64,000 nucleotides of DNA. It comes from Methanobacteriota archaeon. Its GTDB lineage: Archaea; Thermoplasmatota; Poseidoniia; Poseidoniales; Poseidoniaceae. Of this stretch, positions 1-64,000 are shown piece by piece. Position numbers and translations under genes: made by a program. Where the stretch lies: the NCBI GenBank assembly GCA_002719815.1, contig PBET01000001.1, positions 131 to 64,130 of the forward strand, read 5' to 3'. Position 1 is the first letter of the stretch. Each line of letters opens with the position of its first letter. Below the pieces are notes generated by a model. The model was not told the origin of the DNA, did no database searches, and saw only the letters and a program-made list of their open reading frames with translations.

Positions 1-16
1 ACCCGAGGATTCCCAC

Positions 17-553
17 CTAGATGTCAAATACAACATCTGAGTACCAACCAGGGCCTTCAAAGGTTGGTACTTCTTCCCATTGCGATGGTAATGTTTCACC
101 AGTTGGAACTTCATTGACAACGAGGTCTTGTCGAGTTACTGCCTTGATCTCGACTTCCTTTTCAATTTCAATTGAATCAATAAAGCGCACTTGTGCTTGC
201 AATTGGATACCATCCGATGCACGCTCTAATTTAACAGAACAATCAACAAGCCATTTCTCTTCGACTTCATCCATATAGAGGATTTCTTCAAGCCATTTGA
301 CAAGGAGCAAACCATGTGCATCATCGTGATTTGGAATTGAACACGTCCATACAGCAGAATGATGTTGTACATCGTGTGGTAGTTCTTTTGCCAGAAGATA
401 ATGTTGCATTCCGAGCGCGGTTTCTTCAAACAATCTTGGCAAGGATGTTGCAAATGATCGCAATCCAACATCAGCAGTTGTTGGCCTTGGCCACGAACTC
501 ACGTAGTTCACCTCAACGCTTGGATACTTGGAGTGACCAAGCAATTTCTCCAA
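17..553 (-). CDS. Archease (activator of the RtcB tRNA ligase family)
   Basis: 178-aa ORF with an archease-like N-terminal 'TADVGLRSFA' motif and a C-terminal 'VEIKAVTRQDLVV ... DVVFDI' motif. Its 5' end overlaps the stop of the upstream kinase ORF, so the start is uncertain. Confidence 0.6.
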   Translation of the reverse strand: MEKLLGHSKYPSVEVNYVSSWPRPTTADVGLRSFATSLPRLFEETALGMQHYLLAKELPHDVQHHSAVWTCSIPNHDDAHGLLLVKWLEEILYMDEVEEKWLVDCSVKLERASDGIQLQAQVRFIDSIEIEKEVEIKAVTRQDLVVNEVPTGETLPSQWEEVPTFEGPGWYSDVVFDI

Positions 554-1580
554 TCCTATCGATCATGTCATCAAGCCGAAGAACAAATCGATCGGTTCGA
601 TCAGCAACGAGAATACATTCACTTGCGGCATTCGCAAGTTGTGCAGTTTCTTCAACGGAAAGGTCGAGACTAATGGCAGTAGCAACAGCCACTGCAGCTG
701 CATCGATGAGGCCGATCATCTGACGGATTTCTTCAAGCATGCATTGAACGTGTACCGTTTCTTCATCCTTCGAATGAATTGTAACGCCATCCTGCCCTTC
801 CAAGATGAGCAGATGCTTCCAATCATTGCTCTCCAATAGAGATGCAGCAGCCTCCGCTCCTGTCGCAGCACCAATTCGTCTTCGCATCAATTCCAATCCT
901 TTTGATTGGAACAAGACCCAATCGACGCCTTGTGTGCGATGTAAACCTGTCAATTTGGGATCTGCGATGATCGGTACATTGTGCTTTTTCGCTTCTGAAA
1001 TAAGTCGTTCAGCACCTTGATCATTGAGCACGCCTAATCCGTAATCGGAAAGGATGAGACATGACGAATTTGGAATGTTCTCAATCGTTCGCTCAATGAG
1101 ACTTTCAAGAGCATCATTGGAGATTGGTTTATCGTCTTCAATATCCCATCGCAAAAGAAGTTGTTCTCCTTTAATCAATCCTTCTCGAGCTCCTAAGAGT
1201 CGTGTTTTGACCGTTGTTGTTCGGTCCTCAAGGACTGCGATACCCGATGTTTCTACACCTTCTTGTTCAAGCATATCGAGAATAGCTAAACCAGAATCAT
1301 CATCACCTACAATTCCATAGAGATGGCTTTTCAAACCGAGTGAATCAAGTCCACGTGCAACGTGTGCTGCAGCACCGACGTCAACATCACGTGATGTTTC
1401 TTTTAGAACCGGAACAGGTGCACGAGAATTCAAATTGTTGGCGAATCCGTGAATATAACAATCCATCATGATGTCACCAACGAGAAGGACCTTTGATGGT
1501 TTGATGTTTTTCAGACCACTTTCCAATTTTTTCAACGCATCGTGAACCTTTACATCGTCATCGCTCATTCCCATTTTCAT
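513..1580 (-). CDS. PfkB-family sugar kinase, RfaE/HldE domain-I-like
   Basis: 355 aa. 'KVLLVGDIMMDCYIHG...NSRAPVPVL' matches the N-terminus of heptose-7-P kinase-type PfkB proteins. Ribokinase-fold Gly/Ala-rich segments are present. The ATGA-type overlap with the upstream gene suggests an operon. Confidence 0.6.
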   Translation of the reverse strand: MKMGMSDDDVKVHDALKKLESGLKNIKPSKVLLVGDIMMDCYIHGFANNLNSRAPVPVLKETSRDVDVGAAAHVARGLDSLGLKSHLYGIVGDDDSGLAILDMLEQEGVETSGIAVLEDRTTTVKTRLLGAREGLIKGEQLLLRWDIEDDKPISNDALESLIERTIENIPNSSCLILSDYGLGVLNDQGAERLISEAKKHNVPIIADPKLTGLHRTQGVDWVLFQSKGLELMRRRIGAATGAEAAASLLESNDWKHLLILEGQDGVTIHSKDEETVHVQCMLEEIRQMIGLIDAAAVAVATAISLDLSVEETAQLANAASECILVADRTDRFVLRLDDMIDRIGEIAWSLQVSKR

Positions 1581-2539
1581 CCCTCGTTTGCATCTTGTAG
1601 ATCTGCGAGTATTGTCGCATGTTCTTGTTCGCTGATTCCTGTTTGTTGACGCAATGTTTCGAGCATTGCGGATTCATCATTTGTGATAATGCCGTCGATA
1701 AGTGCCGTGCTTAGAACCGATCGATACGCCTCATATTCTGGGCTGTTTATCGGATCAAGAATTGCTTGATTCAGCAGTTCTTGGTGTGTTGCTTCATCGA
1801 TATCAAACGCAATTTGGACGGTCTTCAACAACGCTTCTTCCTCTTCGTGAATGACACCATCAACCAACGCCTGTCGTAACATGTCGAGGTAAATTTCTTG
1901 TGGAGGTGGGGCATTTATTTCTTGACGTGCCTCGTTTGATAGCCGGCGTACTCTCTCTGGATGCATTCCGAGAAAATCTACGACTTCATTGAGCAACAGT
2001 TGTTCGTCTTTGGTGATTCGACCATCTTGCCATGCACGAGCAAACATTCTACGAACGAGGGCTTCACCTGCTTGTGCATCGAGGGATGCTGAACCTTCAG
2101 GATGTGATACTGGCGACATCACCGGATTGGCATGAACCACAAAGTGTTCATCAACATGTGCAAGTGTTTCGAGTGTATTTTCTGAACTCTTCATCAACGT
2201 TTCAAGAAGAACGGTTTGTCCTTCATGCTGCACAGGTGTTGATCTAATCCGTTCAAGAATTGATATTGCACGTTCCCGTCCTTCGTTTGTGAGTGAATAC
2301 ACGCGTCTTCTCTGTCGAGCGCCGGGGACATGTCGACTTGTCGTATTGAGACAATTTTGCTCTTCAAGTCGCTTGAGCGTACGTGGGACGTGTTTTCGCT
2401 GAACATGAACTGCAGCGGAAATTCCCGCTTGCGTTAATTCCATCGGCGCTTCCCAATTATTTTCTGGAAGTTGATGGTTGAGAAGATGAAGAAGCGTACG
2501 CTCTTCAGTGGTGAGTGTTCCCAAGAACCCCGATACCAT
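1577..2539 (-). CDS. Winged-helix DNA-binding protein with three C-terminal TerB-like repeats
   Basis: The N-terminus 'LTQAGISAAVHVQRKHVPRTLKRLEE...RRRVYSLTNEG' looks like a wHTH. It is followed by three ~55-aa repeats: 'DGRITKDEQLLLNEV', 'DGVIHEEEEALLKTV' and 'DGIITNDESAMLETL'. Confidence 0.5.
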   Translation of the reverse strand: MVSGFLGTLTTEERTLLHLLNHQLPENNWEAPMELTQAGISAAVHVQRKHVPRTLKRLEEQNCLNTTSRHVPGARQRRRVYSLTNEGRERAISILERIRSTPVQHEGQTVLLETLMKSSENTLETLAHVDEHFVVHANPVMSPVSHPEGSASLDAQAGEALVRRMFARAWQDGRITKDEQLLLNEVVDFLGMHPERVRRLSNEARQEINAPPPQEIYLDMLRQALVDGVIHEEEEALLKTVQIAFDIDEATHQELLNQAILDPINSPEYEAYRSVLSTALIDGIITNDESAMLETLRQQTGISEQEHATILADLQDANEG

Positions 2540-2603
2540 ACTGCTCCCCAGTTGATATGTCGAGGTGGTAGTCCTTAGGACAATCGGTCATCGACGCAAC
2601 AAT

Positions 2604-3737
2604 ATGGGGGGAATCCCAGCAAGAAGCATGGTCCGCCAGAGGAGAAAGTTCAAGCCGAGGGCGAGAACTTCTCGTTCGCTCAATTTGGACTCCATAGGTT
2701 CAATAGAGGGTCAAAGGATTCAGCCTCCTACAAAGGATGGAATCTATTGGAACATATCTCCACCGCTTTCGACCCGTCTTTACGAGAAGAGCGCATTGGG
2801 TCGGCGAAACGAGGATGGATCGATTTCCTTGACAGCATCTGAGGTCTTGTTTTGCCATTGGCACCGTCATCTTCCGCTTCCAGATGAACATTGGTTGATT
2901 AAAGAGTTGGAACAGAATCCTCGTTTAATTTACGAAGCGATCATCATGGATGTAGGTAGAAATGGTGGCGAAATGATCGTCCCATCTGAGCATCACTCTG
3001 AATCCGATTCACTAGCTTGGGGTATTCGTTGGCATCGTGACCGCAATCACCTGAAAGATAAGCATCAGGCATCGGTTTCTATTGCTACAACACACGATCA
3101 ATTGGATTGGGATGAATTACTCCATTGGTGTCAAAAATCAAAAGGAGAAGGTATCGATGCTGAGATGTTTGTTATAGATGATGAACTCGATGTGACTATG
3201 TACAAAATGGATTTAATTCAGCCAAAAGGTGATTTGAAATCGTGGAGTGATTTGGATGAATCTCAACAACAACAATTCCTGAATGATTGGACGAACCGTA
3301 CACCAACAGATGCTGGAAGTTACATTCGCCATGAGCAACTCTGGCCTTGGGAACAAATCGGAATTGATCATATGTCTGGTCGAATACTCCGTCAAGAAGA
3401 AGAGGCTTATCTCCGAGAAATAATCACACATGAGCATGATGTATCCCAAGGTTCGCAACTTATGCACGACCTCTATTCACGTGGTTTGTTGCTAAGACCT
3501 GGATTCAAATACGGTTGTCGGTGGAGAGTTTACGATGGTGATTTGAATGAATCACATGCACCGTGGTTGATTCAACCACGTTCAGAGTCGGCTACGACAT
3601 GGGAAGGTGTTTGCTTGAGTGTACGTCTTGCTGAGGGCGTACACAAACAATGGGTCTGTGCAATCTTCAACAATGGGGAATGGAATTACTTGAGAATTCA
3701 ACGTTGGTCGCCAGGTAAAAATTCCTCGACAGACTGA
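2604..3737 (+). CDS. endA: tRNA-splicing endonuclease, long two-unit (alpha2-type) form
   Basis: The C-terminal catalytic unit 'LLLRPGFKYGCRWRVYDGDLNESHAPWLIQP' matches the endonuclease G-x-K-[FY]-G...Y...H-[SA] core. Length (~375-390 aa) fits a duplicated unit. The ORF opens at GTG 2565, and the first ATGs are at 2604 and 2628. Confidence 0.65.
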   Translation: MGGIPARSMVRQRRKFKPRARTSRSLNLDSIGSIEGQRIQPPTKDGIYWNISPPLSTRLYEKSALGRRNEDGSISLTASEVLFCHWHRHLPLPDEHWLIKELEQNPRLIYEAIIMDVGRNGGEMIVPSEHHSESDSLAWGIRWHRDRNHLKDKHQASVSIATTHDQLDWDELLHWCQKSKGEGIDAEMFVIDDELDVTMYKMDLIQPKGDLKSWSDLDESQQQQFLNDWTNRTPTDAGSYIRHEQLWPWEQIGIDHMSGRILRQEEEAYLREIITHEHDVSQGSQLMHDLYSRGLLLRPGFKYGCRWRVYDGDLNESHAPWLIQPRSESATTWEGVCLSVRLAEGVHKQWVCAIFNNGEWNYLRIQRWSPGKNSSTD

Positions 3738-5764
3738 ACGGAAAGTTCGACATCCGTAACCTTTGCAGGTTTTCGAGATACAATCGATGTAGCAAACCAT
3801 CCAGAAAACAGGACGAAAAAGATCGTGAAAACGAGTGCTTGATTCCCGATAATTGGATTTGAACGCTCACTTTTCGCTTGGAGTTCAACATCGATTTCCC
3901 AATGCTCTCCATTCATCGCTTCTAAGTGAATCGTACCTAAGACATACATATTTTCTTGCAACAACCCTTGGGGTTCAATTTGTAGGATGATGCTTCCATT
4001 TCCTTCAACGATTTGCAGTTTTGATCCTGCTTCTGCAACTCGCGATAATGGGCCTTCGATGTGGAGTGTATATTCGCCTGAACCACGACCTTCTCCTTGA
4101 TAGGGTATGGTCAACGTTGTTGGCTTGTCAACACTGATGGTATCGACAAGAATCATCGCCCCAGGGTTTGGAATTGTACCCAGTGTTGTGACAGTTGTTT
4201 TGATGTCGAACACATCATCTTGGCACTGAATTTGACCTGCGTACGTTGCTGTAGAATCGATTGTTCCTTGTGAAGAAAAAGTACCTTCATGCAACATTCC
4301 AGTTCCTGAAGTATTCCTGAATTCGATGGTTCGACCATCTGTTCCTGACAATGTACCCCAACAGTCAACGTCAACATCTGTACCCCCAGTTTTGAGGAAA
4401 AGAGATTCTCCCATCAATAAGGTCGATCCAAAATTATCGAGATCAATGTCGATCATTGGTGAACAATTTTCGGAGTGAAACTCAACGGCCCATTGGCCAA
4501 GGTTTTCCACAATTTCAGCATGCCATGGTACGAGCACTCCATCATGATCTCGAATGAGCACACCTTGTTCTCCAAACGTGTCCCCTGGCTGAAATAAATC
4601 ACTCGCAACACCGTCATTGATGCCTTTGAGTTGTTCCTGATTTCCATCTGCTTCAATCGTTTTGAGATATGGCCGTCGTTGATCAATATTCAGTGCATTG
4701 TAAGCAGAATCACCTGCTGATTTATCCTCGAGTAAGACAAGTACCCCTTCACCGGGAAGTGATTGATCGTAGCCTTCCTGCGTCCGTTTCTCAATCCACA
4801 GATACTCGTCTTCTGCGAGCTGAATTCTAATTCGTTCCCCTCCGGCGAATCTTGAATCAAGATCAATACTTGGACCAATGCAAGGGCCAACTGCACTATC
4901 TGGCCATTTCAAGACGACATCTTGTGTTGCAGCATGACCGATTGCTTCCATGGTCGGTCCAGTCGGAAGCGATGGTGTATCTCCGCCCCCATTCCAATTT
5001 CCACTTGCCATGATATCCCATACGCCAATGCCTTTCCATGCGCCTGAATATCCTGAATCGTGAACTGGATAAAGATCGTATGCTCCAAATTGATGCATCA
5101 TTTCGTGTAGAATTGTACCAAATCCATTGACGCCGTGTCGCATGCTCGACATTGTATAATGTTCAAAGGTCAATTCACCTTTTTCGATGGGTTCGGGAAA
5201 CGATGTGAAATGCGACCAGATTCGATTCGTTGAGCCCGAACCTTGTTCTTGGGCAAACGTTGAATGCAGGACGAGGAATCGATCGACAACGCCATCGTTA
5301 TTGTAGTCGTATTGTTCGAGCGAGGATTGTGTCATGGATTGGACTGCAAACGTTGCAAGATTTGCAGGCAAGAATTCACTTCCTGTGCCATAATCACGTC
5401 CATTTGCACCATCTGCTCCATAAGCCGAAAGTGGTTCAGGAGCACGCAAGATGGAGTCATGTATGTTCAGTTGTACAGAGACATCATCGCCAACTGCCTG
5501 CGAGAGATAGTTTTCAGAGTATTCTTGCAAGTCCTGAATGGATGCAACGGCATTCTCAGAGAGTGGATTTGATTCAAAGTCGACAAGGACAACCAGCCAG
5601 GTTTCATTGCGTTGTAGACCTACGAGAGGTGCAGACGTATCTTGATTTGAATCAACGTCGATCTCAAAGAGCCCATTGATGGTATCGGAATAGACCTGTG
5701 ATGCAACAGCTAACATCAAACAGAGAACCATCCCAATTGCATGGCCTCTGTTGCCCATAAACAT
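3698..5764 (-). CDS. Secreted, membrane-anchored zinc metalloprotease, M6 (immune inhibitor A)-like
   Basis: 688 aa with an N-terminal signal peptide 'GMVLCLMLAVASQVYS'. The HExxH motif in 'ILHEMMHQFGAYDLYP' resembles M6 'HExGHxLGLPDLY'. A C-terminal TM helix 'ALVFTIFFVLFSGWFATSIV' is present. Confidence 0.6.
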   Translation of the reverse strand: MFMGNRGHAIGMVLCLMLAVASQVYSDTINGLFEIDVDSNQDTSAPLVGLQRNETWLVVLVDFESNPLSENAVASIQDLQEYSENYLSQAVGDDVSVQLNIHDSILRAPEPLSAYGADGANGRDYGTGSEFLPANLATFAVQSMTQSSLEQYDYNNDGVVDRFLVLHSTFAQEQGSGSTNRIWSHFTSFPEPIEKGELTFEHYTMSSMRHGVNGFGTILHEMMHQFGAYDLYPVHDSGYSGAWKGIGVWDIMASGNWNGGGDTPSLPTGPTMEAIGHAATQDVVLKWPDSAVGPCIGPSIDLDSRFAGGERIRIQLAEDEYLWIEKRTQEGYDQSLPGEGVLVLLEDKSAGDSAYNALNIDQRRPYLKTIEADGNQEQLKGINDGVASDLFQPGDTFGEQGVLIRDHDGVLVPWHAEIVENLGQWAVEFHSENCSPMIDIDLDNFGSTLLMGESLFLKTGGTDVDVDCWGTLSGTDGRTIEFRNTSGTGMLHEGTFSSQGTIDSTATYAGQIQCQDDVFDIKTTVTTLGTIPNPGAMILVDTISVDKPTTLTIPYQGEGRGSGEYTLHIEGPLSRVAEAGSKLQIVEGNGSIILQIEPQGLLQENMYVLGTIHLEAMNGEHWEIDVELQAKSERSNPIIGNQALVFTIFFVLFSGWFATSIVSRKPAKVTDVELSVQSVEEFLPGDQR

Positions 5765-5815
5765 CTCACTTCATCGAATCGTTTCAAGTGTTGGGTCATC
5801 TGTGAAATGAAAGTC

Positions 5816-7108
5816 CTATTGTCCAACCAGTTCTGAGAACTCGTTTTCCGTCCAATCATGTGCAGAGACACGTAGAACACCTTCTTCGTATTCAGGCCAA
5901 TTCATTGAAGATATGCCACGGATTTGCTTGGATTCGGTATTCTCTAGTACAGTTAGACAAGCAGATTGTCGTTGGATTGATGTCCATGGATCTTTGATGT
6001 TCACCATTTGAATTGCAATCTCTGTTTTCAATTGTGGATGGTCGATTGGAAGCGCACCCTGAACATTGAGAAGATTGAGTCCACGAAGTTGACATCGAGC
6101 TGAATCGATTGCATTCTTGAATCCCTGAGGTAATGGCGTTCCATCACATCCTCCTATGATGATGTCAGTTAATCGATTCCGAGAGATTGAATCGATGAGG
6201 TGATCACGTTCCTCGTAATTATCGCAAAGTGCTTGATACCTCAGCAATCCTGTATTCTCTGGTGATGTGTCGATTGGATAAGCAACACCATGGCATGAAC
6301 AATCGATGTATGAGACCAATCTCCGACGACCTTCATGATCAAAAAGAGCATTGGGTCTAACGAGTTCAATCGAGGCTCGTACGCTTTTTTGTAGAGAATA
6401 TTCGAGGAAGATGAGCATCGTGCATAGCAAAACAATGTTCGTTCCATTCCAACGTCCAGGGAGGGATAAGAGCAAAACAAGCCCTCCAAGTCCTAGTATA
6501 CGTATCCTCCACCAATCTTGGTTGTTTTCTGTAATCAAACCCAGCGAGCCTGCTGTCATGGTGCCAAAAGCAACCATATATGCTACCAAAAGCGCCCAAA
6601 AGATTGACAATGCAAATGTAAACAATGTAACTGCATCGTATTGTGAAGTCAAACCCATGTCTTGATGAATTGCATCACCGATGGAATACATTCGAGGTAG
6701 AAGAACGTAAAACAAAACCAAAAGTGTAGCATAAGCATAGAATGCTGAGTAAGCAATCCATTTTCGTAAGGATGATCGTTCCTTCATCGTAAGGCCCGGT
6801 CGTGCAAATGTATACATCGAGCGTAAAGCGATAGGCAAGATGCACAAAATGGCGAGGAATATAGCACTTAGCCAACGAACCACACTCCATGATGCAGGCT
6901 CATAAAGCGTAAGGCATGCGTTCGATGAACATGGGTTAAGATGATTGAGAATCACGGCAAGAATTGCATCAATCTTGGTCATAAATGCAAATGTTAGGAT
7001 TGCTACAACCACAAACCCAAGCGTTACTTTTTGGGTTAATATGTCGAAATGATACTGAATCGGTTGATTCGAATCACGTTCAAGTTGGAGCCCTTTCCCA
7101 AGCGACAA
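5816..7108 (-). CDS. TatC-like six-TM protein fused to an uncharacterised ~185-aa Cys-rich C-terminal domain
   Basis: The first ~245 aa align by eye with TatC. 'QYHFDILTQKV' corresponds to 'THLIELRKRL', and 'YTFARPGLTMKERSSL' to 'WAFIAPALYKHERRLV'. Six hydrophobic spans lie in the TatC order. The C-terminal part is soluble and matches no family I recognise. Confidence 0.5.
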   Translation of the reverse strand: MSLGKGLQLERDSNQPIQYHFDILTQKVTLGFVVVAILTFAFMTKIDAILAVILNHLNPCSSNACLTLYEPASWSVVRWLSAIFLAILCILPIALRSMYTFARPGLTMKERSSLRKWIAYSAFYAYATLLVLFYVLLPRMYSIGDAIHQDMGLTSQYDAVTLFTFALSIFWALLVAYMVAFGTMTAGSLGLITENNQDWWRIRILGLGGLVLLLSLPGRWNGTNIVLLCTMLIFLEYSLQKSVRASIELVRPNALFDHEGRRRLVSYIDCSCHGVAYPIDTSPENTGLLRYQALCDNYEERDHLIDSISRNRLTDIIIGGCDGTPLPQGFKNAIDSARCQLRGLNLLNVQGALPIDHPQLKTEIAIQMVNIKDPWTSIQRQSACLTVLENTESKQIRGISSMNWPEYEEGVLRVSAHDWTENEFSELVGQ

Positions 7109-7117
7109 GGTTCTCCC

Positions 7118-8083
7118 TCACACCAAATCTTGGTGTTCAGGATGAGCGCGTGCTTGGACAATTGTTCGATAGACACCAAACATGCCCCATAGGGTAAGCA
7201 TACCAAGAACGAGTGCATAGCCCCATGGTTGCCCATCATCGACGGCCCATCCGAAGGCCAAGAGTGTTGCAAGTGTAAGCAATCCTCGACGAATCCCTTG
7301 AGGAACAGCTAATCGCATGTCGAGATGCTTTGGCCCACCACCGAATCGGCGTTCGTAGAATTCTCCCTGTACAACAGCGCCGACGAGGATGATTGCCAAT
7401 GTTGACCAGTAAAACAAGTTTCCATTGGTGAAGAAATCATCAGCAATTCCTGCTTGTCGTTCTGCTTCGATGGCTTCTGGATTTTCAACTGCAACGAATA
7501 AGGATTCAAAATCACCGACACTGATCGTTCGAAGCGGTTGATTTTCTTCATCATCGTTTGTCATACTCTCAGGTGATGAGATAAAGAATGACAGCAGATT
7601 CCACTTGTCGCCTTCGTTTGCTCCAGCTTGTCCATCGACAGCATTGCCTGCAAGCGAGAAGGAAATTTCACCAACATCACTTGCTGGAGCCGTCCATGTT
7701 ACCACCCAATCATTGCTTGGTGCGGTTTGCGAAACAGCGCCCGGCTCAGAACCATCGGTATCTGTGACGATTTGCGAACCTTCTCCAGCGGTGAATGTCC
7801 CAACTCCATAATCGGTGAGAAGGAATCCACCGTTTGCATAGGATGCATGTTGGAGGTTGATCGTGAACTCATAAGATTCACCAACAGCGTACGCTCGAGG
7901 AACGCCTGAAATTGAAACAACAACATCGTTCGACGGAACACCATTGCCGTGGCAAGTACAGCCTGTTTCTACCGTGAGACCGTTGTTGATTGGATTGACC
8001 CACGGCGGTCCGTTCGGATTCGCCACAACTGGTGCAAGAAGGCAAATAGAAAGCAGCAAAATGAGAAGGGTTCTCGATTTCAT
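7118..8083 (-). CDS. Secreted protein with a Reeler-like beta-domain and three C-terminal TM helices
   Basis: Signal peptide 'LLILLLSICLLAPVVA'. 'ETGCTCHGNG', 'WVVTWTAP' and 'AGNAVDGQAGANEGDKW' resemble bacterial reelin-N-like domains. The C-terminus is hydrophobic. Confidence 0.35.
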   Translation of the reverse strand: MKSRTLLILLLSICLLAPVVANPNGPPWVNPINNGLTVETGCTCHGNGVPSNDVVVSISGVPRAYAVGESYEFTINLQHASYANGGFLLTDYGVGTFTAGEGSQIVTDTDGSEPGAVSQTAPSNDWVVTWTAPASDVGEISFSLAGNAVDGQAGANEGDKWNLLSFFISSPESMTNDDEENQPLRTISVGDFESLFVAVENPEAIEAERQAGIADDFFTNGNLFYWSTLAIILVGAVVQGEFYERRFGGGPKHLDMRLAVPQGIRRGLLTLATLLAFGWAVDDGQPWGYALVLGMLTLWGMFGVYRTIVQARAHPEHQDLV

Positions 8084-8145
8084 GACTTCCTCTCCGATTT
8101 ATCCACTTCGGCTCATCCTTTCAACGTTCCTTCAAGACCAGACGA

Positions 8146-9600
8146 TTAGGACTCTTTGATGGCATTGTTTAGCCCGGTCATCATCGCTTTACCGTCTCCG
8201 AATAACATCATGGTCTTGTCCATGTAGAAGAGGTCATTATCCACACCAGCATAACCTACGGAGAGTGAACGCTTGACGATAACCACAGTTCGAGCAGCAT
8301 CCGCATCGATGATCGGCATTCCAGCGAGCGGCCCTTCGCCACTTCGTGCTGCAGGGTTTGTCGTATCGTTCGCACCGATGACAAGGGCTACATCACAATC
8401 TGGGAATTCTGGATTGATTTCATCCATTTCAATAAGCTGTTCATATGGAACATTTGCTTCTGCAAGCAAGACGTTCATGTGCCCAGGCATTCGGCCTGCT
8501 ACTGGATGGATTGCGTACTTGACTTCTGTATCGTATTTTTCAGCGATGAGATCAGCAAACTCCTTCACTTGGTGCTGGCATTGTGAGACAGCCATTCCAT
8601 ATCCTGGTACGATGATGACCTTCTGTGCACCATCGAGCATCATAGCAACTTCGTCAGGATCGGATCCTACCTTGGTTCGAGTGAGCGACTCCTTTTCTCC
8701 ACTGCCACCAAACGACTTGAACAAGACATCAGGTAGTGTTCTGTTCATTGCTTTGCACATGATGAATGTCAAAATCAGACCTGAAGCACCAACAAGTGAA
8801 CCAGCAACGATGAGAACGGAGTTGCCAATAATGAAGCCCGTAAAGGCAGCTGCAATACCTGACAGTGAATTCAGTAGGGACACAACAACTGGCATATCTG
8901 CTCCACCGATCGGAAGTACCAAAACAATACCAAGCACAGCAGAAATTCCTATGATTCCCCAAAGGTAATCTGTATTCGTTGGTGCATCGATGCTCAGGTA
9001 AATCAGTACTGCAACGGCGATCACCATCATGACCTTCAATGGATTGAGCCATACAGGGCCCCAAGTTGGTGTTTTGATCCACTTTCCAAAGATACTCACG
9101 CCGCCCTTGAGTTTGAACATCGCGAGAATGGATCCAGTGAGCGTCATCCATCCTACAAGTGCAGACAATCCTGCTGCGACCATAATGACAGTTAATTCAA
9201 GTTGCTCAATCTGAGTATGGTCTGAGGTGCCTTCGATGAATCTCCAGATTTCAGAGAGAGCAACAAGTGCAGATGCAGCCCCTCCAAATCCGTTGAAGAG
9301 AGCGACAAGTTCTGGCATACCTGTCATTTCGACTCGAATCGCCATCCAGAGTCCGATCAGTGAACCAATGACGAGACCAGCACCGATGAGAACCCATTCG
9401 ATTCCATCGCCAAGTCCCATTTGAAGAATCGTTGTAAGGACTGCAACAAGCATTCCAAGAGCGCCTAATTGGTTTCCAAATGGTGCAGTACGCGGGTGAC
9501 CGAGTTTCTTCAATCCGAAGATGAACAAAGCAGCGGATAAGAGGTAACCGAGTGAAATCCAGTCTTCCATATCAGGCACCTCCTCGTTTCTTTCCAGCAA
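8146..9600 (-). CDS. pntB: NAD(P) transhydrogenase subunit beta
   Basis: 484 aa with a polytopic N-terminus and an NADP(H) domain III. Motifs: 'IIVPGYGMAVSQCQH' and 'YAIHPVAGRMPGHMNVLLAEANVPY'. Confidence 0.92.
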   Translation of the reverse strand: MLERNEEVPDMEDWISLGYLLSAALFIFGLKKLGHPRTAPFGNQLGALGMLVAVLTTILQMGLGDGIEWVLIGAGLVIGSLIGLWMAIRVEMTGMPELVALFNGFGGAASALVALSEIWRFIEGTSDHTQIEQLELTVIMVAAGLSALVGWMTLTGSILAMFKLKGGVSIFGKWIKTPTWGPVWLNPLKVMMVIAVAVLIYLSIDAPTNTDYLWGIIGISAVLGIVLVLPIGGADMPVVVSLLNSLSGIAAAFTGFIIGNSVLIVAGSLVGASGLILTFIMCKAMNRTLPDVLFKSFGGSGEKESLTRTKVGSDPDEVAMMLDGAQKVIIVPGYGMAVSQCQHQVKEFADLIAEKYDTEVKYAIHPVAGRMPGHMNVLLAEANVPYEQLIEMDEINPEFPDCDVALVIGANDTTNPAARSGEGPLAGMPIIDADAARTVVIVKRSLSVGYAGVDNDLFYMDKTMMLFGDGKAMMTGLNNAIKES

Positions 9601-9883
9601 TCATGTTGAGCATTCGATTGGTAACAGCAAATCCTCCAACGACGTTGATCATCGCTAATACGACAGCGACAAATGCAAGAATTCCGGAAACAGCAGTAGC
9701 ACCTCCATCATAGGCAACATTCGCTCCAATCAATGCTCCAATGATCGAAATACCAGAGATAGCATTCGCACCACTCATCAATGGTGTGTGGAGCGTTGCA
9801 GGCACTTTGGTGATGAGTTCAAAACCAAGGAAGATAGCAAGTACGAAAAGCGTGATGTTTCCAATCAAAAATTCAGGCGTCAT
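9572..9883 (-). CDS. pntAB: NAD(P) transhydrogenase subunit alpha part 2 (membrane)
   Basis: 103 aa with three TM helices. 'HTPLMSGANAISGI' is the conserved PntA C-terminal motif. The gene sits between the alpha1 and beta genes with overlaps. Confidence 0.88.
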   Translation of the reverse strand: MTPEFLIGNITLFVLAIFLGFELITKVPATLHTPLMSGANAISGISIIGALIGANVAYDGGATAVSGILAFVAVVLAMINVVGGFAVTNRMLNMIAGKKRGGA

Positions 9884-11043
9884 TCAAGCGCACCTCCTAA
9901 TCGTGTTTGCTTTGGATGCATTTCTCCATGTTGACAAATGAGAACGCCACCCATTCCATTGACATAGAAATCGCTTCCTTCAGGGGCGCCAACAAGTATG
10001 TCATCCTCTTCTGAGATGACGATTGCACCTTCGTTGACAAGCGAAGTGATGAAGGTGGTGAGGTTGTTAGAGTACAGCATGCTTGCGGTTGTGGCAATTG
10101 TACCTGGTAGGTTTGAGGTGCCAACAACAATGACGCCATTCTCGGTAGTGATGACTTCACCGGCGACAGTATCTTCGCAGTTTCCTCCTACATCCGCATT
10201 CATGTCGACGACAACTGCGCCTGATTTGAAGTCCTTCACTGCACTTGATGGTACAGTAATCGGGGCAGGTCGACCGAAGATTCGAGCGGTTGTGACAATA
10301 ATATCTGCATCGGATGCAACGCCACATACTGTATCGTTGACTTTCTGAATGAATTCAGGCGTCAATGGCTTTGCATATCCTGCCTCATCCTCAAAGTCGT
10401 CCATACCATCAACTTCGATGAATCGTCCACCAACAGATTCAATCTGTTCTGCTGCTGATTTTCGTACGTCCGATGCATAGACCACTGCTCCCAGACGCTT
10501 CGCAGTTGCAATCGCCTGCAAACCCGCAACTCCAGAACCCATGATCACAACCTTTGCAGGTCGAACAGTTCCAGCGGATGTTGTCATCATTGGAATTCCC
10601 TTTGGAACATGGGCTGCACCGAGGAGAACAGCCTTGTATCCTGCAAGGTTGTCTTGACTCGAATTCACGTCCATAGATTGTGCTCTGCTCAATCGACGTG
10701 GAATCATGTCCATTGAAAGGAGTGTGATGTTGGAGGAAAGACAGTCTTTGACGTACTGTGGATTACGGAAAGGATCGGAAACACAAGCCAAATTAGTTCC
10801 TTCTTTCATTCCTTCAACACCGGGAAATCGAATTGTGATAATCGTCTCACATGCAAGCGCATCATCTCGACTGCCCACGGTTGCTCCGGCGGCTTCATAC
10901 GCAGCATCATGATAATTTGCAGCCACGCCAGCTCCCGCTTCAATGACAACCTCGAAACCTGCTTTTTGCAACTTTTTGAGACTTGTAGGAACGATAGCAA
11001 CTCGTGTCTCTCCTTCAGGTTCTTTGAGTACACCTAACTTCAT
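9880..11043 (-). CDS. pntAA: NAD(P) transhydrogenase subunit alpha part 1 (AlaDH/PNT domain I)
   Basis: 'MKLGVLKEPEGETRVAIVP' start and Rossmann motif 'VVIMGSGVAGLQAIATAKRLGA'. The ORF opens at 11091, but the ATG at 11043 gives the canonical N-terminus. Confidence 0.9.
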   Translation of the reverse strand: MKLGVLKEPEGETRVAIVPTSLKKLQKAGFEVVIEAGAGVAANYHDAAYEAAGATVGSRDDALACETIITIRFPGVEGMKEGTNLACVSDPFRNPQYVKDCLSSNITLLSMDMIPRRLSRAQSMDVNSSQDNLAGYKAVLLGAAHVPKGIPMMTTSAGTVRPAKVVIMGSGVAGLQAIATAKRLGAVVYASDVRKSAAEQIESVGGRFIEVDGMDDFEDEAGYAKPLTPEFIQKVNDTVCGVASDADIIVTTARIFGRPAPITVPSSAVKDFKSGAVVVDMNADVGGNCEDTVAGEVITTENGVIVVGTSNLPGTIATTASMLYSNNLTTFITSLVNEGAIVISEEDDILVGAPEGSDFYVNGMGGVLICQHGEMHPKQTRLGGALE

Positions 11044-11172
11044 GATAACACCGTTATTTTTTGCCAACATGAGGGGGTTCTTCAATACCACCCTTGACCC
11101 CTATCAAACGGGACATCAGTCAACCCTCTTGATTAAAAACATTCGACCCTGACAGACAATTGGGGGGAAACC

Positions 11173-12111
11173 ATGTCAAGAGGGAGTCGAAAAATCGCAG
11201 TGATTGGTGCAGGAAACGTTGGAGCAACATGTGCATTTGTTCTTGCGAATATGAAAATTGCTGATGTCATTTTGTTGGATATTTACGAAGGATTTGCGAA
11301 AGGAAAAGCACTCGACATGAGCCAAAATGCAAACGTTTTGAATTACGATGGTATGATTACAGGTACCTCAAATTATGAAGATATTGCAGGTGCTGATGTC
11401 GTTGTCGTAACCAGCGGATTCCCTCGACAACCCGGAATGACTCGAGAAGATCTGATCGGCAAGAACGCAGAAATCGTTGCACAGGTCGGAGCTGGTATTC
11501 GCGACCATGCACCAGACTCAGTTGTCATTGTTGTTACTAATCCACTGGATTTGATGACGTATCATATGCAGAAAGTCACAGGTTTCCCAGCAAATAGAGT
11601 CATTGGCCAAGCTGGTGTTTTGGACAGCGCCCGAATGGCACACTTCATCGCTCTTGAATTGAATTGCGCAGAAGAGGATGTGAGTCCAATGGTCCTTGGT
11701 GGTCACGGCGATACCATGGTCCCACTCCCCCGCTATACAACTGTAGGTGGAATCCCGATTACGCAACTCATGAGTCAGGAACGAATTGATGCTATTTCTG
11801 CTCGTACAGCAAGCGGCGGTGGAGAGATTGTCAAATTGCTTGAACGTGGTTCAGCATTTTATGCACCAGGTTCTGCAGCAGCAGTCATGGCAGAATCTGT
11901 ACTCAACAATCGCCGACGTCTCCTCCCTGCATCATGCTTATTGACAGGTCAATACGGATTGGACGATGTTTACATCGGTGTTCCATGTATTCTCGGATCG
12001 AATGGTGTAGAGAAAATCTTTGAATTGGAATTGACCGATGATGAACGCAACTCTTTGCAAACATCTGGAAACTTCTACAAATCACAGCTGGTTGACATCT
12101 TGGGTTACTGA
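11173..12111 (+). CDS. mdh: Malate dehydrogenase (LDH-like MDH family)
   Basis: 312 aa with motifs 'KIAVIGAGNVGATCAF', 'VVVTSGFPRQPGMTREDL' and 'GGHGDTMVPL'. Confidence 0.9.
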   Translation: MSRGSRKIAVIGAGNVGATCAFVLANMKIADVILLDIYEGFAKGKALDMSQNANVLNYDGMITGTSNYEDIAGADVVVVTSGFPRQPGMTREDLIGKNAEIVAQVGAGIRDHAPDSVVIVVTNPLDLMTYHMQKVTGFPANRVIGQAGVLDSARMAHFIALELNCAEEDVSPMVLGGHGDTMVPLPRYTTVGGIPITQLMSQERIDAISARTASGGGEIVKLLERGSAFYAPGSAAAVMAESVLNNRRRLLPASCLLTGQYGLDDVYIGVPCILGSNGVEKIFELELTDDERNSLQTSGNFYKSQLVDILGY

Positions 12112-13392
12112 CTGTTTTTGTTGAACCTTTTTGATCCCAAAGAGGTATCGCGTTATTCGTGTTCGTCGTACGAGTTCAAACACAATCCAACAACCAGTTG
12201 TTACGATGATACAACCGAAAAGAACTGCTGGAATTCCTGTTAAGTCCAATTCTTTTGCAATCTTTAATCCTGCAAACGTAATTGGCATGTGAACGATGTA
12301 GAATGGATAGACACCTTGATTGAGATACGCAAGGGATGGGCTGTTTTTGTTGAGCAGATGTGAACCCCAAGCAAAAACTGTGAGGCACCAGAACCATGAA
12401 TGGAAACTGTGAATGAAGCACCCAAGTATCGTCATTTCATTGTGCAGAATGCCATGTTCGATCCAACCTCCATCCATGTATGGGATTCCATCATCATGTT
12501 GCTGAAGCCGAATCACAACGAAAGCGATGGTGAGTAGCATTGTTATTGCAGTAATCAGTTGTCGATGCATATTGAGAAATTCATAGTATTGATCCCTTGA
12601 AATGATACAGATGTAGCCAAACAAAAAGAATACGAGATACCAAACCCACTCATAGCCAATACCAATGAATCCTGGGAACCACGGCTTGAACAGAAGTTCA
12701 GTTATTGCGAGCAATGTCGGAAAGAGAACAAATATGCCCAGTCCTGCTTTCATTGTAAACGTTGAACGTAGTGCAATTGCTAACTTGCCATCCGCATATT
12801 TTTGCACAATATGGAAGATTGGTACACACAGTAATGAATACAAGAACAAGTTCCAAAGAAACCACAAATGTCCAAGAGCAATGATCTTACCGAACAATGG
12901 GATCCAGAAGATGAAGGATGTTAAGAAGACATGAAGCACGAAAGCCACGATGGTATCGACAAAGGAATTTCCCTCTAAATTTGCACTGCCTGTTATGATT
13001 CCACCAATGAATCCAACTGTCCACATTCCAAAGAACATGGGTACAAGTAAACGTTGCAAGCGTTCAGTTAGGAACGTCTTCCAACTGCGTCGTTTGAATG
13101 CAAATGCAGTACCCATTCCAGAGATCATGAACAATGCAGCGAGTCTCCATTGATGCATCCAATGCAGGAACATACTCGTCGGATCAACGGACTCATAGGT
13201 GTAATCATTTCCTTCTTCAGCAATTTCCTTTCGCTCATCTGAATCATCGGTGATATTGGGATTGATATCCTCACCATAGGTCGACCAATAAACACCAATC
13301 GCGACGTGGAAAGGAATGAGTAGACCAAAGAGTATAACGCGAAGCCAGTCGATATCGTATCGTCGCTCAGGCTTCTCAATGTTGTTGTCCAC
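12082..13392 (-). CDS. Acyltransferase family 3 (OpgC-like) integral membrane protein
   Basis: 436 aa with about 10 TM helices. The N-terminal 'RYDIDWLRVILFGLLIPFHVA' is the acyltransferase_3 signature region. Confidence 0.65.
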   Translation of the reverse strand: MDNNIEKPERRYDIDWLRVILFGLLIPFHVAIGVYWSTYGEDINPNITDDSDERKEIAEEGNDYTYESVDPTSMFLHWMHQWRLAALFMISGMGTAFAFKRRSWKTFLTERLQRLLVPMFFGMWTVGFIGGIITGSANLEGNSFVDTIVAFVLHVFLTSFIFWIPLFGKIIALGHLWFLWNLFLYSLLCVPIFHIVQKYADGKLAIALRSTFTMKAGLGIFVLFPTLLAITELLFKPWFPGFIGIGYEWVWYLVFFLFGYICIISRDQYYEFLNMHRQLITAITMLLTIAFVVIRLQQHDDGIPYMDGGWIEHGILHNEMTILGCFIHSFHSWFWCLTVFAWGSHLLNKNSPSLAYLNQGVYPFYIVHMPITFAGLKIAKELDLTGIPAVLFGCIIVTTGCWIVFELVRRTRITRYLFGIKKVQQKQSVTQDVNQL

Positions 13393-13422
13393 GATGTACG
13401 TATGATGAATTTGAATATATTC

Positions 13423-14079
13423 TTATGGGGATAGTCGGCGAATTGCAAGGGAAAACTCGTAGCCTACACTTGTCGCATCCTCAGCCTCGATGGAAACTTG
13501 GATGAGTTGTTTGCCCATTCTCCCTCGACTTTTCATCCGAGTGAGAACTTCTTGACCAATGTAGCAACCTTTCGATTCATGGACAAGGTGCTCAAGACCG
13601 CAGTTGAATGGATGGACGTTAGAAGTAATTTCATGGCCTTGGTAAGGGATGAGATGTCTGGTTCGATAGTCTGTGAAATCATCCATTGACATCGACTCTT
13701 CGAGAAGATTATTCGTTGATGTGACCATGATCCAACCCAGATACGATTTGCTTACCGTGATTCCTTGTGTTGCAGCATATTCTTCTGTACTAACGTATAC
13801 ATTGTTGAGTGAAGATATGTCACGAATTGTCACGTTTTGTTGCAATATACGTGGTTGTAAGTGTGCTAGAACATCTTCCTTGTATGGTCCATAGCCAACA
13901 ACAGCTAGATTCTCGCCCACCTCAATGACATCAACAACATCGATGATTTTTGCAGATGTGGTAGTGAGGACTGTGCTGCACGATTGATCGACTTTGTTCG
14001 TCGATAGGCCGTCAATGAAGGAATAACGATCATGGCCTGAAACAAGCAATACATATGCATCAAGTTGAATGATGCCCAT
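13423..14079 (-). CDS. ygfZ: YgfZ/Iba57-family folate-binding Fe-S maturation factor (short form)
   Basis: 'LLVSGHDRYSFIDGLSTNKV' matches the GcvT-like N-terminus. The family signature 'KGCYIGQEVLTRMKSRGRMGKQL' is present. Confidence 0.7.
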   Translation of the reverse strand: MGIIQLDAYVLLVSGHDRYSFIDGLSTNKVDQSCSTVLTTTSAKIIDVVDVIEVGENLAVVGYGPYKEDVLAHLQPRILQQNVTIRDISSLNNVYVSTEEYAATQGITVSKSYLGWIMVTSTNNLLEESMSMDDFTDYRTRHLIPYQGHEITSNVHPFNCGLEHLVHESKGCYIGQEVLTRMKSRGRMGKQLIQVSIEAEDATSVGYEFSLAIRRLSP

Positions 14080-14088
14080 GCCGGTACC

Positions 14089-14469
14089 TCAAGCAAACGA
14101 TTCTCCACAACCGCATGAACTCGAGGCGTTCGGGTTGTTAATCTTGAATCCACCACCCATGAGACGGTCGACATAATCCACTTCGATTCCATCGAGAAGA
14201 TGTGAAGATGCATTTGGCACAAGCACACGGAAGCCTGAAATTTCCAATTCTTGACAATCGATATCGGTTGTTTCGACAATTTGCAGATCGTACATGTAGC
14301 CTGAGCATCCACCTGATAAAACGCCGACAAGCAATGCGTGGCTTCTATCATCACCAAATGCATCGGTGAGCATTTCAATCGCCTTGTCGGTCATCGTCAA
14401 TGAGACATCAACAACCTTTGGCTGAATGACTTCGATTGTTGGTGCAGTTTCACACGTTCCGCAGTCCAT
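14089..14469 (-). CDS. iscA: A-type Fe-S cluster carrier (IscA/ErpA/HesB family)
   Basis: 'GGCSGYMYDL' and the C-terminal 'NPNASSSCGCGESFA' provide the three conserved Cys. The ORF opens at 14631, but that would overlap the upstream gene. The ATG at 14469 gives a normal 126-aa protein. Confidence 0.85.
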   Translation of the reverse strand: MDCGTCETAPTIEVIQPKVVDVSLTMTDKAIEMLTDAFGDDRSHALLVGVLSGGCSGYMYDLQIVETTDIDCQELEISGFRVLVPNASSHLLDGIEVDYVDRLMGGGFKINNPNASSSCGCGESFA

Positions 14470-14510
14470 GTAATGCCCACCAACCCGACCATTATCAATC
14501 TGACCTTCAT

Positions 14511-16790
14511 TTAGCGACGCGCGAGTTTCTTCTTTCGCTCTTTCTCGAGAATCGTACATCGTCGAATCTGTTCCTTCGCTCGCTTCTTTTCTTCTTCTGA
14601 TAAGCCTCGAGGCATCGATTGTTCGTAACACTTAATCGCATCTGGGAATCGCTCCATTTCAGCATATGCTGTTCCCATGTTGTACAGGGTTTGACCACGT
14701 ACATTCGAAGGATCGATCATCATCGCTTTATGATACGATTCAACGCACGCTGGATAATCTTCAAGGAAATAGTATGCATTTCCTCGACCGTTCAGAATAC
14801 GAATGACCATCTGGTCATCGTTCGCAAAAGACGGCAGTGCTCGATCGAATGAAGAGAGAGCTTCTCGATATTTTCCATCTTCCATGAGTTGAATGCCCTG
14901 ATTGTACCAAGAGATATCTTGATTAGCAACAGAACTTGAATTTGCGGAAATAATTGGATTGGCTTGAACCATTGCCGTAGCATCCAATGCAGCCTTTGCT
15001 AAATCAACCTCGACATTTGTCTCTTGTTCAACAGCCTTACTCATTGGTTCTATGGGTGTGAGCAACAAGCTGTTTGCCTGAGATGTTTCTTGATGTGGTT
15101 CATCCATTATCATTGGTTCAGTTGCAAGTTGCATTGCAGGAGGCTCAGGGGCAACAAGTGGTGGTGTTGATGTTGGTGGTGGCGGTGGAGTTTCAAATTC
15201 TTGAGCCGTTTGCGTTCCCGATTCTAACTCTCTTGCTTTCGTATGACAACGTTGTGCAGTGTCTAAATCACCAGCAGCCTCGAGGGATTTTGCTAAACCT
15301 TTCCACAAATTGGAATTTTCTTTATCGTGCTGAATAAGCTCCTTCCACACTGTTACCGCTTCAATATTTTCACCTTTCAGTGTCAAAGCTCGAGCACGAT
15401 CGATGGAGGGTCCTGGACTCATAAGATCCAATGCATATTGCGCCAATTGCGGTGCTTCTGGCATGGTTGGAGGAATTCCTGTAATGTATTCGAGAACCTT
15501 AACTTCAGCTTCACCACATTCCAGTAATTGTTGAATGATTTCAGAGCGGAGTTCCGCATCGTCATGGCTCTCAAGAAGTAACATGCCGTGTGAAATTACA
15601 CTGCCTACGTCATTTTCCTTAGTTGCAATTTCAATCAACTTACGACGCGCTTTGACATGACGCGTATCAAGTTCAATCGTTGTTTCAAAGGCTTCTTTAG
15701 CACCAGATTCGTTTCCATTTCTCGCATACAAGCTAGCTAGGTTATACCAGCCGGATGCGACACTTTCGTCCAATTTTGTGGCGTGTTCAAGTGCTGCGAT
15801 TGCGTGCGTGTCAAGGTCCATACGAGCCATTGCTCCACCAGCAATACGCCAAGCACCTGCATGTTGTGCTCCAATCGTTTTGAGATGTGGCTTGAGTAAC
15901 GCAAGTGCTTTCTTTGCTTCACCTTGTCGAATGAGTTCAGTTGCTTCATCTGTGAGTTTGTCGAGATTAATTTCTTCGGTGACAGGTCGTTGTTCGATTT
16001 CAGTTTCGATCGTTTCTTCGATCTGTTCTTCGATGATTTTTGTCGCAGCAACGACGCTCGCCGCACTAGCGAGCTCCTCTTTGTCGAGAATTCCATCACC
16101 ATCATGATCGTGATGTGCAGCTTCAGCCAATATCGCTTCTGAATCTTCGACGCCTGTTTCTTGCATAACAACATTGAGCGTCGATTCTTGATGTGTAGCT
16201 TTCGTGACAGTTGATTCAATCGCATCAGGTACTTCTTCAACTGGTGCACTTTTTGTCCTGTTGAGAACATCAGTGAGGCTTGGATGGCCTGGGAAAAATT
16301 CCAATCCACGTCGAGCCATTGCCGCTGCTCCTGCCTCATCGCCAATTCGGTCCAATAGAATCGCAAGGTTTGCTGTTGCAGGAGCATGATCTGGATTGAG
16401 GTCGAGACAAATTTGGAAAGCCTGCCTTGCCCCACGTGCATCTTGTTGTGCTTCGAGTAAAACACCACGATTGAACCAAGCCATATCACTTGATGGGTCA
16501 AGTGCAATCGCTTTGTTGAAGGCAGCAAGTGCTTCTTGTGGTGAATTCGAACGTGATTTGAATTCACCTTCTTCGATCAACATTCGAACTTGATCATCAT
16601 CACTTAATTCTTCATTTGCATCCTCTTCAACGACCAATGAATCGGTGGATTCTTCTCCTGAATTTTCGATTGTTTCATCAGGTTGAACTTCTTCTTCATC
16701 AGCAACCATGGAGCCCAATCCTGCCGAGCGTAATGCATCAGCCATGTCGTTCATCAATGCATTTGACATGTCTTTGTCCTCTTCGCTCAT
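14511..16790 (-). CDS. Acidic TPR-repeat protein with an embedded EF-hand loop
   Basis: 759 aa with many 34-aa TPR units, for example 'EALAAFNKAIALDPSSDMAWFNRGVLL' and 'ACVESYHKAMMIDPSNVRGQTLYNMGTAY'. One 'DHDGDGILDKEE' loop and a Pro-rich 'PPPPPTSTPPLVAPEPP' linker are present. Confidence 0.8.
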   Translation of the reverse strand: MSEEDKDMSNALMNDMADALRSAGLGSMVADEEEVQPDETIENSGEESTDSLVVEEDANEELSDDDQVRMLIEEGEFKSRSNSPQEALAAFNKAIALDPSSDMAWFNRGVLLEAQQDARGARQAFQICLDLNPDHAPATANLAILLDRIGDEAGAAAMARRGLEFFPGHPSLTDVLNRTKSAPVEEVPDAIESTVTKATHQESTLNVVMQETGVEDSEAILAEAAHHDHDGDGILDKEELASAASVVAATKIIEEQIEETIETEIEQRPVTEEINLDKLTDEATELIRQGEAKKALALLKPHLKTIGAQHAGAWRIAGGAMARMDLDTHAIAALEHATKLDESVASGWYNLASLYARNGNESGAKEAFETTIELDTRHVKARRKLIEIATKENDVGSVISHGMLLLESHDDAELRSEIIQQLLECGEAEVKVLEYITGIPPTMPEAPQLAQYALDLMSPGPSIDRARALTLKGENIEAVTVWKELIQHDKENSNLWKGLAKSLEAAGDLDTAQRCHTKARELESGTQTAQEFETPPPPPTSTPPLVAPEPPAMQLATEPMIMDEPHQETSQANSLLLTPIEPMSKAVEQETNVEVDLAKAALDATAMVQANPIISANSSSVANQDISWYNQGIQLMEDGKYREALSSFDRALPSFANDDQMVIRILNGRGNAYYFLEDYPACVESYHKAMMIDPSNVRGQTLYNMGTAYAEMERFPDAIKCYEQSMPRGLSEEEKKRAKEQIRRCTILEKERKKKLARR

Positions 16791-16892
16791 ACGCTTCTCC
16801 CAACCTTAGGCAAGGCTCTCATGGTATAAGCATAATTGCTTCATGGTCAGACAATACAATGCATTCAATTAATGGCTCTTCTTAGGGTAGAT

Positions 16893-17444
16893 ATGGCGGA
16901 AACACCTCTCAAAGTATTGGGCCTTTCAGGTTCAATTGGCAGGACATCGAAGAACGGTATGCTCGTTGATCTGGCGCTACATAAAGCCGAGGCATTGGGT
17001 GCGGAGGTTCATTTCTGGGATCTTGAGTCGAAACCATTGCCATTGGTAGGAGAAGATGGCTGTTGGAGTCATCCCAATGTGAAAGAGTTCCAAGAAATGG
17101 CTTCATCATGTGATGCATTCCTTGTCTCTTCGCCTGAATATCACGGGACGATGTCAGGTGTGATGAAGAACACGTTCGATTGGGTTTACGAAAATCATGT
17201 TGGTGGAAAGGTCTTCGGTTTGATGTCAACACTTGGCGGTATTTCAAATTCAAATACACTCAATCACATGCGAATCATGCTCCGATGGCTTCATGGAAAT
17301 CCTGTATCCCAACAACTTGCGGTTGGTCATGTAAAGGAAGCATTTGCTGATGATGGTTCTCTTGTCGATGCATCAATGGATGAACGACTACAGACACTTG
17401 TTGAGTCGGTGTTAAAGACAGCAACAATGTATCGAAATTCGTGA
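16893..17444 (+). CDS. NAD(P)H-dependent FMN reductase family flavoprotein
   Basis: 'LKVLGLSGSIGRTSKN' and 'FLVSSPEYHGTMSGVMKNTFDW' are typical of the PF03358-type family. The ORF opens at 16836, and the ATG at 16893 is the likely start. Confidence 0.75.
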   Translation: MAETPLKVLGLSGSIGRTSKNGMLVDLALHKAEALGAEVHFWDLESKPLPLVGEDGCWSHPNVKEFQEMASSCDAFLVSSPEYHGTMSGVMKNTFDWVYENHVGGKVFGLMSTLGGISNSNTLNHMRIMLRWLHGNPVSQQLAVGHVKEAFADDGSLVDASMDERLQTLVESVLKTATMYRNS

Positions 17445-17448
17445 TGGT

Positions 17449-18183
17449 ATGAATTTGAATCGTCCTTCGTTTGAAGATTCATTCGGCGGTTCATACCTTG
17501 TCGTTGAACCAGGAGAGTTCAATCTTGGTGACGAGGTTGGTTCTGGCCATCGCAATGAAACACCAATTCAACCTACGTCGATTGCAGACCCATTCTTCTT
17601 GGGTGTGCGCCCTGTCACGCAAGCACATTGGAGTAGTGTGATGGGAAGCAATCCATCCAAATTCCAAGAAGGATGGAGTGCGGGTCTTCGGCCAGTTGAA
17701 TCGATTTGTTATGTTGAGGTCGAGGCATTTTTAGACAGGCTGAATCAAGGAGACCGCAAATTCATGGGATTTGAAGGAACATGGCGTTTGCCTACAGAAG
17801 GTGAATGGGAGTATGTTGCAAAAGCAGGAACATCGACTCGGTGGTCATTTGGTAACAAAGATGCAGAACTTGATGCACATGGATGGCATGCAGGTAACAG
17901 TGGGGCTACAACAAGGGAAGTCGGTTCCAAGAAGGCGAATCCTTGGGGTTTCCATGACATGCATGGCTTGGTTTACGAATTTACATCAACAATTTGGCAA
18001 CCCTCGCATGCCAATGATAAACCATCAAACACTTCACCTGAATTTGTCGTAGCAAAAGGTGGTTCTTGGTTTACTGAATCGGATTCTACACGTTCTTCAT
18101 CACGTAGAAGAATGAATATTTCTGACCGGAAAGATGGGGTCGGTTTGCGTCTGGTTTGGGAGCCTATTGAACCTCTGGACTAG
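17449..18183 (+). CDS. FGE-sulfatase (SUMF1/EgtB-like) domain protein lacking the catalytic Cys pair
   Basis: 'WRLPTEGEWEYVAKAG', 'ANPWGFHDMHGLVYEF' and 'KGGSW' are FGE-fold hallmarks. No Cys lies in the C-terminal segment where true FGEs carry CxPxxC. Confidence 0.7.
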   Translation: MNLNRPSFEDSFGGSYLVVEPGEFNLGDEVGSGHRNETPIQPTSIADPFFLGVRPVTQAHWSSVMGSNPSKFQEGWSAGLRPVESICYVEVEAFLDRLNQGDRKFMGFEGTWRLPTEGEWEYVAKAGTSTRWSFGNKDAELDAHGWHAGNSGATTREVGSKKANPWGFHDMHGLVYEFTSTIWQPSHANDKPSNTSPEFVVAKGGSWFTESDSTRSSSRRRMNISDRKDGVGLRLVWEPIEPLD

Positions 18184-18674
18184 TCGCCTTCGCGAATTTC
18201 GAGATCAGCATCAAATTGGACTTGTTCGAGGAGTGTTTGCCCACGTGGTATCGATCCAGGCTTCGTATTCCATTGGATGTTTTCCTTCTCATCGACAAAT
18301 CTCATCACATTTAATCCAATGAATACATTGATTCCAGCATGCGTACGATGAACGACGGGTGAGACTTCCTCATGGAACGTATCATTCATGAGATGACAAA
18401 TCTCTGAAAAGGTCCTCTGTCCATTGCATAGTTCCCATAACACACTGTTCTTGTCGAGTAGTGGCCGTCGCAATTCTCGAGGCGCCTTCATTAATTTTGC
18501 AAAGAATCGTTCAATTCGACCAAATGTTTTCTCAAAGCGGAGAACGATTGTTTTTCCAGTTACGCCGTCTACATCTGGATGAGGGCCCGCTTCCCCAGTT
18601 CGACACCACCATACGGGTAAGCGTACAGGATACTTTTCGGCGAGTGGATGATGTTCTAAATCTGTTAATTCCAT
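18180..18674 (-). CDS. PqqD-like (peptide-chaperone/RRE-fold) protein
   Basis: 164 aa. 'LLDKNSVLWELCNGQRTFSEICHLMNDTF...VVHRTHAGINVFIGLNVMRFV' follows the PqqD-family pattern (LDexGxxiWelcDGxrTveEI). It is the last gene of the surface-protein operon. Confidence 0.45.
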   Translation of the reverse strand: MELTDLEHHPLAEKYPVRLPVWWCRTGEAGPHPDVDGVTGKTIVLRFEKTFGRIERFFAKLMKAPRELRRPLLDKNSVLWELCNGQRTFSEICHLMNDTFHEEVSPVVHRTHAGINVFIGLNVMRFVDEKENIQWNTKPGSIPRGQTLLEQVQFDADLEIREGD

Positions 18675-18683
18675 CTACATCCC

Positions 18684-18866
18684 TCAGAAATCTGTCCATG
18701 TCCAGAGGACGAGTGTAAGCATGGAAATTATCCCACAAATGGCTGACAATCGTATTAACTCACGTCGTTGACTGAATTTATCGAGATACCAAGTTAATAC
18801 ACCAAAAACTGCAACTGCAACCCAAAGAACATACCAAAGTGGACTTGCTTGAACCATGCTGTTCAA
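18684..18866 (-). CDS. Small two-TM membrane protein
   Basis: 60 aa with two hydrophobic helices separated by 'DKFSQRRELIR'. It has 9-nt gaps to both flanking same-strand genes. Confidence 0.4.
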   Translation of the reverse strand: MNSMVQASPLWYVLWVAVAVFGVLTWYLDKFSQRRELIRLSAICGIISMLTLVLWTWTDF

Positions 18867-18875
18867 CCTCTATGC

Positions 18876-21800
18876 TCAAGGATGATTGCCTAATCGATCA
18901 AGATATTGTTGGCCATAATGAATCCACTGTTCCATGCTCCAACCATCAGGTAGGCCACTTTCTGGCAAAGGTGGTCCAGCGTGTTGGACTTCGTTTTCTG
19001 GAGAAGGTTGTATCGCTTGCATATTCGTTGCATCCACGACAACGGGTTGCGAAATTGGTGGCCCTGATATGACCTCCTCCTCATCAACAAACTCATCTTT
19101 TTGCTTTCGAATAATGAGCAGGATGGCTCCCAAAATCAAGATACCTAGGGCTCCAGCGATGAGTGTGGGCCCATTCATATTCTTGGCAAAAAACGATTCT
19201 TCAGCAGCTGGCCGAGCAAATTCAAACGATTGCGTGTTCGTAAATGCAATGGTCGAATCTTCGTTCGTTGCAGTGATGGTTACCTCGCCGATGTATGTCC
19301 CACCCAGTCGTTGGATTTCGCATCGAATATCCTTGATTGATTCCGTATTTCGAATGAAGGGAAGTGATGCATTAACAACTTGGCCATTGCTAAGCAATGT
19401 GTCATCACATCGTAATTGCCATTGTTCCGGATACGAAAAGGAGTATCCAATGTTCTCAGTTTGCGTTGAATAACTTGTTATGTTGAACCAAGAAATCGCC
19501 GTATCCTCGATTGTGGTATTGCCAACACCAGACATCGTCATGTCGATTTTGCGTTGTTGATCAACCATGATGAGATTCTGATGTTCAAGCCGAATCAAAT
19601 TTCCTTCTTCATCCTGGCCACCTTCAACAAACAATGTAATGACAATGCGTGTGTTGAGTGGAACATCCTCTCCAATGATGATGTCGACAAAGAGCAATTT
19701 CGTCGTACCAGCGTTCATTGGGAAGGTTCGTGTTTCTCCTCCACTTGATGTTGGTCCACCAACACCTGCTGTGAGGAACGCTACAACTTCAGATGTTGGG
19801 GGCGAGGTTGATACAGTGAAACCAACATCCATACTCGATTCAAGAGCGTTGCCAACATTTGTGACAGAGGCGTTGATTTGTTGTGTCGAACCAGTGAGAG
19901 CATGTATGTCCATTATCGAACCATTGAGTTCTGGGAAATGGATACTTCCGGTAATCATATCCACTGAATCCTGATTATCCTCTGGATTGATATCTTCTCC
20001 ATCGGCTGTGATGGCAATGGTCACCGTATGGATTTCTCGTGCAGCTTCAGTCATCGGCACATACAGTAAAATATCGACGGTTTCGGTATCCATACCCATG
20101 TATGTGACGCCCAAATCGATGGATGGTTGATCAAGGACAACACCATCGACACGAACGTCGAATGTCCATGTTGATGGTGAATCAATAAGATCGATATGAA
20201 CGGATGTTGGACCATTGCCATTGTTTTGTACCTCAGCTTGAATCACAGTCACTCCGCCAGGAGCAAGAACATCAGGTTTTGAGAGAATTGTTATACTTGA
20301 ATCATACAAAGTCTCGATGATGATGTTGCTGAAGGTAGGCCCTTCATATTGCATACCACTTCTTGTCGATGTCAAGATCGGCTTAAACTCAGGAGCCATA
20401 TCATTCGCTTGTGCGTTTAATGGAGCTGTGACTGCTACGTAGAATGTTGTCGATGCACCAGGATTGATGACAATTGAAGGCCGTTGTTCTTCCTCAACAA
20501 TCCAACCAATCAGTGGAGTGTAATCCACGCTCAAATCAAAACTATCCTGTCTGCTCGCTTGATTTGTAATCGTGTACGAGATTTCAACACGTTCACCTGC
20601 TTTAAGCATCGTAGGCAGATCGGATGGTTCATTCAATTCGATTAAGGCGTTTGAAATCATTGATGCTTGTACGCTAATCGCTTCTGTCGTTGTCCGACTT
20701 GTATCATTTTGTGCAACCATGGTCAACAAGAAATCTCCTGTTTTGTCTGGTGTTTCGCCTGAAGGAACGGTCATAACGAATTTGACTGATTGGAGTTGAT
20801 TCGGTGTGAGCCTTACAGCTGGAGTTTGGTCAAATGCGAGATTAACGCTCCATCCAGCATCCAATGATTTTGAAGCAACTTGTAAATCAAAGACATCTGT
20901 CGCCTGTCCAATATTCTCTACTTCAATGTAAAATGCACACGATGAACCAGGTGCACAACGTGGTTTGATTTCAGGAATATGAATGTGAGGTATGCGATCG
21001 GCGGAAACCTGAAACTGCATACCTTCCTGAACTGAAAAACTTGGATTTTGCAAACTCGATGCCATGAACGTTAGTGGGACAAAACCAACGCTTTCATTAG
21101 GTCCTGGCTGGAGTTTAACATCAATTTCACGTGATTCTCCTGGCAACAGTCGCACACCCGTACTCGGGTTGATTCCTGCTCCACTTGGATAACTAAAAGC
21201 TACATTCCAATCACTGGGCAAATTCGTGACAGATGGCAACAGCGAGTCGCTGATGTTTCCAGTATTGCTCAGTTCCATGCGTATTTTGCCCCAAGCACCA
21301 GGAATCGCTCCTTCAGTGAATACGCCTGATACATCCAGATTATATTCTTCAATACGTGCGGATTGGTCATAAACAATAACAAAATCATCGAAGAAATAGC
21401 CGACATCGGTTCCAGATGAGTCGCTCGTAAATGTGAATTTAAATCGTGAATTTGAATGGAAATGCGACGACATATCCGCTGGAATTAATGGTGTTGTGTG
21501 CCCCATGTGATTGTTCGAAATCGTCCGCCAATTGGATAATGTTGCTCCAACAGTTCCTGCGATATTTGCTAATTCATCCCAATTTCCTTGTTGATCGAAT
21601 GCATAGACTTTCATTCCGTCATTGGGTTGAGCACTGCCTGTGTAAAAGAACGATAAGCCATTGGTTCTCGTTGGATTTGCAACAATATCACTCATGTCCC
21701 AGATAGGTGTCATGAGATCGGTTTGAAGATTGTTTCCATACGAACTGAATTGGCCTTGTCCAATATGACATGATTGGCCCATGCTCACGGATGTATCGGT

Positions 21801-22400
21801 ATTCGTACCCCAGTACTGTCCAGCATTCCAACCAACAAGTGATGTACAGGTGAAGTAGAGATTGGCAACAGTGTAGTGGCGATTGAGGTTGTTGTTGCTT
21901 GGATTGTCATCGATGCCTTGGAATGAGGGAATGACAACCATGGAGTGATTTCCAGAATAGTTCACATAGACGTTGTAGAATGTTGCAGTTCCTTGACCGC
22001 TCGATGCTAAACTATTCATCGTAACTGTGCGATTAGCTAACTCAAAGCGTTCGTACTCGTTGTGAAGAATGAGCAACTGTACGGTGATGATGCCTGATGC
22101 TGTACTTCCATCATTACGAATTGTCACCTCAATATCCATTGGCGTAGAGTTGACGGTATCGACAGCGTACAAGTCTTTTGGCCTGTCAAAACCGAGGATA
22201 GGATGATTTGATGAGAACATTTTGTATTGTGATTCATCACTAGGATTCGAGTACGTAATCGAGACATCAGTCGCCCTTAGATCGACGCCACTGTTTTTGG
22301 GAGATTGAAGTGCTATAGGAACGACCTCGAGTTCATCAACTGGTGTTAGTTGAAGCAAGAGCAGCAGAACCAATATGCCGGCCACTCCAGTCCTTGCCAT
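18876..22400 (-). CDS. Giant cell-surface protein with repeated CARDB/NEW3-like Ig-fold modules and a C-terminal TM anchor
   Basis: 1174 aa with signal peptide 'GILVLLLLLQLTP'. There are at least 5 modules of the type 'VxNxGxxxDxFxLxV...xxGWxV...LxPxxxxxVxxxVTxP', for example 'VENIGQATDVFDLQVASKSLDAGWSV'. TM helix 'LIAGALGILILGAILLII' is followed by a cytoplasmic tail. Confidence 0.75.
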   Translation of the reverse strand: MARTGVAGILVLLLLLQLTPVDELEVVPIALQSPKNSGVDLRATDVSITYSNPSDESQYKMFSSNHPILGFDRPKDLYAVDTVNSTPMDIEVTIRNDGSTASGIITVQLLILHNEYERFELANRTVTMNSLASSGQGTATFYNVYVNYSGNHSMVVIPSFQGIDDNPSNNNLNRHYTVANLYFTCTSLVGWNAGQYWGTNTDTSVSMGQSCHIGQGQFSSYGNNLQTDLMTPIWDMSDIVANPTRTNGLSFFYTGSAQPNDGMKVYAFDQQGNWDELANIAGTVGATLSNWRTISNNHMGHTTPLIPADMSSHFHSNSRFKFTFTSDSSGTDVGYFFDDFVIVYDQSARIEEYNLDVSGVFTEGAIPGAWGKIRMELSNTGNISDSLLPSVTNLPSDWNVAFSYPSGAGINPSTGVRLLPGESREIDVKLQPGPNESVGFVPLTFMASSLQNPSFSVQEGMQFQVSADRIPHIHIPEIKPRCAPGSSCAFYIEVENIGQATDVFDLQVASKSLDAGWSVNLAFDQTPAVRLTPNQLQSVKFVMTVPSGETPDKTGDFLLTMVAQNDTSRTTTEAISVQASMISNALIELNEPSDLPTMLKAGERVEISYTITNQASRQDSFDLSVDYTPLIGWIVEEEQRPSIVINPGASTTFYVAVTAPLNAQANDMAPEFKPILTSTRSGMQYEGPTFSNIIIETLYDSSITILSKPDVLAPGGVTVIQAEVQNNGNGPTSVHIDLIDSPSTWTFDVRVDGVVLDQPSIDLGVTYMGMDTETVDILLYVPMTEAAREIHTVTIAITADGEDINPEDNQDSVDMITGSIHFPELNGSIMDIHALTGSTQQINASVTNVGNALESSMDVGFTVSTSPPTSEVVAFLTAGVGGPTSSGGETRTFPMNAGTTKLLFVDIIIGEDVPLNTRIVITLFVEGGQDEEGNLIRLEHQNLIMVDQQRKIDMTMSGVGNTTIEDTAISWFNITSYSTQTENIGYSFSYPEQWQLRCDDTLLSNGQVVNASLPFIRNTESIKDIRCEIQRLGGTYIGEVTITATNEDSTIAFTNTQSFEFARPAAEESFFAKNMNGPTLIAGALGILILGAILLIIRKQKDEFVDEEEVISGPPISQPVVVDATNMQAIQPSPENEVQHAGPPLPESGLPDGWSMEQWIHYGQQYLDRLGNHP

Positions 22401-22429
22401 GATTGGATATCATCGCCTATGTATTTGAT

Positions 22430-23251
22430 TTATTCGTCGACGGATTCTTCATTAACTAGGCGCAATTTTTCCTCATTCCTTCGTTCCTTTGCTCGTGCAG
22501 CGAAGTACACTGTAAACGATGGGATGAGTACCATCGAAAAACAACCGACGACTGCTGCTAGGGCCCAGAGAAACTCCGTGGCTGCATCGATTTCAAAAAC
22601 TTCAATGCTTGAAAACGCTTCATTAACAGTGAATACATTGACCAGTGGTTGAACAGACTTGTTACCGGGTTCGATAATTTGTATGATAATTTGAGATGGC
22701 TCATGCTTGTATGATATTTCTTCTCTGGCCAATTCTTCTGCTTCGGATAAAGTATCTGCATAGACTGTTCCATTGGACCGTCTTGCTGGATCGGTCGAGG
22801 TGAGTGATTGTATGCTGATTGAACTGGAATCTGCTTCAACTTCGATGGATTTCTCATAGGTGCAATGTTCTGAACATCTGAAATCTACGGTCTTCCCATC
22901 CACCTCTACTTCAGCATCAGGAACACCTAGGAATGGGTGCGAGTAGAGTTTGCCATCATTGGTGAGTTTGACAACAGCTCCAGCAGCCAAATCGTCCACA
23001 GTTACGTTGATCCAAGTTAGATTTTGGCCATCAGCAGCAATGCTTCCAATCCAAGTGGTTTCGTTGTTCTGGACCACCTTTGTAAGTTCAATATCATCGA
23101 AAACTGTGTCACTCGCTTCGGTTTCGTAGATATAGTAACTCGGAGAAATTGTTGCTCCATAGACTGCATAGGAGAGGAGGACGATAAGGGTCAGAGACAA
23201 ACCTATGAGCGTTCGCAAAAGGTTCGGATTCTGGGCTAAGGCCTTCTTCAT
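22430..23251 (-). CDS. Bitopic envelope protein (N- and C-terminal TM helices, extracellular middle)
   Basis: First gene of the surface-protein operon. The ORF opens with TTG at 23278, and the first ATG is at 23251 ('MKKALAQNPN'). No family recognised. Confidence 0.5.
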   Translation of the reverse strand: MKKALAQNPNLLRTLIGLSLTLIVLLSYAVYGATISPSYYIYETEASDTVFDDIELTKVVQNNETTWIGSIAADGQNLTWINVTVDDLAAGAVVKLTNDGKLYSHPFLGVPDAEVEVDGKTVDFRCSEHCTYEKSIEVEADSSSISIQSLTSTDPARRSNGTVYADTLSEAEELAREEISYKHEPSQIIIQIIEPGNKSVQPLVNVFTVNEAFSSIEVFEIDAATEFLWALAAVVGCFSMVLIPSFTVYFAARAKERRNEEKLRLVNEESVDE

Positions 23252-23339
23252 TGTACTAGCGAAAACGACCCTATTCAAGAATACTTGCTCTTGACCAAAA
23301 CCACATGAATGCGCTTCATTGGACAGGGCTATTCGCCCG

Positions 23340-23351
23340 CTTTATTCAAAT
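23340..23351 (+). promoter_or_regulatory. Candidate BRE/TATA element of the ribosomal-protein operon
   Basis: 'CGCCCGCTTTATTCAAATA' lies 36 nt upstream of the eS19 ATG. A near-identical 'CTTTTATTCAAAT' occurs at 57680..57692. Confidence 0.25.
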
Positions 23352-23386
23352 AGGGGAGATAAGTCGCAGGGTTGCTTGGTGTAGTT

Positions 23387-23881
23387 ATGACGACGTTTTA
23401 CGATGTACCTGCAAACTTTCTGATTCCAGCTCTTGCTGAACAATTGAAGAGCAATACCTCGATTCAGATGCCAGAATGGGCAGATGTTGTTAAGACAGGA
23501 TCCTCAAGAGAGCGTCCTCCGACCCAAGATGACTGGTGGCACACACGCGGTGCTGCTATTCTGCGAAAGATTGCTCGACAAGGACCGATTGGTGTCACCG
23601 CGCTATCACAAGAATTCGGTGGTCGCAAGAACAACGGTTCCAAACCAAACACACCAGGTGTAGGTTCCCGTAAGGTGATCCGAATTTTGGTCCAACAATT
23701 GGAAGATGCAGGGCTTGTTGCAACAGATGTCGGTCGACTCGTAGAACCAGAAGGTCGAGAATCAACACAACTCTACAACGGCCGAGTCATCACTCCGGCT
23801 GGACAAAAACTCCTGAACGAAGTTGCACACAGTGTACGCCCAGAAGTTGAAGCCGCATATCCCGGCCTTGACAAGTATTGA
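23387..23881 (+). CDS. rps19e: 30S ribosomal protein eS19
   Basis: 'MTTFYDVPANFLIPALAEQLK...MPEWADVVKTG...PPTQDDWWHTRGAAILRKI' is a clear S19e signature. Confidence 0.92.
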   Translation: MTTFYDVPANFLIPALAEQLKSNTSIQMPEWADVVKTGSSRERPPTQDDWWHTRGAAILRKIARQGPIGVTALSQEFGGRKNNGSKPNTPGVGSRKVIRILVQQLEDAGLVATDVGRLVEPEGRESTQLYNGRVITPAGQKLLNEVAHSVRPEVEAAYPGLDKY

Positions 23882-23895
23882 TTGGAAGTGAGTGA

Positions 23896-24261
23896 ATGAC
23901 AAGCGTTGCAGACGATTCGATGGAACTCGAAGCGTTCCGTCAACGTCGACAACTGGAATTGCAACAACAACTCGAACAACAAGCCAAGCAACAAGCAGAT
24001 GCTGAGATTGAATCTCAAGTCCAAGCACAAGAACAACAAGCCTTGGATTTAGCGATGAAGACCATTCTTACACCGGATGCACGGAGTCGCCTTGCCAACA
24101 TTTCACTTGTTGATGCAACGAAAGCCGATGTGCTCAAGCGTCAACTTGTTGGCCTTCACGAACAACAAAAAATTTCCATTCCTGTCAACGATGAACAGTT
24201 GAAGAGAATCCTAGCGAACCTATCCAAGAGCCGCAGAGATGCGTCTATCCGTCGAATCTAA
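23896..24261 (+). CDS. PDCD5/TFAR19-like dsDNA-binding protein
   Basis: 'ILTPDARSRLANISLVDATKADVLKRQL' fits the family. The position after S19e and before L39e/L31e is the conserved archaeal arrangement. Confidence 0.8.
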   Translation: MTSVADDSMELEAFRQRRQLELQQQLEQQAKQQADAEIESQVQAQEQQALDLAMKTILTPDARSRLANISLVDATKADVLKRQLVGLHEQQKISIPVNDEQLKRILANLSKSRRDASIRRI

Positions 24262-24276
24262 GAGGGGTGCTCGAAT

Positions 24277-24432
24277 ATGTCAAAAAATAAACCAGCAGCA
24301 AAGAAAATCCGCCTGATGAAAGCAGGCAAGCAGAACCGCCGTGTCCCAGTTTGGGTCATGTTGAAAACGAACAGAAATACGGTATCGCACCCAAAGCGAC
24401 ACCATTGGCGACGTAGCAAGTTGCAACGATGA
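24277..24432 (+). CDS. rpl39e: 50S ribosomal protein eL39
   Basis: Not in the ORF track (51 aa). My translation is [51 protein letters not shown], ending at TGA 24430..24432. Confidence 0.9.
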
Positions 24433-24443
24433 GGTGATTCAAC

Positions 24444-24722
24444 ATGGCAAGAGCAGCAACATCAGAATTGGTCGTACCTCTACGAAAGGCTTGGAACATT
24501 ACTCGATTCAAGCGTGCACCCCGTGCAATCCAAATCATTCGAGATGAAGTTATTCGTCACCTCAAGGTTCTTCCCGAAGAAGAGATTTACATCGATCCTT
24601 CCGTCAACGAGAAGATCTGGGAACGTGGTATTGAAAACCCACCTCGAAAGATTCGTTTGACCGTGATTCGACACGATGAGCCAGATATTCCTATTGAAGT
24701 TAAATTGTTTGAGGAGGCCTGA
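24444..24722 (+). CDS. rpl31e: 50S ribosomal protein eL31
   Basis: '[26 protein letters not shown]...[25 protein letters not shown]'. Confidence 0.9.
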
Positions 24723-24724
24723 GC

Positions 24725-24916
24725 ATGGGGAATATTCGTCCAAGTTTTATCAAAATCCGCGCAATTCGTCTTGTTGAAGAACACGGTGAGAAGTTCACCG
24801 ATGATTTCGATCATAACAAGAAAATGGTTGAGCAACTTACCGATGTAAGTACCAAAAAGTTGCGAAACTGGATTGCAGGATACGTGACTCGTTACCGACA
24901 ACGCCGAACCGATTAA
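24725..24916 (+). CDS. rps17e: 30S ribosomal protein eS17
   Basis: '[35 protein letters not shown]...[15 protein letters not shown]'. Confidence 0.88.
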
Positions 24917-24929
24917 TGGGGTTGTCAGA

Positions 24930-25151
24930 TTGCCCATTTGGGTTGATTGGAACAGAACACCCGTATCTGTTCATGGTCCAGAGCAAGAACCACTGGAAGA
25001 ACTCATTCTTCATCTACGTAACACGTACAACGTGCGGCGACGTTCATTGGTGATGCCTGATCGAGAACAAGGGGGTTTCCTGTTCTTCATCTACCAAGCT
25101 TGCAATCCGCTATGGATTGCAGAATTCCTTAACCGATTGGAGGAAGAATGA
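24930..25151 (+). CDS. Hypothetical small protein (non-ATG start)
   Basis: 73-aa ORF opening with TTG. Its stop overlaps the ATG of the downstream methyltransferase (ATGATG/TGA coupling). No family recognised. Confidence 0.3.
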   Translation: MPIWVDWNRTPVSVHGPEQEPLEELILHLRNTYNVRRRSLVMPDREQGGFLFFIYQACNPLWIAEFLNRLEEE

Positions 25152-25987
25152 TGGGTGAGAGAAGCGATTTACCTTTGCCTCATGCGACATATCGTTTGCA
25201 TGTCGTATTGGTTGGTACACAGCATCCAGGGAATCTTGGTGCCGTTTGTCGCTCGCTCTTGAATCATGGCTTTGATTCGTTACGCTTGGTGAATCCAGAG
25301 TGCCATCCTGATGATCTTGAGGCTCGCAATCGAGCGAAACATGCTGGTCGTGTATTGGATACGTGTGGAATGTTCAATACCTTCGAAGAAGCCATCGCAG
25401 ATTGTTCTCTGGTCGTTGGTACGTCAGGAAAGCGAGAGATTGGCGATAAAACACAGAAACGTCACTTCATGTATCCATGGGAATTTACAGAGCGTGTTTC
25501 CAATATTGATCAAAATGTTGCTCTTGTTTTTGGCGAAGAAGGAAAGGGATTGAGTACAGAGGATTTACTTCGTTGTGATTATCTTGTCACACTTCCAACA
25601 TGGGAAGGCTATCCGATAACGAATCTAAGCCATGCAGTTCACACTCTTACCTATGAGCTGCATCGCTACCGAGTCCTCGAAAATCAAGGTCATGATGAGG
25701 CGCTTCCTGATATTGTTCCACTTCAACGAGGAATTTCTCCAGCGCAACGTAATGTGTTGAGGAAGGCAATCGAAGACATCGCTCGATACTTGCCTGGAGG
25801 AGACGAGCGTCGAATTTCGTTTACACACTCCTTGACACGTGCTTTGCAGCGTTCGGGAATGGAACCTGATGAAACAAATCGTTTGATCGGTGGATTTGTT
25901 GATGCTTCGACTGCTCTCGAATTTGTATCACAACTTCCTGAGTGGAAATCGTCTCGACGAAGGCGTGTTGTACTGGAAGAAGAGTGA
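25148..25987 (+). CDS. SpoU/TrmH-family RNA 2'-O-methyltransferase, TrmJ-like
   Basis: 'VVLVGTQHPGNLGAVCRSLLNHGFDSLRLVNP', 'LVVGTSGKRE' and 'ALVFGEEGKGLS' are SPOUT class IV motifs. There is a ~100-aa C-terminal extension. Confidence 0.8.
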   Translation: MMGERSDLPLPHATYRLHVVLVGTQHPGNLGAVCRSLLNHGFDSLRLVNPECHPDDLEARNRAKHAGRVLDTCGMFNTFEEAIADCSLVVGTSGKREIGDKTQKRHFMYPWEFTERVSNIDQNVALVFGEEGKGLSTEDLLRCDYLVTLPTWEGYPITNLSHAVHTLTYELHRYRVLENQGHDEALPDIVPLQRGISPAQRNVLRKAIEDIARYLPGGDERRISFTHSLTRALQRSGMEPDETNRLIGGFVDASTALEFVSQLPEWKSSRRRRVVLEEE

Positions 25988-26437
25988 TTATTCGTACCAT
26001 GAAGCCCAACTCTTGGGCGTTTCACGAACATGCATTGCAACAAGTCTCAATCGATTCCCATAGGCTGTTTGGATATGAGGTTGTACCTGTTCAAATGCCC
26101 ACTTTGCGAGATTTTCTGCAGTCGGAATAAATGGAACAACAACGGTTCTGTGATCGGATGATAGTTGTGATAGAACGGCTCGTGCTTCATCATCGCCTTC
26201 GTAAACAACGAAAGCATGATCGACAACATCGTGGATGTGGACTGTAAGGATTTGACTAACATCACTAAAGTCCATGAGCATTCCTTCTTCACTCACACCT
26301 TCTTGATCAACAATATCGCCTTCAATTTCTGCTTCAAATCGATACCTATGGCCATGAAAATGACGGCATTTACTCTTGTGATTAGGAACTCGGTGTCCTG
26401 TATCGGTTTCGACATATCGACGAATTCTTGTTGTCAT
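25988..26437 (-). CDS. queD: 6-carboxy-5,6,7,8-tetrahydropterin synthase
   Basis: 'TGHRVPNHKSKCRHFHGHRYRFEAEIEG' matches the PTPS/QueD family. It is the last gene of the preQ0 operon. Confidence 0.88.
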   Translation of the reverse strand: MTTRIRRYVETDTGHRVPNHKSKCRHFHGHRYRFEAEIEGDIVDQEGVSEEGMLMDFSDVSQILTVHIHDVVDHAFVVYEGDDEARAVLSQLSSDHRTVVVPFIPTAENLAKWAFEQVQPHIQTAYGNRLRLVAMHVRETPKSWASWYE

Positions 26438-26817
26438 TCTTTCACCTCAAATCGCATTGCAGCACTGTTGATGCAATATCGTTCTCCCCCATGTTTACGT
26501 GGACCGTCGTTGAATACGTGCCCTAGATGGGCATCACAATTACCACATCGTACTTCAACTCTGGTCATTCCGTGAGATGTGTCGATGATTCGTTTAATCT
26601 CTGCATCACAATGTTCTGTGTGAAACGCTGGCCATCCACAACCCGAATCAAATTTCATCTGGTCCGTGAACAGGAGTGTATCACAAACGATGCAAAAATA
26701 ATCACCCTGACGATATTCCTTGTTGAGAATGCCTGTAAATGGCCTTTCAGTACCATTTTGTTGTGTGACATAATATGCCATTTCAGATAAAGATGCAATT
26801 CGTTCTTCATGACTCAT
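26434..26817 (-). CDS. msrB: Peptide-methionine (R)-S-oxide reductase
   Basis: 'YFCIVCDTLLF...SGCGWPAF', 'RVEVRCGNCDAHLGHVFNDGP' and 'RYCINSAA'. The ORF opens at 26847, and an alternative ATG lies at 26817. Confidence 0.9.
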   Translation of the reverse strand: MSHEERIASLSEMAYYVTQQNGTERPFTGILNKEYRQGDYFCIVCDTLLFTDQMKFDSGCGWPAFHTEHCDAEIKRIIDTSHGMTRVEVRCGNCDAHLGHVFNDGPRKHGGERYCINSAAMRFEVKE

Positions 26818-27601
26818 AATGTTCCTCTCCGTTGAATTGTGATTCAACCATCAATGCATGTTTGAGCACATTTTCCCACGCATCTTGATAGGCAATTGGA
26901 TCTTGACGTCCAATTGCATGAAAAGCCAAAATACGTTCGATATCTGAACCGCTTCTACCTGAGCTTCGCCCGTCTTGATCGGGATTGTATGAAGTGATTG
27001 TATTCGCAAGTACTGTGTCGAAATCGAATCCAAGTGTTTGGGTACTCTCAATTGCATCAATTAGAATGGATGTCTTATCCCCATGGAGATATGGCAGATC
27101 AAACGCCACCAATTCACTCTCCCAATTACCCACTTCGAATGCTGCTTGTAGGGCTTGGTAGAATTCCGGTCGACAATCTGGATAGATTGCATGATCGCCA
27201 CTATGTACGCCCAAAGCAAGGACGACTTCTTCGTTTGTTCGCTTAGCTTCAGATAAGGCAAAACCATAGAGGATTGATGCGAAGATTGCGTTTCGATTCG
27301 GAACCACTGTTTGTTTCATTTGATCCTCCTCGTAGTGTCCCTCTGGAACTTCCTGTCCTTTGGAAGTGAGTGCTGAATCAAAAAGAGACATTGCTGGAGA
27401 GAGATCAACGATGTGATGTTGCACATCCAGTCCTTTTGATTGACATAAATGAATTGTAGAAGTCGCTCGTTCAAGTTCGATTGCATGTTTTTGTCCATAT
27501 TGGTATGAAATGCATATGGCACGGTAATCACGTGAGAGGTAGTGCAAAAGAAGACATGTAGAGTCCATGCCTCCACTGAGTGCCATGACGACTGTTTTCA
27601 T
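26807..27601 (-). CDS. queC: 7-cyano-7-deazaguanine (preQ0) synthase
   Basis: 'MKTVVMALSGGMDSTCLL' PP-loop with a QueC-type body. The ATG at 27601 abuts the queE stop. Confidence 0.88.
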   Translation of the reverse strand: MKTVVMALSGGMDSTCLLLHYLSRDYRAICISYQYGQKHAIELERATSTIHLCQSKGLDVQHHIVDLSPAMSLFDSALTSKGQEVPEGHYEEDQMKQTVVPNRNAIFASILYGFALSEAKRTNEEVVLALGVHSGDHAIYPDCRPEFYQALQAAFEVGNWESELVAFDLPYLHGDKTSILIDAIESTQTLGFDFDTVLANTITSYNPDQDGRSSGRSGSDIERILAFHAIGRQDPIAYQDAWENVLKHALMVESQFNGEEHYES

Positions 27602-28260
27602 AGAATTCCCATCCATTTATGTGTCTGCAATGACAGTCTCCAGCCAGTATTTTTTTTTACGAGATTTTCCGTTTCTTGAAACAAGATACCGTTTTCTTCA
27701 ATCGTTGCTGAATCGATATAGCATGGTTGAATGAAGTGATGCTCAAAGCCGGATTTGAGTTCATCATACATGGACAATTCCTGACCACAATAGACAACTT
27801 TCAGCTCATTCCCATTTCGTTGACGAATAACTGAATTTGGATAGACTTGATCTTTTGGAGAAATGCAAATCCAATCGATAAGACCTTCAGGAATCTCGAT
27901 TGTTCCATTGCTCTCCACAGATAGATTGTAGCCTCTACGTTTCAGTAAACGATGCAATGGCCAAAGATTGTGCAGCATAGGCTCACCGCCTGTGAAAATG
28001 ACACGCTTGCAGTCGTATTGTAGAATCTTGCCGAGTATGTCAACGGCATTCATCGATTCGAAGGTATCGAAATCAGTATCGCACCAAGAGCAACGTAGAT
28101 TGCAGGTTCCAAAGCGAACAAACACATGAGGAATACCTGCATGAAATCCCTCGCCTTGAACCGAATGGAAGATTTCAACCACGGGATATTCTGTCGACAA
28201 ATCGGAGGGATCATCACCAACGACTTCGCCAGAACGTGTGCATAACATAATCGTCATCAA
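27598..28260 (-). CDS. queE: 7-carboxy-7-deazaguanine synthase (radical SAM)
   Basis: 'VEIFHSVQGEGFHAGIPHVFVRFGTCNLRCSWCDT' carries the CxxxCxxC cluster in QueE context. Confidence 0.88.
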   Translation of the reverse strand: MMTIMLCTRSGEVVGDDPSDLSTEYPVVEIFHSVQGEGFHAGIPHVFVRFGTCNLRCSWCDTDFDTFESMNAVDILGKILQYDCKRVIFTGGEPMLHNLWPLHRLLKRRGYNLSVESNGTIEIPEGLIDWICISPKDQVYPNSVIRQRNGNELKVVYCGQELSMYDELKSGFEHHFIQPCYIDSATIEENGILFQETENLVKKNTGWRLSLQTHKWMGIL

Positions 28261-28823
28261 CTCGCATTTTCGATCAGCTGCATCAGTTCATTACGCGCTT
28301 CTTGTTTATCGAAGAAAACGCCACGCATTGCACTCGTTGTCATGAGAGCATTTTGCTTTTTGACACCACGGCATCGCATACAACCATGGGATGCTTGTAT
28401 GATTACGGCTGCTCCTAACGGGTTGAGATGTTGAACGAGATCATTGGCAACATCGTTGGTGATGCGCTCTTGGTTCTGTAGCCGTAAGGCATGATGGTCA
28501 ACGATTCGAGCCAATTTTGAAATGCCAACAATTCGATCCACAGGGATGTATGCGACATGGGCTTTGCCACTAAAGGGCTGAAGATGATGTTCACATGTTG
28601 AATGGAACTCGATATTACTTAGCAAAACAATGCCATCATAGCCTTCTGCGTTGAATGTCGCTTGCAGTATACTTTCTGCATCAGATTTGTACCCTGCAAA
28701 TACCTCATCCCAGGAATCGATTACTCTTCGTGGCGTATCTTTCAATCCTTCCCGATTTGGCTGGGAATCCAAGTATGTTAACAGCGTGAATACTGCTTCT
28801 TCTGCATCTTTTCGTGTCGTCAT
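28257..28823 (-). CDS. folE: GTP cyclohydrolase I (FolE type IA)
   Basis: 'FHSTCEHHLQPFSGKAHVAYIP' and 'VGISKLARIVDHHALRLQNQERIT'. The ORF opens at 28907, and the ATG at 28823 gives a normal 188 aa. Confidence 0.88.
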   Translation of the reverse strand: MTTRKDAEEAVFTLLTYLDSQPNREGLKDTPRRVIDSWDEVFAGYKSDAESILQATFNAEGYDGIVLLSNIEFHSTCEHHLQPFSGKAHVAYIPVDRIVGISKLARIVDHHALRLQNQERITNDVANDLVQHLNPLGAAVIIQASHGCMRCRGVKKQNALMTTSAMRGVFFDKQEARNELMQLIENAS

Positions 28824-28824
28824 A

Positions 28825-28998
28825 TTATTCACCACCAATTCGACCTTGTCGTGCATCAATACTGTCCAACTGGTCCAACAATTTCCTGCAGGCTGAACGA
28901 ATAGCATCGGCTACACTGATGAATTTCTTGTCGTCACCAACATGGCCTTTCAAATCACTGAGAAGTTCGCTCGGCATGTCTAAACTTATCTTGGGCAT
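28825..28998 (-). CDS. Ribbon-helix-helix (CopG-like) small DNA-binding protein
   Basis: 'MPKISLDMPSELLSDLKGHV...FISVADAIRSACRKLLDQL' has beta-strand plus two-helix RHH topology. It sits directly upstream of folE. The longer ORF form (to 29082) would overlap the ABC permease. Confidence 0.5.
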   Translation of the reverse strand: MPKISLDMPSELLSDLKGHVGDDKKFISVADAIRSACRKLLDQLDSIDARQGRIGGE

Positions 28999-29032
28999 AT
29001 CCAGCCCATCGTATAGTATTACTTGAAGAATA

Positions 29033-30247
29033 CTATGATTTGGTCGTGATGATGTCTTCTCGATTGAATTGTTTTGCTGCATACCGAATCGTCATGAAAC
29101 AAACAATGCTCGAAACAAGTACCCAAACAAGAACATGTTCAATGATGATTCGATTCAGGAGTAGTTCACGTAAACCGAGGAGCACATTGACGAACGGAAT
29201 TCCAAACCAAAACATTTCGACATCATCTAAATTGATGAATTGAGTTAACAGAATGGGCATGATCATTGCAAGCGTGATCGGTGTTAAGACAGAGCCTGCT
29301 TCTTTGACGGATTTTGAACGCATGGCGAGCGCAAGATACAGGGCGATCACCATCGTACCGTAAAATGCAACAGCGAGCGCGAGGAGAAGTATCGCAAAAA
29401 TGCTTAACGAAGGTACATCGATGAAATCACTGGCAAGGTATGCGATTCCAAACAATAAGCCTGTTATTTGCAAAGTTACACCAACAGCGGTAATCGAGAC
29501 AACGGCTAACCATTTTCCTAAGAGTAATTCAGATCTCGATAACGGAAGGCTGAGAAGTGATTCCAATGTCCCACGTTCTCGTTCTCCAACCGTCATGTCG
29601 ATTGATGGTTGAACTGCTGCACTTGCCGTCCATATCGCTAGAACGAATGGAATGAAGAGTGATAACAACATGCCTGCTTGTTCTCCTTTTGTAGCAACAT
29701 CAGCATCTGCGATCGTACCGTCCCATCGCACTGGATTTAGGGTTGAATCAACATCGAGACCAGCTGATTCGATTCGCTCCGAAGTTAGATTTTCCTCCCA
29801 TTGGATAAGAACGTCGAGGATTCTACTACGTGCTTCATTTGATTGTTCGGAAGTAGAAAGATGAAGAATCGCATAATACCATGTATCGTTTCGTTGTTCC
29901 ATTCGAAGTATAGCATCATACTCCATATTACGCAATCGTTCAGTATCATTACCCGAATCTGAGAGGGTCAACAGATTCGCCGGCATTGCTTCAGTTGTAG
30001 TCAATGCAGATTGATTTTCGATTTCCATAATCAATGAGGTTTCAATTTCATCGGATTGAATCAAGACATGTACTGTTTTTTCATTCAGTTCGGCAGCTTC
30101 ATTTTGCATCACGATGGGAAAAGCGATGAAGAGAAGTGGAAAGAGAAGAAGTGGAATAAGGACCAGTGCAACAATCGTCCGCCAATCTCGAACGAATTCG
30201 ATGATTTCTTTCTTGGCAACGATGATGATTCGCTTTCGACTATTCAT
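29033..30247 (-). CDS. ABC-2-type transporter permease (NatB-like)
   Basis: 404 aa with an N-terminal TM helix, a large extracytoplasmic loop and five C-terminal TM helices. It is coupled to the upstream ATPase gene. Confidence 0.7.
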   Translation of the reverse strand: MNSRKRIIIVAKKEIIEFVRDWRTIVALVLIPLLLFPLLFIAFPIVMQNEAAELNEKTVHVLIQSDEIETSLIMEIENQSALTTTEAMPANLLTLSDSGNDTERLRNMEYDAILRMEQRNDTWYYAILHLSTSEQSNEARSRILDVLIQWEENLTSERIESAGLDVDSTLNPVRWDGTIADADVATKGEQAGMLLSLFIPFVLAIWTASAAVQPSIDMTVGERERGTLESLLSLPLSRSELLLGKWLAVVSITAVGVTLQITGLLFGIAYLASDFIDVPSLSIFAILLLALAVAFYGTMVIALYLALAMRSKSVKEAGSVLTPITLAMIMPILLTQFINLDDVEMFWFGIPFVNVLLGLRELLLNRIIIEHVLVWVLVSSIVCFMTIRYAAKQFNREDIITTKS

Positions 30248-31076
30248 CCTCGTTCACCTCCAGCGATGATGACGGTGTGAAGAGTCGCCTCCACATCGCA
30301 GAAATTTTCGATGTTTTTTCGGTTTCTTCCATCCTTGGACGAGCAGTTTCTCTTGTCAATGAAACGTATGCCTCTTCGAGTGTTGAGGTTTGTGTTAGTT
30401 CGAGTAATTCCTTTGGCGTACCATCTGCCTGGATGATTCCGTTATGAACAATGATGATTCGATCGCACACCTGTTGCGCTTCTGCTAAGTGATGTGTTGA
30501 ATAAACGACAGTTCCTCCTTCATCCTTCAATTTCCTTACCAATTTACGAACTGTTCTCGCAGATGTAACATCGAGGCCTCCTGTTGGTTCATCGAGAAGA
30601 AGAATTTGAGGGCCATGTGCTAGTGCGCGTAAAAGCGCTGTTTTTTGTTTCATTCCACGGGAGAAACCTTCAGTATAACGATGTAAAGATCCATCAATGT
30701 CGAGCAACTTGGCAAAACGATAGGTGCGGTTCCAAGCCAATTGGTCATCGATTCCATGTAGTCTGCTGTGGTATCGAATGTTTTCCCATGCAGTAAGTTT
30801 GGAATACAAACCTGTGGATTCTGGAACGACGCCGAGGACGGAACGCATTTCTGTAACAGGACGGTCATTATCTAAGTTGACCGATCCTTCTGTCGGACGA
30901 TATACACCAGACATGAGTCGCAACAATGTTGTTTTTCCAGCACCATTGCCGCCAACCAAACCAATAACCGAATTTTTGTAAATATTGAGATTGACATGCT
31001 CAATGGCTTGCACATCACCAAAGGATTTCTTGACATCCTTGAGGCAAAGAAGGGGTTCCATTTGAGACACTCTCAA
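30240..31076 (-). CDS. ABC transporter ATP-binding protein
   Basis: Walker A 'GGNGAGKTT', signature 'FSRGMKQK' and Walker B 'ILLLDEPTGGLD'. Confidence 0.9.
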   Translation of the reverse strand: MRVSQMEPLLCLKDVKKSFGDVQAIEHVNLNIYKNSVIGLVGGNGAGKTTLLRLMSGVYRPTEGSVNLDNDRPVTEMRSVLGVVPESTGLYSKLTAWENIRYHSRLHGIDDQLAWNRTYRFAKLLDIDGSLHRYTEGFSRGMKQKTALLRALAHGPQILLLDEPTGGLDVTSARTVRKLVRKLKDEGGTVVYSTHHLAEAQQVCDRIIIVHNGIIQADGTPKELLELTQTSTLEEAYVSLTRETARPRMEETEKTSKISAMWRRLFTPSSSLEVNEDE

Positions 31077-31432
31077 GATGCACGTCCACTTTCAACAGCG
31101 AAATCCAAACCTGGATGCTTCTCTTCCAAACGCTTTGCTCGGTCGAGTGTGTTGCGTAATTCTTGTTGGATTTCTTTTTGTGATACGCCCATTTCTATGA
31201 GTGTTCCTATGAGTTCAAAGGCACCTTGAACAGCCCCTGCGTCAAGAAAAGCTTCATTGGAAATCGTACCATTGAGTCTGAGTGTCTCTAATTGTTGAGC
31301 AAGAAATTCTGACTCTTGACGAATTCGAGGTCCAGCGATGTGCGGTAGGGCCATGAGGTGGTCGATGCAGCTTCTCATCATCTCGGAGAACTCAAGGACG
31401 ATTATGAGCATTCTGTTGGTTATTCCTCTCAT
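31073..31432 (-). CDS. Hypothetical helical protein
   Basis: 119 aa with ATGA-type overlaps to both neighbours (mce upstream, ABC ATPase downstream). No family recognised. Confidence 0.4.
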   Translation of the reverse strand: MRGITNRMLIIVLEFSEMMRSCIDHLMALPHIAGPRIRQESEFLAQQLETLRLNGTISNEAFLDAGAVQGAFELIGTLIEMGVSQKEIQQELRNTLDRAKRLEEKHPGLDFAVESGRAS

Positions 31433-31857
31433 CGTTGTTTCAATTCAATGAGGATTCCGCCAGTACTTTTAGGATGGACAAACGCTATCATGGAATCATG
31501 TGCGCCCTTTCTTGGCGTTTCATCGATCATATTGATTCCATTTGCGATGAGGTGGGCAATCATTGCTTCTAAATTGTCGACAGCTAGACAAAGTTGTTGA
31601 ATTCCTGGGCCACGTTTCTGTAGAAATTTACCAATCGGCGTCTCCGGCCCTGTTGGTTCCAAAATTTCGATATTCGTTTCAGAATGTTCGACTTGGCCAA
31701 GAGGAAAGAAACGAGTTACAACACCCTGATCCTCAACACGGTCGTCTTCACCTTTTGCTGTTAGCCCAATAAGTTTCCAAAATCGACTTCCTTCATCAAG
31801 AGAGTTTGATGCGATTCCAATATGGTCGATTGTGATGGTTTGTTTCATTGATTTCAC
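31429..31857 (-). CDS. mce: Methylmalonyl-CoA epimerase (VOC/glyoxalase fold)
   Basis: 'IDHIGIASNSLDE', 'IEILEPTGPETPIGKFLQKRGPGIQQLCLAV' and 'IAFVHPKSTGGILIEL'. Confidence 0.85.
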   Translation of the reverse strand: MKSMKQTITIDHIGIASNSLDEGSRFWKLIGLTAKGEDDRVEDQGVVTRFFPLGQVEHSETNIEILEPTGPETPIGKFLQKRGPGIQQLCLAVDNLEAMIAHLIANGINMIDETPRKGAHDSMIAFVHPKSTGGILIELKQR

Positions 31858-33432
31858 CTAAAATCCACTGGGTGCGGAATACGTTCCGAAAACTTGTTTC
31901 ATGGCTGCCATTATCTCGCCAAGTGTCGCATTCTTTCGGACTGCTTCTAGAATCAATGGGAATAGATTGCTACCATCTTCTGAAGCTGTGGAAATTTTTT
32001 CGAGGATTAACTGAACCGCTTCCGTGTTTCTACTCGCTCGTAATTCATTCAATCGCTGCACTTGATTTTGGGCAACTTCTGGATTCAATTTCATAGGTTG
32101 AATTGCGAGTTGTTCATCCATTGTGCCGTGATTGACGCCAACAATACGCCGTTCGCCACGCTCGATTTCATTGAAATATCGATAAGCAGTCGTATGGATT
32201 TCTTGTTGCTGATAACCTTGTTCAATGGCCTTCAACGCACCACCAAGTGCTTCGATCTTCTCAATTTCTTTGCGTGCACGATCATACATTTCATCGGTTA
32301 ATGCCTCGATGTGATATGAACCGGCAAATGGATCGACAACGTCAGCAACACCCGATTCTTCCGCGATGATTTGTTGTGTTCGCAATGCAATTGTTGCACT
32401 TTCTTCAGTTGGTAAGCCAAGTGCTTCATCGTAACTGTTGGTGTGAAGGCTTTGTGTTCCACCACACACTGCAGCAAGTGCTTGGATGGTAACACGGGTG
32501 ATGTTATTGAGTGGTTGTTGTGCGGTGAGCGATACGCCAGCTACTTGGGTATGAAACCGTAATTTCGTTGACCTTGCATTCTTGGGATTGTATCGTTCAG
32601 TCATTAAGTCATGCCATAGTCGCCTTGCCGCTCGAAACTTCGAAACCTCCTCTAGGAAATCATTGTGACAATTGAAGAAGAACGATAAACGAGGTGCAAA
32701 TTTGTCGACATCAAGTCCTTTGTCAAGTGCAGAATCGACATATGCCAAGGCATTTGATAGTGTGAACGCAAGCTCTTGAACCGCAGTTGAACCAGCCTCG
32801 CGGATATGGTATCCTGAAATTGAGATTGTATTCCACCTTGGAATGTGTTCAGAGCAAAATTCGAAAATATCTGTAATCAAACGCATCGAGTGGTTTGGTG
32901 GGAAAACATACGTACCACGTGCAATGTATTCCTTGAGAATATCGTTTTGTATTGTACCAGAAATATCTTCCGTTGAAACCCCTTGCTCTTCGGCTACAAC
33001 ACAATACATCGCAAGGAGTACAATTGCAGGTGCATTAATCGTCATCGATGTCGAGACTTTATCGAGAGGAATTTGGTCGAAAAGGTCACGCATATCTTGA
33101 AGACATGAGATCGAAACACCGACCTTTCCTACTTCTCCTTGACTGAGTGAATCATCAGCATCAAGACCGAGTTGCGTAGGCAGATCGAATGCTACCGACA
33201 GTCCCTTTTGTCCGCGGTCGAGGAGTAATCGAAATCGTTCGTTCGTTTCTTTCGCAGATGAGAAACCAGCATATTGTCGCATTGTCCATAATCGGGAGCG
33301 GTACATTTGTTCATGAATTCCTCGAGTGTATGGTGGTTGGCCTGGTCGTTCTGTTGAATCATCTGGGTTGTGATAGGCCGGTATGGGTAGCCCGCCGAGC
33401 GTTTCCCATGAGGCTTTTCTTAGGTCGACCAT
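31858..33432 (-). CDS. mcmA: Methylmalonyl-CoA mutase, large (catalytic) subunit
   Basis: 'YTRGIHEQMYRSRLWTMRQYAGF', 'GLSVAFDLPTQLG' and 'TNSYDEALGLPTEES'. The ORF opens at 33558, but that would overlap the upstream FKBP gene by 101 nt. ATG 33432 is proposed, and the start remains uncertain. Confidence 0.88.
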   Translation of the reverse strand: MVDLRKASWETLGGLPIPAYHNPDDSTERPGQPPYTRGIHEQMYRSRLWTMRQYAGFSSAKETNERFRLLLDRGQKGLSVAFDLPTQLGLDADDSLSQGEVGKVGVSISCLQDMRDLFDQIPLDKVSTSMTINAPAIVLLAMYCVVAEEQGVSTEDISGTIQNDILKEYIARGTYVFPPNHSMRLITDIFEFCSEHIPRWNTISISGYHIREAGSTAVQELAFTLSNALAYVDSALDKGLDVDKFAPRLSFFFNCHNDFLEEVSKFRAARRLWHDLMTERYNPKNARSTKLRFHTQVAGVSLTAQQPLNNITRVTIQALAAVCGGTQSLHTNSYDEALGLPTEESATIALRTQQIIAEESGVADVVDPFAGSYHIEALTDEMYDRARKEIEKIEALGGALKAIEQGYQQQEIHTTAYRYFNEIERGERRIVGVNHGTMDEQLAIQPMKLNPEVAQNQVQRLNELRASRNTEAVQLILEKISTASEDGSNLFPLILEAVRKNATLGEIMAAMKQVFGTYSAPSGF

Positions 33433-33457
33433 GATGTAACCATGCGAAGGCGATTCA

Positions 33458-33946
33458 TCAATTCTCGCATTCGTCAGCGTTCGTGGTTCCTGGTCCATGT
33501 GCATGGCCATGGTCCAATTCGTCAACTTTAGCTTCTCGGACATCAACAACTTCGACACTAAATACGAGTGTTTGACCTGCGAGTTTATGGTTGAAATCTA
33601 CGGTGACGATATCACCTTCAACTGATACAACATTGAACGGACCAACATCCGACATAAGGGTCATTCCCGGTTCAGGAGGAATATCGCCAAACATTGCTCT
33701 CGGAATTTGTTGAACTGCTTCGGGTATTCGAGGCCCATAGGCTCGTTCTGGTTCGAGTGTGAAGGTACGACGCTCTCCTTTCTTAGCGCCCATCAACTCT
33801 TCTTCAAAGCCAGGAATCATTTGCTTGTGTCCAACAAGGAATGTCAGTGGATCTCGCCCTTCACTGCTATCGAATACTTCGCCAGATTCAGGTAGTGTTC
33901 CAGTATAATGCACAGAAGCAACAGCATCTTTCTCAATTACGGCCAT
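33458..33946 (-). CDS. FKBP-type peptidyl-prolyl isomerase, SlyD-like with His-rich tail
   Basis: 'VHYTGTLPESGEVFDSS', 'FLVGHKQMIPGFEEELMGAKKGE', an insert-in-flap segment and the C-terminal 'HGHAHGPG'. Confidence 0.85.
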   Translation of the reverse strand: MAVIEKDAVASVHYTGTLPESGEVFDSSEGRDPLTFLVGHKQMIPGFEEELMGAKKGERRTFTLEPERAYGPRIPEAVQQIPRAMFGDIPPEPGMTLMSDVGPFNVVSVEGDIVTVDFNHKLAGQTLVFSVEVVDVREAKVDELDHGHAHGPGTTNADECEN

Positions 33947-33950
33947 ATTT

Positions 33951-34871
33951 TCATCTCCTAGTCGTGAGAGCCTTGACGAGGTCCTTTAGTTGTTGAGCAA
34001 TATCTTCACTGATAATGAGTTGTTCTTGTTTCTCTTCAATGAACTCAAAACTTGCATCGACGCCAATGCGCTCACCTTTCGCCCAGATTTGGCCGAGTAG
34101 ATTGGATCGGTGTTCATCACCGACTCGCTCATCAGATAAGATGTCACGAGCAGCATATTTGTAATCGTTGTACCGCTGACGATTCAGTTTTTTCACCTTT
34201 GGTTGACGGCCTCCGCCAGAATCATCATGACGAGATCTTCTCCGTCGACCTTCACGCTTCTTCGGCGTTTGTGTGACGATTTGTTTGAATACATTTTTTG
34301 AAACAGTTATTGCCTCTTCTTTAACAGGATTGGGTTCTATTGAATCAACTGTTGCTGTTTCGAATTCTTCGATTTGAACTTCTTGCGTAGGAGTTTCAAC
34401 TACATCAACAGTTTCTGGCTGTGGAGCAATAGGCTCCAGAATGGATTCGGTTTTTTTGACAGATTCTTGCGATTGCTTTCGTAGTTCTGCGAGGCGATCG
34501 GCTCTCGAAATAGATTGTTTTGAATCCACAGTGGTTGTTGCGTGAAGTGCGCTTGAATTCACTGCTGGTTTTTGTACAACTGGAGTAGGGGCTGTTGCCG
34601 TAGAACCCAATCGACGTCGAGCCTCTTCCTGTTTTTTTCTGAGTTCATCTTGATCGACAGATTGTCGAGGCGCGGGTCGACCTTGAGCAGAAGACTGGGG
34701 AGTTGAAACATGACTGCGCTCACTTCGTTTCTTCTGGCGTACTTGATTGGCATTCGCAGCGAATGGGTTGAATGGCTCATCCGGTTTTCTGCGACGGTCT
34801 CGAATTATGAATCCCCCAGTAATGAAACCTCTATGCCGACTTGTTAAAAACAATCCGATAGAAATGGTCAA
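33951..34871 (-). CDS. Hypothetical basic protein, largely disordered, with a folded ~80-aa C-terminal domain
   Basis: 306 aa, Arg/Lys/Gln/Pro-rich and low-complexity until about aa 220. The helical 'YKYAARDILSDERVGDEHRSNLLGQIWAKGERIG...' segment follows. Its start overlaps the kae1 stop (ATGA). Confidence 0.5.
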   Translation of the reverse strand: MTISIGLFLTSRHRGFITGGFIIRDRRRKPDEPFNPFAANANQVRQKKRSERSHVSTPQSSAQGRPAPRQSVDQDELRKKQEEARRRLGSTATAPTPVVQKPAVNSSALHATTTVDSKQSISRADRLAELRKQSQESVKKTESILEPIAPQPETVDVVETPTQEVQIEEFETATVDSIEPNPVKEEAITVSKNVFKQIVTQTPKKREGRRRRSRHDDSGGGRQPKVKKLNRQRYNDYKYAARDILSDERVGDEHRSNLLGQIWAKGERIGVDASFEFIEEKQEQLIISEDIAQQLKDLVKALTTRR

Positions 34872-35884
34872 CTCCAGTTGACTGGCGTGTCATCTGTCCT
34901 CATGTATTGATCAATTCCACTCGACTCGAATGGAGTTTTGCGTCCATGCTTAAGTTCAATATACCCCAAGAGGCCAATCATCGTCCCATTATCGATACAA
35001 TACATCCTTGGAGGTGCATGCGATGTTGATTCACGTTCTGTAGCCATAAGCGTTGACATTTCTCGCAAGCGATTGTTGCAGGCTACGCCTCCACCAAGAA
35101 GAACTTCCTTCTTGCCACTATGTGCAAGTGCTCGCTCAGCCACTTCGATGCATGCAGCGAATGCATGCTCCTGTAGTGACCAACAAACTGCGCCCAATGA
35201 ATGTCCCTTTTCGATAAGGCGCTGTGCCGCAGTTAAAATTCCTGAAAAGGCAAGATCCATTCCTCGTACAGGGTAAGGTAATTCCAATCCGTCGAGTGTA
35301 GCATCTGGATTCTCGTCGATGTAGGCTTTGGCAAGTTTTTCGATTACCGGGCCTCCTGGGAAAGGAATACCTTGTTGCCGAGCGAACTTATCGAGCATGT
35401 TACCAATACCGATGTCAAGAGTTTCGCCAAGAACTCTATATTTTCCTTGTAATTTAGCAATGACTTGTGTATTGCCTCCACTAACATAGAGTAAAACTGG
35501 GTCATCACATTCACATTGTTGTCGACCAATTTCAATATGAGCTACACAATGATTAACGCCGATGAGGGGAACATCAAGCCTGCTGGACAATGTTCTTGCA
35601 ACTGATGCTCCAATTCTTAGGCATGGTCCAAGGCCTGGTCCTTGTGAGTATGCAATCGCTCCAATGTCAGCGGTAGTGAGTTGTTGAGACTCAAGCACGC
35701 GATGGAACAGTTCTCCTGCATAATCACGGTGATGATCTGCAGCCTCTCTTGGATGGATGCCACCTTCAAGAGGCTTAATTGTGTCTCCAACAGAAGGGTA
35801 TGGTATGCCGTTAGGATCGACGAGCCCAAACGAAAATGTATGTGCAGTGGATTCAATACCAATGGTCCATTTTCCATCGCTCAT
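34868..35884 (-). CDS. kae1: tRNA N6-adenosine threonylcarbamoyltransferase Kae1 (KEOPS catalytic subunit), not fused to Bud32
   Basis: 'IGIESTAHTFSFGLVD', 'GGIHPREAADHH', 'IAYSQGPGLGPCLRIG' and 'LGGGVACNNRLREM'. The ORF opens at 35929, and the ATG at 35884 is likely. Confidence 0.9.
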   Translation of the reverse strand: MSDGKWTIGIESTAHTFSFGLVDPNGIPYPSVGDTIKPLEGGIHPREAADHHRDYAGELFHRVLESQQLTTADIGAIAYSQGPGLGPCLRIGASVARTLSSRLDVPLIGVNHCVAHIEIGRQQCECDDPVLLYVSGGNTQVIAKLQGKYRVLGETLDIGIGNMLDKFARQQGIPFPGGPVIEKLAKAYIDENPDATLDGLELPYPVRGMDLAFSGILTAAQRLIEKGHSLGAVCWSLQEHAFAACIEVAERALAHSGKKEVLLGGGVACNNRLREMSTLMATERESTSHAPPRMYCIDNGTMIGLLGYIELKHGRKTPFESSGIDQYMRTDDTPVNWS

Positions 35885-35934
35885 GGTTACCCGAGCATGC
35901 GATTGTTCTTCAACCCTCACCTTTTGCAAGAACT

Positions 35935-37137
35935 ATGCGAACCATATTTCACAACATTGGTTCGATTCAAACAATGAATGAAAATAATTCATTAATTAAA
36001 GGAAAAAATATTATTGTAAAAGACAATGTTATCGAGGATGTTGTGGATTCAATAGACGAATTTGAATCATCAGACGTTGAATTCATTGATGTTGGCGAGC
36101 GTGCAATTATTCCAGGACTTATTGATGCACACAACCATCTTGTCTGGGCTGGTGATCGATTCAATGAGCATCGGTTGCGAATGGAAGGGAAAACCTATGC
36201 AGATATCGCAAGTATGGGAGGAGGCATCATGCAAACTGTCAATTCAACTCGAAATGCTACAGATGAACAATTGTATTCAATCGGTATGCAACGAATGAAA
36301 CAAGCTCTCCAGAATGGTGTCACATTTCTTGAAGCTAAATCAGGCTATGGACTTTCAACGAAAGAAGAATTGCGTCTACTGAACATCGTCGACCGACTTA
36401 AGAATGAATCGAATCTTCCATCTATTCACTCAACATGGATGGGCGCTCATGCTGTGACTCCAGACCATACCTATGCGTCGTATACCGAGGAAATTTTGTC
36501 TGAACAATTGCCAGAGGTTTTGGATTCTAATCTAGCAGAATCGGCCGATGTTTTCTGCGAACCTGGTTGGTTCAACATTGAACAATCAGAAGATATTTTG
36601 CGCGCATCAAGACAAGGTGGCTTGGACTTACGAATGCACGTAGATGAATTTTCGGATGGCGGAGGAGGCGAACTTGCTGCTGAACTACAAGTTCGTACAG
36701 CAGATCATGCTCACCATACGCCTTCTGATACGAGGCAAAAAATGAACGATGCGGGCGTAATGACTGGATTTTTACCAGGTACGCCGTATTGCAATGGTGA
36801 TGCGTGGCCAGATTTCAATGATGCAATTGAATGTGGCATCCAATTCACCCTAGCATCCGACTTTAATCCGAATTGTTACATCAACAGCATTCCTTTCATT
36901 GGATCTTTGGCTGTTCAGAAGAATGGAATGGACCCTTATCATGCACTTTCGTGTGTAACTCGTATGGCTGCTCGATCTACACCTCGAACCGATGGCCTTG
37001 AACATGGAGTAATCGAAAAAGGTGCAGTAGCGAATTTCAATATTCTCAAGAGCAAGCACTGGGAGAGTTGGTGCATGATGCCATCATCATCTCCCGTTCA
37101 ATCAGTGTGTCTCGAAGGGCAGCATATTGAATTTTGA
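35935..37137 (+). CDS. hutI: Imidazolonepropionase
   Basis: 'TIFHNIGSIQTM' N-terminus, 'IIPGLIDAHNHLVWAGDR', 'GGGIMQTVNSTR' and 'TADHAHH'. The ORF opens at 35836, inside kae1, so ATG 35935 is chosen. Confidence 0.88.
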   Translation: MRTIFHNIGSIQTMNENNSLIKGKNIIVKDNVIEDVVDSIDEFESSDVEFIDVGERAIIPGLIDAHNHLVWAGDRFNEHRLRMEGKTYADIASMGGGIMQTVNSTRNATDEQLYSIGMQRMKQALQNGVTFLEAKSGYGLSTKEELRLLNIVDRLKNESNLPSIHSTWMGAHAVTPDHTYASYTEEILSEQLPEVLDSNLAESADVFCEPGWFNIEQSEDILRASRQGGLDLRMHVDEFSDGGGGELAAELQVRTADHAHHTPSDTRQKMNDAGVMTGFLPGTPYCNGDAWPDFNDAIECGIQFTLASDFNPNCYINSIPFIGSLAVQKNGMDPYHALSCVTRMAARSTPRTDGLEHGVIEKGAVANFNILKSKHWESWCMMPSSSPVQSVCLEGQHIEF

Positions 37138-37199
37138 AGATTAATTATCTCAGCATTACTATAATTTAACTCTATTTGAAATATATTTGGTGAGTATTC

Positions 37200-37535
37200 A
37201 TGGCTTGGTTGGAAACGGTTGTTTGTTCTTCACAGAAAAAAGTCGATGCGAGATTTTTGAGAATTCTGAATGCTCACCAAGAACTCAAACGTCGACAAGA
37301 CGGATGTATCATGGCATGGGCTGCGAGATCTGTTGATGGTCAGCCATTATTTCTGGTGCAATCATTGTACAAGTCACGTAAGAACATGAAGAGCATTTCA
37401 AAAATGGTTGCTACGAAGCTGGATCCTGAACATGGACCACTTGAAAGTTTCATGAGTGGGCCTCCACTTGTTGGAATATTCGAAGTAGATGAGGTCCAAT
37501 TCCTTGAACAGTTCAAACAGGGCGAGGATTCGTGA
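37200..37535 (+). CDS. Hypothetical protein (possible ABM/Dabb-like alpha+beta barrel)
   Basis: 111 aa, with only a weak resemblance to the antibiotic-biosynthesis-monooxygenase fold pattern. Confidence 0.35.
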   Translation: MAWLETVVCSSQKKVDARFLRILNAHQELKRRQDGCIMAWAARSVDGQPLFLVQSLYKSRKNMKSISKMVATKLDPEHGPLESFMSGPPLVGIFEVDEVQFLEQFKQGEDS

Positions 37536-37761
37536 CCCTTCCTGTCGCATAATGGTAGTTATACGACATTTCTAACGTAGTTGCGAAACATATCGTTGCT
37601 AATATGCTCTCGATTTTGACGCAGTACAACGTTTTCCTATCTAAAATTCCAAAGAACATTCAATAAATCCAATATTCACCCCAAAAAGTAGGGGGTCTAA
37701 CCATGAAATTTACACTTTTTTGGCCAAAGAGTTCATACATATCCTTCGGTGAGCATCTGTT

Positions 37762-37914
37762 ATGACTGTAATCGAGGGATTTTGTATGAAATGCAAAACA
37801 TATGGTCCGATCAAGAACGGGAAAAAAATTGTAATGTCAAATGGGCGTACTCGATTTGCAGGTAACTGTTCCCAACCGAATTGCTCAGGTCGGATTTCAA
37901 AGATCATATCGTAA
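37762..37914 (+). CDS. DUF5679-type small zinc-ribbon protein
   Basis: Not in the ORF track (50 aa). My translation is MTVIEGFCMKCKTYGPIKNGKKIVMSNGRTRFAGNCSQPNCSGRISKIIS. The CxxC...CxxxxC layout and 'MKNGRxxxxGxC' core are typical of this family. Confidence 0.6.
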   Translation: MTVIEGFCMKCKTYGPIKNGKKIVMSNGRTRFAGNCSQPNCSGRISKIIS

Positions 37915-37972
37915 TCTGAAAATGCCCATACCGATGTGAATAAATACGCGTCGGTGGTGGGAAGAATACCTA

Positions 37973-38048
37973 GGGCTCGTGGTCTAGGGGTTATGACGTT
38001 GCCTTGACATGGCAAAGATCGAGAGTTCGATTCTCTCCGAGCCCACCA
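37973..38048 (+). tRNA. tRNA-Val (anticodon GAC) with genomically encoded CCA
   Basis: GGGCTCG acceptor pairs with CGAGCCC. The D-arm is 'GGTCTAGGGGTTATGAC'. Anticodon stem TTGCC/GGCAA carries loop TTGACAT. The T-arm is 'GAGAGTTCGATTCTCTC', followed by discriminator A and CCA. Confidence 0.9.
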
Positions 38049-38069
38049 ATGAATTCTTCTCTTAATTCA

Positions 38070-38101
38070 ATGAATAAATGAAAATAACAATATTTATTCA
38101 T
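38070..38101. terminator. AT-rich 10-bp perfect inverted repeat between convergent tRNA-Val and the zinc-ribbon gene
   Basis: ATGAATAAAT (38070..38079), a 12-nt loop, then ATTTATTCAT (38092..38101). This is the only intergenic hairpin I noticed. Confidence 0.25.
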
Positions 38102-38112
38102 ATACTTATTGC

Positions 38113-38457
38113 TCAATTTTCATCATTGTGTGGTTTGTTATCAGTTTTCTGAACAGAAATAGGTTCATCATCGAGATTAGAAAAGTCAGTATTCCCGCCA
38201 GTCCAAGATTGGATTTCATTGGTCTCTTCAAATGATTCGTCAATCATTTTTGCACTTGAAGACAATGAATATGCTGAAGGATCAATTTCCCTTTGTTCAG
38301 TGCGCTCTGATGGATCTGGCGCTTTTCTTTCTTCCATCGGTAGACTTGAATGAAAAAGGCCACATTCTGGACACTTGAATGTACCCTTGGTTTCAAGCGT
38401 TCCGCATGAAGGACAGCGGACTGCTGATAGGAATGAGAACAATGGATCTGTTGTCAA
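38113..38457 (-). CDS. Zinc-ribbon protein with an acidic disordered tail
   Basis: 114 aa with ribbon 'CPSCGTLETKGTFKCPECG'. There is a 2-nt gap to the upstream EF-hand gene. Confidence 0.5.
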   Translation of the reverse strand: MTTDPLFSFLSAVRCPSCGTLETKGTFKCPECGLFHSSLPMEERKAPDPSERTEQREIDPSAYSLSSSAKMIDESFEETNEIQSWTGGNTDFSNLDDEPISVQKTDNKPHNDEN

Positions 38458-38459
38458 TT

Positions 38460-40475
38460 CTAATCCTCTGGAATAAACATTTCATCCTGGTAACCTACGA
38501 TTTCATCACCAGTTTCTTCTTCTTCAATTGTGACGGTTTCTTCTTCATCATCAAACTCGATGATTGTTCCATAATACTCCTCGCCATCGATGTCAAGACC
38601 TACGTACGAGCCAATATCGAGTTCTTCCTCTTGGCCTTCTTCAGCTTCCTCTTCCTCAACTTCCTCGGTTTCGGTCGCATCATCTTCGACGGATTCTTTG
38701 TCCTCCATGTCCTCCTCGTCCACTGTGTCTTCGGATTCTGAATCTTCGATTGCTTCCTTCACTTCAGCGCGTTCGTCATCAACGTCTTTCATGGCTTTGA
38801 CTCGAGCTCTCCAACCAGGTGCAAGAATGAGATGTGTGTATAGGCTCCAGACCAGTCCAGCTCCTGCGAGAACCATGAATAGAATTGCATCCCAATAGAA
38901 ATCACCTGGCATTGAAGATGATTTACCTGCCAATGGTGTCAATGAATTCTTACACTCGCCTTTCTGTATTTCGGGATCACATGGATAGGCTTGGCCTTCT
39001 GTAACAACAGTACCATCATCCATTAACCACTCTGAAGCGGGTGAATCATCGCGAATATCGAGTTCAATCATGCCTCCGGTACCATCGACGATTGGGAACA
39101 ATGCATTGACCAATAATCCAACAATAATGATCGAAAACGATGCGTGAATGAGTGGCCAAAAAACGTCATGCCATTTCTTTGACATAAAGCGAGATTGCCA
39201 TTCAGTAGGGAAGGTTTTCACCGTTTCAGCTTCTTCATCTTCAATTGATGCAATGCCATCTTCATGGCGTTCAATCGCATCAACGAATTCAACCATGTCG
39301 ATGTTTCCATCACCATCTGTGTCCATGGTGGAAAGCAGTTCATCCGCCTCTGATTCACTCAATCCTTCTGGCAATATCTCGTTCAATTTAACAACCAATT
39401 CACTTGATGTTAACAAACGATTACCATCATCATCAAGATCGCCAAATGCATTAGCGAGCGACTTATCTTGTTCATCAATGATGTCAAGTAATTGTTCCAA
39501 AATTTCCTCTGGAGAGCGCTGAGGCGTGACAGATATCTCATCAATCGCTTCTTCTTCCTCTTCTTCGACAGTATCCTCCTCAACGATATCTTCGTCGGAA
39601 TGTTCTGGAACGACTTCTTCAATTTCCTCATGTTCCGCGGATTCATCCACCTCTTCAGATACGTCGATGGATTCATCCTCTTCAACTTCAACAATCTCTT
39701 GTTCAGAATCATCATCAGATTCTGTGTTAACGTCTTCTTCTAATTCAGCCACAACCGTCTCTTCCGATTCGGTTTCAGCATCCTCTTCTTCAGATTCTAA
39801 GCGTTCATTCCATGCCGCAGCTGCTGCTTGCAATTCTTCTTTCTTAAGATAGGAATTTCCATCCGTATTGAAATCCTTTGAAAATTCAATAAATGCATCT
39901 TTATCTGAAGGGTCAATCTCATTGGATTCCATCACCTTTGAGAGAACATTTTCGTTGTATTCCAGGGATTCGGTTGTTTCTTCCGCGACATCTGCTTCTG
40001 AATCCTTATCCGTATCAGGGAGCGATTCACCTCCAATGATGGTTTGAAGCTCCTCAAGATCGATGAGGCTATCACCGTCTTCATCAATTGCCTCAACGAG
40101 TTTATCAACTTGTGAAGGGGGCAGGTCGGCAAGATTTAACGAAAGCAAGCCGTCTTTCAGTTCACCTGAATCAATCATGTTGTCGTTGTTTGTGTCAAAT
40201 CGACCAAACAGTGTTTTGACATCCATTTTGTTGTTTGCCATCCACGTTCGAAGGATATCGATGACATCATCAGCGACGAAAACAACACCACATTCCGGAC
40301 ACTTTGTGGAGTCGAGTGGGACTAATGCATTGCATGCACCGCACTCTCCAAGCGCTTCATCGGAAACGCCTGAGAATGATATGCCGCATTCAGGGCAAGA
40401 TTCAGAATCTACTGGAACAATCGCCCTACACGAACCACATTCAGCCATAGCAACTTCTTTATTTTCATCGGACAT
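38460..40475 (-). CDS. Double zinc-ribbon, five-EF-hand, two-TM highly acidic membrane protein
   Basis: 671 aa. Ribbons: 'CGSCRAIVPVDSESCPECG' and 'CGACNALVPLDSTKCPECG'. EF loops: 'DTNNDNMIDSGE', 'DEDGDSLIDLEE', 'NTDGNSYLKKEE', 'DDDGNRLLTSSE' and 'DTDGDGNIDMVE'. TM helices: 'LIHASFSIIIVGLLVNALFPIV' and 'AILFMVLAGAGLVWSLYTHLIL'. The Asp/Glu-rich C-terminus completes the protein. Confidence 0.7.
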   Translation of the reverse strand: MSDENKEVAMAECGSCRAIVPVDSESCPECGISFSGVSDEALGECGACNALVPLDSTKCPECGVVFVADDVIDILRTWMANNKMDVKTLFGRFDTNNDNMIDSGELKDGLLSLNLADLPPSQVDKLVEAIDEDGDSLIDLEELQTIIGGESLPDTDKDSEADVAEETTESLEYNENVLSKVMESNEIDPSDKDAFIEFSKDFNTDGNSYLKKEELQAAAAAWNERLESEEEDAETESEETVVAELEEDVNTESDDDSEQEIVEVEEDESIDVSEEVDESAEHEEIEEVVPEHSDEDIVEEDTVEEEEEEAIDEISVTPQRSPEEILEQLLDIIDEQDKSLANAFGDLDDDGNRLLTSSELVVKLNEILPEGLSESEADELLSTMDTDGDGNIDMVEFVDAIERHEDGIASIEDEEAETVKTFPTEWQSRFMSKKWHDVFWPLIHASFSIIIVGLLVNALFPIVDGTGGMIELDIRDDSPASEWLMDDGTVVTEGQAYPCDPEIQKGECKNSLTPLAGKSSSMPGDFYWDAILFMVLAGAGLVWSLYTHLILAPGWRARVKAMKDVDDERAEVKEAIEDSESEDTVDEEDMEDKESVEDDATETEEVEEEEAEEGQEEELDIGSYVGLDIDGEEYYGTIIEFDDEEETVTIEEEETGDEIVGYQDEMFIPED

Positions 40476-40584
40476 AGTTTGTCACCGATGACTACCAAAA
40501 CATGAGCGAATATAATGATTGATGGTCATTCTCACGATGAAACCTATTTATCTCCGTCTATAAGCAGACGCAAGGGGAGTGTAA

Positions 40585-41445
40585 ATGTCTGGCAGGATGT
40601 ATTCAATTCAAGCAAAAAATTCAGCTGAATTTGTTGACAAAATCGACCAGTTGGATCTATCCATTGACACGGCTCAAATATTCGTATCCCGATTGCCTCC
40701 ATCAAGGCTTCTTGATGTACTGGACATTTCGAGTATTCGCTGTTATTGGTTAACATCATCGCAAGGCGTCGGCACACTCGAACCCAGTCTGGAGAAAATC
40801 AATCATTTTCTTGAATCGACTCTTGGTGAAGGAGAGGGGATTATTTTCCTTGAAGGATTGGAGTGGTTAACTTCTCTCCACGGTTTTGAATCCGTTCATT
40901 CAATGATTCGTACCATCTCTGAGAGGATCTCAATGAGCGATTGGACTGTTTACATCGCAATATCCCCAAGTAGTTTTGATCAGCGCGAATTGTCGAGAAT
41001 TTATCGAGAAGCACCAGTGTTGAATGTGACAATCGATGAACAGCAGTTTACTGAGATGGAATCGAGCCAGAGTCAGCATGACCATCCTGCGAATATCCGT
41101 TCGTCGTTAGAAATGGATCTCAATGAAGATGGTACGCCGAAACTCGTGATGTTGACGAAATTGCCCAAGTCAGGTTTCACTAAACAAATTTTACAACGCA
41201 GAATCCTTCAATGGCGGAGGATGGGATTGGATACTGCTGAGGTTGAATCATCACTGTATCATGAAGATATAGATCTGATGTATGCCGAATACATTCAGAT
41301 CGAAGAAAATGTGCGCCGTGCAGTAGAATTGGAACGCTATATTTTGGCTGATGTAAAGGATACGCAAGAGCGCACTATTGCATTGTTTAGGATACGTCAA
41401 CTAACAGGTCTTGATGAATTAGAAAACAGATATTTTCTAGATTGA
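40585..41445 (+). CDS. DUF835-like protein
   Basis: 'GIIFLEGLEWLTSLHGFESVHSMIRTISERISMSDWTVYIAISPSSFDQRELSRIYREA' follows the DUF835 pattern (vvlLDglEYLi...Fe.v..fl..l.d......lii.vdp.al...e). The helical C-terminal half is unassigned. Confidence 0.45.
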   Translation: MSGRMYSIQAKNSAEFVDKIDQLDLSIDTAQIFVSRLPPSRLLDVLDISSIRCYWLTSSQGVGTLEPSLEKINHFLESTLGEGEGIIFLEGLEWLTSLHGFESVHSMIRTISERISMSDWTVYIAISPSSFDQRELSRIYREAPVLNVTIDEQQFTEMESSQSQHDHPANIRSSLEMDLNEDGTPKLVMLTKLPKSGFTKQILQRRILQWRRMGLDTAEVESSLYHEDIDLMYAEYIQIEENVRRAVELERYILADVKDTQERTIALFRIRQLTGLDELENRYFLD

Positions 41446-43023
41446 TTTCTTCAATGGTCGTTCAAGTGACGATTGGATCACTGACAGCCATGTCGAGGAT
41501 GTTAATTCTTGAGCAATCGATACAAGTTCATCACTTGTACTTCGATCGTTCATATTGGGCTGAATGACTTGGTCCAAGCAACGAATCATCGACTGAACGC
41601 ATGTCGATGAAGGCGTCGCAATGATTTTCAATGCGCGATAGGAAACAAATGCTTCACAAGCAAGAACCTCAGAACAGCGTTCTATCGCTTTGAATAAATT
41701 CCAGCTTGCTGTTGCAGCCATGCTCACATGGTCTTCTTGACCTGCAGAAGTGGTGGTTGAAAAGGCAGATCTTGGCGTAGTATGGCCATGCAATTCACCT
41801 AACGACGCAGCCGCCGCATATTGGACGATCATGAGACCCGATTCGAGACCAGCGTTCTCTGCTAAAAATGGACGAATTGCTCGTCGGTCAGGGTCCAACA
41901 TTTGATCAATACGGCGTTCGCTAATGGAAGATAGTTCAAACAATCCAAGACTCATCGCATCTGATACCAATCCAAGCACTTCTCCATGAAAATTCCCTTG
42001 AGAGACGACTTCGTGCGGACCTGGTTCTGCTGGATTAGGGAAAATCAATGGATTATCTGTTGAGGAATTGAGTTCAATCTCTACCGTTTCAACTAGCGAT
42101 TTGAATGATTCTTGAACAGGGCCGTGAACTTGTGGTATACACCGAAATGAGTACGGATCCTGCACTCGATTGCAGTCGCTATGATTGTTAAGAATGTTCG
42201 AATCTGACAAGATAGAACGTATGCGTGATGCGACAAAGAGTTGTCCTTCATGTCGACGCGTTTGATGTATACGTTCATCGAAAGGTGTTAGTGTTGATTC
42301 GGTCGCATCAATCGACATGCCAGCGATGATGTCTGAATATGTCAATAATTGGCGCAATTGTTCGACAGCAAGGGACAACATACCAGTAATGAGGCTGGTT
42401 CCATTGATCAAGGACAAGCCATCCTTTGCTCGTAACACCAGTGGCGATAATTCACATCGCCGAATTGCTTCCATCGCATCAATAATATCGCCTTGATACT
42501 CAACTCGTCCTTCACCAACCAATGCGCACGCTAAGTGCGACAAGGGTGCTAAATCACCACTTGCACCTAAACTGCCAATTCGCGGAACGAGAGGCGTTAT
42601 TGAGTGATTGATAAAATCGACAAGTTGGTTGATCACATCTGGATGACAACCTGAATGCCCTTTGACCAAGGAGTTGAGTCGGACACACATCATCGCTCGG
42701 ACAATTTCGGTCGATAGATTCGGGCCGAGGCCAGTAGCATGAGAACGAATCAAGTTAAGTTGTAAAAGTTCGACATCTTCTGAACCGATTCGCGTATGTA
42801 CGAGCGACCCAAAACCAGTATTGATTCCATAGACTGTTTCATCACCATCAACGATTCGGTCAACAACGTTACGAGCCATCTGTACACGCATCATCGCGTG
42901 GTCAGCAATGGTTACAGTTGCATGACCATATGCTACATCGGCTACATCAAATGTGTTTAACGTCTCACCATCGAGTGTAACTATACGTTTTGCCAAATTA
43001 ATCACCCTTGAATAGATCATCAA
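41437..43023 (-). CDS. hutH: Histidine ammonia-lyase
   Basis: The MIO-forming 'GSLGASGDLAPLSHLA' motif is present, as are 'NTGFGSL' and 'QDPYSFRCIPQVHG'. The 5' end overlaps hutU by 26 nt. Confidence 0.92.
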   Translation of the reverse strand: MMIYSRVINLAKRIVTLDGETLNTFDVADVAYGHATVTIADHAMMRVQMARNVVDRIVDGDETVYGINTGFGSLVHTRIGSEDVELLQLNLIRSHATGLGPNLSTEIVRAMMCVRLNSLVKGHSGCHPDVINQLVDFINHSITPLVPRIGSLGASGDLAPLSHLACALVGEGRVEYQGDIIDAMEAIRRCELSPLVLRAKDGLSLINGTSLITGMLSLAVEQLRQLLTYSDIIAGMSIDATESTLTPFDERIHQTRRHEGQLFVASRIRSILSDSNILNNHSDCNRVQDPYSFRCIPQVHGPVQESFKSLVETVEIELNSSTDNPLIFPNPAEPGPHEVVSQGNFHGEVLGLVSDAMSLGLFELSSISERRIDQMLDPDRRAIRPFLAENAGLESGLMIVQYAAAASLGELHGHTTPRSAFSTTTSAGQEDHVSMAATASWNLFKAIERCSEVLACEAFVSYRALKIIATPSSTCVQSMIRCLDQVIQPNMNDRSTSDELVSIAQELTSSTWLSVIQSSLERPLKKSI

Positions 43024-45007
43024 GCAAGGAATCCTTGACTATTTCAGGGATTGTTATCTTCAATTGATCGTTGATTTGCATTGCATGCTTTATGGATTTG
43101 ATAGCACCTTCATTACGGGCCCATGCCCTACGAGCGACACCATTCGAAACATCCCAATGCAACATGGATTGAAGTCGTTGTTCAGCTTCTTCCGTTCCAT
43201 CTATGAGCATGCCAAAGCCACCATTGGATACCTCACCCCAACCGACGCCACCACCATTATGCAAACTGACCCACGTTGCACCTCGCATTGCATCTCCAAC
43301 GAAATTTTGAACCGACATATCAGCAGTCCATTTCGAACCATCATGAATATTCGCTGTTTCTCTATAGGGGGAATCAGTACCACTTACATCGTGATGGTCA
43401 CGTCCTAGTATGATTGGAGCACTGATTCGACCATCTGCAATGGCTTTGTTCATCGCTGAAGCAATACGCGTACGACCTTGCTCATCTGCATAAAGGATGC
43501 GTGCCTTTGAACCTACGACAAGTTTGTGACTGTCTGCTTCGTGTATCCAACGTAAATTATCTTGAATTTGTTGACGAACATCTTCATCTTGTTCATGATC
43601 AAGCATCTCTTGAAGGACGTCTCCTGCTATTCTGTCTGTTTCAAGCAAATCAGAATCGAGCCCTGAGGAACAAACCCAGCGAAATGGACCAAAACCTCGA
43701 TCGAAGCATAGAGGCCCCATGATGTCCTCAACATATGACGGGTACTTGTACGAACCATCTTCTTTGAATACATCAGCACCGACTCGACCGGATTCCAATA
43801 AGAAGGCATTACCATAATCCCAGAAGAACATTCCCCGGTCTGTCATCACATTGACAGCACCAACATGCCGGCGCAGTGAATCCTGTACCATCTCCTTGAA
43901 TTTTGATGGCTCTTCATGCATCAATCGTTGCCCGTCCTCAAAACGTAATCCTGCAGGGAAATAACCACCCTGATATGGATTATGAAGCGATGTTTGATCA
44001 CTTCCTAAATGAACGTATACATCTCTTGCAACAAGACGCTCCCATAAGTCGACTATGTTTCCAACATATCCAACAGAACATCCCTTTTTTTCTTCAGATG
44101 CATTGATCATAATGTCGATTGCTTCATCAACATCGTATGATAGGTGGTCGACCCATCCTTGATCATGGCGTTTCTGTGCAGCTACAGGATTCGACTCTGC
44201 TACGATACATGAAGCTCCTGCGATGACGGCAGCCTTCGCTTGTGCACCAGACATTCCGCCCAAACCGGATGTCACAAAACGCATGCCACCAAGATTGCTG
44301 TCCGATGAAAGGCCGAACTTAAGTCTTGCAGCATTCATCAATGTAATCGTTGTGCCATGGACGATGCCTTGTGGACCGATGTACATGTATGAGCCTGCAG
44401 TCATTTGACCGTATTGCGTCACACCCATTGCATTCAACCGCTCATACTCCTCTGTCGTTGAATAGTTAGGAATCATCATACCATTCGTTACAACAACGCG
44501 GGGTGCGTTTTTGTTCGATGGAAACAATCCGAGTGGATGTCCAGAGTACATGACGAGTGTTTGTTCATCGGTCATTTCGCTAAGATATTTCATGACTAGA
44601 CGATACTGCGCCCAATTCTGGAAAACCGCTCCATTCCCACCATAGGTGATCAATTCGTGTGGAAATTGAGCAACTCTTGGGTCGAGGTTGTTATCGATCA
44701 TCAGCATTATGCCAGAGGCTTGCAAGGAGTTTGCAGAATACTCGTGAATAGGTAGTGCTGCGATGGTTCGAGTTGGCCGAAATCGATGCATGTAAATCCG
44801 GCCGTATTGCCTTAATTCTTGTAGAAATTCCTTTCCCAACTGCGCATGATGCTTGGGTTCAAAATAACGCAAGGCATTTGCCAATGCCAATCGCTCTCCC
44901 TCAGAACTGAGAACTTGTTTTCGTATTGGTGCATGGTCAACAGAGTCGTCAATACCAGGGTGCGGAGGAAGTTCGTCCGGTAAACCAATGCACGATTGCT
45001 CAAACAT
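42998..45007 (-). CDS. hutU: Urocanate hydratase (long, ~670-aa form)
   Basis: 'LITYGGNGAVFQNWAQY', 'TSGLGGMSGAQAKAA', 'LHNPYQGGYFP' and 'GRDHHDVSGTDSPYRETAN'. Confidence 0.92.
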   Translation of the reverse strand: MFEQSCIGLPDELPPHPGIDDSVDHAPIRKQVLSSEGERLALANALRYFEPKHHAQLGKEFLQELRQYGRIYMHRFRPTRTIAALPIHEYSANSLQASGIMLMIDNNLDPRVAQFPHELITYGGNGAVFQNWAQYRLVMKYLSEMTDEQTLVMYSGHPLGLFPSNKNAPRVVVTNGMMIPNYSTTEEYERLNAMGVTQYGQMTAGSYMYIGPQGIVHGTTITLMNAARLKFGLSSDSNLGGMRFVTSGLGGMSGAQAKAAVIAGASCIVAESNPVAAQKRHDQGWVDHLSYDVDEAIDIMINASEEKKGCSVGYVGNIVDLWERLVARDVYVHLGSDQTSLHNPYQGGYFPAGLRFEDGQRLMHEEPSKFKEMVQDSLRRHVGAVNVMTDRGMFFWDYGNAFLLESGRVGADVFKEDGSYKYPSYVEDIMGPLCFDRGFGPFRWVCSSGLDSDLLETDRIAGDVLQEMLDHEQDEDVRQQIQDNLRWIHEADSHKLVVGSKARILYADEQGRTRIASAMNKAIADGRISAPIILGRDHHDVSGTDSPYRETANIHDGSKWTADMSVQNFVGDAMRGATWVSLHNGGGVGWGEVSNGGFGMLIDGTEEAEQRLQSMLHWDVSNGVARRAWARNEGAIKSIKHAMQINDQLKITIPEIVKDSLLDDLFKGD

Positions 45008-45108
45008 TCAACTCCCCTCATTATACGCCAGAAAACCGAAGGACTTGAGGGTTGTTCATTAATCGATGAGCCGACGGATTGAAGAACAACACCCTCTTCA
45101 TATGGATT

Positions 45109-47004
45109 ATGAGCACAGGAGTTGAGCAAGATGCAATTCTTCTGGATGCTGAGAAGGACTTATCAAATCAATTCAATGCAGTGCTTGGTGCCACAATTGC
45201 TGTATGCATCGTCTTCTTATTTGTCTCGATCTATTTTGAAAACTTTTTGGCACCGTTTGTGGAGGAAGAAGAAAATTCAACCACGGAATATACCCCTCTG
45301 TGGGATCGTTACAAGAAAAACTACCAAACCGATTTAGAGAATGGTACCGTTCTCGAGAAAGGCCCATATTCGTTGATGGAAACGGCAAATGAATGGAACT
45401 CTACACACGTATTCGTCGAATACGAGTTGCCAGAAACAGAGGGTGGCGCTGGTGTTACGAACGATGCAAAAATATCCCTTGCATACTGGTTGCCTAAAGT
45501 GCCCGAAGGAGTAAAAGTTCCAGTTATTGCAGAGTTCGGCCCATATTTTCAAGAGCCAAGTGTCCAAACGCCAACAATTGAAGTTCCTGGTTCTTGGTTA
45601 GGTCAAATGATCATCGATCAAATATTACCGCATGGGTATGCCTTTGCTCAAGTATCTGTAACGGGTACTGGGCGGTCAAACCATTGCATGGATTTGATGG
45701 GCACTGCTGAACAACTCGGCAATGATGCTGCAGTACGATGGCTTGGTGAACAAAATTGGAGCAACGGAAATGTGGGATTAATTGGTAAATCATACGATGG
45801 ATCGACTCCATGGCAAGCAGCGATGTTTGGTAATGAACATGATTACCTCAAGACCATTGTACCGATTTCAGGTCTTATTGGGGTTAAGGAACTTATGTGG
45901 AGAAATGGAAGTTCAGAGGCGCGTGCACCGTTTATGCACAATGGTGTCTACGGGTCTTATGGTTTGGATGGTGATGAGGAAGATTATCAAAACGTTTGTC
46001 CAGATTATGTCATTGGCCCAGGAACGGGCGTTTCCACCTATCTACTTGGTTCAGAAGTGTTTGGAGATTATTGGGCAGAACGCTACTTTTTGGACCGTGT
46101 CTTAGAAAATTATCAGGGCTCTGTCTACCTCATTCAAGGAATGCATGACTGGAACGTTGACCCACATATGGCTGTCCCTACAATGAATGCACTCATTGAC
46201 GCGGGAATTGAAGCCAAGGGGTTGTTCGGTCAATGGGATCATGATTACCCTGACCGGCCACAGCAACTGTTCGAACGTAGTGACATGGGTGGAAGAGGAG
46301 GTGAAGCCTTCCCCGAAATGATTCGATATGATTGGATGCAAGACTTGCTTGAATGGTTTGAATACTATCTCCAAGAACGTGGCCCACAACCTGGTCTGTG
46401 GATTGAAGTTCAAGATAACTACGGTGATTGGCGAGTGGAATTTAACCGATATCCTCCTGCAGATACAACGGAATGGATTGCCAGTTTGGGGGATGAGTTG
46501 TCCAATGTTGGAGGGTCGCTGACAATATTACCTGATGCGAGTTCTGGACCTGTATGGGAAACAGAACCCCTAACCGAAACATTACGTGTTGCTGGAACAC
46601 CACGCCTACACGTTGATGTGACAACAGCTACTGTCGGAGGGCAATTGTACGCATTGATGGAAGATTGTTACGAAGGAACTTGCATCCATGTAGGACATGC
46701 AATTATGGATTTACGATACCATGCAGGTGGAGATGAGATACAAACATGGACCCCAATCTTTGAGACGATTAATGCGAAAATGGAATTCTTCCCACTCGAC
46801 GCAATGATTGCAGAAGGCCATACAATTCGAATATCGCTCGCATCAACAGGCGAAGATTATCTACCAGCAAGTACCTCTTCAATTGTGACCATTCAAGAAG
46901 GAGATACATCGACACTGCAATTGGATATCATCAGTGAGAATCTTGAAGAACGTCGGTACTTCAAGCCACCTGCGTGTACGCATGAGTTGTGTGTTTCTGT
47001 TTAG
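45109..47004 (+). CDS. CocE/NonD (peptidase S15, X-Pro dipeptidyl-peptidase-like) hydrolase with an N-terminal TM anchor
   Basis: Nucleophile elbow 'GLIGKSYDGSTPWQAA', 'IQGMHDWNV', and a C-terminal beta-sandwich with 'HAIMDLRYHAGG'. The ORF opens with TTG at 45079, and the first ATG is at 45109. Confidence 0.7.
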   Translation: MSTGVEQDAILLDAEKDLSNQFNAVLGATIAVCIVFLFVSIYFENFLAPFVEEEENSTTEYTPLWDRYKKNYQTDLENGTVLEKGPYSLMETANEWNSTHVFVEYELPETEGGAGVTNDAKISLAYWLPKVPEGVKVPVIAEFGPYFQEPSVQTPTIEVPGSWLGQMIIDQILPHGYAFAQVSVTGTGRSNHCMDLMGTAEQLGNDAAVRWLGEQNWSNGNVGLIGKSYDGSTPWQAAMFGNEHDYLKTIVPISGLIGVKELMWRNGSSEARAPFMHNGVYGSYGLDGDEEDYQNVCPDYVIGPGTGVSTYLLGSEVFGDYWAERYFLDRVLENYQGSVYLIQGMHDWNVDPHMAVPTMNALIDAGIEAKGLFGQWDHDYPDRPQQLFERSDMGGRGGEAFPEMIRYDWMQDLLEWFEYYLQERGPQPGLWIEVQDNYGDWRVEFNRYPPADTTEWIASLGDELSNVGGSLTILPDASSGPVWETEPLTETLRVAGTPRLHVDVTTATVGGQLYALMEDCYEGTCIHVGHAIMDLRYHAGGDEIQTWTPIFETINAKMEFFPLDAMIAEGHTIRISLASTGEDYLPASTSSIVTIQEGDTSTLQLDIISENLEERRYFKPPACTHELCVSV

Positions 47005-48250
47005 GATTCCAAATTGTAAAGATACATCCTGATAGGATCATTAAACAAGCAAAGGAGAGAATTCCTTGTTGTAAATTGACATATCCGTTTTCGATTAAGA
47101 ATCCTGCCGAGATCGTTGAGATGACTTGACCAATGGACATAAGGAGCATGTCGGTCGAAAATACACGGCCTCGCATTTCATCTTCGACCCACTGTTGTGT
47201 TAGAACGGTCGAAAGCACCCAGTTTCCACCACTTGCTGTGTGCGCCAGTGTTACAAGGCATAATGTGAGCAACAATGGACCATCCAAACTCAGTCCAACG
47301 AGAAGGTAAAACATACCGCTCACAACAATGAGTAAACCAATTAATCGAGGCCATTTTTCAGAATCTTTGAAGAGTTGGCGAGCGAGGATCGGTCCTATAC
47401 CCGTACCAACCCCTCTCGCAAAGAAAAAGATTCCAAAGCCCAATGCTGCCCCTACAAAATCGATGTTGTTTCCAGCTAGGACCAAAAATACGCCTGCCAA
47501 ACCACCGCCGGCTATGTTCCATGATGTCTTTGCAAAAATAATACGAAAAAGACGTGGTTCGGATTGAATCCTTTTTTGCCCTATCCAAATATCTCGGAGA
47601 GAAGATGTGATAATTGACCCAGAAGATGCCTTATCGAATGATTGTGGGACATTCAGCGGTATAAGGAGCAATGTTCCAATAAGGAACGTTACTGAATCGA
47701 TGATGAATGCAACTGTCACGCCGTATTCGGATACGACAAGTCCACCTGCAAAGGCTCCGAGACAAAGAGCGGTGGACCACGTCGCACTATCCAATGCGTT
47801 TGCAGTTGCAAGGTCTTCTTCGGAAACAATGTTCGGCAATGCAGCCCTTTCTGCCGTGACATACAACCCATGCAGTGCCATCATCAATCCAGAACAGAGG
47901 AACATCCACCACATATCTTCGGGACCGTCAACCCAGATGAAGGCAAGGGCGAGAAAGATTTGGAAGATATTTGTAATGATCATCAGGTTCTTTCGATTCA
48001 CTCGATCAGCAAGCAAGCCAAAGAGAGGTTGCATGAGAGCAAAACTTCCCATGCGTACGGCCATGAGAATGCCCAGTAAGAGTTCAGAATCGGTATACTT
48101 CAGAATAATGAGAAAGAGGGCGATGGTATTGAACCATTCGCCAAACATCGATATGAAGGCCGCAAGCCAAAATTTCCGATATGTTTTATTCTCTTTTACA
48201 AGAGAAATGTAAGAATTTTTCCCCATTTGTTCACTATTCCTCTTCAGCAA
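46961..48250 (-). CDS. MFS transporter (MFS_3/EntS-like)
   Basis: 429 aa with 12 predicted TM helices. The N-terminus reads 'YRKFWLAAFISMFGEWFNTIALF'. An alternative ATG at 48226 would remove the overlap with the upstream gene. Confidence 0.75.
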   Translation of the reverse strand: MLKRNSEQMGKNSYISLVKENKTYRKFWLAAFISMFGEWFNTIALFLIILKYTDSELLLGILMAVRMGSFALMQPLFGLLADRVNRKNLMIITNIFQIFLALAFIWVDGPEDMWWMFLCSGLMMALHGLYVTAERAALPNIVSEEDLATANALDSATWSTALCLGAFAGGLVVSEYGVTVAFIIDSVTFLIGTLLLIPLNVPQSFDKASSGSIITSSLRDIWIGQKRIQSEPRLFRIIFAKTSWNIAGGGLAGVFLVLAGNNIDFVGAALGFGIFFFARGVGTGIGPILARQLFKDSEKWPRLIGLLIVVSGMFYLLVGLSLDGPLLLTLCLVTLAHTASGGNWVLSTVLTQQWVEDEMRGRVFSTDMLLMSIGQVISTISAGFLIENGYVNLQQGILSFACLMILSGCIFTIWNPKQKHTTHAYTQVA

Positions 48251-50522
48251 TCAACAAAGGAGATGTTGAGATGGAAACTTCAATCCACTTGGATGTTGGT
48301 GTATTGGAAATATCTGCGGTAGAATCCAGTGGTACAAGCTCATTTGCCTCAGGGAAATAAGCTGCAAGATTTCCTCGAGGGATTTCATACGGTACAACAA
48401 TCCAGTTGAGTGAGGTCCGTTTTGTTGTGTTAAAATGACTTGTCATGTCGACCACATCTCTTGTTTTTAGTCCCCTCTCAGACATATCGAGTGCATTCAT
48501 GAAAACAATTCTTCGATTGCCATGAACGCCGCGATAGCGATCATGTAAACCATAAATGGTCGTGTTATACTGGTCATGACTGCGTATAGTCATCAGTACA
48601 AAGTGATCGTTATCGACATGAACATTGGGTAACGGGTGCGTGGTAAATACAGCTTTACCCGATTCAGTAGCAAATTCGCAATTGTCCCTTGGAGGATTTG
48701 GCAAAAGGAATCCATTTGTCTCGCGTACCCGTGTGTTATAGTCCTCAAAGCCGTTCAGCGAATTGGCCATGAGGTCTCGGATGGAATCGTAATCGCTTCC
48801 AAGTGAAACCCAATCCAACAAATCTGGGCACAACTTATCACCTAGTCGTGCAATGAGTGAAGGTTCACTCAACAATGTAGAAGAGACTGGTTTCATATTT
48901 CCTTTGGAACGATGAACAACACCCATTGAGTTCTCAACGGTGACGAATTGTTCTCCGGATGAGGTTTGGTCGAGTTCAGTTCGACCCAATACTGGTAAAA
49001 TCAAGGCAGTTTCGCCTGTAATCAGATGACTGCGATTGAGTTTTGTTGAGACTTGAACAGTTAAACCAACGTTTTGAAGCGCTTTAGCCGTTCGTTTCGT
49101 ATCGGGTGTAGCAGATAGGAAATTTCCACCCATTGAAATAAACACATCAACATCTTGGCGTTCCATCGCATGAATCGCATGAACGACATCATAGCCATGT
49201 TTACGGGGTATTGAGAAATTTAGGCCTTGTTCGAGTTTTTCTATAAACAATTCAGATGGTGCTTCCCAGATGCCAACGGTCCGATCACCTTGAACATTCG
49301 AATGGCCACGTACTGGGCACAATCCAGCACCTGGGCGGCCAATATGGCCGCCGAGTAACAACAAATTGACGACTTCTTGAATAACTGCGACACCGTTACG
49401 ATGTTGAGTCAATCCCATGGCCCAACATGCTATGGTAGCGTTTGATCCTTCACATAATTGAGCCAACTGTTCAATAATTTCTCTGCTAATTCCAGAATCT
49501 TGCTCGATTTGATTCCATGAAAATTCATCAAGTGATTGTTTGAACTGTTCGAAATGAATTGTCTTGTGTTCGATAAATGATTGATCGAATGATTGTTGAT
49601 CAACGAGTAATTTCAAAACACCCTTGAGTAGCGCAGCATCTCCGCCAATTCGAACAGGAATGTGGAGATCAGCCAATTGTGTGGATTGGAAATCGCCTGA
49701 CATGTAATCTTGTGGATGTTTGAAACGTTGTAATCCAGTTTCAGGAAGAGGATTGATACTAACAATACGCGCACCTTTTTTCTTCGCATCACGTAATGCA
49801 GTCAGCATTCGTGGATGGTTTGTCCCCGGATTTTGGCCAACAACCAGAATCAAGTCAGACTGCTCAAAATCTTCAAGATGAACGGTTCCTTTTCCAATAC
49901 CAATCGTTTGTGAAAGTGCTTTGCCACTTGATTCATGACACATGTTTGAACAGTCAGGAAGGTTGTTTGAACCGAGTGCGCGTACAAGTGCTTGATAGAG
50001 AAAAGCAGCTTCATTTGACGTACGGCCAGATGTATAGTAGACGCCCCTTTCTGGTTTGTCCATTGATTTAATTGAAGAGGCAACCATATCGAGTGCTTCT
50101 TCCCAAGAAATGGATTCATAATGGGTTGCCTGTGGTCGTTTAATCATCGGATGAGCGAGCCTACCTTGGCGATTGAGCCAATAATCAGATTTATTCAAAA
50201 GGTCTTGGATCGAATGTTTTCGGAAAAAGCGTTCGTTGACATTAGCCTTCATTGCCTCATCTGCAACAGCCTTTGCTCCATTTTCACAAAACTCGAACGA
50301 CGTTCTGTGTTCAGGATCAGGCCATGCGCAACCAGGGCAGTCAAAACCTTCTTTTTGATTGACCATCAATAAGTTACGTACGGTTTTTGTCAATCCCATT
50401 TTCCGAATTCCATGATTTAATGAGGATACAGCGGCAGGAATTCCTGCTGCTGTTTGTTTGACCTTCGTGAGACGCAGCCCATTCGTATCAGGCGGTGTCG
50501 AGCCGTCAAATGGGTCTCTCAT
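48234..50522 (-). CDS. Molybdopterin oxidoreductase, YdeP/FdhF-like alpha subunit
   Basis: 762 aa with the N-terminal Cys cluster 'GFDCPGCAWPDPEH...FCENGAKAV' typical of the YdeP group. MopB body motifs are 'VVGQNPGTNHPR' and 'GHSNVQGDR'. Confidence 0.8.
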   Translation of the reverse strand: MRDPFDGSTPPDTNGLRLTKVKQTAAGIPAAVSSLNHGIRKMGLTKTVRNLLMVNQKEGFDCPGCAWPDPEHRTSFEFCENGAKAVADEAMKANVNERFFRKHSIQDLLNKSDYWLNRQGRLAHPMIKRPQATHYESISWEEALDMVASSIKSMDKPERGVYYTSGRTSNEAAFLYQALVRALGSNNLPDCSNMCHESSGKALSQTIGIGKGTVHLEDFEQSDLILVVGQNPGTNHPRMLTALRDAKKKGARIVSINPLPETGLQRFKHPQDYMSGDFQSTQLADLHIPVRIGGDAALLKGVLKLLVDQQSFDQSFIEHKTIHFEQFKQSLDEFSWNQIEQDSGISREIIEQLAQLCEGSNATIACWAMGLTQHRNGVAVIQEVVNLLLLGGHIGRPGAGLCPVRGHSNVQGDRTVGIWEAPSELFIEKLEQGLNFSIPRKHGYDVVHAIHAMERQDVDVFISMGGNFLSATPDTKRTAKALQNVGLTVQVSTKLNRSHLITGETALILPVLGRTELDQTSSGEQFVTVENSMGVVHRSKGNMKPVSSTLLSEPSLIARLGDKLCPDLLDWVSLGSDYDSIRDLMANSLNGFEDYNTRVRETNGFLLPNPPRDNCEFATESGKAVFTTHPLPNVHVDNDHFVLMTIRSHDQYNTTIYGLHDRYRGVHGNRRIVFMNALDMSERGLKTRDVVDMTSHFNTTKRTSLNWIVVPYEIPRGNLAAYFPEANELVPLDSTADISNTPTSKWIEVSISTSPLLIAEEE

Positions 50523-50534
50523 ACAACTTCCAAT

Positions 50535-51347
50535 TCAATTCGACTCATCAATGCTTGGTGACATTTCTGCAGAATGTCCCACTTTCCATGCGCCATCCTG
50601 TCGCACAAAGCCGTACAAAGTAAGATTATGTTGGCGTGCAAGGTCAACGGCTGCTGATGAAAATGCGCCAAGGGATGCTATAGTAGAAATACCGGTGCGA
50701 ACCGCTTTTGCGACGATATCCCAGCCACACCTTCCAGAAAGGAGGAGTATTGTGTCATTGAAGTCAGCCATGCCCTCGAGCACGGCCTTTCCAATTGTTT
50801 TGTCAACAGTATTGTGCCGCCCAATATCTTCGGAAACGAAGGCAAGTTTGGCATCCGGCATGATAAGACCAGAACCATGACATCCCCCTGTTGATTGGAA
50901 TAAAGTCATAGAGGATGATAGCGAGGATAAGGCCTTGTGAACAAACTCCAGTTGAGCATCGGCGAATATCGAAGTTGGTTGCTTTTTTGCAACAACGTCG
51001 ACAAGAAGATCTGGATGGTTGCAAGCGCCACATGAAGAAGTAATCATACGATGTTGAACATGTTGAAGAAGTTGGCCTCGATATGATACCGCATATCCAT
51101 CTTGGTCGTTCTGAGTTATGGACTCTCGCTGAATTGATGTTGCATACCCTTCCGAAATAAGATGTCCAGCAAGCAACTCTACCAAATCAATAGGTGTTGC
51201 TAGCAACGTTGCAAATGAATATAATTTGTTCTTATCATTGAGTGCTTGCAACTTAACTGCTGATTCCTTAACAAGATGTTCGGCTTGAATATCGGCGCCA
51301 GTTGTTGTGATCCGTTGCAAAGGTGTGTGATGACTCGATCTATTCAT
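50535..51347 (-). CDS. fdhD: Formate dehydrogenase accessory sulfurtransferase FdhD
   Basis: 'ITSSCGACN', 'TGGCHGSGL' and 'EDIGRHNTVDKTIG'. The ORF opens at 51392, and the ATG at 51347 shortens the overlap with tsr3. Confidence 0.85.
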   Translation of the reverse strand: MNRSSHHTPLQRITTTGADIQAEHLVKESAVKLQALNDKNKLYSFATLLATPIDLVELLAGHLISEGYATSIQRESITQNDQDGYAVSYRGQLLQHVQHRMITSSCGACNHPDLLVDVVAKKQPTSIFADAQLEFVHKALSSLSSSMTLFQSTGGCHGSGLIMPDAKLAFVSEDIGRHNTVDKTIGKAVLEGMADFNDTILLLSGRCGWDIVAKAVRTGISTIASLGAFSSAAVDLARQHNLTLYGFVRQDGAWKVGHSAEMSPSIDESN

Positions 51348-51882
51348 CGGTATCAACCTCAATATCAAAGAATTCAAACTGTAATGCAACAAGATCAGCA
51401 GAACTTTTTGCCTCCGAATATGCTTCTAATGGTTCCTTATTCAATTCTAAAAACCGTTCACCCCATCGAAATTTACTCAATAAGGTGCGACATTGTTCTG
51501 GCCGACCTAGGAGATAAAGAGAAGCAGCTAGTGCTTCTACGGTTGTTAATTTACCAGGTTTGCCCCAGTTCACAGGATTTGCAGCTAACAACAACGGTAA
51601 CATTCTGGGCTGAAGTCGTGTCCTGTTCATGACTTGTTGAACCGAATCTTCAATTTGCGCCCATGAGCAATCAAGGCCTACCAAGGCTCCATTTTTATCG
51701 AATAGTTCACGATCTTCAGGACCCAATACCTTACCACATAGTGGTTCGAGGATGATGCCTCGTTTTGGCAATCGCCTCATATCCTTATGCAGTCGTAGAA
51801 GGTTATCTTTTGATGCGCGTACAGCTGTATTCTTCTTGGGATCATCCTGGGCTAACCAAATAGCATGAACTGGAATTTCCAT
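51340..51882 (-). CDS. tsr3: 16S rRNA aminocarboxypropyltransferase Tsr3
   Basis: 'LVGLDCSWAQIE' and 'LLAANPVNWGKPGKLTTVEALAASLYLLG' are Tsr3/DUF367 motifs. ATG 51882 lies just after the MBF1 stop. Confidence 0.8.
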   Translation of the reverse strand: MEIPVHAIWLAQDDPKKNTAVRASKDNLLRLHKDMRRLPKRGIILEPLCGKVLGPEDRELFDKNGALVGLDCSWAQIEDSVQQVMNRTRLQPRMLPLLLAANPVNWGKPGKLTTVEALAASLYLLGRPEQCRTLLSKFRWGERFLELNKEPLEAYSEAKSSADLVALQFEFFDIEVDTDE

Positions 51883-51886
51883 GTAT

Positions 51887-52408
51887 TCACCGCAAATCTT
51901 TGAGATAATCACCGATTGTCATTCCTCGACTTGACGAACCTTTTCCAATCATCGTTTGGTGATCGTGTTCTGATTCGACCATCAGCTCAATTCCTAGAAT
52001 CATTTCAAATTTCTTTACAACTGAATCGGTTGGAGGTTTTCCAGATTCTGCCGATTTGATGACATTGATTGTTTCCGCCATTCTTTGGCCCAGTTGGGCT
52101 TGATTCCAACCTCTTGCCTCACGAGCGTTGACGATTCGACGAGCAAAATCGTCGGCCAATTCCTTTTCAGCCTTGTTCATAATGTTGTTTTTTCGAAAAG
52201 TACGAGGTTTCGGAGTTGTCGTAGGATTCCTACGAGCGCGAGCAAGACCTGGTGCTTCTTCTTTAGGGCCAAGATTCAGTTGTGCAACACATTTTGGACA
52301 GATGGCTAGCATCGCCTTGTTGACGCGATATTCGCGTAAAGATACATTTGTCGCACCACATAATTCACAATCGCCCATAACATCCCCATTTTCTCCTTGG
52401 CCCGACAT
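51887..52408 (-). CDS. mbf1: Archaeal multiprotein-bridging factor 1 (zinc ribbon plus XRE HTH)
   Basis: 'CELCGATN...AICPKCV' ribbon, then 'REARGWNQAQLGQRMAETINVIKSAESGK'. Confidence 0.8.
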   Translation of the reverse strand: MSGQGENGDVMGDCELCGATNVSLREYRVNKAMLAICPKCVAQLNLGPKEEAPGLARARRNPTTTPKPRTFRKNNIMNKAEKELADDFARRIVNAREARGWNQAQLGQRMAETINVIKSAESGKPPTDSVVKKFEMILGIELMVESEHDHQTMIGKGSSSRGMTIGDYLKDLR

Positions 52409-52484
52409 ATGATGAACCCTTCGCTATCGCATAGGGGAAGACGATGTATTGATGAACTGTGGCCACGAGGGATAATTGATTGCG

Positions 52485-53705
52485 ATGGGCACCGAAGTAG
52501 AACGAAATTCTGATTCTGTCAGCAACAACAAGGATGACGATGTTAAATCCCTTGAGCAAGATTTCCGTCGGTTGCAAGAAAAGACGCAAGAATTGATCAG
52601 CGAACGCACACACATCGAATCCGAACTTCGCGCTATGAAGAAGCAAGCAGGTCGGCTTGAGGAGGAAGTTCGTCACTTACGTGCTCCGCCACTAATCGTG
52701 GGTACATTGCAAGATGTTCTTGATCCAGAGCGGGCTATTGTCCGATCTTCGAATGGAACGGTTTTCCAAGTATCCCTGAACCAGCGAATTGAACCAGAAT
52801 TGTTGAAGCCAGGAACAAGGGTTGCTTTGAATCAGGATTCGCTTTCGTTGGTCGAAGTTCTCCATGATGCATGGGATCCAATCGTTAGTGGTTCGGAAAT
52901 GGTCGAAAAGCCTGACATCACCTACGAAATGGTAGCAGGTTTGGATGATGAGATTTTATCCGTACGAGAAGCCATAGAACTTCCACTTACCAAGCCAGAA
53001 TTGTTTGCCAAAGTCGGTATTAAGCCTCCGAAAGGTATTCTTCTTGTTGGACCTCCAGGCTGTGGAAAAACCCTGCTTGCAAAAGCCGTTGCAAATCATA
53101 CAAAAGCCACATTTATTCGAATGGTTGGTTCTGAACTTGCACAGAAGTATATTGGAGAAGGTGGTCGACTCGTACGAGAACTGTTCTCCTTGGCCAAAGA
53201 CAAATCGCCTGCTATTATCTTCCTCGATGAAATCGATGCGATTGGAGCCAAACGACTTGATGGTTCAACAAGTGGCGATCGAGAAGTTCAAAGAACACTC
53301 ATGCAGTTGCTCGCAGAGTTGGATGGGTTCGATGAGCTTGAACATGTCAAGATTATTGCCGCAACCAACCGACCAGACATTTTGGATGACGCATTACTTC
53401 GACCAGGCAGGTTTGATCGAATTATCGAAATACCCATTCCAGAGGAAGATTCGAGAAAGGCGATCTTGGAACTCCATCTTTCATCCATGAATACGAAAAA
53501 CGTCCGACTTCCTGTTATTGCCAAGGCAACATCAAGGTTTAGTGGTGCGGAGCTTAAGGCAACATGTGTGGAGGCAGGAATGATTGCAATTCGGTCAGAC
53601 CGAGACACGGTCTTACACAAGGATGTCATGCAAGCAATTGAACGCTTGAACAAGAAAAAGTCTCAATCAGGTTCAACATCATCGCCTGATGGATTGTATG
53701 GCTAA
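52485..53705 (+). CDS. pan: Proteasome-activating nucleotidase
   Basis: Coiled-coil N-terminus, OB segment '[12 protein letters not shown]', Walker A '[15 protein letters not shown]', '[10 protein letters not shown]' and '[22 protein letters not shown]'. The C-terminus ends 'LYG' (HbYX-like). The ORF opens with TTG at 52476, and the first ATG is at 52485. Confidence 0.92.
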
Positions 53706-53744
53706 AGGGTCAATGTTCAAAGTCCGGCCTGAGAACCAGCAATT

Positions 53745-54785
53745 ATGTCCGAGCAAATTGTTGAATGCGTCCCCAACATCTCTGAAGGAAGGGATGAAGA
53801 GAAAATCAACAGGATTGTTGATGCAGCACGAATTGATGGTGTAAAAATTCTTGGCGTAGAACCAGATCCAGATTACAATCGAACAGTCATCACGTTTGCT
53901 GGGACTATGAAAGAAGTGGAGCTTGCCGCTATTCAGCTCATTCGCAAAGCAATCGAAGAAATTGATATGCGCACACATTCAGGTGAGCATCCTCGTATGG
54001 GTTGTGTTGATGTGTGCCCTTTTATTCCAATCTCGAATTCGACGATGGATGATTGTGTGAACATTGCGCAACGTGTTGCAGAAGAAATTGCTCACCTTGA
54101 TGTTCCGGTTTTTCTCTATGGTTATGCGGCAGTTGCTGAATCCAGACGATTATTATCGACACTCAGGAAAGGTGAATATGAAGGATTGGAAGCACGTTTT
54201 GCTGACAACTCAGCCCTCCACGGAGATGAAACTCGGCTACCGGATCTAGGAGCCACTTCTTGGAATGAATCGTCCCAAAAGAGTGGTGGCATCACAATAG
54301 GTGCTCGAGACATCTTGTTAGCATACAATGTGAACATCGATGATGCAGACCCATATGTTGCACAACAAATTGGATCACTCGTACGAAGTTCTGGACGTTT
54401 AATCAAGTCAGAAGACGGAGAGAGAAAATTCCGAACAAAAGGCCTTCTGCAACACGTACAAGGCATGGGTGTTCCCTTAGAATCGCATAATATTAGCCAA
54501 GTTTCGATGAATTTGCAGAATTACAGGATTACAAATCTACATCATGCATTCGACTGTATTGCTTCTCTTTGTAAAAATATGAAGAGCAGGCCGAAAGGCA
54601 GTGAACTTGTGGGTCTTGTGCCGCTCGATGCGATGGTCGAATCGGGGAAATGGTACATTGGAGAAGGACATTCTGATGAGGCATACATTGATGCAGCAAT
54701 CGAACACCTCGGATTGAATTCCATTGGACCATTCAATCCAAGAGAACGCATCATTGAATGGGCAATTCAGGAGGGAGAGGAGTGA
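53745..54785 (+). CDS. Glutamate formiminotransferase (stand-alone FT domain)
   Basis: 'IVECVPNISEGRDEEKI', 'DYNRTVITFAG' and 'HPRMGCVDVCPFIP'. Confidence 0.88.
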   Translation: MSEQIVECVPNISEGRDEEKINRIVDAARIDGVKILGVEPDPDYNRTVITFAGTMKEVELAAIQLIRKAIEEIDMRTHSGEHPRMGCVDVCPFIPISNSTMDDCVNIAQRVAEEIAHLDVPVFLYGYAAVAESRRLLSTLRKGEYEGLEARFADNSALHGDETRLPDLGATSWNESSQKSGGITIGARDILLAYNVNIDDADPYVAQQIGSLVRSSGRLIKSEDGERKFRTKGLLQHVQGMGVPLESHNISQVSMNLQNYRITNLHHAFDCIASLCKNMKSRPKGSELVGLVPLDAMVESGKWYIGEGHSDEAYIDAAIEHLGLNSIGPFNPRERIIEWAIQEGEE

Positions 54786-55414
54786 CTTGGGCGAAGAAGA
54801 CGTTGAAAGAATTTCAAGATGCGTTAGCAAGTAGTGATCCTACTCCTGGAGGCGGTTCGGCTGCTGCAGTTGCCTTGGGCCAAGCAGCAGCACTTGCTGT
54901 AATGGTGAGTGAATTGACTCTCGCAAAGGAATCTCTCTCAGATGGCTGGAGTATATCAGAACAGGTCAAATTTGTTGCAGAACCATTTCTAAAAACAGGC
55001 CTGGAATTAGCGACAAGCGATAGTGATGCATTTGATGCAGTAGTTGCATCGTTTCGCCTTCCGAAGGAGACAGATGAGGATAAAGAAAAGCGAAGAGATG
55101 CAATTCGTTTAGCTACATTAGGGGCTGCTGAAGTACCCTATCAGACAGCTACGAGTGCGTTACAACTTCTAAGATTATTACCGGAACTTGCTGAAAAGGG
55201 GAATCCAAATGCGGCATCAGATGTTGGTGTTTCTGCACTTCTCGCATCAGCTGCGCTCAAAGGTGCAATTTTCAATGTTGAAATTAATCTTCAATCATTA
55301 CCCACTGAAATGGGAATGGAGATGAGAGAAAATCTTGCCAATTTAATCGAGGAAGGAAGAGTCTACTCAAGAATGAGTATGGACGCTGTTCGAGAACGCT
55401 TAGCGAACTCGTGA
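54782..55414 (+). CDS. Formimidoyltetrahydrofolate cyclodeaminase (stand-alone CD domain)
   Basis: 'PTPGGGSAAAVALGQAAALAVMV' and 'NPNAASDVGVSALLASAALKGAIFNVEINL'. The likely GTG start at 54782 overlaps the FT stop (GTGA). An alternative ATG lies at 54758. Confidence 0.85.
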   Translation: MTWAKKTLKEFQDALASSDPTPGGGSAAAVALGQAAALAVMVSELTLAKESLSDGWSISEQVKFVAEPFLKTGLELATSDSDAFDAVVASFRLPKETDEDKEKRRDAIRLATLGAAEVPYQTATSALQLLRLLPELAEKGNPNAASDVGVSALLASAALKGAIFNVEINLQSLPTEMGMEMRENLANLIEEGRVYSRMSMDAVRERLANS

Positions 55415-57643
55415 ACCTGTCGAAATCTCTCCATCGACTGTAATCAAACGTACAACATCGTTGCCGTCATCTGCTGCAAGCATCATGCCCTCGCTCAAGA
55501 TGCCACGTAAAGGACGTGGTTTGAGATTTGCAACGAACACGACCGATTTGTTGAGAAGTTCATCGGGCGTATAATAGGCTTTTATTCCAGCGCAAATTGT
55601 TCGACCTTGTTCACTTCCATCATCAAGTTTTACGACATACAATCGATCTGCATCAGGGTGATCTTCAACGGACGTAATCTGTCCAACTCGAAGATCGACT
55701 TTCATGAATGTGTCAAAATCAAGATATTCTATTCCTTCAGGTGCTTCATTCTTCATGTTCTTCTTCTCCTTTTTTCCGCCCTTGACACTGTGTGTCAAAT
55801 CATGTCCTTCTTCTTGAGTTTCAATATAGGACTGTTCTTCCTTAACAATTTCATCGACATCGAGTCGTTTGAATAATGGTTCGTAGGAACTTGATGGATG
55901 CTCAACAGAGACGTTCCAGTCAATGGCTTCATCCCAATGTACATCTTCGATTTTTGTTGAAATCCCTAACATATTCCACAACCGTTGTGCACTAAAAGGC
56001 AAGAATGGTTGTGTAACGATTGCAAGATATCTGCAAATTCTCCAGCCAAATGCGAGTGAAGCCAGTGAATCGTTACGCCCGTCCGCATCAACTTCTGTTT
56101 TCAAGTGCTTCCAAGGCGTTGCAGATTGAAGCATTTGATTACCATGTTGAGCAGCAGTCATCGCAGTTCTCAACGCTTCTTTGTAACGATGTTTTTCCAA
56201 TGATAGGGTCATATTTGCATGCAACGATTCGAGCGTTGAACACAACTCTGTATACGTTTCAATTGAATCAAATGCGGGTAATTGTTCTCCACCAGGAGTG
56301 TCTGGAAGCCGTGCAGATAATGAAAGTACACGATTTGCGAAGTTTCCATACGTTGCGATAAGTTCATTGTTGATTCGATCAACAAACTCATTCCACGTAA
56401 AATCTGTATCGTGGGATTCAGGCATGTTAATGCTTAGATAATATCGAAGCGTATCTGGATCAAATCGCTCAAGGAAGGATGGTAGCCAAATCGCATGTTT
56501 TCTCGATTTCGAAAACTGCCCTCCTGCTAACATCAAATATTCCATTGCCGGAACATTGTCCTCAAGTCGTAGATCACCTGAGGATGGGAGAGAGATCGGG
56601 TCATTCGCAGTTTTTCCATTACGAACATGATTCAAACCCATCAAAATTGCAGGCCAAATAACGGTATGGAAAGGAACATTATCTTTCCCTAGGAAGTAGT
56701 AATGCCGTTGATTTTTGTTCGAATCTTCGATCCACCAGCTCTCCCAAGAAGACTCATCATCAAACGTTTCGGACCAAATTTGTGAGCATGTCAAATAGCC
56801 TTGCACTGCTTCAAACCATACATAGATGCATTTTCCTTCCCAATCATCTCCTTCAAGCGGTACTTGAATTCCCCATTCCAAATCACGTGTCACTGCACGA
56901 GGTCGAAGCCCCATATCGAGCCATTGTTTTGTCATAGCGCGGACATTTGGTTTCCAAACCGATTGATGTTGTTCGGCATGAATTTGAAGAGCCTCTTGAA
57001 ACAAGTCGAGACGGTAGAATAGGTGGTCTGTGTCACGAATTTCAACCTTTAATTCTGGGTTCATCTTTGACACAGGATTTTTGAGTTCTGAGGATTCATA
57101 GGTTGCTCCACACGCATCGCATTGGTCGCCTCGTGCACCATCTGCTCCACATGCAGGACATGTACCTTCGATGTATCGGTCAGGGAGAAATCGCCCTCCG
57201 CCGTCATCGTGAACTTCAAAATATTGTTGCATTGTACGTCGTTCAAAGAAACCAGCATCATAGAGTGCTTTGAAATTCTCTTGGACCTTGTCTTTGTGAC
57301 GATCATCGCTGGTTCTGTTAAACAATGAGCCACCATATTCGATTCCTCGTGGATCAATATTCGGCAACCATGTGCACCCTAATTCCAGCAATGCCTGTGT
57401 GTTAATGGCATGATATTGATCAACAATTTGTTGTGGATTGACACCATCTTGTTCAGCTGTAACCGTAATCGGAGTCCCATGTTCATCCGATCCTGAAACC
57501 ATTAAGACGCGATTTCCACGCAGACGCTCAAACCGGGCATAAATATCTGGAGGGAGATAGCAACCAGCGACATGCCCCAAGTGCAGTGGGCCGTTTGCAT
57601 ACGGCCATGCTACACAAACGAGAACATGGTCTCCTTCCGCCAT
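55400..57643 (-). CDS. metG: Methionine--tRNA ligase with a C-terminal EMAP/Trbp111 tRNA-binding domain
   Basis: HIGH motif 'PLHLGHVAG', zinc knuckles 'CPACG...CDACG', KMSKS motif 'QFSKSRKH', and C-terminal 'VDLRVGQITSVEDHPDADRLYV'. Confidence 0.93.
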   Translation of the reverse strand: MAEGDHVLVCVAWPYANGPLHLGHVAGCYLPPDIYARFERLRGNRVLMVSGSDEHGTPITVTAEQDGVNPQQIVDQYHAINTQALLELGCTWLPNIDPRGIEYGGSLFNRTSDDRHKDKVQENFKALYDAGFFERRTMQQYFEVHDDGGGRFLPDRYIEGTCPACGADGARGDQCDACGATYESSELKNPVSKMNPELKVEIRDTDHLFYRLDLFQEALQIHAEQHQSVWKPNVRAMTKQWLDMGLRPRAVTRDLEWGIQVPLEGDDWEGKCIYVWFEAVQGYLTCSQIWSETFDDESSWESWWIEDSNKNQRHYYFLGKDNVPFHTVIWPAILMGLNHVRNGKTANDPISLPSSGDLRLEDNVPAMEYLMLAGGQFSKSRKHAIWLPSFLERFDPDTLRYYLSINMPESHDTDFTWNEFVDRINNELIATYGNFANRVLSLSARLPDTPGGEQLPAFDSIETYTELCSTLESLHANMTLSLEKHRYKEALRTAMTAAQHGNQMLQSATPWKHLKTEVDADGRNDSLASLAFGWRICRYLAIVTQPFLPFSAQRLWNMLGISTKIEDVHWDEAIDWNVSVEHPSSSYEPLFKRLDVDEIVKEEQSYIETQEEGHDLTHSVKGGKKEKKNMKNEAPEGIEYLDFDTFMKVDLRVGQITSVEDHPDADRLYVVKLDDGSEQGRTICAGIKAYYTPDELLNKSVVFVANLKPRPLRGILSEGMMLAADDGNDVVRLITVDGEISTGSRVR

Positions 57644-57679
57644 AGCAATCGCTAACAGGCATTGATTTTCAAATCAACC

Positions 57680-57692
57680 CTTTTATTCAAAT
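57680..57692. promoter_or_regulatory. Candidate TATA element in the divergent metG/CNNM intergenic region
   Basis: 'CCCTTTTATTCAAATG' lies 37 nt from the metG ATG (minus strand) and 71 nt from the CNNM ATG. It closely resembles the element at 23340. Confidence 0.2.
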
Positions 57693-57762
57693 GAAAACAA
57701 CATTTTCAAGAACAAGAAGGTTCTAGCCAAAAGTATCCAACGGAAAGGAGTTCTTGTCCAAC

Positions 57763-58797
57763 ATGAACCTCACATTACTTATTTTTTACACAGCACTCGC
57801 ACTCGGCGTATCGTTTCTTTGTTCAATTCTTGAAGCGGTTGTACTCTCCATTCCAAACACACAAGTGGCAGTATGGCAAAAAGACGGTAATAGGCGTGGT
57901 GATCTCTGGTCAAAACTCAAGGCTGATGATGCCGTAAAACCATTGACTGCAATCCTTACTCTGAACACAATTGCACATACCATGGGTGCTGCCGGCGTTG
58001 GTTCAGAAGTTCAGAATCAATTTGGCAATGAATATCTCACTGTTGCATCGATCATTCTCACCCTAGCTGTCTTATTCCTATCTGAGATCATTCCAAAGAC
58101 GTTAGGTACGGCTTATTGGAGGCAGTTATCGCTCTTTACTGGTATCGTTCTGAATTCGATTACGATTGTCCTGTTCTTTATTATCGCTCCAATCCAGTGG
58201 ATGAAGAAAATATTACCGAGCGCTGATGGTCAGCTCGTTACAAGAGATGATCTTGCAGCATTGGCAGATTTGGGAGAAGAAGAAGGCGCTCTCATGCGCG
58301 ATGAAGAGACGGTTATTCACAACCTGTTGAGGTTACGAGAAATACCAGTTACAGAAGTCATGACGCCACGGGTTGTTGTAACCGCATTGCAACAGAACAT
58401 GAGCATCAAAGAAGTTCTCGATGAATATCCAGTTCTACGATTCTCTCGAATGCCAGTCTACAGTGAATCCATCGATGAAATTCAAGGCGTTGTCATTCGT
58501 TCAGAATTACTAGTAGCTGCCAGTCGTGACGAATGGGATCGAACGATTGATTCATTGATGAAACCTGTTGAATTCTTATCAACCAAACAAAGCGTCGATA
58601 CTGCACTTGATTTATTGTTGGAACGACGTCAGCAGTTTGCTGTTGTTCAAGATGAATTTGGAGGCACATCAGGCATATTGACAATGGAAGATGTGCTCGA
58701 GACGCTTCTGGGTGAAGAAATAGTTGATGAACTCGACGAAGTTGACGATATGCGCGAACTTGCCCGAGAACAAGCAGGCTTAGGCGAAGAAGAGTGA
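57763..58797 (+). CDS. CNNM/DUF21 plus CBS-pair transporter (no CorC_HlyC domain)
   Basis: Four N-terminal TM helices with 'LTLNTIAHTMGAAGVG', then a CBS pair ('EVMTPRVVV...', 'FAVVQDEFGGTSGILTMEDVLE'). The ORF opens with TTG at 57754. Confidence 0.8.
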   Translation: MNLTLLIFYTALALGVSFLCSILEAVVLSIPNTQVAVWQKDGNRRGDLWSKLKADDAVKPLTAILTLNTIAHTMGAAGVGSEVQNQFGNEYLTVASIILTLAVLFLSEIIPKTLGTAYWRQLSLFTGIVLNSITIVLFFIIAPIQWMKKILPSADGQLVTRDDLAALADLGEEEGALMRDEETVIHNLLRLREIPVTEVMTPRVVVTALQQNMSIKEVLDEYPVLRFSRMPVYSESIDEIQGVVIRSELLVAASRDEWDRTIDSLMKPVEFLSTKQSVDTALDLLLERRQQFAVVQDEFGGTSGILTMEDVLETLLGEEIVDELDEVDDMRELAREQAGLGEEE

Positions 58798-59763
58798 TTG
58801 CTCATCCATCCACGTTCGTATTAATTGATCACGAACAGCATTTGTTGCCTCATGTGTATGCTTCAAGTCATCAACAATGTGATACACGAAGTTTGATTCA
58901 CGGGTATGATGGATGTCGATGAGTAATTGTGCGTGCTTCGTACCCAGGGTTGAATCGTGTTTGGCTTGTAACAACAATGTTGGACACGTAGGAAAGCCCC
59001 AATTCGGGGTGGATAAATCTTCAATAGAGTGAACAGCGTATTGTTCTACATTCAGAACGTTGTAAAATTTAAGCAATCTGTGCATCATATATTTATGGAG
59101 GATTCGAGGAATTCGGAGATATTCTGAACTTTGATTGTTGATGTATACATATGATGTGACGGGCGATTCTAAAATCATTCCAAGGGCGTTGGCAGATGTT
59201 TCAATTTCTGGACGAAGTACACGTTGTGCAACGAAACCACCCAAACTATGGCCATGAACAATGAAACCATTGGTTAGCCAGCCTCGTTGATTGAACATCT
59301 GTAGTATTTGTTCCAAATCATAACAGATATGCATGGCAGCCCAATGCTCTACTGATTGATTGCCTCCATGCGCTCGCATTTCGAACAATACAACATTGTA
59401 ACCTAACTTTTCATACAATTCACTGCGACCAATCATATTGGTTGCTGTAGAATTCCAACCATGGATAAGTATGGCCAAGGGTTTGCTTTCATCCATTTGT
59501 TTCAATAACCAGCGAACGGGATATTGATCAACCATGAATGTCTCATATTCCCAATCTTTAGGAAGTGGTTTATTCGATCTTTTCACAGGAACTCTAAACA
59601 TGAGGCCCAAGCATATTGAAAGCCATAGATCGACAATTGCGAATGGCATCAACAGAATGATGGTGACAGGTGAAAAATAAACGAAGAGAAGACTGAAAAT
59701 TACGACCCATGACAAAGCATGCTTGTAAAAAACCAAGTAACGCCTAGGGAGCATGAAATTCAA
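58780..59763 (-). CDS. Membrane-anchored alpha/beta hydrolase
   Basis: Two N-terminal TM helices, oxyanion 'ILIHGWNS' and nucleophile elbow 'VHGHSLGG'. Confidence 0.7.
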   Translation of the reverse strand: MNFMLPRRYLVFYKHALSWVVIFSLLFVYFSPVTIILLMPFAIVDLWLSICLGLMFRVPVKRSNKPLPKDWEYETFMVDQYPVRWLLKQMDESKPLAILIHGWNSTATNMIGRSELYEKLGYNVVLFEMRAHGGNQSVEHWAAMHICYDLEQILQMFNQRGWLTNGFIVHGHSLGGFVAQRVLRPEIETSANALGMILESPVTSYVYINNQSSEYLRIPRILHKYMMHRLLKFYNVLNVEQYAVHSIEDLSTPNWGFPTCPTLLLQAKHDSTLGTKHAQLLIDIHHTRESNFVYHIVDDLKHTHEATNAVRDQLIRTWMDEQSLFFA

Positions 59764-60615
59764 TCAGTCTTCGGATTTCTCTTCTGATTCTTCCGCTTCT
59801 TCTGCGTTTTCTGCGTTTTCTTCACGTTCTAACGCTTTGGCAGCCGCTTTTTCTTCACGGGCTTTTGCTCGATCCTCAACACGCTGTGCATATTTTTCAC
59901 CAAATTGGCTCATACTTTCCAGGCGAGCACGGAAACCAGAAGTTGCTTGTTCTTCTGGCACATAGCGTACAAGATATGCACCGAAGAGAAGATCGAATAG
60001 TCCTTGATTGAGATCGCTATTGCGAGTGAATTGCCAGTTGACGATCCAAAGAATCATCAATACTGCACCAACTGAAGTAAAAATGGCTGGCGAACTACCT
60101 CCGCCGGAAATCTTTCCAGCTTGGGTAAAGACCATGATGAATCCAATCAAGGAAAGGAGACCGATATTGTTGACGAATAAACTGTGGAGGAACAACGGTT
60201 TTGATCCATCGCCACGGATATAGCGTGTTGATGAGGTATATTGCCCCAAGTTTCTTCCAGTATTGATCGGAAGGAAGATGGCATTGAAAAGGATAACGAG
60301 GAATCCAATAATGAATAACAAGGTGTTTTCAAAACCACCACTGCCACCTCCTGTCAGTACGTTCATCACGAGGGCTCCTATGAGAATTGCAAAATTGGCA
60401 ACAAAATTGACCCACCAACAAATGACGCGACTGAGTTTAGGGGCAATTTCAAATTCGTCCGAGAGTCCTTGAGGACGGGGTGTCTTTTGCTTAGGTTTCT
60501 TCTCTTTCTTCGGTTTCTTTTCCTTCTTTGGCACTGGCTTGGCTTCCTTAGCCACTACAGGTTTTGCCTTTTTGACGTCCGTATTAGTTGATTCGACCTT
60601 GTCAAGTAATCCCAT
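59764..60615 (-). CDS. Polytopic membrane protein with a Lys-rich N-tail and an acidic C-tail (possible RDD family)
   Basis: 'KKEKKPKKEKKPKQK' N-tail, 3-4 TM helices, 'GRNLGQYTSSTRYIRGDGS' (RDD-like loop) and the C-terminal 'EENAENAEEAEESEEKSED'. Confidence 0.4.
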   Translation of the reverse strand: MGLLDKVESTNTDVKKAKPVVAKEAKPVPKKEKKPKKEKKPKQKTPRPQGLSDEFEIAPKLSRVICWWVNFVANFAILIGALVMNVLTGGGSGGFENTLLFIIGFLVILFNAIFLPINTGRNLGQYTSSTRYIRGDGSKPLFLHSLFVNNIGLLSLIGFIMVFTQAGKISGGGSSPAIFTSVGAVLMILWIVNWQFTRNSDLNQGLFDLLFGAYLVRYVPEEQATSGFRARLESMSQFGEKYAQRVEDRAKAREEKAAAKALEREENAENAEEAEESEEKSED

Positions 60616-60628
60616 GTTATCGCCTCAC

Positions 60629-61585
60629 TCATGTGTACATTTCAGAAATTTGTTTGTAAATCGAAAAATCACCAGACCCAACAAAGGCAGTGATTGATGC
60701 ATCAGGCATGTTGCCGAGTTGTTCATCAATAATCTTGAAGAATTCACCGCGGCGTTCATCATCGATTGCGGTTGGATCAGCACCAACTTCCTTGAACAGT
60801 TCAAATCCATCGGATGCAAGGAACGCTTCGATTGCTTCTTCTGGAAGTTCATCTCCAAGTAAATCGTTCACGATTGTGAAGAATTGTGAGAACAACGCAT
60901 CAGCTTCATCCATCGATGTTTCTTCAGCGTCATCTTCAACCTGCTCCTCGGATGCAACAGCAGCCGCTACCGGCTCAGGTTGTGCGATGAGTGAGCGTCG
61001 CTCGGCCATCAATGCTTCAAGTTCAGGTACGAGTTCTCGTAGCGCTTCTTTGTCGCCAGATGCCTTTGCCGATTTATATTGAGGCTTGAGTTCCCGTAGA
61101 CGGTTTTCGACAACAGTCAATCTGTCAGGTTCTTCTTCATCGAGTAATTCAACAACTGGGGCTCCACGGGCTTCTTTCAGTGCTTCTTCTCGCTCCTTTT
61201 TCCTCAGAACGATAATATCTCGATCCAGAGAATGCCCGAATCGATCGGAGTATCGATCGAGAAGAGATCCTGACTCACCTGTAGCAATCCTGTCGATAGC
61301 ACCGTAAATTTGGGGAAGAGGTTTCGAAGACCGTTTTGCCCACAATTCACCATACTCATCGGCAGGTTGTTCCTGAACAGGAGCAGTTGGTTGAGGGATA
61401 GGTGCAGGAACAGATTCCTGTGGTGGCAAGGGTGCGGGAGGTAGAGCTGCGACTGGTTCTGGCTCAGGAAGAGGTGCAACTGGCAGCGGTGGTAGAGGTG
61501 CACCTGGTAGTGGTGGCATGCCCGGTAGAGGAGGAAGTGGAGAAGGTGGTGAATCCGCAGATTTGTTCTTTTTTCGTCGTCGCAT
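60629..61585 (-). CDS. Hypothetical protein with an N-terminal PPLP-type polyproline tract and an acidic helical body
   Basis: 'SPPSPLPPLPGMPPLPGAPLPPLPVAPLPEPEP...PPAPLPP', followed by coiled-coil-like acidic sequence. An internal C-terminal duplication is visible ('EAIEAFLASDGFELFKEVG' and 'ASITAFVGSGDFSIYKQIS'). Confidence 0.5.
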   Translation of the reverse strand: MRRRKKNKSADSPPSPLPPLPGMPPLPGAPLPPLPVAPLPEPEPVAALPPAPLPPQESVPAPIPQPTAPVQEQPADEYGELWAKRSSKPLPQIYGAIDRIATGESGSLLDRYSDRFGHSLDRDIIVLRKKEREEALKEARGAPVVELLDEEEPDRLTVVENRLRELKPQYKSAKASGDKEALRELVPELEALMAERRSLIAQPEPVAAAVASEEQVEDDAEETSMDEADALFSQFFTIVNDLLGDELPEEAIEAFLASDGFELFKEVGADPTAIDDERRGEFFKIIDEQLGNMPDASITAFVGSGDFSIYKQISEMYT

Positions 61586-61674
61586 ACCCTCACCTCTATC
61601 TTGTTGGATGCAATACTACCCTTGAACCTTACCACAAATAGGATATGAAAATGAGTTAATTGGTCCAAACATAA

Positions 61675-62874
61675 TTACGCCAATTTAGCCCAGCCCTTGA
61701 GGCTCAAAAAGGTGGCACTGGATTCTGAGACATGAAGCCGATCACCTTGCTTAACGTCGAATTGTTCCTCGCCAAAGCGCAACGTAGCGTCTTCGACTGT
61801 AATTTCAACATCAATATTTTTGTCATTCCCGAAAACAAATGCTTCACTTAATGCATCAAATGGATTACCACCATCCTGATCCAACCTGGCCAGTTCAAAT
61901 TCTGTGACTCGCATACCTGTTTTTCCATGAAGGGAGGTCGGCCAACGAATTTGTCGACGAACATCGATTGTGACGACCTCATCAGTTTCCCCAGCAGCAC
62001 CTAATACAATCGATGCATCGGATTTAACCAGATCCAGAAAAAGTGCTTGATGCGCACCCAAGCGAGAAATTTGACCATTGATAATGGACTGCTTTCGTTC
62101 ATCATGAAGAAACATATCAGCTAGTTTTTGGATACTTGCAGGGCCTTTACCAGGTTTACCTTCTCGTTGTAGATGGTCTTTTAATGCAAGGTGGAGATCT
62201 TTCATTAAACGAGGCGAATCTTCTTGTCGTTCTGCAATTTGAACAAGTTTATCGATCAGATTTGGAATCTGTTTCCTGATGCGTTTTGCCCAACCATTTG
62301 ACTGGTGATCATTAATTCGTGTTAGTCCGCCTTGGACATCAACGCCTTCGCCACGAATGTGCGAAACAAGTTCTCTTCGAGCTTCTGAATCGAGATGAAA
62401 GAGTGAAGGGTCTCGATAATGAAGATGGAAACCTCGATGACCCGAGAATGTGACTTGAAGAAATTGTTCTTTAAATCCAAATTCTGGTTGGAGAAAATCA
62501 TTCCACAATGCGTGTGCTTGATCACGAATAACGTCAAGCATAGCAGGAAAATCACGATCAGTCACGCCAGGAAGGTGGTCTCCATCAAGATCGAAGATAA
62601 GATCTGCTCCTTGCCAGCCTTTATCGTCCATTTTCAATTCATACGGTTTTTGCCAATAGGCTGTTGAATAGAAACAAGAATGCATTGCACGCTCGCTGAG
62701 AAATTGTCGTAGTTCAGTTTCACTTCTGAATGATTTGTGACGTAGTGGAGGGGCACCTCCAAATGGTATAAACATCCATTCTCGTTTCGGCATTCGAGGA
62801 GGACGCCAAAACGTCGATGTCCGATAATACTGTCCAAACCGATGCGCAAAACGTGCCCATCCAGTTGAAGCCAT
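61675..62874 (-). CDS. priS: DNA primase small (catalytic) subunit
   Basis: 'GADLIFDLDGDHL' catalytic acidic triad region and 'FSGHRGFHLHY'. Archaeo-eukaryotic primase architecture. Confidence 0.88.
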   Translation of the reverse strand: MASTGWARFAHRFGQYYRTSTFWRPPRMPKREWMFIPFGGAPPLRHKSFRSETELRQFLSERAMHSCFYSTAYWQKPYELKMDDKGWQGADLIFDLDGDHLPGVTDRDFPAMLDVIRDQAHALWNDFLQPEFGFKEQFLQVTFSGHRGFHLHYRDPSLFHLDSEARRELVSHIRGEGVDVQGGLTRINDHQSNGWAKRIRKQIPNLIDKLVQIAERQEDSPRLMKDLHLALKDHLQREGKPGKGPASIQKLADMFLHDERKQSIINGQISRLGAHQALFLDLVKSDASIVLGAAGETDEVVTIDVRRQIRWPTSLHGKTGMRVTEFELARLDQDGGNPFDALSEAFVFGNDKNIDVEITVEDATLRFGEEQFDVKQGDRLHVSESSATFLSLKGWAKLA

Positions 62875-62910
62875 GAAAGAGCCTATCGTTCACAGTTCTT
62901 GAACGAAACC

Positions 62911-63120
62911 CTATGCATTCTTCATGTAAAATTTCTCTTCTGTCTCGCCGACAACGGTGACAGTATCTGCGCCGGTTGCTTCAACATAGTGATCCCAGCA
63001 GAGGTAGTGTTGATTATAGACCATGGCATTTCCAAACGTTAGGCGAATACCACATTTATGGCAACGTGGTCCTATCTCACCGTTCGGCGCTTGTGCGAGT
63101 TGAACATGTTCGTGTGGCAT
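62911..63120 (-). CDS. Small putative zinc-finger protein
   Basis: 69 aa. 'CHKCG...(17)...CWDH' gives a CxxC...CxxH ligand set. No family recognised. Confidence 0.4.
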   Translation of the reverse strand: MPHEHVQLAQAPNGEIGPRCHKCGIRLTFGNAMVYNQHYLCWDHYVEATGADTVTVVGETEEKFYMKNA

Positions 63121-63176
63121 GGTCTCACCTGATTTGTCCTAAAGGTCGAGGTTCTAAAATGTCGTGCATGATTTTG

Positions 63177-63656
63177 TCATTCTGGTATGGAACTTTTGTG
63201 AACCCAATCAAGCAAATCCAATGCAACTTCACAGGATTCACTCACCTCGATGTGCTCGTCGTGCAAGAATTCCTTCAAGACTGGAATCGCATCGAGGTTG
63301 CCAATAGCTCCGAGTGCTTCTGCAGCCTCATGACGTACCATGACATGTTCAGAGGAATCGGATAGAATATTGATCAAGGTAGGTACTGCTTCATCCATTT
63401 GCATTTGGCCAAGAACATAGGCCAATTCATGGCGTAGAAGTGCACTTCCTGACGCGAAAGCTTCGCACAAAATCATGCATGATTCTGGTGAACGTATATT
63501 CCTTAATTTGAATACAGAACGCATACGTTGGAACATTTTTTGATGTTCATCAAGAAGTATATTCTTCAACTCGTTCAATTGTTCTGAAGCAGAAGGAGGT
63601 GCAGGGTCAACTGATCCATATTCACTTGTATCCGGACGCCGTTGAATATTCATCAC
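63177..63656 (-). CDS. Half-length deoxyhypusine hydroxylase-like HEAT-repeat protein (two His-Glu motifs)
   Basis: 'SVDPAPP', 'MFQRMRSVFKLRN', 'GSALLRHELAYVLGQMQ', 'VMVRHEAAEALGAIG' and 'IEVSESCEVALD' match the C-terminal half of eukaryotic DOHH as I remember it. The ATGA overlap with the upstream MqnD-like ORF is preceded by an AGGAGTGA Shine-Dalgarno-like sequence. Confidence 0.65.
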   Translation of the reverse strand: MMNIQRRPDTSEYGSVDPAPPSASEQLNELKNILLDEHQKMFQRMRSVFKLRNIRSPESCMILCEAFASGSALLRHELAYVLGQMQMDEAVPTLINILSDSSEHVMVRHEAAEALGAIGNLDAIPVLKEFLHDEHIEVSESCEVALDLLDWVHKSSIPE

Positions 63657-64000
63657 TCCTTTGCACCAATGAAGGTAAGTGAAGAAACGTCAAAGTCTTC
63701 TCGTATTAATCCGAGTTCTTGGCCCTCTTTTAGAAAACGTCGAATGGATGAGCGACCTTCTGGTTTGTAATCGATGGTACGATCATTCACATACATTGTC
63801 ACGAATTTTTGATTTGTTTCATCGTCGATACCACGGCCCCAAGCCTTGGCAAATTCGAGTGCCTCCTCTGGGTGTTGAATGGAATGTTCGATGCTCATTT
63901 TTGTATACATAGTAACATCTTCCATAACTTGTTGTCCGAGATCTCTTCGCACAACATTTCCCCCCAAAGGCATAGGCCAGCCATCGGTACGTTCGTTCCA
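63653..64000 (-). CDS. MqnA/MqnD-family (futalosine-pathway menaquinone biosynthesis) protein, C-terminal part; gene runs off the window
   Basis: 'GRGIDDETNQKFVTMYVNDRTIDYKPEGRSSIRRFLKEGQELGLI' matches the conserved MqnD/MqnA C-terminus. The frame is open from 63973 to the window edge (WNERTDGWP precedes the first Met). Confidence 0.6.
   Translation of the reverse strand, partial: WNERTDGWPMPLGGNVVRRDLGQQVMEDVTMYTKMSIEHSIQHPEEALEFAKAWGRGIDDETNQKFVTMYVNDRTIDYKPEGRSSIRRFLKEGQELGLIREDFDVSSLTFIGAKE

Follow-up and report, generated by a model that had tools for sequence, protein, structure and literature searches.

Do archaea sense intracellular Ca2+, and how might KaiC-like signaling hubs receive their signals? 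To our knowledge, little has been documented of EF-hand calcium signaling in archaea. In the surface ocean, Marine Group II archaea rank among the most abundant microbes, and we know of no cultured member. Both questions are raised in concrete, expressible form by a three-gene cassette within a 64,000-nt stretch of Poseidoniaceae DNA (hereafter, the window), whose central product, P0001, is a near-core, single-copy membrane protein with predicted intact calmodulin-type sites facing the cytoplasm. Judging from its sequence features, P0001 is a good candidate for calcium sensing in archaea.

P0001 is a real, strongly conserved gene of Marine Group II archaea. The two adjacent ORFs of the original prediction, encoding 671 and 114 aa and separated by 2 nt, were recovered as described (Table 1), and a database search returned more than 1500 homologs of P0001, titled 'EF-hand domain-containing protein [Ca. 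Poseidoniaceae archaeon]'. This generic 'EF-hand domain-containing protein' is the family's sole annotation. A search of the source genome found one copy, and conservation was assessed in an alignment of 19 relatives sharing 26-72% identity. The number of homologs, together with the full or near invariance of positions 1 and 12 in the loops of EF-hand pair 1, places the features of P0001 beyond chance. The architecture had been put forward as undescribed, and it is true that no curated Pfam or NCBIfam family covers it, its transmembrane (TM) module or its C-terminal domain; it is by no means rare, however, given a single-copy, near-core Poseidoniaceae gene with that many relatives. The sole earlier mention that was found is a single sentence that attributes calcium-binding domains to gene modules specific to Poseidoniales (PMC9258230).

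Table 1. Features of the cassette, with positions in the window and residues of the encoded protein.
Feature	Position	Strand	Details
P0002 gene, 114-aa acidic zinc-ribbon partner	38113..38457	-	TTG start; 2 nt past P0001 stop
P0001 gene, EF-hand / double zinc-ribbon / two-TM protein	38460..40475	-	671-aa ORF; ATG start
Predicted Tudor/KOW-like SH3-fold beta-barrel, C-terminal	38463..38624	-	residues 618-671; pLDDT ~93
Acidic linker 2	38625..38765	-	residues 571-617; 53% D+E over 571-630
Family-specific membrane module	38820..39164	-	from hydropathy, conservation and AF2 model
EF-hand pair 2	39267..39473	-	residues 335-403; loops 348-359 and 385-396
Acidic linker 1	39486..39800	-	residues 226-330; 50% D+E
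Degenerate EF-like module	39822..39968	-	residues ~170-218; loop ~204-215
EF-hand pair 1	40038..40223	-	residues 85-146; loops 94-105 and 131-142
Two tandem zinc ribbons, CxxC-x10-CPECG each	40290..40439	-	residues 13-62
Putative BRE/TATA-like element of P0001 gene	40507..40525	-	~35 nt upstream of ATG; consensus ~TGAAnnATTATAT(C), coding strand
P0003 gene, 286-aa DUF835 (inactivated KaiC-like) protein	40585..41445	+	divergent, upstream of P0001

The protein begins with the two zinc ribbons that had been noted at its N-terminus, spaced C13-x2-C16-x10-C27-x2-C30 and C45-x2-C48-x10-C59-x2-C62. All eight cysteines are invariant across the 19 aligned relatives, and the double ribbon recurs in 140 of 141 full-length relatives. 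The ribbons pass the Pfam cut-off for UPF0547 (PF10571; 29.8 bits against 29) and fall slightly under that for DZR (PF12773; 25.8 bits against 27.3).

Behind the ribbons lie the EF-hands, which score far above the cut-offs: 54.8 bits for EF-hand_7 (cut-off 30), 49.6 for EF-hand_1 (25.4) and 48.5 for EF-hand_6 (25). Loops at residues 94, 348 and 385 match the strict PROSITE pattern PS00018 (a 12-residue loop with Asp at position 1, Asp, Asn or Ser at positions 3 and 5, a hydrophobic position 8 and a final Glu at position 12), and a fourth, at 131, is near-canonical, with a mismatch at position 6 only. EF-hand_7, a model of an EF-hand pair, matches two stretches of P0001, the better of which is pair 1 itself. 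Within this pair, which was found in 18 of the 19 diverse representatives, conservation is 90% or higher for D94 and E105 and complete for D131 and E142. Pair 2 is matched best by EF-hand_1 at 376-402 and by EF-hand_8 at 366-403, and it is absent from 5 of the 19. Because these EF-hands exceed profile thresholds and are conserved in homologs, they are not acidic low-complexity noise, an explanation that had been kept in view from the start and can now be dismissed. Five loops in a 2+1+2 arrangement had been proposed, of which the four loops of the two pairs stand. The middle loop is degenerate: taken alone, it scores a sub-threshold 14.3 bits (E 0.054) against EF-hand_7, and it departs from PS00018 through an Asn at position 1 and a Lys at position 9. 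About half of the representatives keep the module around it as EYxENV...F(D/N)xDxNxYLKKxEL, and the others have an acidic linker in its place. Among relatives more broadly, the number of EF-hands ranges from 2 to 7 and that of pairs from 1 to ~4; relatives of ~747 aa carry one additional pair, and one relative lacks any strict loop. The losses of pair 2 and this last relative leave the ribbons, EF-hand pair 1, the TM module and a C-terminal barrel as the constant core.

The membrane module is specific to the family. It runs from a juxtamembrane FPxxWQxxxMxK motif through TM1 (438-466), VDGxGG, an outer loop and TM2 (527-552) to WRAR, and the AF2 model that covers it (m64830a443a2d) has a mean pLDDT of 80. 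Two TM helices around a Cys-containing outer loop, and hence membrane anchoring, had been anticipated and were borne out. The loop is ~60 aa long, beta-rich, and bears the Cys pair C499/C508 (each 99% conserved) and an NSLTP...SSMP motif; conservation reaches 93% or more at each of G494, Y497, C499, C508, N510-P514, S521-P523, Y527 and D529. In some relatives the outer loop is longer and contains extra Cys pairs. No Pfam family matched the module, a PDB sequence search gave no significant match, fold searches with the hairpin returned only generic long-helix matches, and a search of the ESM Atlas found only the family itself. Weak profile matches do occur, to the Natrinema pilin PilA2 (TM1, E 0.016) and to the S6 region of polycystin-2 (E 0.02-0.3), and these are read as hydrophobic-helix similarity. 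Archaeal type IV pilin-like proteins open with a class III signal peptide and then a hydrophobic helix, both at the N-terminus; the helix of P0001 lies 435 residues in, behind a cytoplasmic domain, and a pilin-like identity was rejected. Kinship with polycystin-2, where the match covers one hydrophobic helix only, was set aside as well.

The orientation of the hairpin matters. Mean K+R counts are 2.9 before TM1 and 4.3 after TM2, as against 0.7-0.9 on the loop flanks. No signal peptide was found in P0001, and the eight zinc-binding cysteines stand at its N-terminus. The conserved pair C499/C508 sits on the loop side, and so do the extra Cys pairs of some relatives, which was also taken as evidence on topology. 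One relative, P0127, possesses an extra EF-hand pair after TM2, which places both protein ends on the same side of the membrane. From the charge distribution and this relative, the EF-hands and both termini of P0001 are probably cytoplasmic, so any sensing would be of intracellular Ca2+.

The strong conservation of the outer loop suggests that the membrane module is doing more than anchoring, and it is here that two other accounts of the protein come into play. In one, the disulfide-stabilized outer loop would be the real input, for instance by binding a ligand or touching the S-layer or envelope, with the TM hairpin relaying inward and the EF-hands only modulating or stabilizing. The loop is indeed the best conserved part of the protein besides the ribbons, N457 in TM1 is invariant, and EF-hand pair 2 is dispensable in some lineages. 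Nevertheless, a loop of only ~60 residues offers no recognizable ligand-binding fold, and EF-hand pair 1 is nearly universal with its ligand positions intact, making such an outside-in sensor unlikely. In the other account, P0001 would be a two-TM subunit of a Ca2+-regulated channel or transporter, assembling in several copies around a pore that the cytoplasmic EF-hands gate. Polar N457 together with D464 (outer end), both invariant, and D529 (outer end) could be taken this way, as could the long helix that extends TM2 into the cytoplasm in the AF2 model and the polycystin-2 matches. Known two-TM channels bear signatures such as GMN at the end of TM1 (CorA) or DxxE in a short loop (MCU), neither of which is found at the TM1 end or in the loop of P0001. 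With the polycystin matches non-significant and the hairpin drawing only generic helical matches in fold searches, we consider a channel very improbable.

The protein also contains two acidic tracts. The first is variable in length and sequence to the point of being unalignable, and the second has a low pLDDT of 50-53 in the AF2 model. The original prediction described an extremely acidic tail, which holds for residues 571-630 (53% D+E) but overlooks the last 54 residues, modeled as a folded beta-barrel. This Tudor/KOW-like barrel is a new detail of the present analysis, resting on the structure model, in which residues 618-671 form the five-stranded, SH3-like barrel that characterizes a Tudor domain. 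Foldseek matched it to the PHF1, PHF19 and SMN Tudor domains (target TM-score 0.75-0.82, rmsd 1.3-1.8 Å, ~52 residues, E ~6e-3), and VIA-align gave Z 8.0-8.3 for the Tudor domains of MTF2, PHF19, TDRD3 and LBR and Z ~7 for the KOW domains of NusG/Spt5; overall, the Tudor matches have an rmsd of 1.2-1.9 Å over 50-57 residues. A profile search yielded a weak match to the RimP SH3 domain (E 0.04), and no Pfam Tudor or KOW family matched the barrel. By eye, its G-x-V-G...G-x-I-x-E-F pattern resembles a KOW motif. Invariant residues are G622, G636, F641 and F667, and aromatic residues occupy positions 634 and 635 in 68-74% of sequences; with F641 and F667 the only invariant aromatics, no cage for methylated Lys or Arg is evident.

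The acidic tracts may bind cations with low affinity, and they invite an account in which P0001 serves as a membrane-side buffer of Ca2+ or other divalent cations, its EF-hands and ~170 residues of 50% D/E taking up leak from seawater with no signaling involved. The extreme acidity (50% D+E over 226-330, 53% over 571-630) agrees with this, and an EF-hand number that varies from 2 to 7 would be expected if capacity mattered. Yet the tracts are conserved in neither sequence nor length, the gene is single-copy, contrary to the high abundance that a buffer needs, and a buffer has no need of conserved ribbons, an outer loop, a Tudor-like barrel, or a fixed cassette with KaiC-like and motif-bearing partners. 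We regard this account as quite unlikely.

The fixed cassette includes P0002 and P0003. Co-occurrence of P0002 with P0001 had been proposed as a check, and it was confirmed: P0002 comes immediately after P0001 in 19 of the 20 genomes sampled, and the remaining locus stops at a contig edge. Across 24 orthologs, C15, C18, C29, E31, C32, F35, D59, Y63, S64, W85 and F92 of P0002 are invariant, contributing to three motifs, CPxCG-x10-CPECGxFH, DPxxYSLNP and WxGGxTDF. The third constant member, P0003, was missed originally; it is divergently oriented upstream of P0001 in all 20 sampled genomes. It matches DUF835 at 55.2 bits (Pfam cut-off 33.1), and its AF2 model (mean pLDDT 87.9) combines an N-domain resembling FlaH/ArlH (Foldseek E 2.8e-5; VIA Z 12.7), KaiC (Z 10.3-10.6) and RecA with a conserved helical C-terminal domain. 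A Walker A motif ([AG]x4GK[ST]) was found in none of 24 orthologs. The DUF835 match, the RecA/KaiC fold and the lack of Walker A fit a non-catalytic signaling hub. A search with the C-terminal domain returned 678 matches, all of the same Poseidoniales family (proteins of 157-501 aa). The order of the DUF835, EF-TM and small ribbon genes is kept in 20 of 20 sampled Poseidoniales genomes (~16 genera) and on five metagenome contigs, while the flanking genes vary. A BRE/TATA-like element is visible in all 24 of the regions upstream of the EF-TM gene that were compared and, from the archaeal BRE/TATA consensus, we infer that it is the promoter; in the window, its putative TATA box is at 40510-40515. 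In the window, the cassette sits between hutI and hutH/hutU, as it does in L006, L008 and L010; in L007 and L009, the cassette is instead closely followed by an AlaX-like gene. A role in histidine utilization was considered and rejected, the hut neighborhood being read as synteny, not function.

Phyletically, a profile of the membrane module finds members only in Poseidoniales. Within Poseidoniaceae the P0001 family occurs almost everywhere; in the sister family its distribution is patchy, and small-genome genera there have lost it together with the DUF835 partner. Five genomes (91-97% complete) without the EF-TM gene also lack that partner. A link to the archaellum was rejected, as the genus pattern of archaellin (PF01917) does not match that of the cassette: genera g14, g15 and g23 have the cassette with no archaellin match, and g21 (23/24) and g26 (8/9) have archaellin with no cassette. 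Near-identical contigs in two marine RNA libraries of one study, where DNA carry-over is possible, cover parts of P0001 and its junction with P0002, one of them bridging the junction at 38384-38532; among the contigs of that study, none fell on P0003. Finally, two proteins of the Na+/Ca2+-exchanger family are encoded in the source genome, so machinery for Ca2+ export is present. Seawater contains Ca2+ at ~10 mM.

Taken as a whole, these observations are best accommodated if P0001 responds to Ca2+ as a membrane tether or scaffold, in concert with its zinc-ribbon partner and a KaiC-like hub, a reading to which we assign a probability of roughly one in two. P0001 would be a bitopic-hairpin membrane protein with its N- and C-terminus in the cytoplasm, its four calmodulin-type loops, arranged in two pairs, binding cytoplasmic Ca2+. 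The EF-hand pairs would be carried on long acidic tethers between the N-terminal double ribbon and the membrane, with a second acidic tether beyond TM2 holding the Tudor/KOW-like barrel, and the whole would serve as the tether or scaffold of a three-gene signaling unit. A rise in cytoplasmic Ca2+ would open the EF-hand pairs, and the opened pairs would change what the ribbons, the pairs themselves or the barrel hold at the membrane. The likeliest clients would be the co-translated P0002, through its invariant short motifs, and P0003, which would relay the state onward. Ca2+ binding, all of the protein contacts and the output are thus putative, as are the sensor-or-buffer role and the ribbon ligands suggested by the original prediction. 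That positions 1 and 12 of the pair 1 loops stay invariant or nearly so down to 26% identity was counted in favor of the tether or scaffold reading; the losses of pair 2, the relative without a strict loop, the conserved outer loop, the acidic tracts and the possible DNA carry-over in the RNA contigs were counted against it. A bolder version, which we consider doubtful, would make the cassette the first dedicated archaeal Ca2+ pathway, in which the EF-hand sensor captures or releases P0002 upon Ca2+ entry by way of DPxxYSLNP and WxGGxTDF, and the signal then runs via a KaiC-like hub that is ATPase-dead, with no part played by two-component systems.

Several known systems offer instructive comparisons. 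DUF835 has been listed as an inactivated KaiC ('iKaiC') output domain of archaeal response regulators (REC-DUF835) (PMC5847659; Galperin et al. 2018). P0003 shares with these regulators the DUF835 match, the RecA/KaiC fold and the missing Walker A, but it has no receiver-domain fusion, has its own Poseidoniales-specific helical C-terminal domain, and is paired with an EF-hand membrane protein rather than a histidine kinase. In the dedicated-pathway version, an EF-hand pair would bind short peptide motifs, as does the eukaryotic EH domain. In layout, CorA and MCU resemble P0001, pairing two TM helices with a large cytoplasmic region that binds cations, whereas P0001 matches them in neither sequence nor fold and its outer loop is longer and beta-rich. 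EfhP of Pseudomonas aeruginosa, a small, TM-anchored protein with one EF-hand pair, described as periplasm-facing and a proposed Ca2+ sensor, resembles P0001, as do other bacterial membrane-anchored EF-hand proteins, in being a prokaryotic EF-hand protein held by TM helices; EfhP is not known to have zinc ribbons, acidic tethers, a Tudor-like domain or a KaiC-like partner, and homology beyond the EF-hand itself is not expected. Calmodulin, finally, is a small soluble protein of ~150 aa whose two EF lobes are connected through a central helix, and P0001, at 671 aa with two TM helices and widely separated EF-hand pairs, was rejected as a calmodulin proper. What it shares with calmodulin and calmodulin-like sensors is canonical 12-residue loops in pairs, two pairs per protein; what sets it apart is that these pairs lie ~190 residues from each other, with a degenerate module and an acidic, disordered tract between them, and that the same polypeptide also carries zinc ribbons, a TM hairpin and a predicted Tudor-like barrel.

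The gene for P0001, the EF-hand membrane protein to which all residue numbers refer, forms a cassette with the genes for P0002, a small zinc-ribbon partner, and P0003, a DUF835 protein, in a Poseidoniaceae (Marine Group II) assembly of 1.57 Mb that is 72% complete. When ORFs in 13-kb regions around the P0001 gene were scanned with profiles of P0001, P0002 and P0003 in 20 genomes (~16 genera), a DUF835 gene was found divergently upstream in all 20. The co-occurrence with the 114-aa partner raised by the original prediction was borne out, with the small ribbon gene lying directly downstream in 19 genomes and the twentieth locus stopping at a contig edge. The same arrangement occurs on five metagenome contigs (L006-L010) despite differing flanks, which include hutU, hutH and a hutI-like amidohydrolase in L006, hutU and hutH in L008, and an amidohydrolase in L010, while an AlaX-like gene lies just downstream in L007 and L009. 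Five genomes without the EF gene (91-97% complete) are also without the cassette-type DUF835 protein.

Features of the cassette and its surroundings (window coordinates)
Feature	Position	Strand	Remarks
hutI and hutH/hutU	35836-37137, 41437-43023, 42998-45007		cassette lies between hutI and hutH/hutU
Additional ORF	37200-37535	+	111 aa, no obvious features; between hutI and tRNA-Val(GAC)
tRNA-Val(GAC)	37973-38048	+	65 nt past the end of the P0002 gene
P0002 gene	38113-38457	-	ORF, 114 aa; TTG start at 38457, 2 nt past the P0001 stop
P0001 gene	38460-40475	-	ORF, 671 aa
Conserved upstream element of P0001 gene	40507-40525	-	shared by 24 upstream regions
P0003 gene	40585-41445	+	ORF, 286 aa; divergent, upstream of P0001

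A conserved element, approximately TGAAnnATTATAT(C), is present ~35 nt before the EF gene start codon in 24/24 upstream regions listed and, judged by its sequence, is read as a putative BRE/TATA promoter. Two marine RNA libraries of a single study contain contigs that match parts of P0001 at 99% identity or more, and an RNA-library contig spanning the P0001/P0002 junction (38384-38532) is compatible with co-transcription of the two genes, these being contigs only, with DNA carry-over possible.

The P0002 family retains one ribbon, CPxCG-x10-CPECGxFH, of the same type as those of P0001, and its acidic tail, which is probably disordered, contains two short motifs that do not vary, DPxxYSLNP and WxGGxTDF. 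In the modelled structure of P0003, the N-terminal domain is RecA/KaiC-like (Z 12.7 to FlaH and 10.3-10.6 to KaiC), and a Walker A motif was found in 0/24 orthologues; this fold lacking Walker A fits the label “iKaiC” under which Galperin et al. 2018 (PMC5847659) list DUF835. The C-terminal domain is helical, carries the motif RRILQWxRMGFDVSxLE and, in a search of proteins of 157-501 aa, is confined to the P0003 family; Pfam and NCBIfam have no model for it or for P0002. A second DUF835 gene in the same genome (L043:4002-5774, contig C4) encodes 590 aa with a central DUF835 and a basic C-terminal tail, and its start overlaps the stop of a 608-aa ORF carrying a P-loop-like GxxGKS motif. A link between the cassette and the archaellum was rejected, as archaellin and cassette presence failed a co-occurrence test.

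Both zinc ribbons claimed for P0001 were found, with 10 residues between the Cys pairs of each (C13/C16/C27/C30 and C45/C48/C59/C62). None of the eight Cys varies among 19 representatives only 26-72% identical to P0001, and two ribbons occur in 140 of 141 full-length relatives. The EF-hands pass Pfam thresholds for EF-hand_7 (54.8 bits, cut-off 30), EF-hand_1 (49.6 bits, cut-off 25.4) and EF-hand_6 (48.5 bits, cut-off 25), with strict PS00018 loops at 94, 348 and 385 and a single mismatch, at position 6, in the loop at 131. Of the five loops originally proposed as 2+1+2, the two pairs stand; the middle one (~204-215) does not, beginning with Asn and scoring 14.3 bits alone (E 0.054). The version in relatives, D-x-D-x-N-x-Y-L-K-K-x-E, has Lys at position 9, and in entire lineages an acidic linker takes the place of this module, so the arrangement is best described as two sound pairs and a single degenerate module. 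EF pair 2 (335-403) is absent from 5/19 representatives, relatives of ~747 aa carry an extra pair, and strict loops number 2 to 7 per relative, apart from P0198, which has none. That P0001 is a cation buffer is quite unlikely. The same genome encodes a second, polytopic EF-hand membrane protein of 590 aa (L002:1468-3240, contig C24, also C34), whose membrane part has no Pfam match; at its C-terminus lies an EF pair (EF-hand_7, 33.7 bits) that shares 34% identity, and an “ADLPP” motif between the loops, with EF pair 1 of P0001 (85-146).

The two predicted TM helices correspond to hydrophobic stretches at 438-466 and 527-552, with the Cys pair present between them as described. The consensus of this membrane module runs FPxxWQxxxMxK, TM1 with invariant N457, VDGxGG, YPCDxxxQxxxCxNSLTPxxGxxSSMPxGFYxDG, TM2 and WRA; together with the two ribbons, EF pair 1 and a C-terminal barrel, it makes up the constant parts of the family. 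An AF2 model of residues 414-671 (31 sequences, mean pLDDT 80) shows TM1, a small β-rich outer loop and TM2, whose long helix extends into the cytoplasm. With two TM helices, a Ca2+-regulated channel can be envisaged, and we regard it as quite unlikely. TM1 matches to a haloarchaeal pilin and polycystin-2 in a PDB sequence search were not significant. No signal peptide was found in P0001, and the ribbons begin already at residue 13. K+R averages 2.9 directly before TM1 and 4.3 directly after TM2 in 82 non-identical relatives, as against 0.7-0.9 at the loop flanks, and the extra EF pair after TM2 in the relative P0127 places both termini on the same side of the membrane. Conservation of both loop Cys stands at 99%, with extra Cys pairs in some longer-loop relatives, a sequence pattern that fits an oxidising, outer location. 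Taken together, these features argue that the EF-hands are cytoplasmic. An outside-in sensor working through the conserved outer loop is an unlikely alternative to a protein that acts through these cytoplasmic EF-hands.

Acidic tracts are present, as originally described for the tail; the last 54 residues of P0001, far from being low complexity, are modelled as a five-stranded barrel (pLDDT ~93). This barrel matches the Tudor domains of PHF1, PHF19 and SMN (target TM-score 0.75-0.82, rmsd 1.3-1.8 Å); in VIA-align, Tudor domains of MTF2, PHF19, TDRD3 and LBR reach Z 8.0-8.3, with NusG/Spt5 KOW domains close behind (Z ~7). Because only two aromatic positions are invariant, it is named a Tudor/KOW-like SH3-fold, and methyl-mark reading is not claimed.

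The membrane-module profile was searched in 301 genomes of the order and then in 401 sampled from the phylum. It matches 118/149 genomes of the window's own family, essentially one copy each, and 26/149 sister-family genomes, confined to six genera; no family beyond these two gave a match among the 401. Sister-family genera without the module have small genomes (1.1-1.6 Mb), and in these genera its loss goes together with that of the DUF835 partner. In one sister-family genome (G005), the TM-module and barrel profiles match only a 224-aa ORF (L031:6183-6857), ~1.3 kb short of the divergent DUF835 gene; a split or a frameshift may have affected the EF-hand gene in this genome. As suspected, the architecture is not an annotated family: Pfam and NCBIfam have no model for the membrane module or barrel, and NCBI labels homologues only “EF-hand domain-containing protein”. 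The sole mention found in the literature is one sentence stating that Poseidoniales-specific gene modules include calcium-binding domains (PMC9258230).

The fixed gene order and 2-nt coupling suggest that the three proteins form a unit. Seawater contains ~10 mM Ca2+. Cytoplasmic Ca2+ is presumably low, since the genome encodes two Na+/Ca2+-exchanger-family proteins, and membrane-tethered canonical EF-hands would then be well suited to report Ca2+ entry. Ca2+ binding would alter the choice of partner kept at the membrane by the ribbons, EF pairs or barrel of P0001, and P0003, as an ATPase-dead KaiC-like protein, would pass this state on; we give this scheme of Ca2+-dependent partner holding and relay a probability of about one half. 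As a lead only, the W-x-G-G and D-P-x-x-Y motifs of P0002 presumably resemble the short peptides bound by eukaryotic EH domains, themselves EF-hand pairs. The domain combination and its cassette are not a new kind of system, being assembled from known domains.

What the first reader, a model, noticed from the sequence alone, without database searches (positions are those of the whole stretch)
63177..63656. Stand-alone half of deoxyhypusine hydroxylase in an archaeon
Seen in sequence: the 159-aa ORF carries 'YGSVDPAPPSASEQLNELKNILLDEHQKMFQRMRSVFKLRN...GSALLRHELAYVLGQMQ...VMVRHEAAEALGAIG...IEVSESCEVALD'. From memory of human DOHH, this tracks the second half of that enzyme almost block for block: 'SVDPAPP...LFERYRAMFALRN...GSALFRHEVGYVLGQLQ...PMVRHECAEALGAI...VRESCEVALD'. 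The two His-Glu metal-ligand motifs (H76/E77 and H109/E110) are 33 residues apart, as in each half of the eukaryotic enzyme. Established knowledge: eukaryotic DOHH is a ~300-aa pseudo-dyad of two four-HEAT halves, and its four HE motifs build one di-iron centre. To my knowledge no DOHH orthologue has been assigned in archaea, although some archaea carry hypusinated aIF5A. The ORF is not a truncated fragment. Its ATG overlaps the stop of an unrelated MqnD-like gene (ATGA) and is preceded by an AGGAGTGA Shine-Dalgarno-like sequence, so there is no room for an N-terminal half. Inference: a homodimer of this half could reconstitute the di-iron site. That would make it a candidate for the missing archaeal aIF5A hydroxylase, and either an ancestral-like single-half form or a laterally acquired and halved eukaryotic gene.
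Basis: partly seen in the sequence, partly recalled or inferred. Interest (0 to 1): 0.85.

Follow-up and report, generated by a model that had tools for sequence, protein, structure and literature searches.

The report
Half-size hypusine hydroxylase in marine archaea
A small, strongly conserved gene of the abundant ocean archaea called Marine Group II encodes one half of the eukaryotic di-iron enzyme that completes the hypusine modification of translation factor 5A; it is the first clear archaeal relative of that enzyme, and it probably works as a pair of identical halves.

Summary
The ORF is real (63177..63656, minus strand; 159 aa from GTG, 158 from ATG). It is a specific homologue of deoxyhypusine hydroxylase (DOHH): human DOHH 4D4Z is the top PDB hit at E=9.5e-67, and each half of it aligns with the whole ORF. 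It is not a fragment. Proteins of 155-162 aa with the same gene neighbourhood occur throughout Poseidoniales (Marine Group II), in both families. Both His-Glu motifs, the substrate-binding Gly and the SVDPAP motif are invariant, and dN/dS is about 0.06-0.10. Two copies joined head to tail model as a DOHH fold (pLDDT 92.7; TM 0.92 to 4D4Z).

Over the repeat core it is equidistant from eukaryotic N- and C-halves and lies outside both crown groups on a short branch. Only the N-terminal SVDPAPP motif is C-half-like.

Best reading: a homodimeric di-iron hydroxylase of deoxyhypusinated aIF5A, specific to MGII. It does not explain hypusine in Crenarchaeota. The main rival is a role tied to menaquinone synthesis, because the mqnD-halfDOHH gene pair survives a rearrangement. 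JGI pipelines already label these proteins, but no searchable paper describes them. No activity, iron content, dimer, DHS or aIF5A was tested.

The parts
63177..63656 (-). Half-size DOHH homologue. 159 aa from GTG 63656, or 158 aa from ATG 63653; stop codon at 63179-63177. It has four HEAT-PBS hairpins preceded by an SVDPAPP motif.
   Evidence: E=9.5e-67 to human DOHH 4d4z. dN/dS is 0.06-0.10 against orthologues.
63426..63431 (-). Codons for H76-E77, the first His-Glu metal/substrate motif. It is equivalent to human H56-E57 and H207-E208.
   Evidence: Aligned. Invariant in 38 diverse family members and in the 80 loci. Residue roles come from PMC9117371.
63327..63332 (-). Codons for H109-E110, the second His-Glu motif. 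It is equivalent to human H89-E90 and H240-E241.
63408..63410 (-). Codon for G83. It is equivalent to human G63/G214, which is implicated in binding the deoxyhypusine side chain.
   Evidence: Invariant in alignments A1 and A3. Role from PMC9117371; that review prints G65 for the N-half glycine, which by the alignment is G63.
63594..63614 (-). Codons for S15-P21, SVDPAPP. In eukaryotic DOHH this motif sits in the linker in front of the C-terminal half.
   Evidence: S15 V16 D17 P18 A19 P20 are invariant in the family.
63653..63656 (-). GTGA overlap between the stop of mqnD (TGA, 63655-63653) and the GTG start of the half-DOHH. This suggests translational coupling.
   Evidence: L001 has ATGA at the same place.
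63653..64000 (-). 3' part of mqnD (1,4-dihydroxy-6-naphthoate synthase of the futalosine pathway). The gene runs off the window end.
   Evidence: Pfam VitK2_biosynth, 2.2e-13. The full-length orthologue L001:9081-10004 matches 2czl/3a3u MqnD at 9.4e-48.
62911..63120 (-). 69-aa Cys/His-containing small protein, immediately downstream on the same strand. It is conserved next to the gene but of unknown function. It is listed as context, not as an established partner.
   Evidence: Present in 78 of 80 loci. No Pfam or NCBIfam hit. In MGIIb it stays with PriS, not with the half-DOHH.

Best explanation
The gene encodes a functional half-size deoxyhypusine hydroxylase. Each 158/159-aa chain forms four HEAT hairpins and carries two His-Glu motifs. 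Two identical chains are proposed to associate about a true two-fold axis, in the way the N- and C-halves of eukaryotic DOHH pack about their pseudo-dyad. [quoted passage not shown]

The gene is a fixed, single-locus feature of the aerobic order Poseidoniales (both MGIIa and MGIIb). In evolutionary terms it is an undifferentiated DOHH half. It sits between the eukaryotic N- and C-halves rather than inside either.

Shown: homology, conservation, half-size architecture, lineage distribution, and compatibility with the DOHH fold. Inferred: dimerisation, iron binding, the substrate, and the direction of evolution.
For: Specific homology:
- 4d4z matches at E=9.5e-67. Both halves align over essentially the whole ORF (107.6 and 118.1 bits), against about 8-28 bits per stretch for generic HEAT proteins.
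- Identity to full-length eukaryotic DOHHs is 43-51%. The named ones are eukaryotes.

Catalytic and substrate residues:
- H76, E77, G83, H109 and E110 are invariant in 38 diverse members and in a 98-row alignment with eukaryotic enzymes.
- Their human equivalents anchor the di-iron centre (H56, H89, E90, H207, H240, E241) and bind the deoxyhypusine chain (E57, E90, E208, E241, G63/G214), according to PMC9117371.

A real, selected, complete gene:
- dN/dS is 0.06-0.10.
- 373 GTDB species genomes encode a relative. The best 80 are all MGII-type loci with mqnD upstream in 79, and the Zn-ribbon gene and PriS downstream in 78-79.
- A 159-aa clade about 59% identical to the window protein occurs in Thalassarchaeaceae.
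- No second half lies within +-10 kb in any locus.

Fold compatibility:
- A head-to-tail fusion of two copies, given an alignment of 97 full-length DOHHs, gives pLDDT 92.7 and pTM 0.90.
- It superposes on 4d4z with TM 0.92 (normalised to 4d4z) and rmsd 1.9 A over 284 columns. The next best hits have TM below 0.5.

Substrate plausibility:
- DHS homologues are reported in all sequenced archaeal genomes. Euryarchaeota, including Thermoplasmales, accumulate deoxyhypusine, which is the DOHH substrate (PMC5178350).
- MGII are aerobes (established knowledge), so O2 is available.
Against: - No biochemical evidence of any kind exists.
- The dimer is inferred. The only confident model was steered by full-length eukaryotic sequences, and the same fusion without an alignment was poor (pLDDT 62, pTM 0.40).
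- DHS and aIF5A of MGII were not retrieved. Neither lies in the window or within +-10 kb of the gene in 80 loci.
- The gene is tightly coupled to mqnD. The mqnD-halfDOHH pair stayed together when the segment was inverted between MGIIa and MGIIb. That could mean a function in quinone biosynthesis.
- Pfam and NCBIfam give only generic HEAT_PBS-type matches.
Confidence: 0.65

Rival explanations
1. It is a DOHH-type di-iron oxygenase, still a dimer of halves, but recruited to another substrate. The obvious candidate is a step linked to menaquinone (futalosine pathway) biosynthesis or modification, because the gene is co-transcribed with mqnD.
For: - The start overlaps the mqnD stop.
- mqnE/C, mqnA and mqnD cluster with it.
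- In MGIIb the flanks are rearranged, yet mqnD-halfDOHH remains an adjacent, co-oriented pair.
Against: - The known futalosine route from 1,4-dihydroxy-6-naphthoate to menaquinone needs prenylation, decarboxylation and methylation, not hydroxylation (established knowledge).
- Every DOHH signature block is retained at 43-51% identity to eukaryotic enzymes, on a branch shorter than theirs. This includes the residues that bind the deoxyhypusine amine (E77, E110, G83) and the SVDPAPP motif. That pattern is expected for an unchanged macromolecular substrate, not for a switch to a small quinone.
- Archaeal operons often mix unrelated housekeeping genes.
Confidence: 0.15
2. Rival about origin: the gene is the C-terminal half of an ordinary eukaryotic DOHH. 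It was captured by lateral transfer into the MGII ancestor after LECA and then truncated.
For: - The N-terminal SVDPAPP motif otherwise occurs only in the linker before the eukaryotic C-half.
- Raw identity is slightly higher to C-halves (45%) than to N-halves (42%). In 74% of triplets it is closer to the C-half.
- Every half-size relative that could be placed taxonomically belongs to a single archaeal order.
Against: - Over the core it is not C-like. The N-versus-C log-odds is +10/+17 bits, against -89+-25 for real C-halves.
- In 85% of distance quartets, two C-halves pair to the exclusion of the MGII protein. A truly nested sequence gives 33%.
- Its three-point branch (0.41) is shorter than those of the C-halves (0.55) and N-halves (0.64). 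Rapid post-truncation remodelling is therefore not indicated.
- Caveat: these are distance methods on about 128 columns, and NJ bootstraps did not resolve the position.
Confidence: 0.15
3. It is a non-catalytic HEAT/PBS-lyase-like scaffold or adaptor protein, as NCBI names suggest ('HEAT repeat domain-containing protein', 'PBS lyase').
For: Pfam gives only HEAT_PBS/HEAT_2. NCBIfam's best hits are NblB and CpcE. NCBI product names are generic.
Against: - The NCBIfam hits are far below cut-off (30.9 bits against 300).
- The match to DOHH is tens of orders of magnitude better than to any lyase (5n3u, 1.1e-07).
- Both His-Glu metal motifs are invariant across the order.
Confidence: 0.03

Closest known systems
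Eukaryotic deoxyhypusine hydroxylase (DOHH/Lia1/nero; EC 1.14.99.29; human structure 4D4Z)
   Same: - HEAT-PBS hairpin fold.
- His-Glu motifs 33 residues apart.
- The same flanking signature blocks: SALLxHExAYVLGQ, MVRHEAAEALGAIG, ESCxVALD and SVDPAPP.
- 43-51% identity.
- A fused pair superposes on 4D4Z at TM 0.92.
   Different: - One four-repeat half per chain (158/159 aa) instead of eight repeats in about 300 aa, so the di-iron site can only form between chains.
- The sequence is not differentiated into N-type or C-type.
- It is found in an archaeon, in an operon-like pair with mqnD.
Cyanobacterial PBS-lyase HEAT proteins (CpcE/CpcF, NblB) and E. coli YibA
   Same: They share the same repeat type (Pfam PF03130 HEAT_PBS), and their sizes are of the same order.
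   Different: - They lack the His-Glu metal motifs.
- Matches are weak (5n3u 1.1e-07, 1oyz 3e-05; NblB 30.9 bits against a 300-bit cut-off).
- They have different functions (bilin attachment or phycobilisome degradation).
Homodimeric enzymes whose single active site lies on the dimer axis and whose relatives are fused pseudo-dimers (for example, retroviral versus pepsin-like aspartic proteases)
   Same: This is only a conceptual parallel. A half-size chain that must dimerise to form one site corresponds to a duplicated and fused two-lobed enzyme in another lineage.
   Different: There is no sequence or structural relationship. The analogy comes from general knowledge and was not tested here.

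Membership tests
Deoxyhypusine hydroxylase (DOHH) | Specific sequence homology to DOHH, stronger than to generic HEAT-PBS repeat proteins | tested here: met
   4d4z matches at E=9.5e-67. Each half scores 107.6 and 118.1 bits over 130-143 residues, against about 8-28 bits per stretch for alphaRep proteins and 1.1e-07 for CpcE. An all-against-library HMMER search returns full-length DOHH-type proteins as the best non-giant hits.
Deoxyhypusine hydroxylase (DOHH) | Strictly conserved His-Glu motifs that ligate the di-iron centre (four per active site) | tested here: inconclusive
   There are two per chain (H76-E77, H109-E110), invariant across the family. Four are available only if the protein dimerises, and that was not shown directly.
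Deoxyhypusine hydroxylase (DOHH) | Residues that bind the deoxyhypusine side chain (human E57, E90, E208, E241, G63/G214) | tested here: met
   The equivalents E77, E110 and G83 are invariant. Roles are taken from PMC9117371.
Deoxyhypusine hydroxylase (DOHH) | Single chain of eight HEAT repeats arranged as two four-repeat halves (pseudo-dyad) | tested here: not met
   The chain has 158/159 aa and one four-repeat half. The upstream gene ends at the start codon. The same size is seen in more than 200 listed homologues and 80 loci.
Deoxyhypusine hydroxylase (DOHH) | Two halves pack so that the HE helices face one another (the 4D4Z architecture) | tested here: inconclusive
   A fused tandem model has pLDDT 92.7 and TM 0.92 to 4d4z. 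However, it was guided by an alignment of full-length eukaryotic enzymes, and the single-sequence run failed. No multimer tool was available.
Deoxyhypusine hydroxylase (DOHH) | Fe(II)/O2-dependent hydroxylation of deoxyhypusine on IF5A | not testable with these tools
   This needs biochemistry or mass spectrometry.
Deoxyhypusine hydroxylase (DOHH) | The same genome encodes the pathway partners DHS and (a/e)IF5A with the target lysine | not tested
   Neither is in the window or within +-10 kb of the gene in 80 loci. Whole MGII genomes could not be queried here. [quoted passage not shown]
PBS-lyase HEAT proteins (CpcE/F, NblB) | Score above the family cut-offs of the curated equivalog models | tested here: not met
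   NblB scores 30.9 bits (cut-off 300) and CpcE 26.8 bits (cut-off 330). Only the repeat-level Pfam models HEAT_PBS and HEAT_2 pass.

The most novel reading that the evidence does not exclude
The MGII protein is a surviving, little-changed representative of the pre-duplication DOHH: a homodimeric four-HEAT di-iron enzyme. On this reading, eukaryotic DOHH arose by tandem duplication and fusion of such a gene, and its linker SVDPAPP is simply the N-terminus of the second copy. The O2-dependent last step of hypusination would then have a prokaryotic (archaeal) root or pre-LECA exchange partner, rather than being a eukaryotic invention. The symmetric-to-asymmetric transition of a di-iron site could be reconstructed experimentally.
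Probability: 0.3. Interest if true: 0.85.

Novelty: new variant of a known kind. Interest (0 to 1): 0.7.

Why it matters
Reviews up to at least 2021 state that DOHH has no orthologue in archaea or bacteria. This family is a clear exception, found in one of the most abundant archaeal groups of the surface ocean.

It gives three directly testable things:
1. Whether some Euryarchaeota-type archaea make true hypusine by the eukaryotic chemistry.
2. A natural 'half enzyme' with which to ask how a di-iron peroxo site is built across a symmetric interface.
3. An outgroup-like sequence for dating and polarising the internal duplication that created eukaryotic DOHH.

It does not solve the older puzzle of hypusine in Crenarchaeota and in anaerobes. 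Every relative that could be placed belongs to Poseidoniales, and the enzyme needs O2. It also shows that NCBI product names ('HEAT repeat domain-containing protein', 'PBS lyase', 'hypothetical') hide a specific and interesting assignment that JGI's KO-based pipeline already makes.

Tried and rejected
- Pfam and NCBIfam scans of the ORF gave only generic repeat families. This does not argue against DOHH, because no DOHH-specific model scored.
- AlphaFold2 of the tandem fusion without an alignment was poor and was discarded (pLDDT 62, pTM 0.40).
An MGII-only co-evolution test of the dimer was therefore not possible.
- Neighbour-joining with 200 bootstraps on 168 half sequences did not resolve where the MGII clade attaches, because rogue long branches interfered. 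I replaced it with quartet, three-point and profile log-odds tests.
- A strict 'signature column' test found only two columns where the N and C consensus are both at least 60% and different: one N-like and one C-like in MGII. That is too few to use.
- A search for a relic DPAP motif at the N-terminus of eukaryotic N-halves found it in only 2 of 106 sequences (P0207, P0214), at a different spacing in the one read in full (P0207). I treat this as chance.
- A scan of viral contigs found nothing.
- Motif searches for aIF5A (GKHGxAK) and DHS in the window and the 80 loci found nothing credible.
- Supplementary tables of the main MGII genomics paper do not mention K06072, K00809 or hypusine.
- Literature searches pairing hypusine or DOHH with Marine Group II, Poseidoniales, Thermoplasmatota or Asgard found no description of this protein.
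- Park et al. 2006 (PMC1324997) is not held.
- The idea that two paralogous halves form a heterodimer was rejected for lack of evidence. The one MAG with two copies (NYZH01; L004 and L047) carries them in the same syntenic locus, including the normally single-copy PriS. That indicates a mixed bin.

Full report
**Observation.** The ORF listing finds an ORF at 63177..63656 on the minus strand, 159 aa from a GTG. The second codon is ATG (63653-63651). The stop of the upstream gene is TGA at 63655-63653. The two genes therefore overlap by GTGA, or by one base if the ATG is used. The orthologous locus L001 has a true ATGA at this place. The AGGAG lies directly against the start, so I would not lean on it as a ribosome-binding site.

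**Is it DOHH-like beyond chance?** Yes. Against all PDB sequences the top hit is human deoxyhypusine hydroxylase 4d4z, at E=9.5e-67. The single ORF aligns twice along the human chain. Query 25-154 matches residues 10-139 (107.6 bits), and query 8-150 matches residues 144-286 (118.1 bits). Designed alphaRep HEAT proteins reach their totals only by summing many stretches of about 8-28 bits, and the phycocyanin lyase CpcE scores 1.1e-07. Pfam reports only HEAT_PBS and HEAT_2. NCBIfam reports only far-sub-threshold NblB and CpcE matches, with no DOHH-specific model among the hits. That explains the generic NCBI names. An exhaustive HMMER search of 1.84 billion cluster representatives gives 502 proteins at E<=1e-30. 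Apart from giant multi-repeat proteins, the best are 280-340-aa two-stretch proteins at 43-51% identity. Those that carry names are eukaryotic DOHHs: Leptinotarsa, Mallomonas, Geosiphon and Phytophthora.

**Organism and distribution.** The window is archaeal. It holds:
- primase PriS next to the gene;
- proteasome-activating nucleotidase and Tsr3;
- archease and tRNA-intron endonuclease;
- ribosomal protein S19e.

The closest homologues are 155-162-aa proteins from marine metagenomes and from MAGs named Candidatus Poseidoniaceae/Poseidoniales, Poseidonia sp., or 'Euryarchaeota/Methanobacteriota archaeon'. In one genome per GTDB species, 373 stretches encode a relative, and the best 80 (60-82% identity) are all of this type. 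In those 80 loci mqnD lies upstream in 79. The 69-aa Cys/His protein lies downstream in 78 and PriS in 79.

A second clade, 159 aa and about 59% identical to the window protein, is represented by P0247. Its members include proteins that NCBI labels Candidatus Thalassarchaeaceae (MGIIb) and Candidatus Poseidoniales, and some sit on contigs up to 1.68 Mb. The half-size gene is therefore a fixed feature of both families of the order, not an assembly artefact or a pseudogene. Nei-Gojobori dN/dS against the nearest orthologues is 0.06-0.10 wherever dS is not saturated. No viral copy was found.

**Completeness and partners.** No second DOHH-like half occurs in the 64-kb window or within +-10 kb of the gene in any of the 80 loci. 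The additional HE-motif hits there are out-of-frame noise. The only MAG with two copies carries both in the same syntenic context, including PriS, which points to a mixed bin rather than paralogues. No aIF5A or DHS motif or Pfam domain was found in the window or loci. Whole MGII genomes could not be interrogated with these tools. The presence of DHS and aIF5A therefore rests on the published statement that DHS homologues occur in all sequenced archaeal genomes (PMC5178350).

**Active-site anatomy.** Thirty-eight diverse family members were aligned. The invariant positions include S15-V16-D17-P18-A19-P20, H76, E77, G83, H109 and E110, together with the surrounding blocks SALL.HE.AYVLGQMQ and MVRHEAAEA.GAIG, and most positions of ESCEVALDL. 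H76, G83, H109 and E110 remain invariant when 97 full-length DOHHs are added, and E77 is nearly so. According to PMC9117371, human H56, H89, E90, H207, H240 and E241 anchor the di-iron centre. E57, E90, E208, E241 and the glycines seven residues after H56 and H207 bind the deoxyhypusine chain. That review prints G65 for the first glycine; by the alignment it is G63. Every one of these has its equivalent in the half.

**Can two halves make a DOHH?** Joining two copies head to tail reproduces the eukaryotic layout, including the linker: '...LDWVHKSSIPE-MMNIQRRPDTSEYGSVDPAPP...' compared with human '...LEWLQQHGGEPAAGPYLSVDPAPP...'. AlphaFold2 on this fusion alone was poor (pLDDT 62). With an alignment of 97 full-length DOHHs it gave pLDDT 92.7 and pTM 0.90. 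Foldseek places that model on 4d4z with TM 0.92 (normalised to 4d4z) and rmsd 1.9 Å over 284 columns, while every other PDB hit has TM below 0.5. This shows compatibility, not proof, because the alignment carries the eukaryotic inter-half signal.

Over 128 core columns, excluding the N-terminal extension, mean identities are:
- MGII to eukaryotic C-halves: 45%;
- MGII to eukaryotic N-halves: 42%;
- N-halves to C-halves: 38%.

A profile log-odds test (N-profile versus C-profile, 129 columns) gives +104+-31 bits for held-out N-halves and -89+-25 for held-out C-halves. MGIIa scores only +10+-10 and MGIIb +17+-10. In the window protein, 28 columns favour N and 22 favour C.

Distance quartets group two C-halves to the exclusion of the MGII protein in 85% of draws, and two N-halves in 76%. 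A sequence that truly belongs to the group gives 33%. Three-point branch lengths are 0.64 (N), 0.55 (C) and 0.41 (MGII). NJ bootstrapping did not resolve the attachment point.

The MGII protein is thus an undifferentiated half. It lies near the midpoint between the two eukaryotic halves and has changed less than either. Its one clearly C-type character is the SVDPAPP segment, which in eukaryotes is the linker in front of the second half. This pattern fits a lineage that split off before, or very soon after, the internal duplication. It fits poorly with a recent capture and truncation of a crown-eukaryote gene. The evidence comes from distance methods on a short alignment and should be repeated with likelihood methods.

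**Genomic context and the main caveat.** The upstream gene is MqnD (1zbm 4.6e-64; 2czl/3a3u 9.4e-48). Further upstream in MGIIa lie MqnA (chorismate dehydratase, 3.9e-26), an MqnE/MqnC-type radical-SAM enzyme and a WD40 protein on the other strand. In MGIIb locus L083 the order is PriS(-), small protein(-), mqnD(+), halfDOHH(+), mqnA(-), mqnE/C(-). The mqnD-halfDOHH pair has been inverted as a unit relative to both flanks and has stayed adjacent. That is mild evidence for a functional or regulatory link with menaquinone synthesis. I rank this rival well below the DOHH reading, for two reasons. The known futalosine route needs no hydroxylation (established knowledge). And all DOHH signature blocks, including the amine-binding glutamates, are preserved at a level expected for an unchanged protein substrate.

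**Comparison with what is known.** Papers from 2012 to 2021 state that no DOHH orthologue has been found in archaea (PMC3306375, PMC5178350, PMC7432094, PMC8153317). Full-text searches pairing hypusine or DOHH with Marine Group II, Poseidoniales, Thermoplasmatota or Asgard found no description of this protein. JGI's automatic annotation, however, already names many of these proteins 'deoxyhypusine monooxygenase'. The homology itself has therefore been seen by pipelines. What is undescribed is the half-size architecture, its order-wide conservation and its position between the two eukaryotic halves.

The find does not explain hypusine in Crenarchaeota or in anaerobes, which have no such gene on record. 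Early amino-acid analyses of Thermoplasmales, the cultured relatives of MGII, found deoxyhypusine with little or no hypusine. That is the substrate state on which an acquired or retained DOHH would act.

**Verdict.** I file the protein as a new architectural variant of DOHH, a stand-alone half that is presumably homodimeric. My confidence is about 0.65 that it hydroxylates deoxyhypusinated aIF5A, and about 0.3 that it represents the pre-duplication form of the enzyme.

Noticed in passing
window 62911-63120 (-); L083 8855-9049 (-): A 69-aa protein (64 aa in MGIIb) with CxxC and Cys/His spacing lies between the half-DOHH and PriS in 78 of 80 MGIIa loci. It has no Pfam or NCBIfam hit. In MGIIb it stays next to PriS rather than the half-DOHH, so it may be a primase-associated zinc-binding protein.
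   Followed up: partly
L083/L084 9143-12492 compared with L001 4824-10486: Between the two MGII families, the mqnD-halfDOHH pair is inverted as a unit relative to PriS on one side and mqnA plus the mqnE/C-type radical-SAM gene on the other. MGIIa also has a 742-aa WD40 beta-propeller gene inserted on the opposite strand between mqnA and mqnD (L001 6852-9080).
   Followed up: partly
L005 (CALDQY010000261.1) and L006 (CAXQWT010000082.1): Two public MAGs are labelled as bacteria ('uncultured Rhodobiaceae bacterium' and 'Salipiger bermudensis'). Both contain contigs with the full MGII synteny (mqnD, half-DOHH, Zn-ribbon gene, PriS). These contigs look like archaeal contamination of bacterial bins.
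   Followed up: no
L004 and L047 (both from MAG NYZH01, isolate ARS60): One MAG carries the whole syntenic locus twice, at 77% and 64% identity to the window protein. This is most simply a bin that mixes two MGII populations.
   Followed up: no
protein P0061 (158 aa, ENA, on a 1361-bp contig): Its N-terminal part resembles the MGIIb clade (…MFQRMRALFALRNMGGNESVDAL…), while its C-terminal part matches the MGIIa protein P0001 residue for residue. It is either an assembly chimera or a recombinant.
   Followed up: no
window 41437-45007 (-), 53745-55414 (+), 35836-37137 (+): Histidine-degradation genes are present: histidine ammonia-lyase type, urocanase and an amidohydrolase. There is also a formiminotransferase-cyclodeaminase split into two overlapping genes (FTCD_N+FTCD, then FTCD_C). 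In animals FTCD is a single fused enzyme.
   Followed up: no
window 38113-40475 (-): A 671-aa protein combines an N-terminal zinc-ribbon (UPF0547-like) with several EF-hand pairs. It is followed by a 114-aa zinc-ribbon protein. EF-hand calcium-binding modules of this size are unusual in archaea.
   Followed up: no
window 25988-28907 (-): A compact 7-deazaguanine (preQ0/archaeosine precursor) gene set: GTP cyclohydrolase I, a QueE-like radical-SAM gene, QueC and QueD/PTPS. A methionine sulfoxide reductase B (SelR) gene is inserted between QueC and QueD.
   Followed up: no
window 59764-61585 (-): Two adjacent genes (283 aa and 318 aa) have no Pfam hit. The 318-aa protein has a proline-rich N-terminus (PPLPG repeats) and an acidic C-terminal region. 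The 283-aa protein has a lysine-rich N-terminus (KKEKKPKKEKKPK) and an acidic C-terminal tail. They are conserved downstream of PriS in 60-67 of the 80 loci.
   Followed up: no
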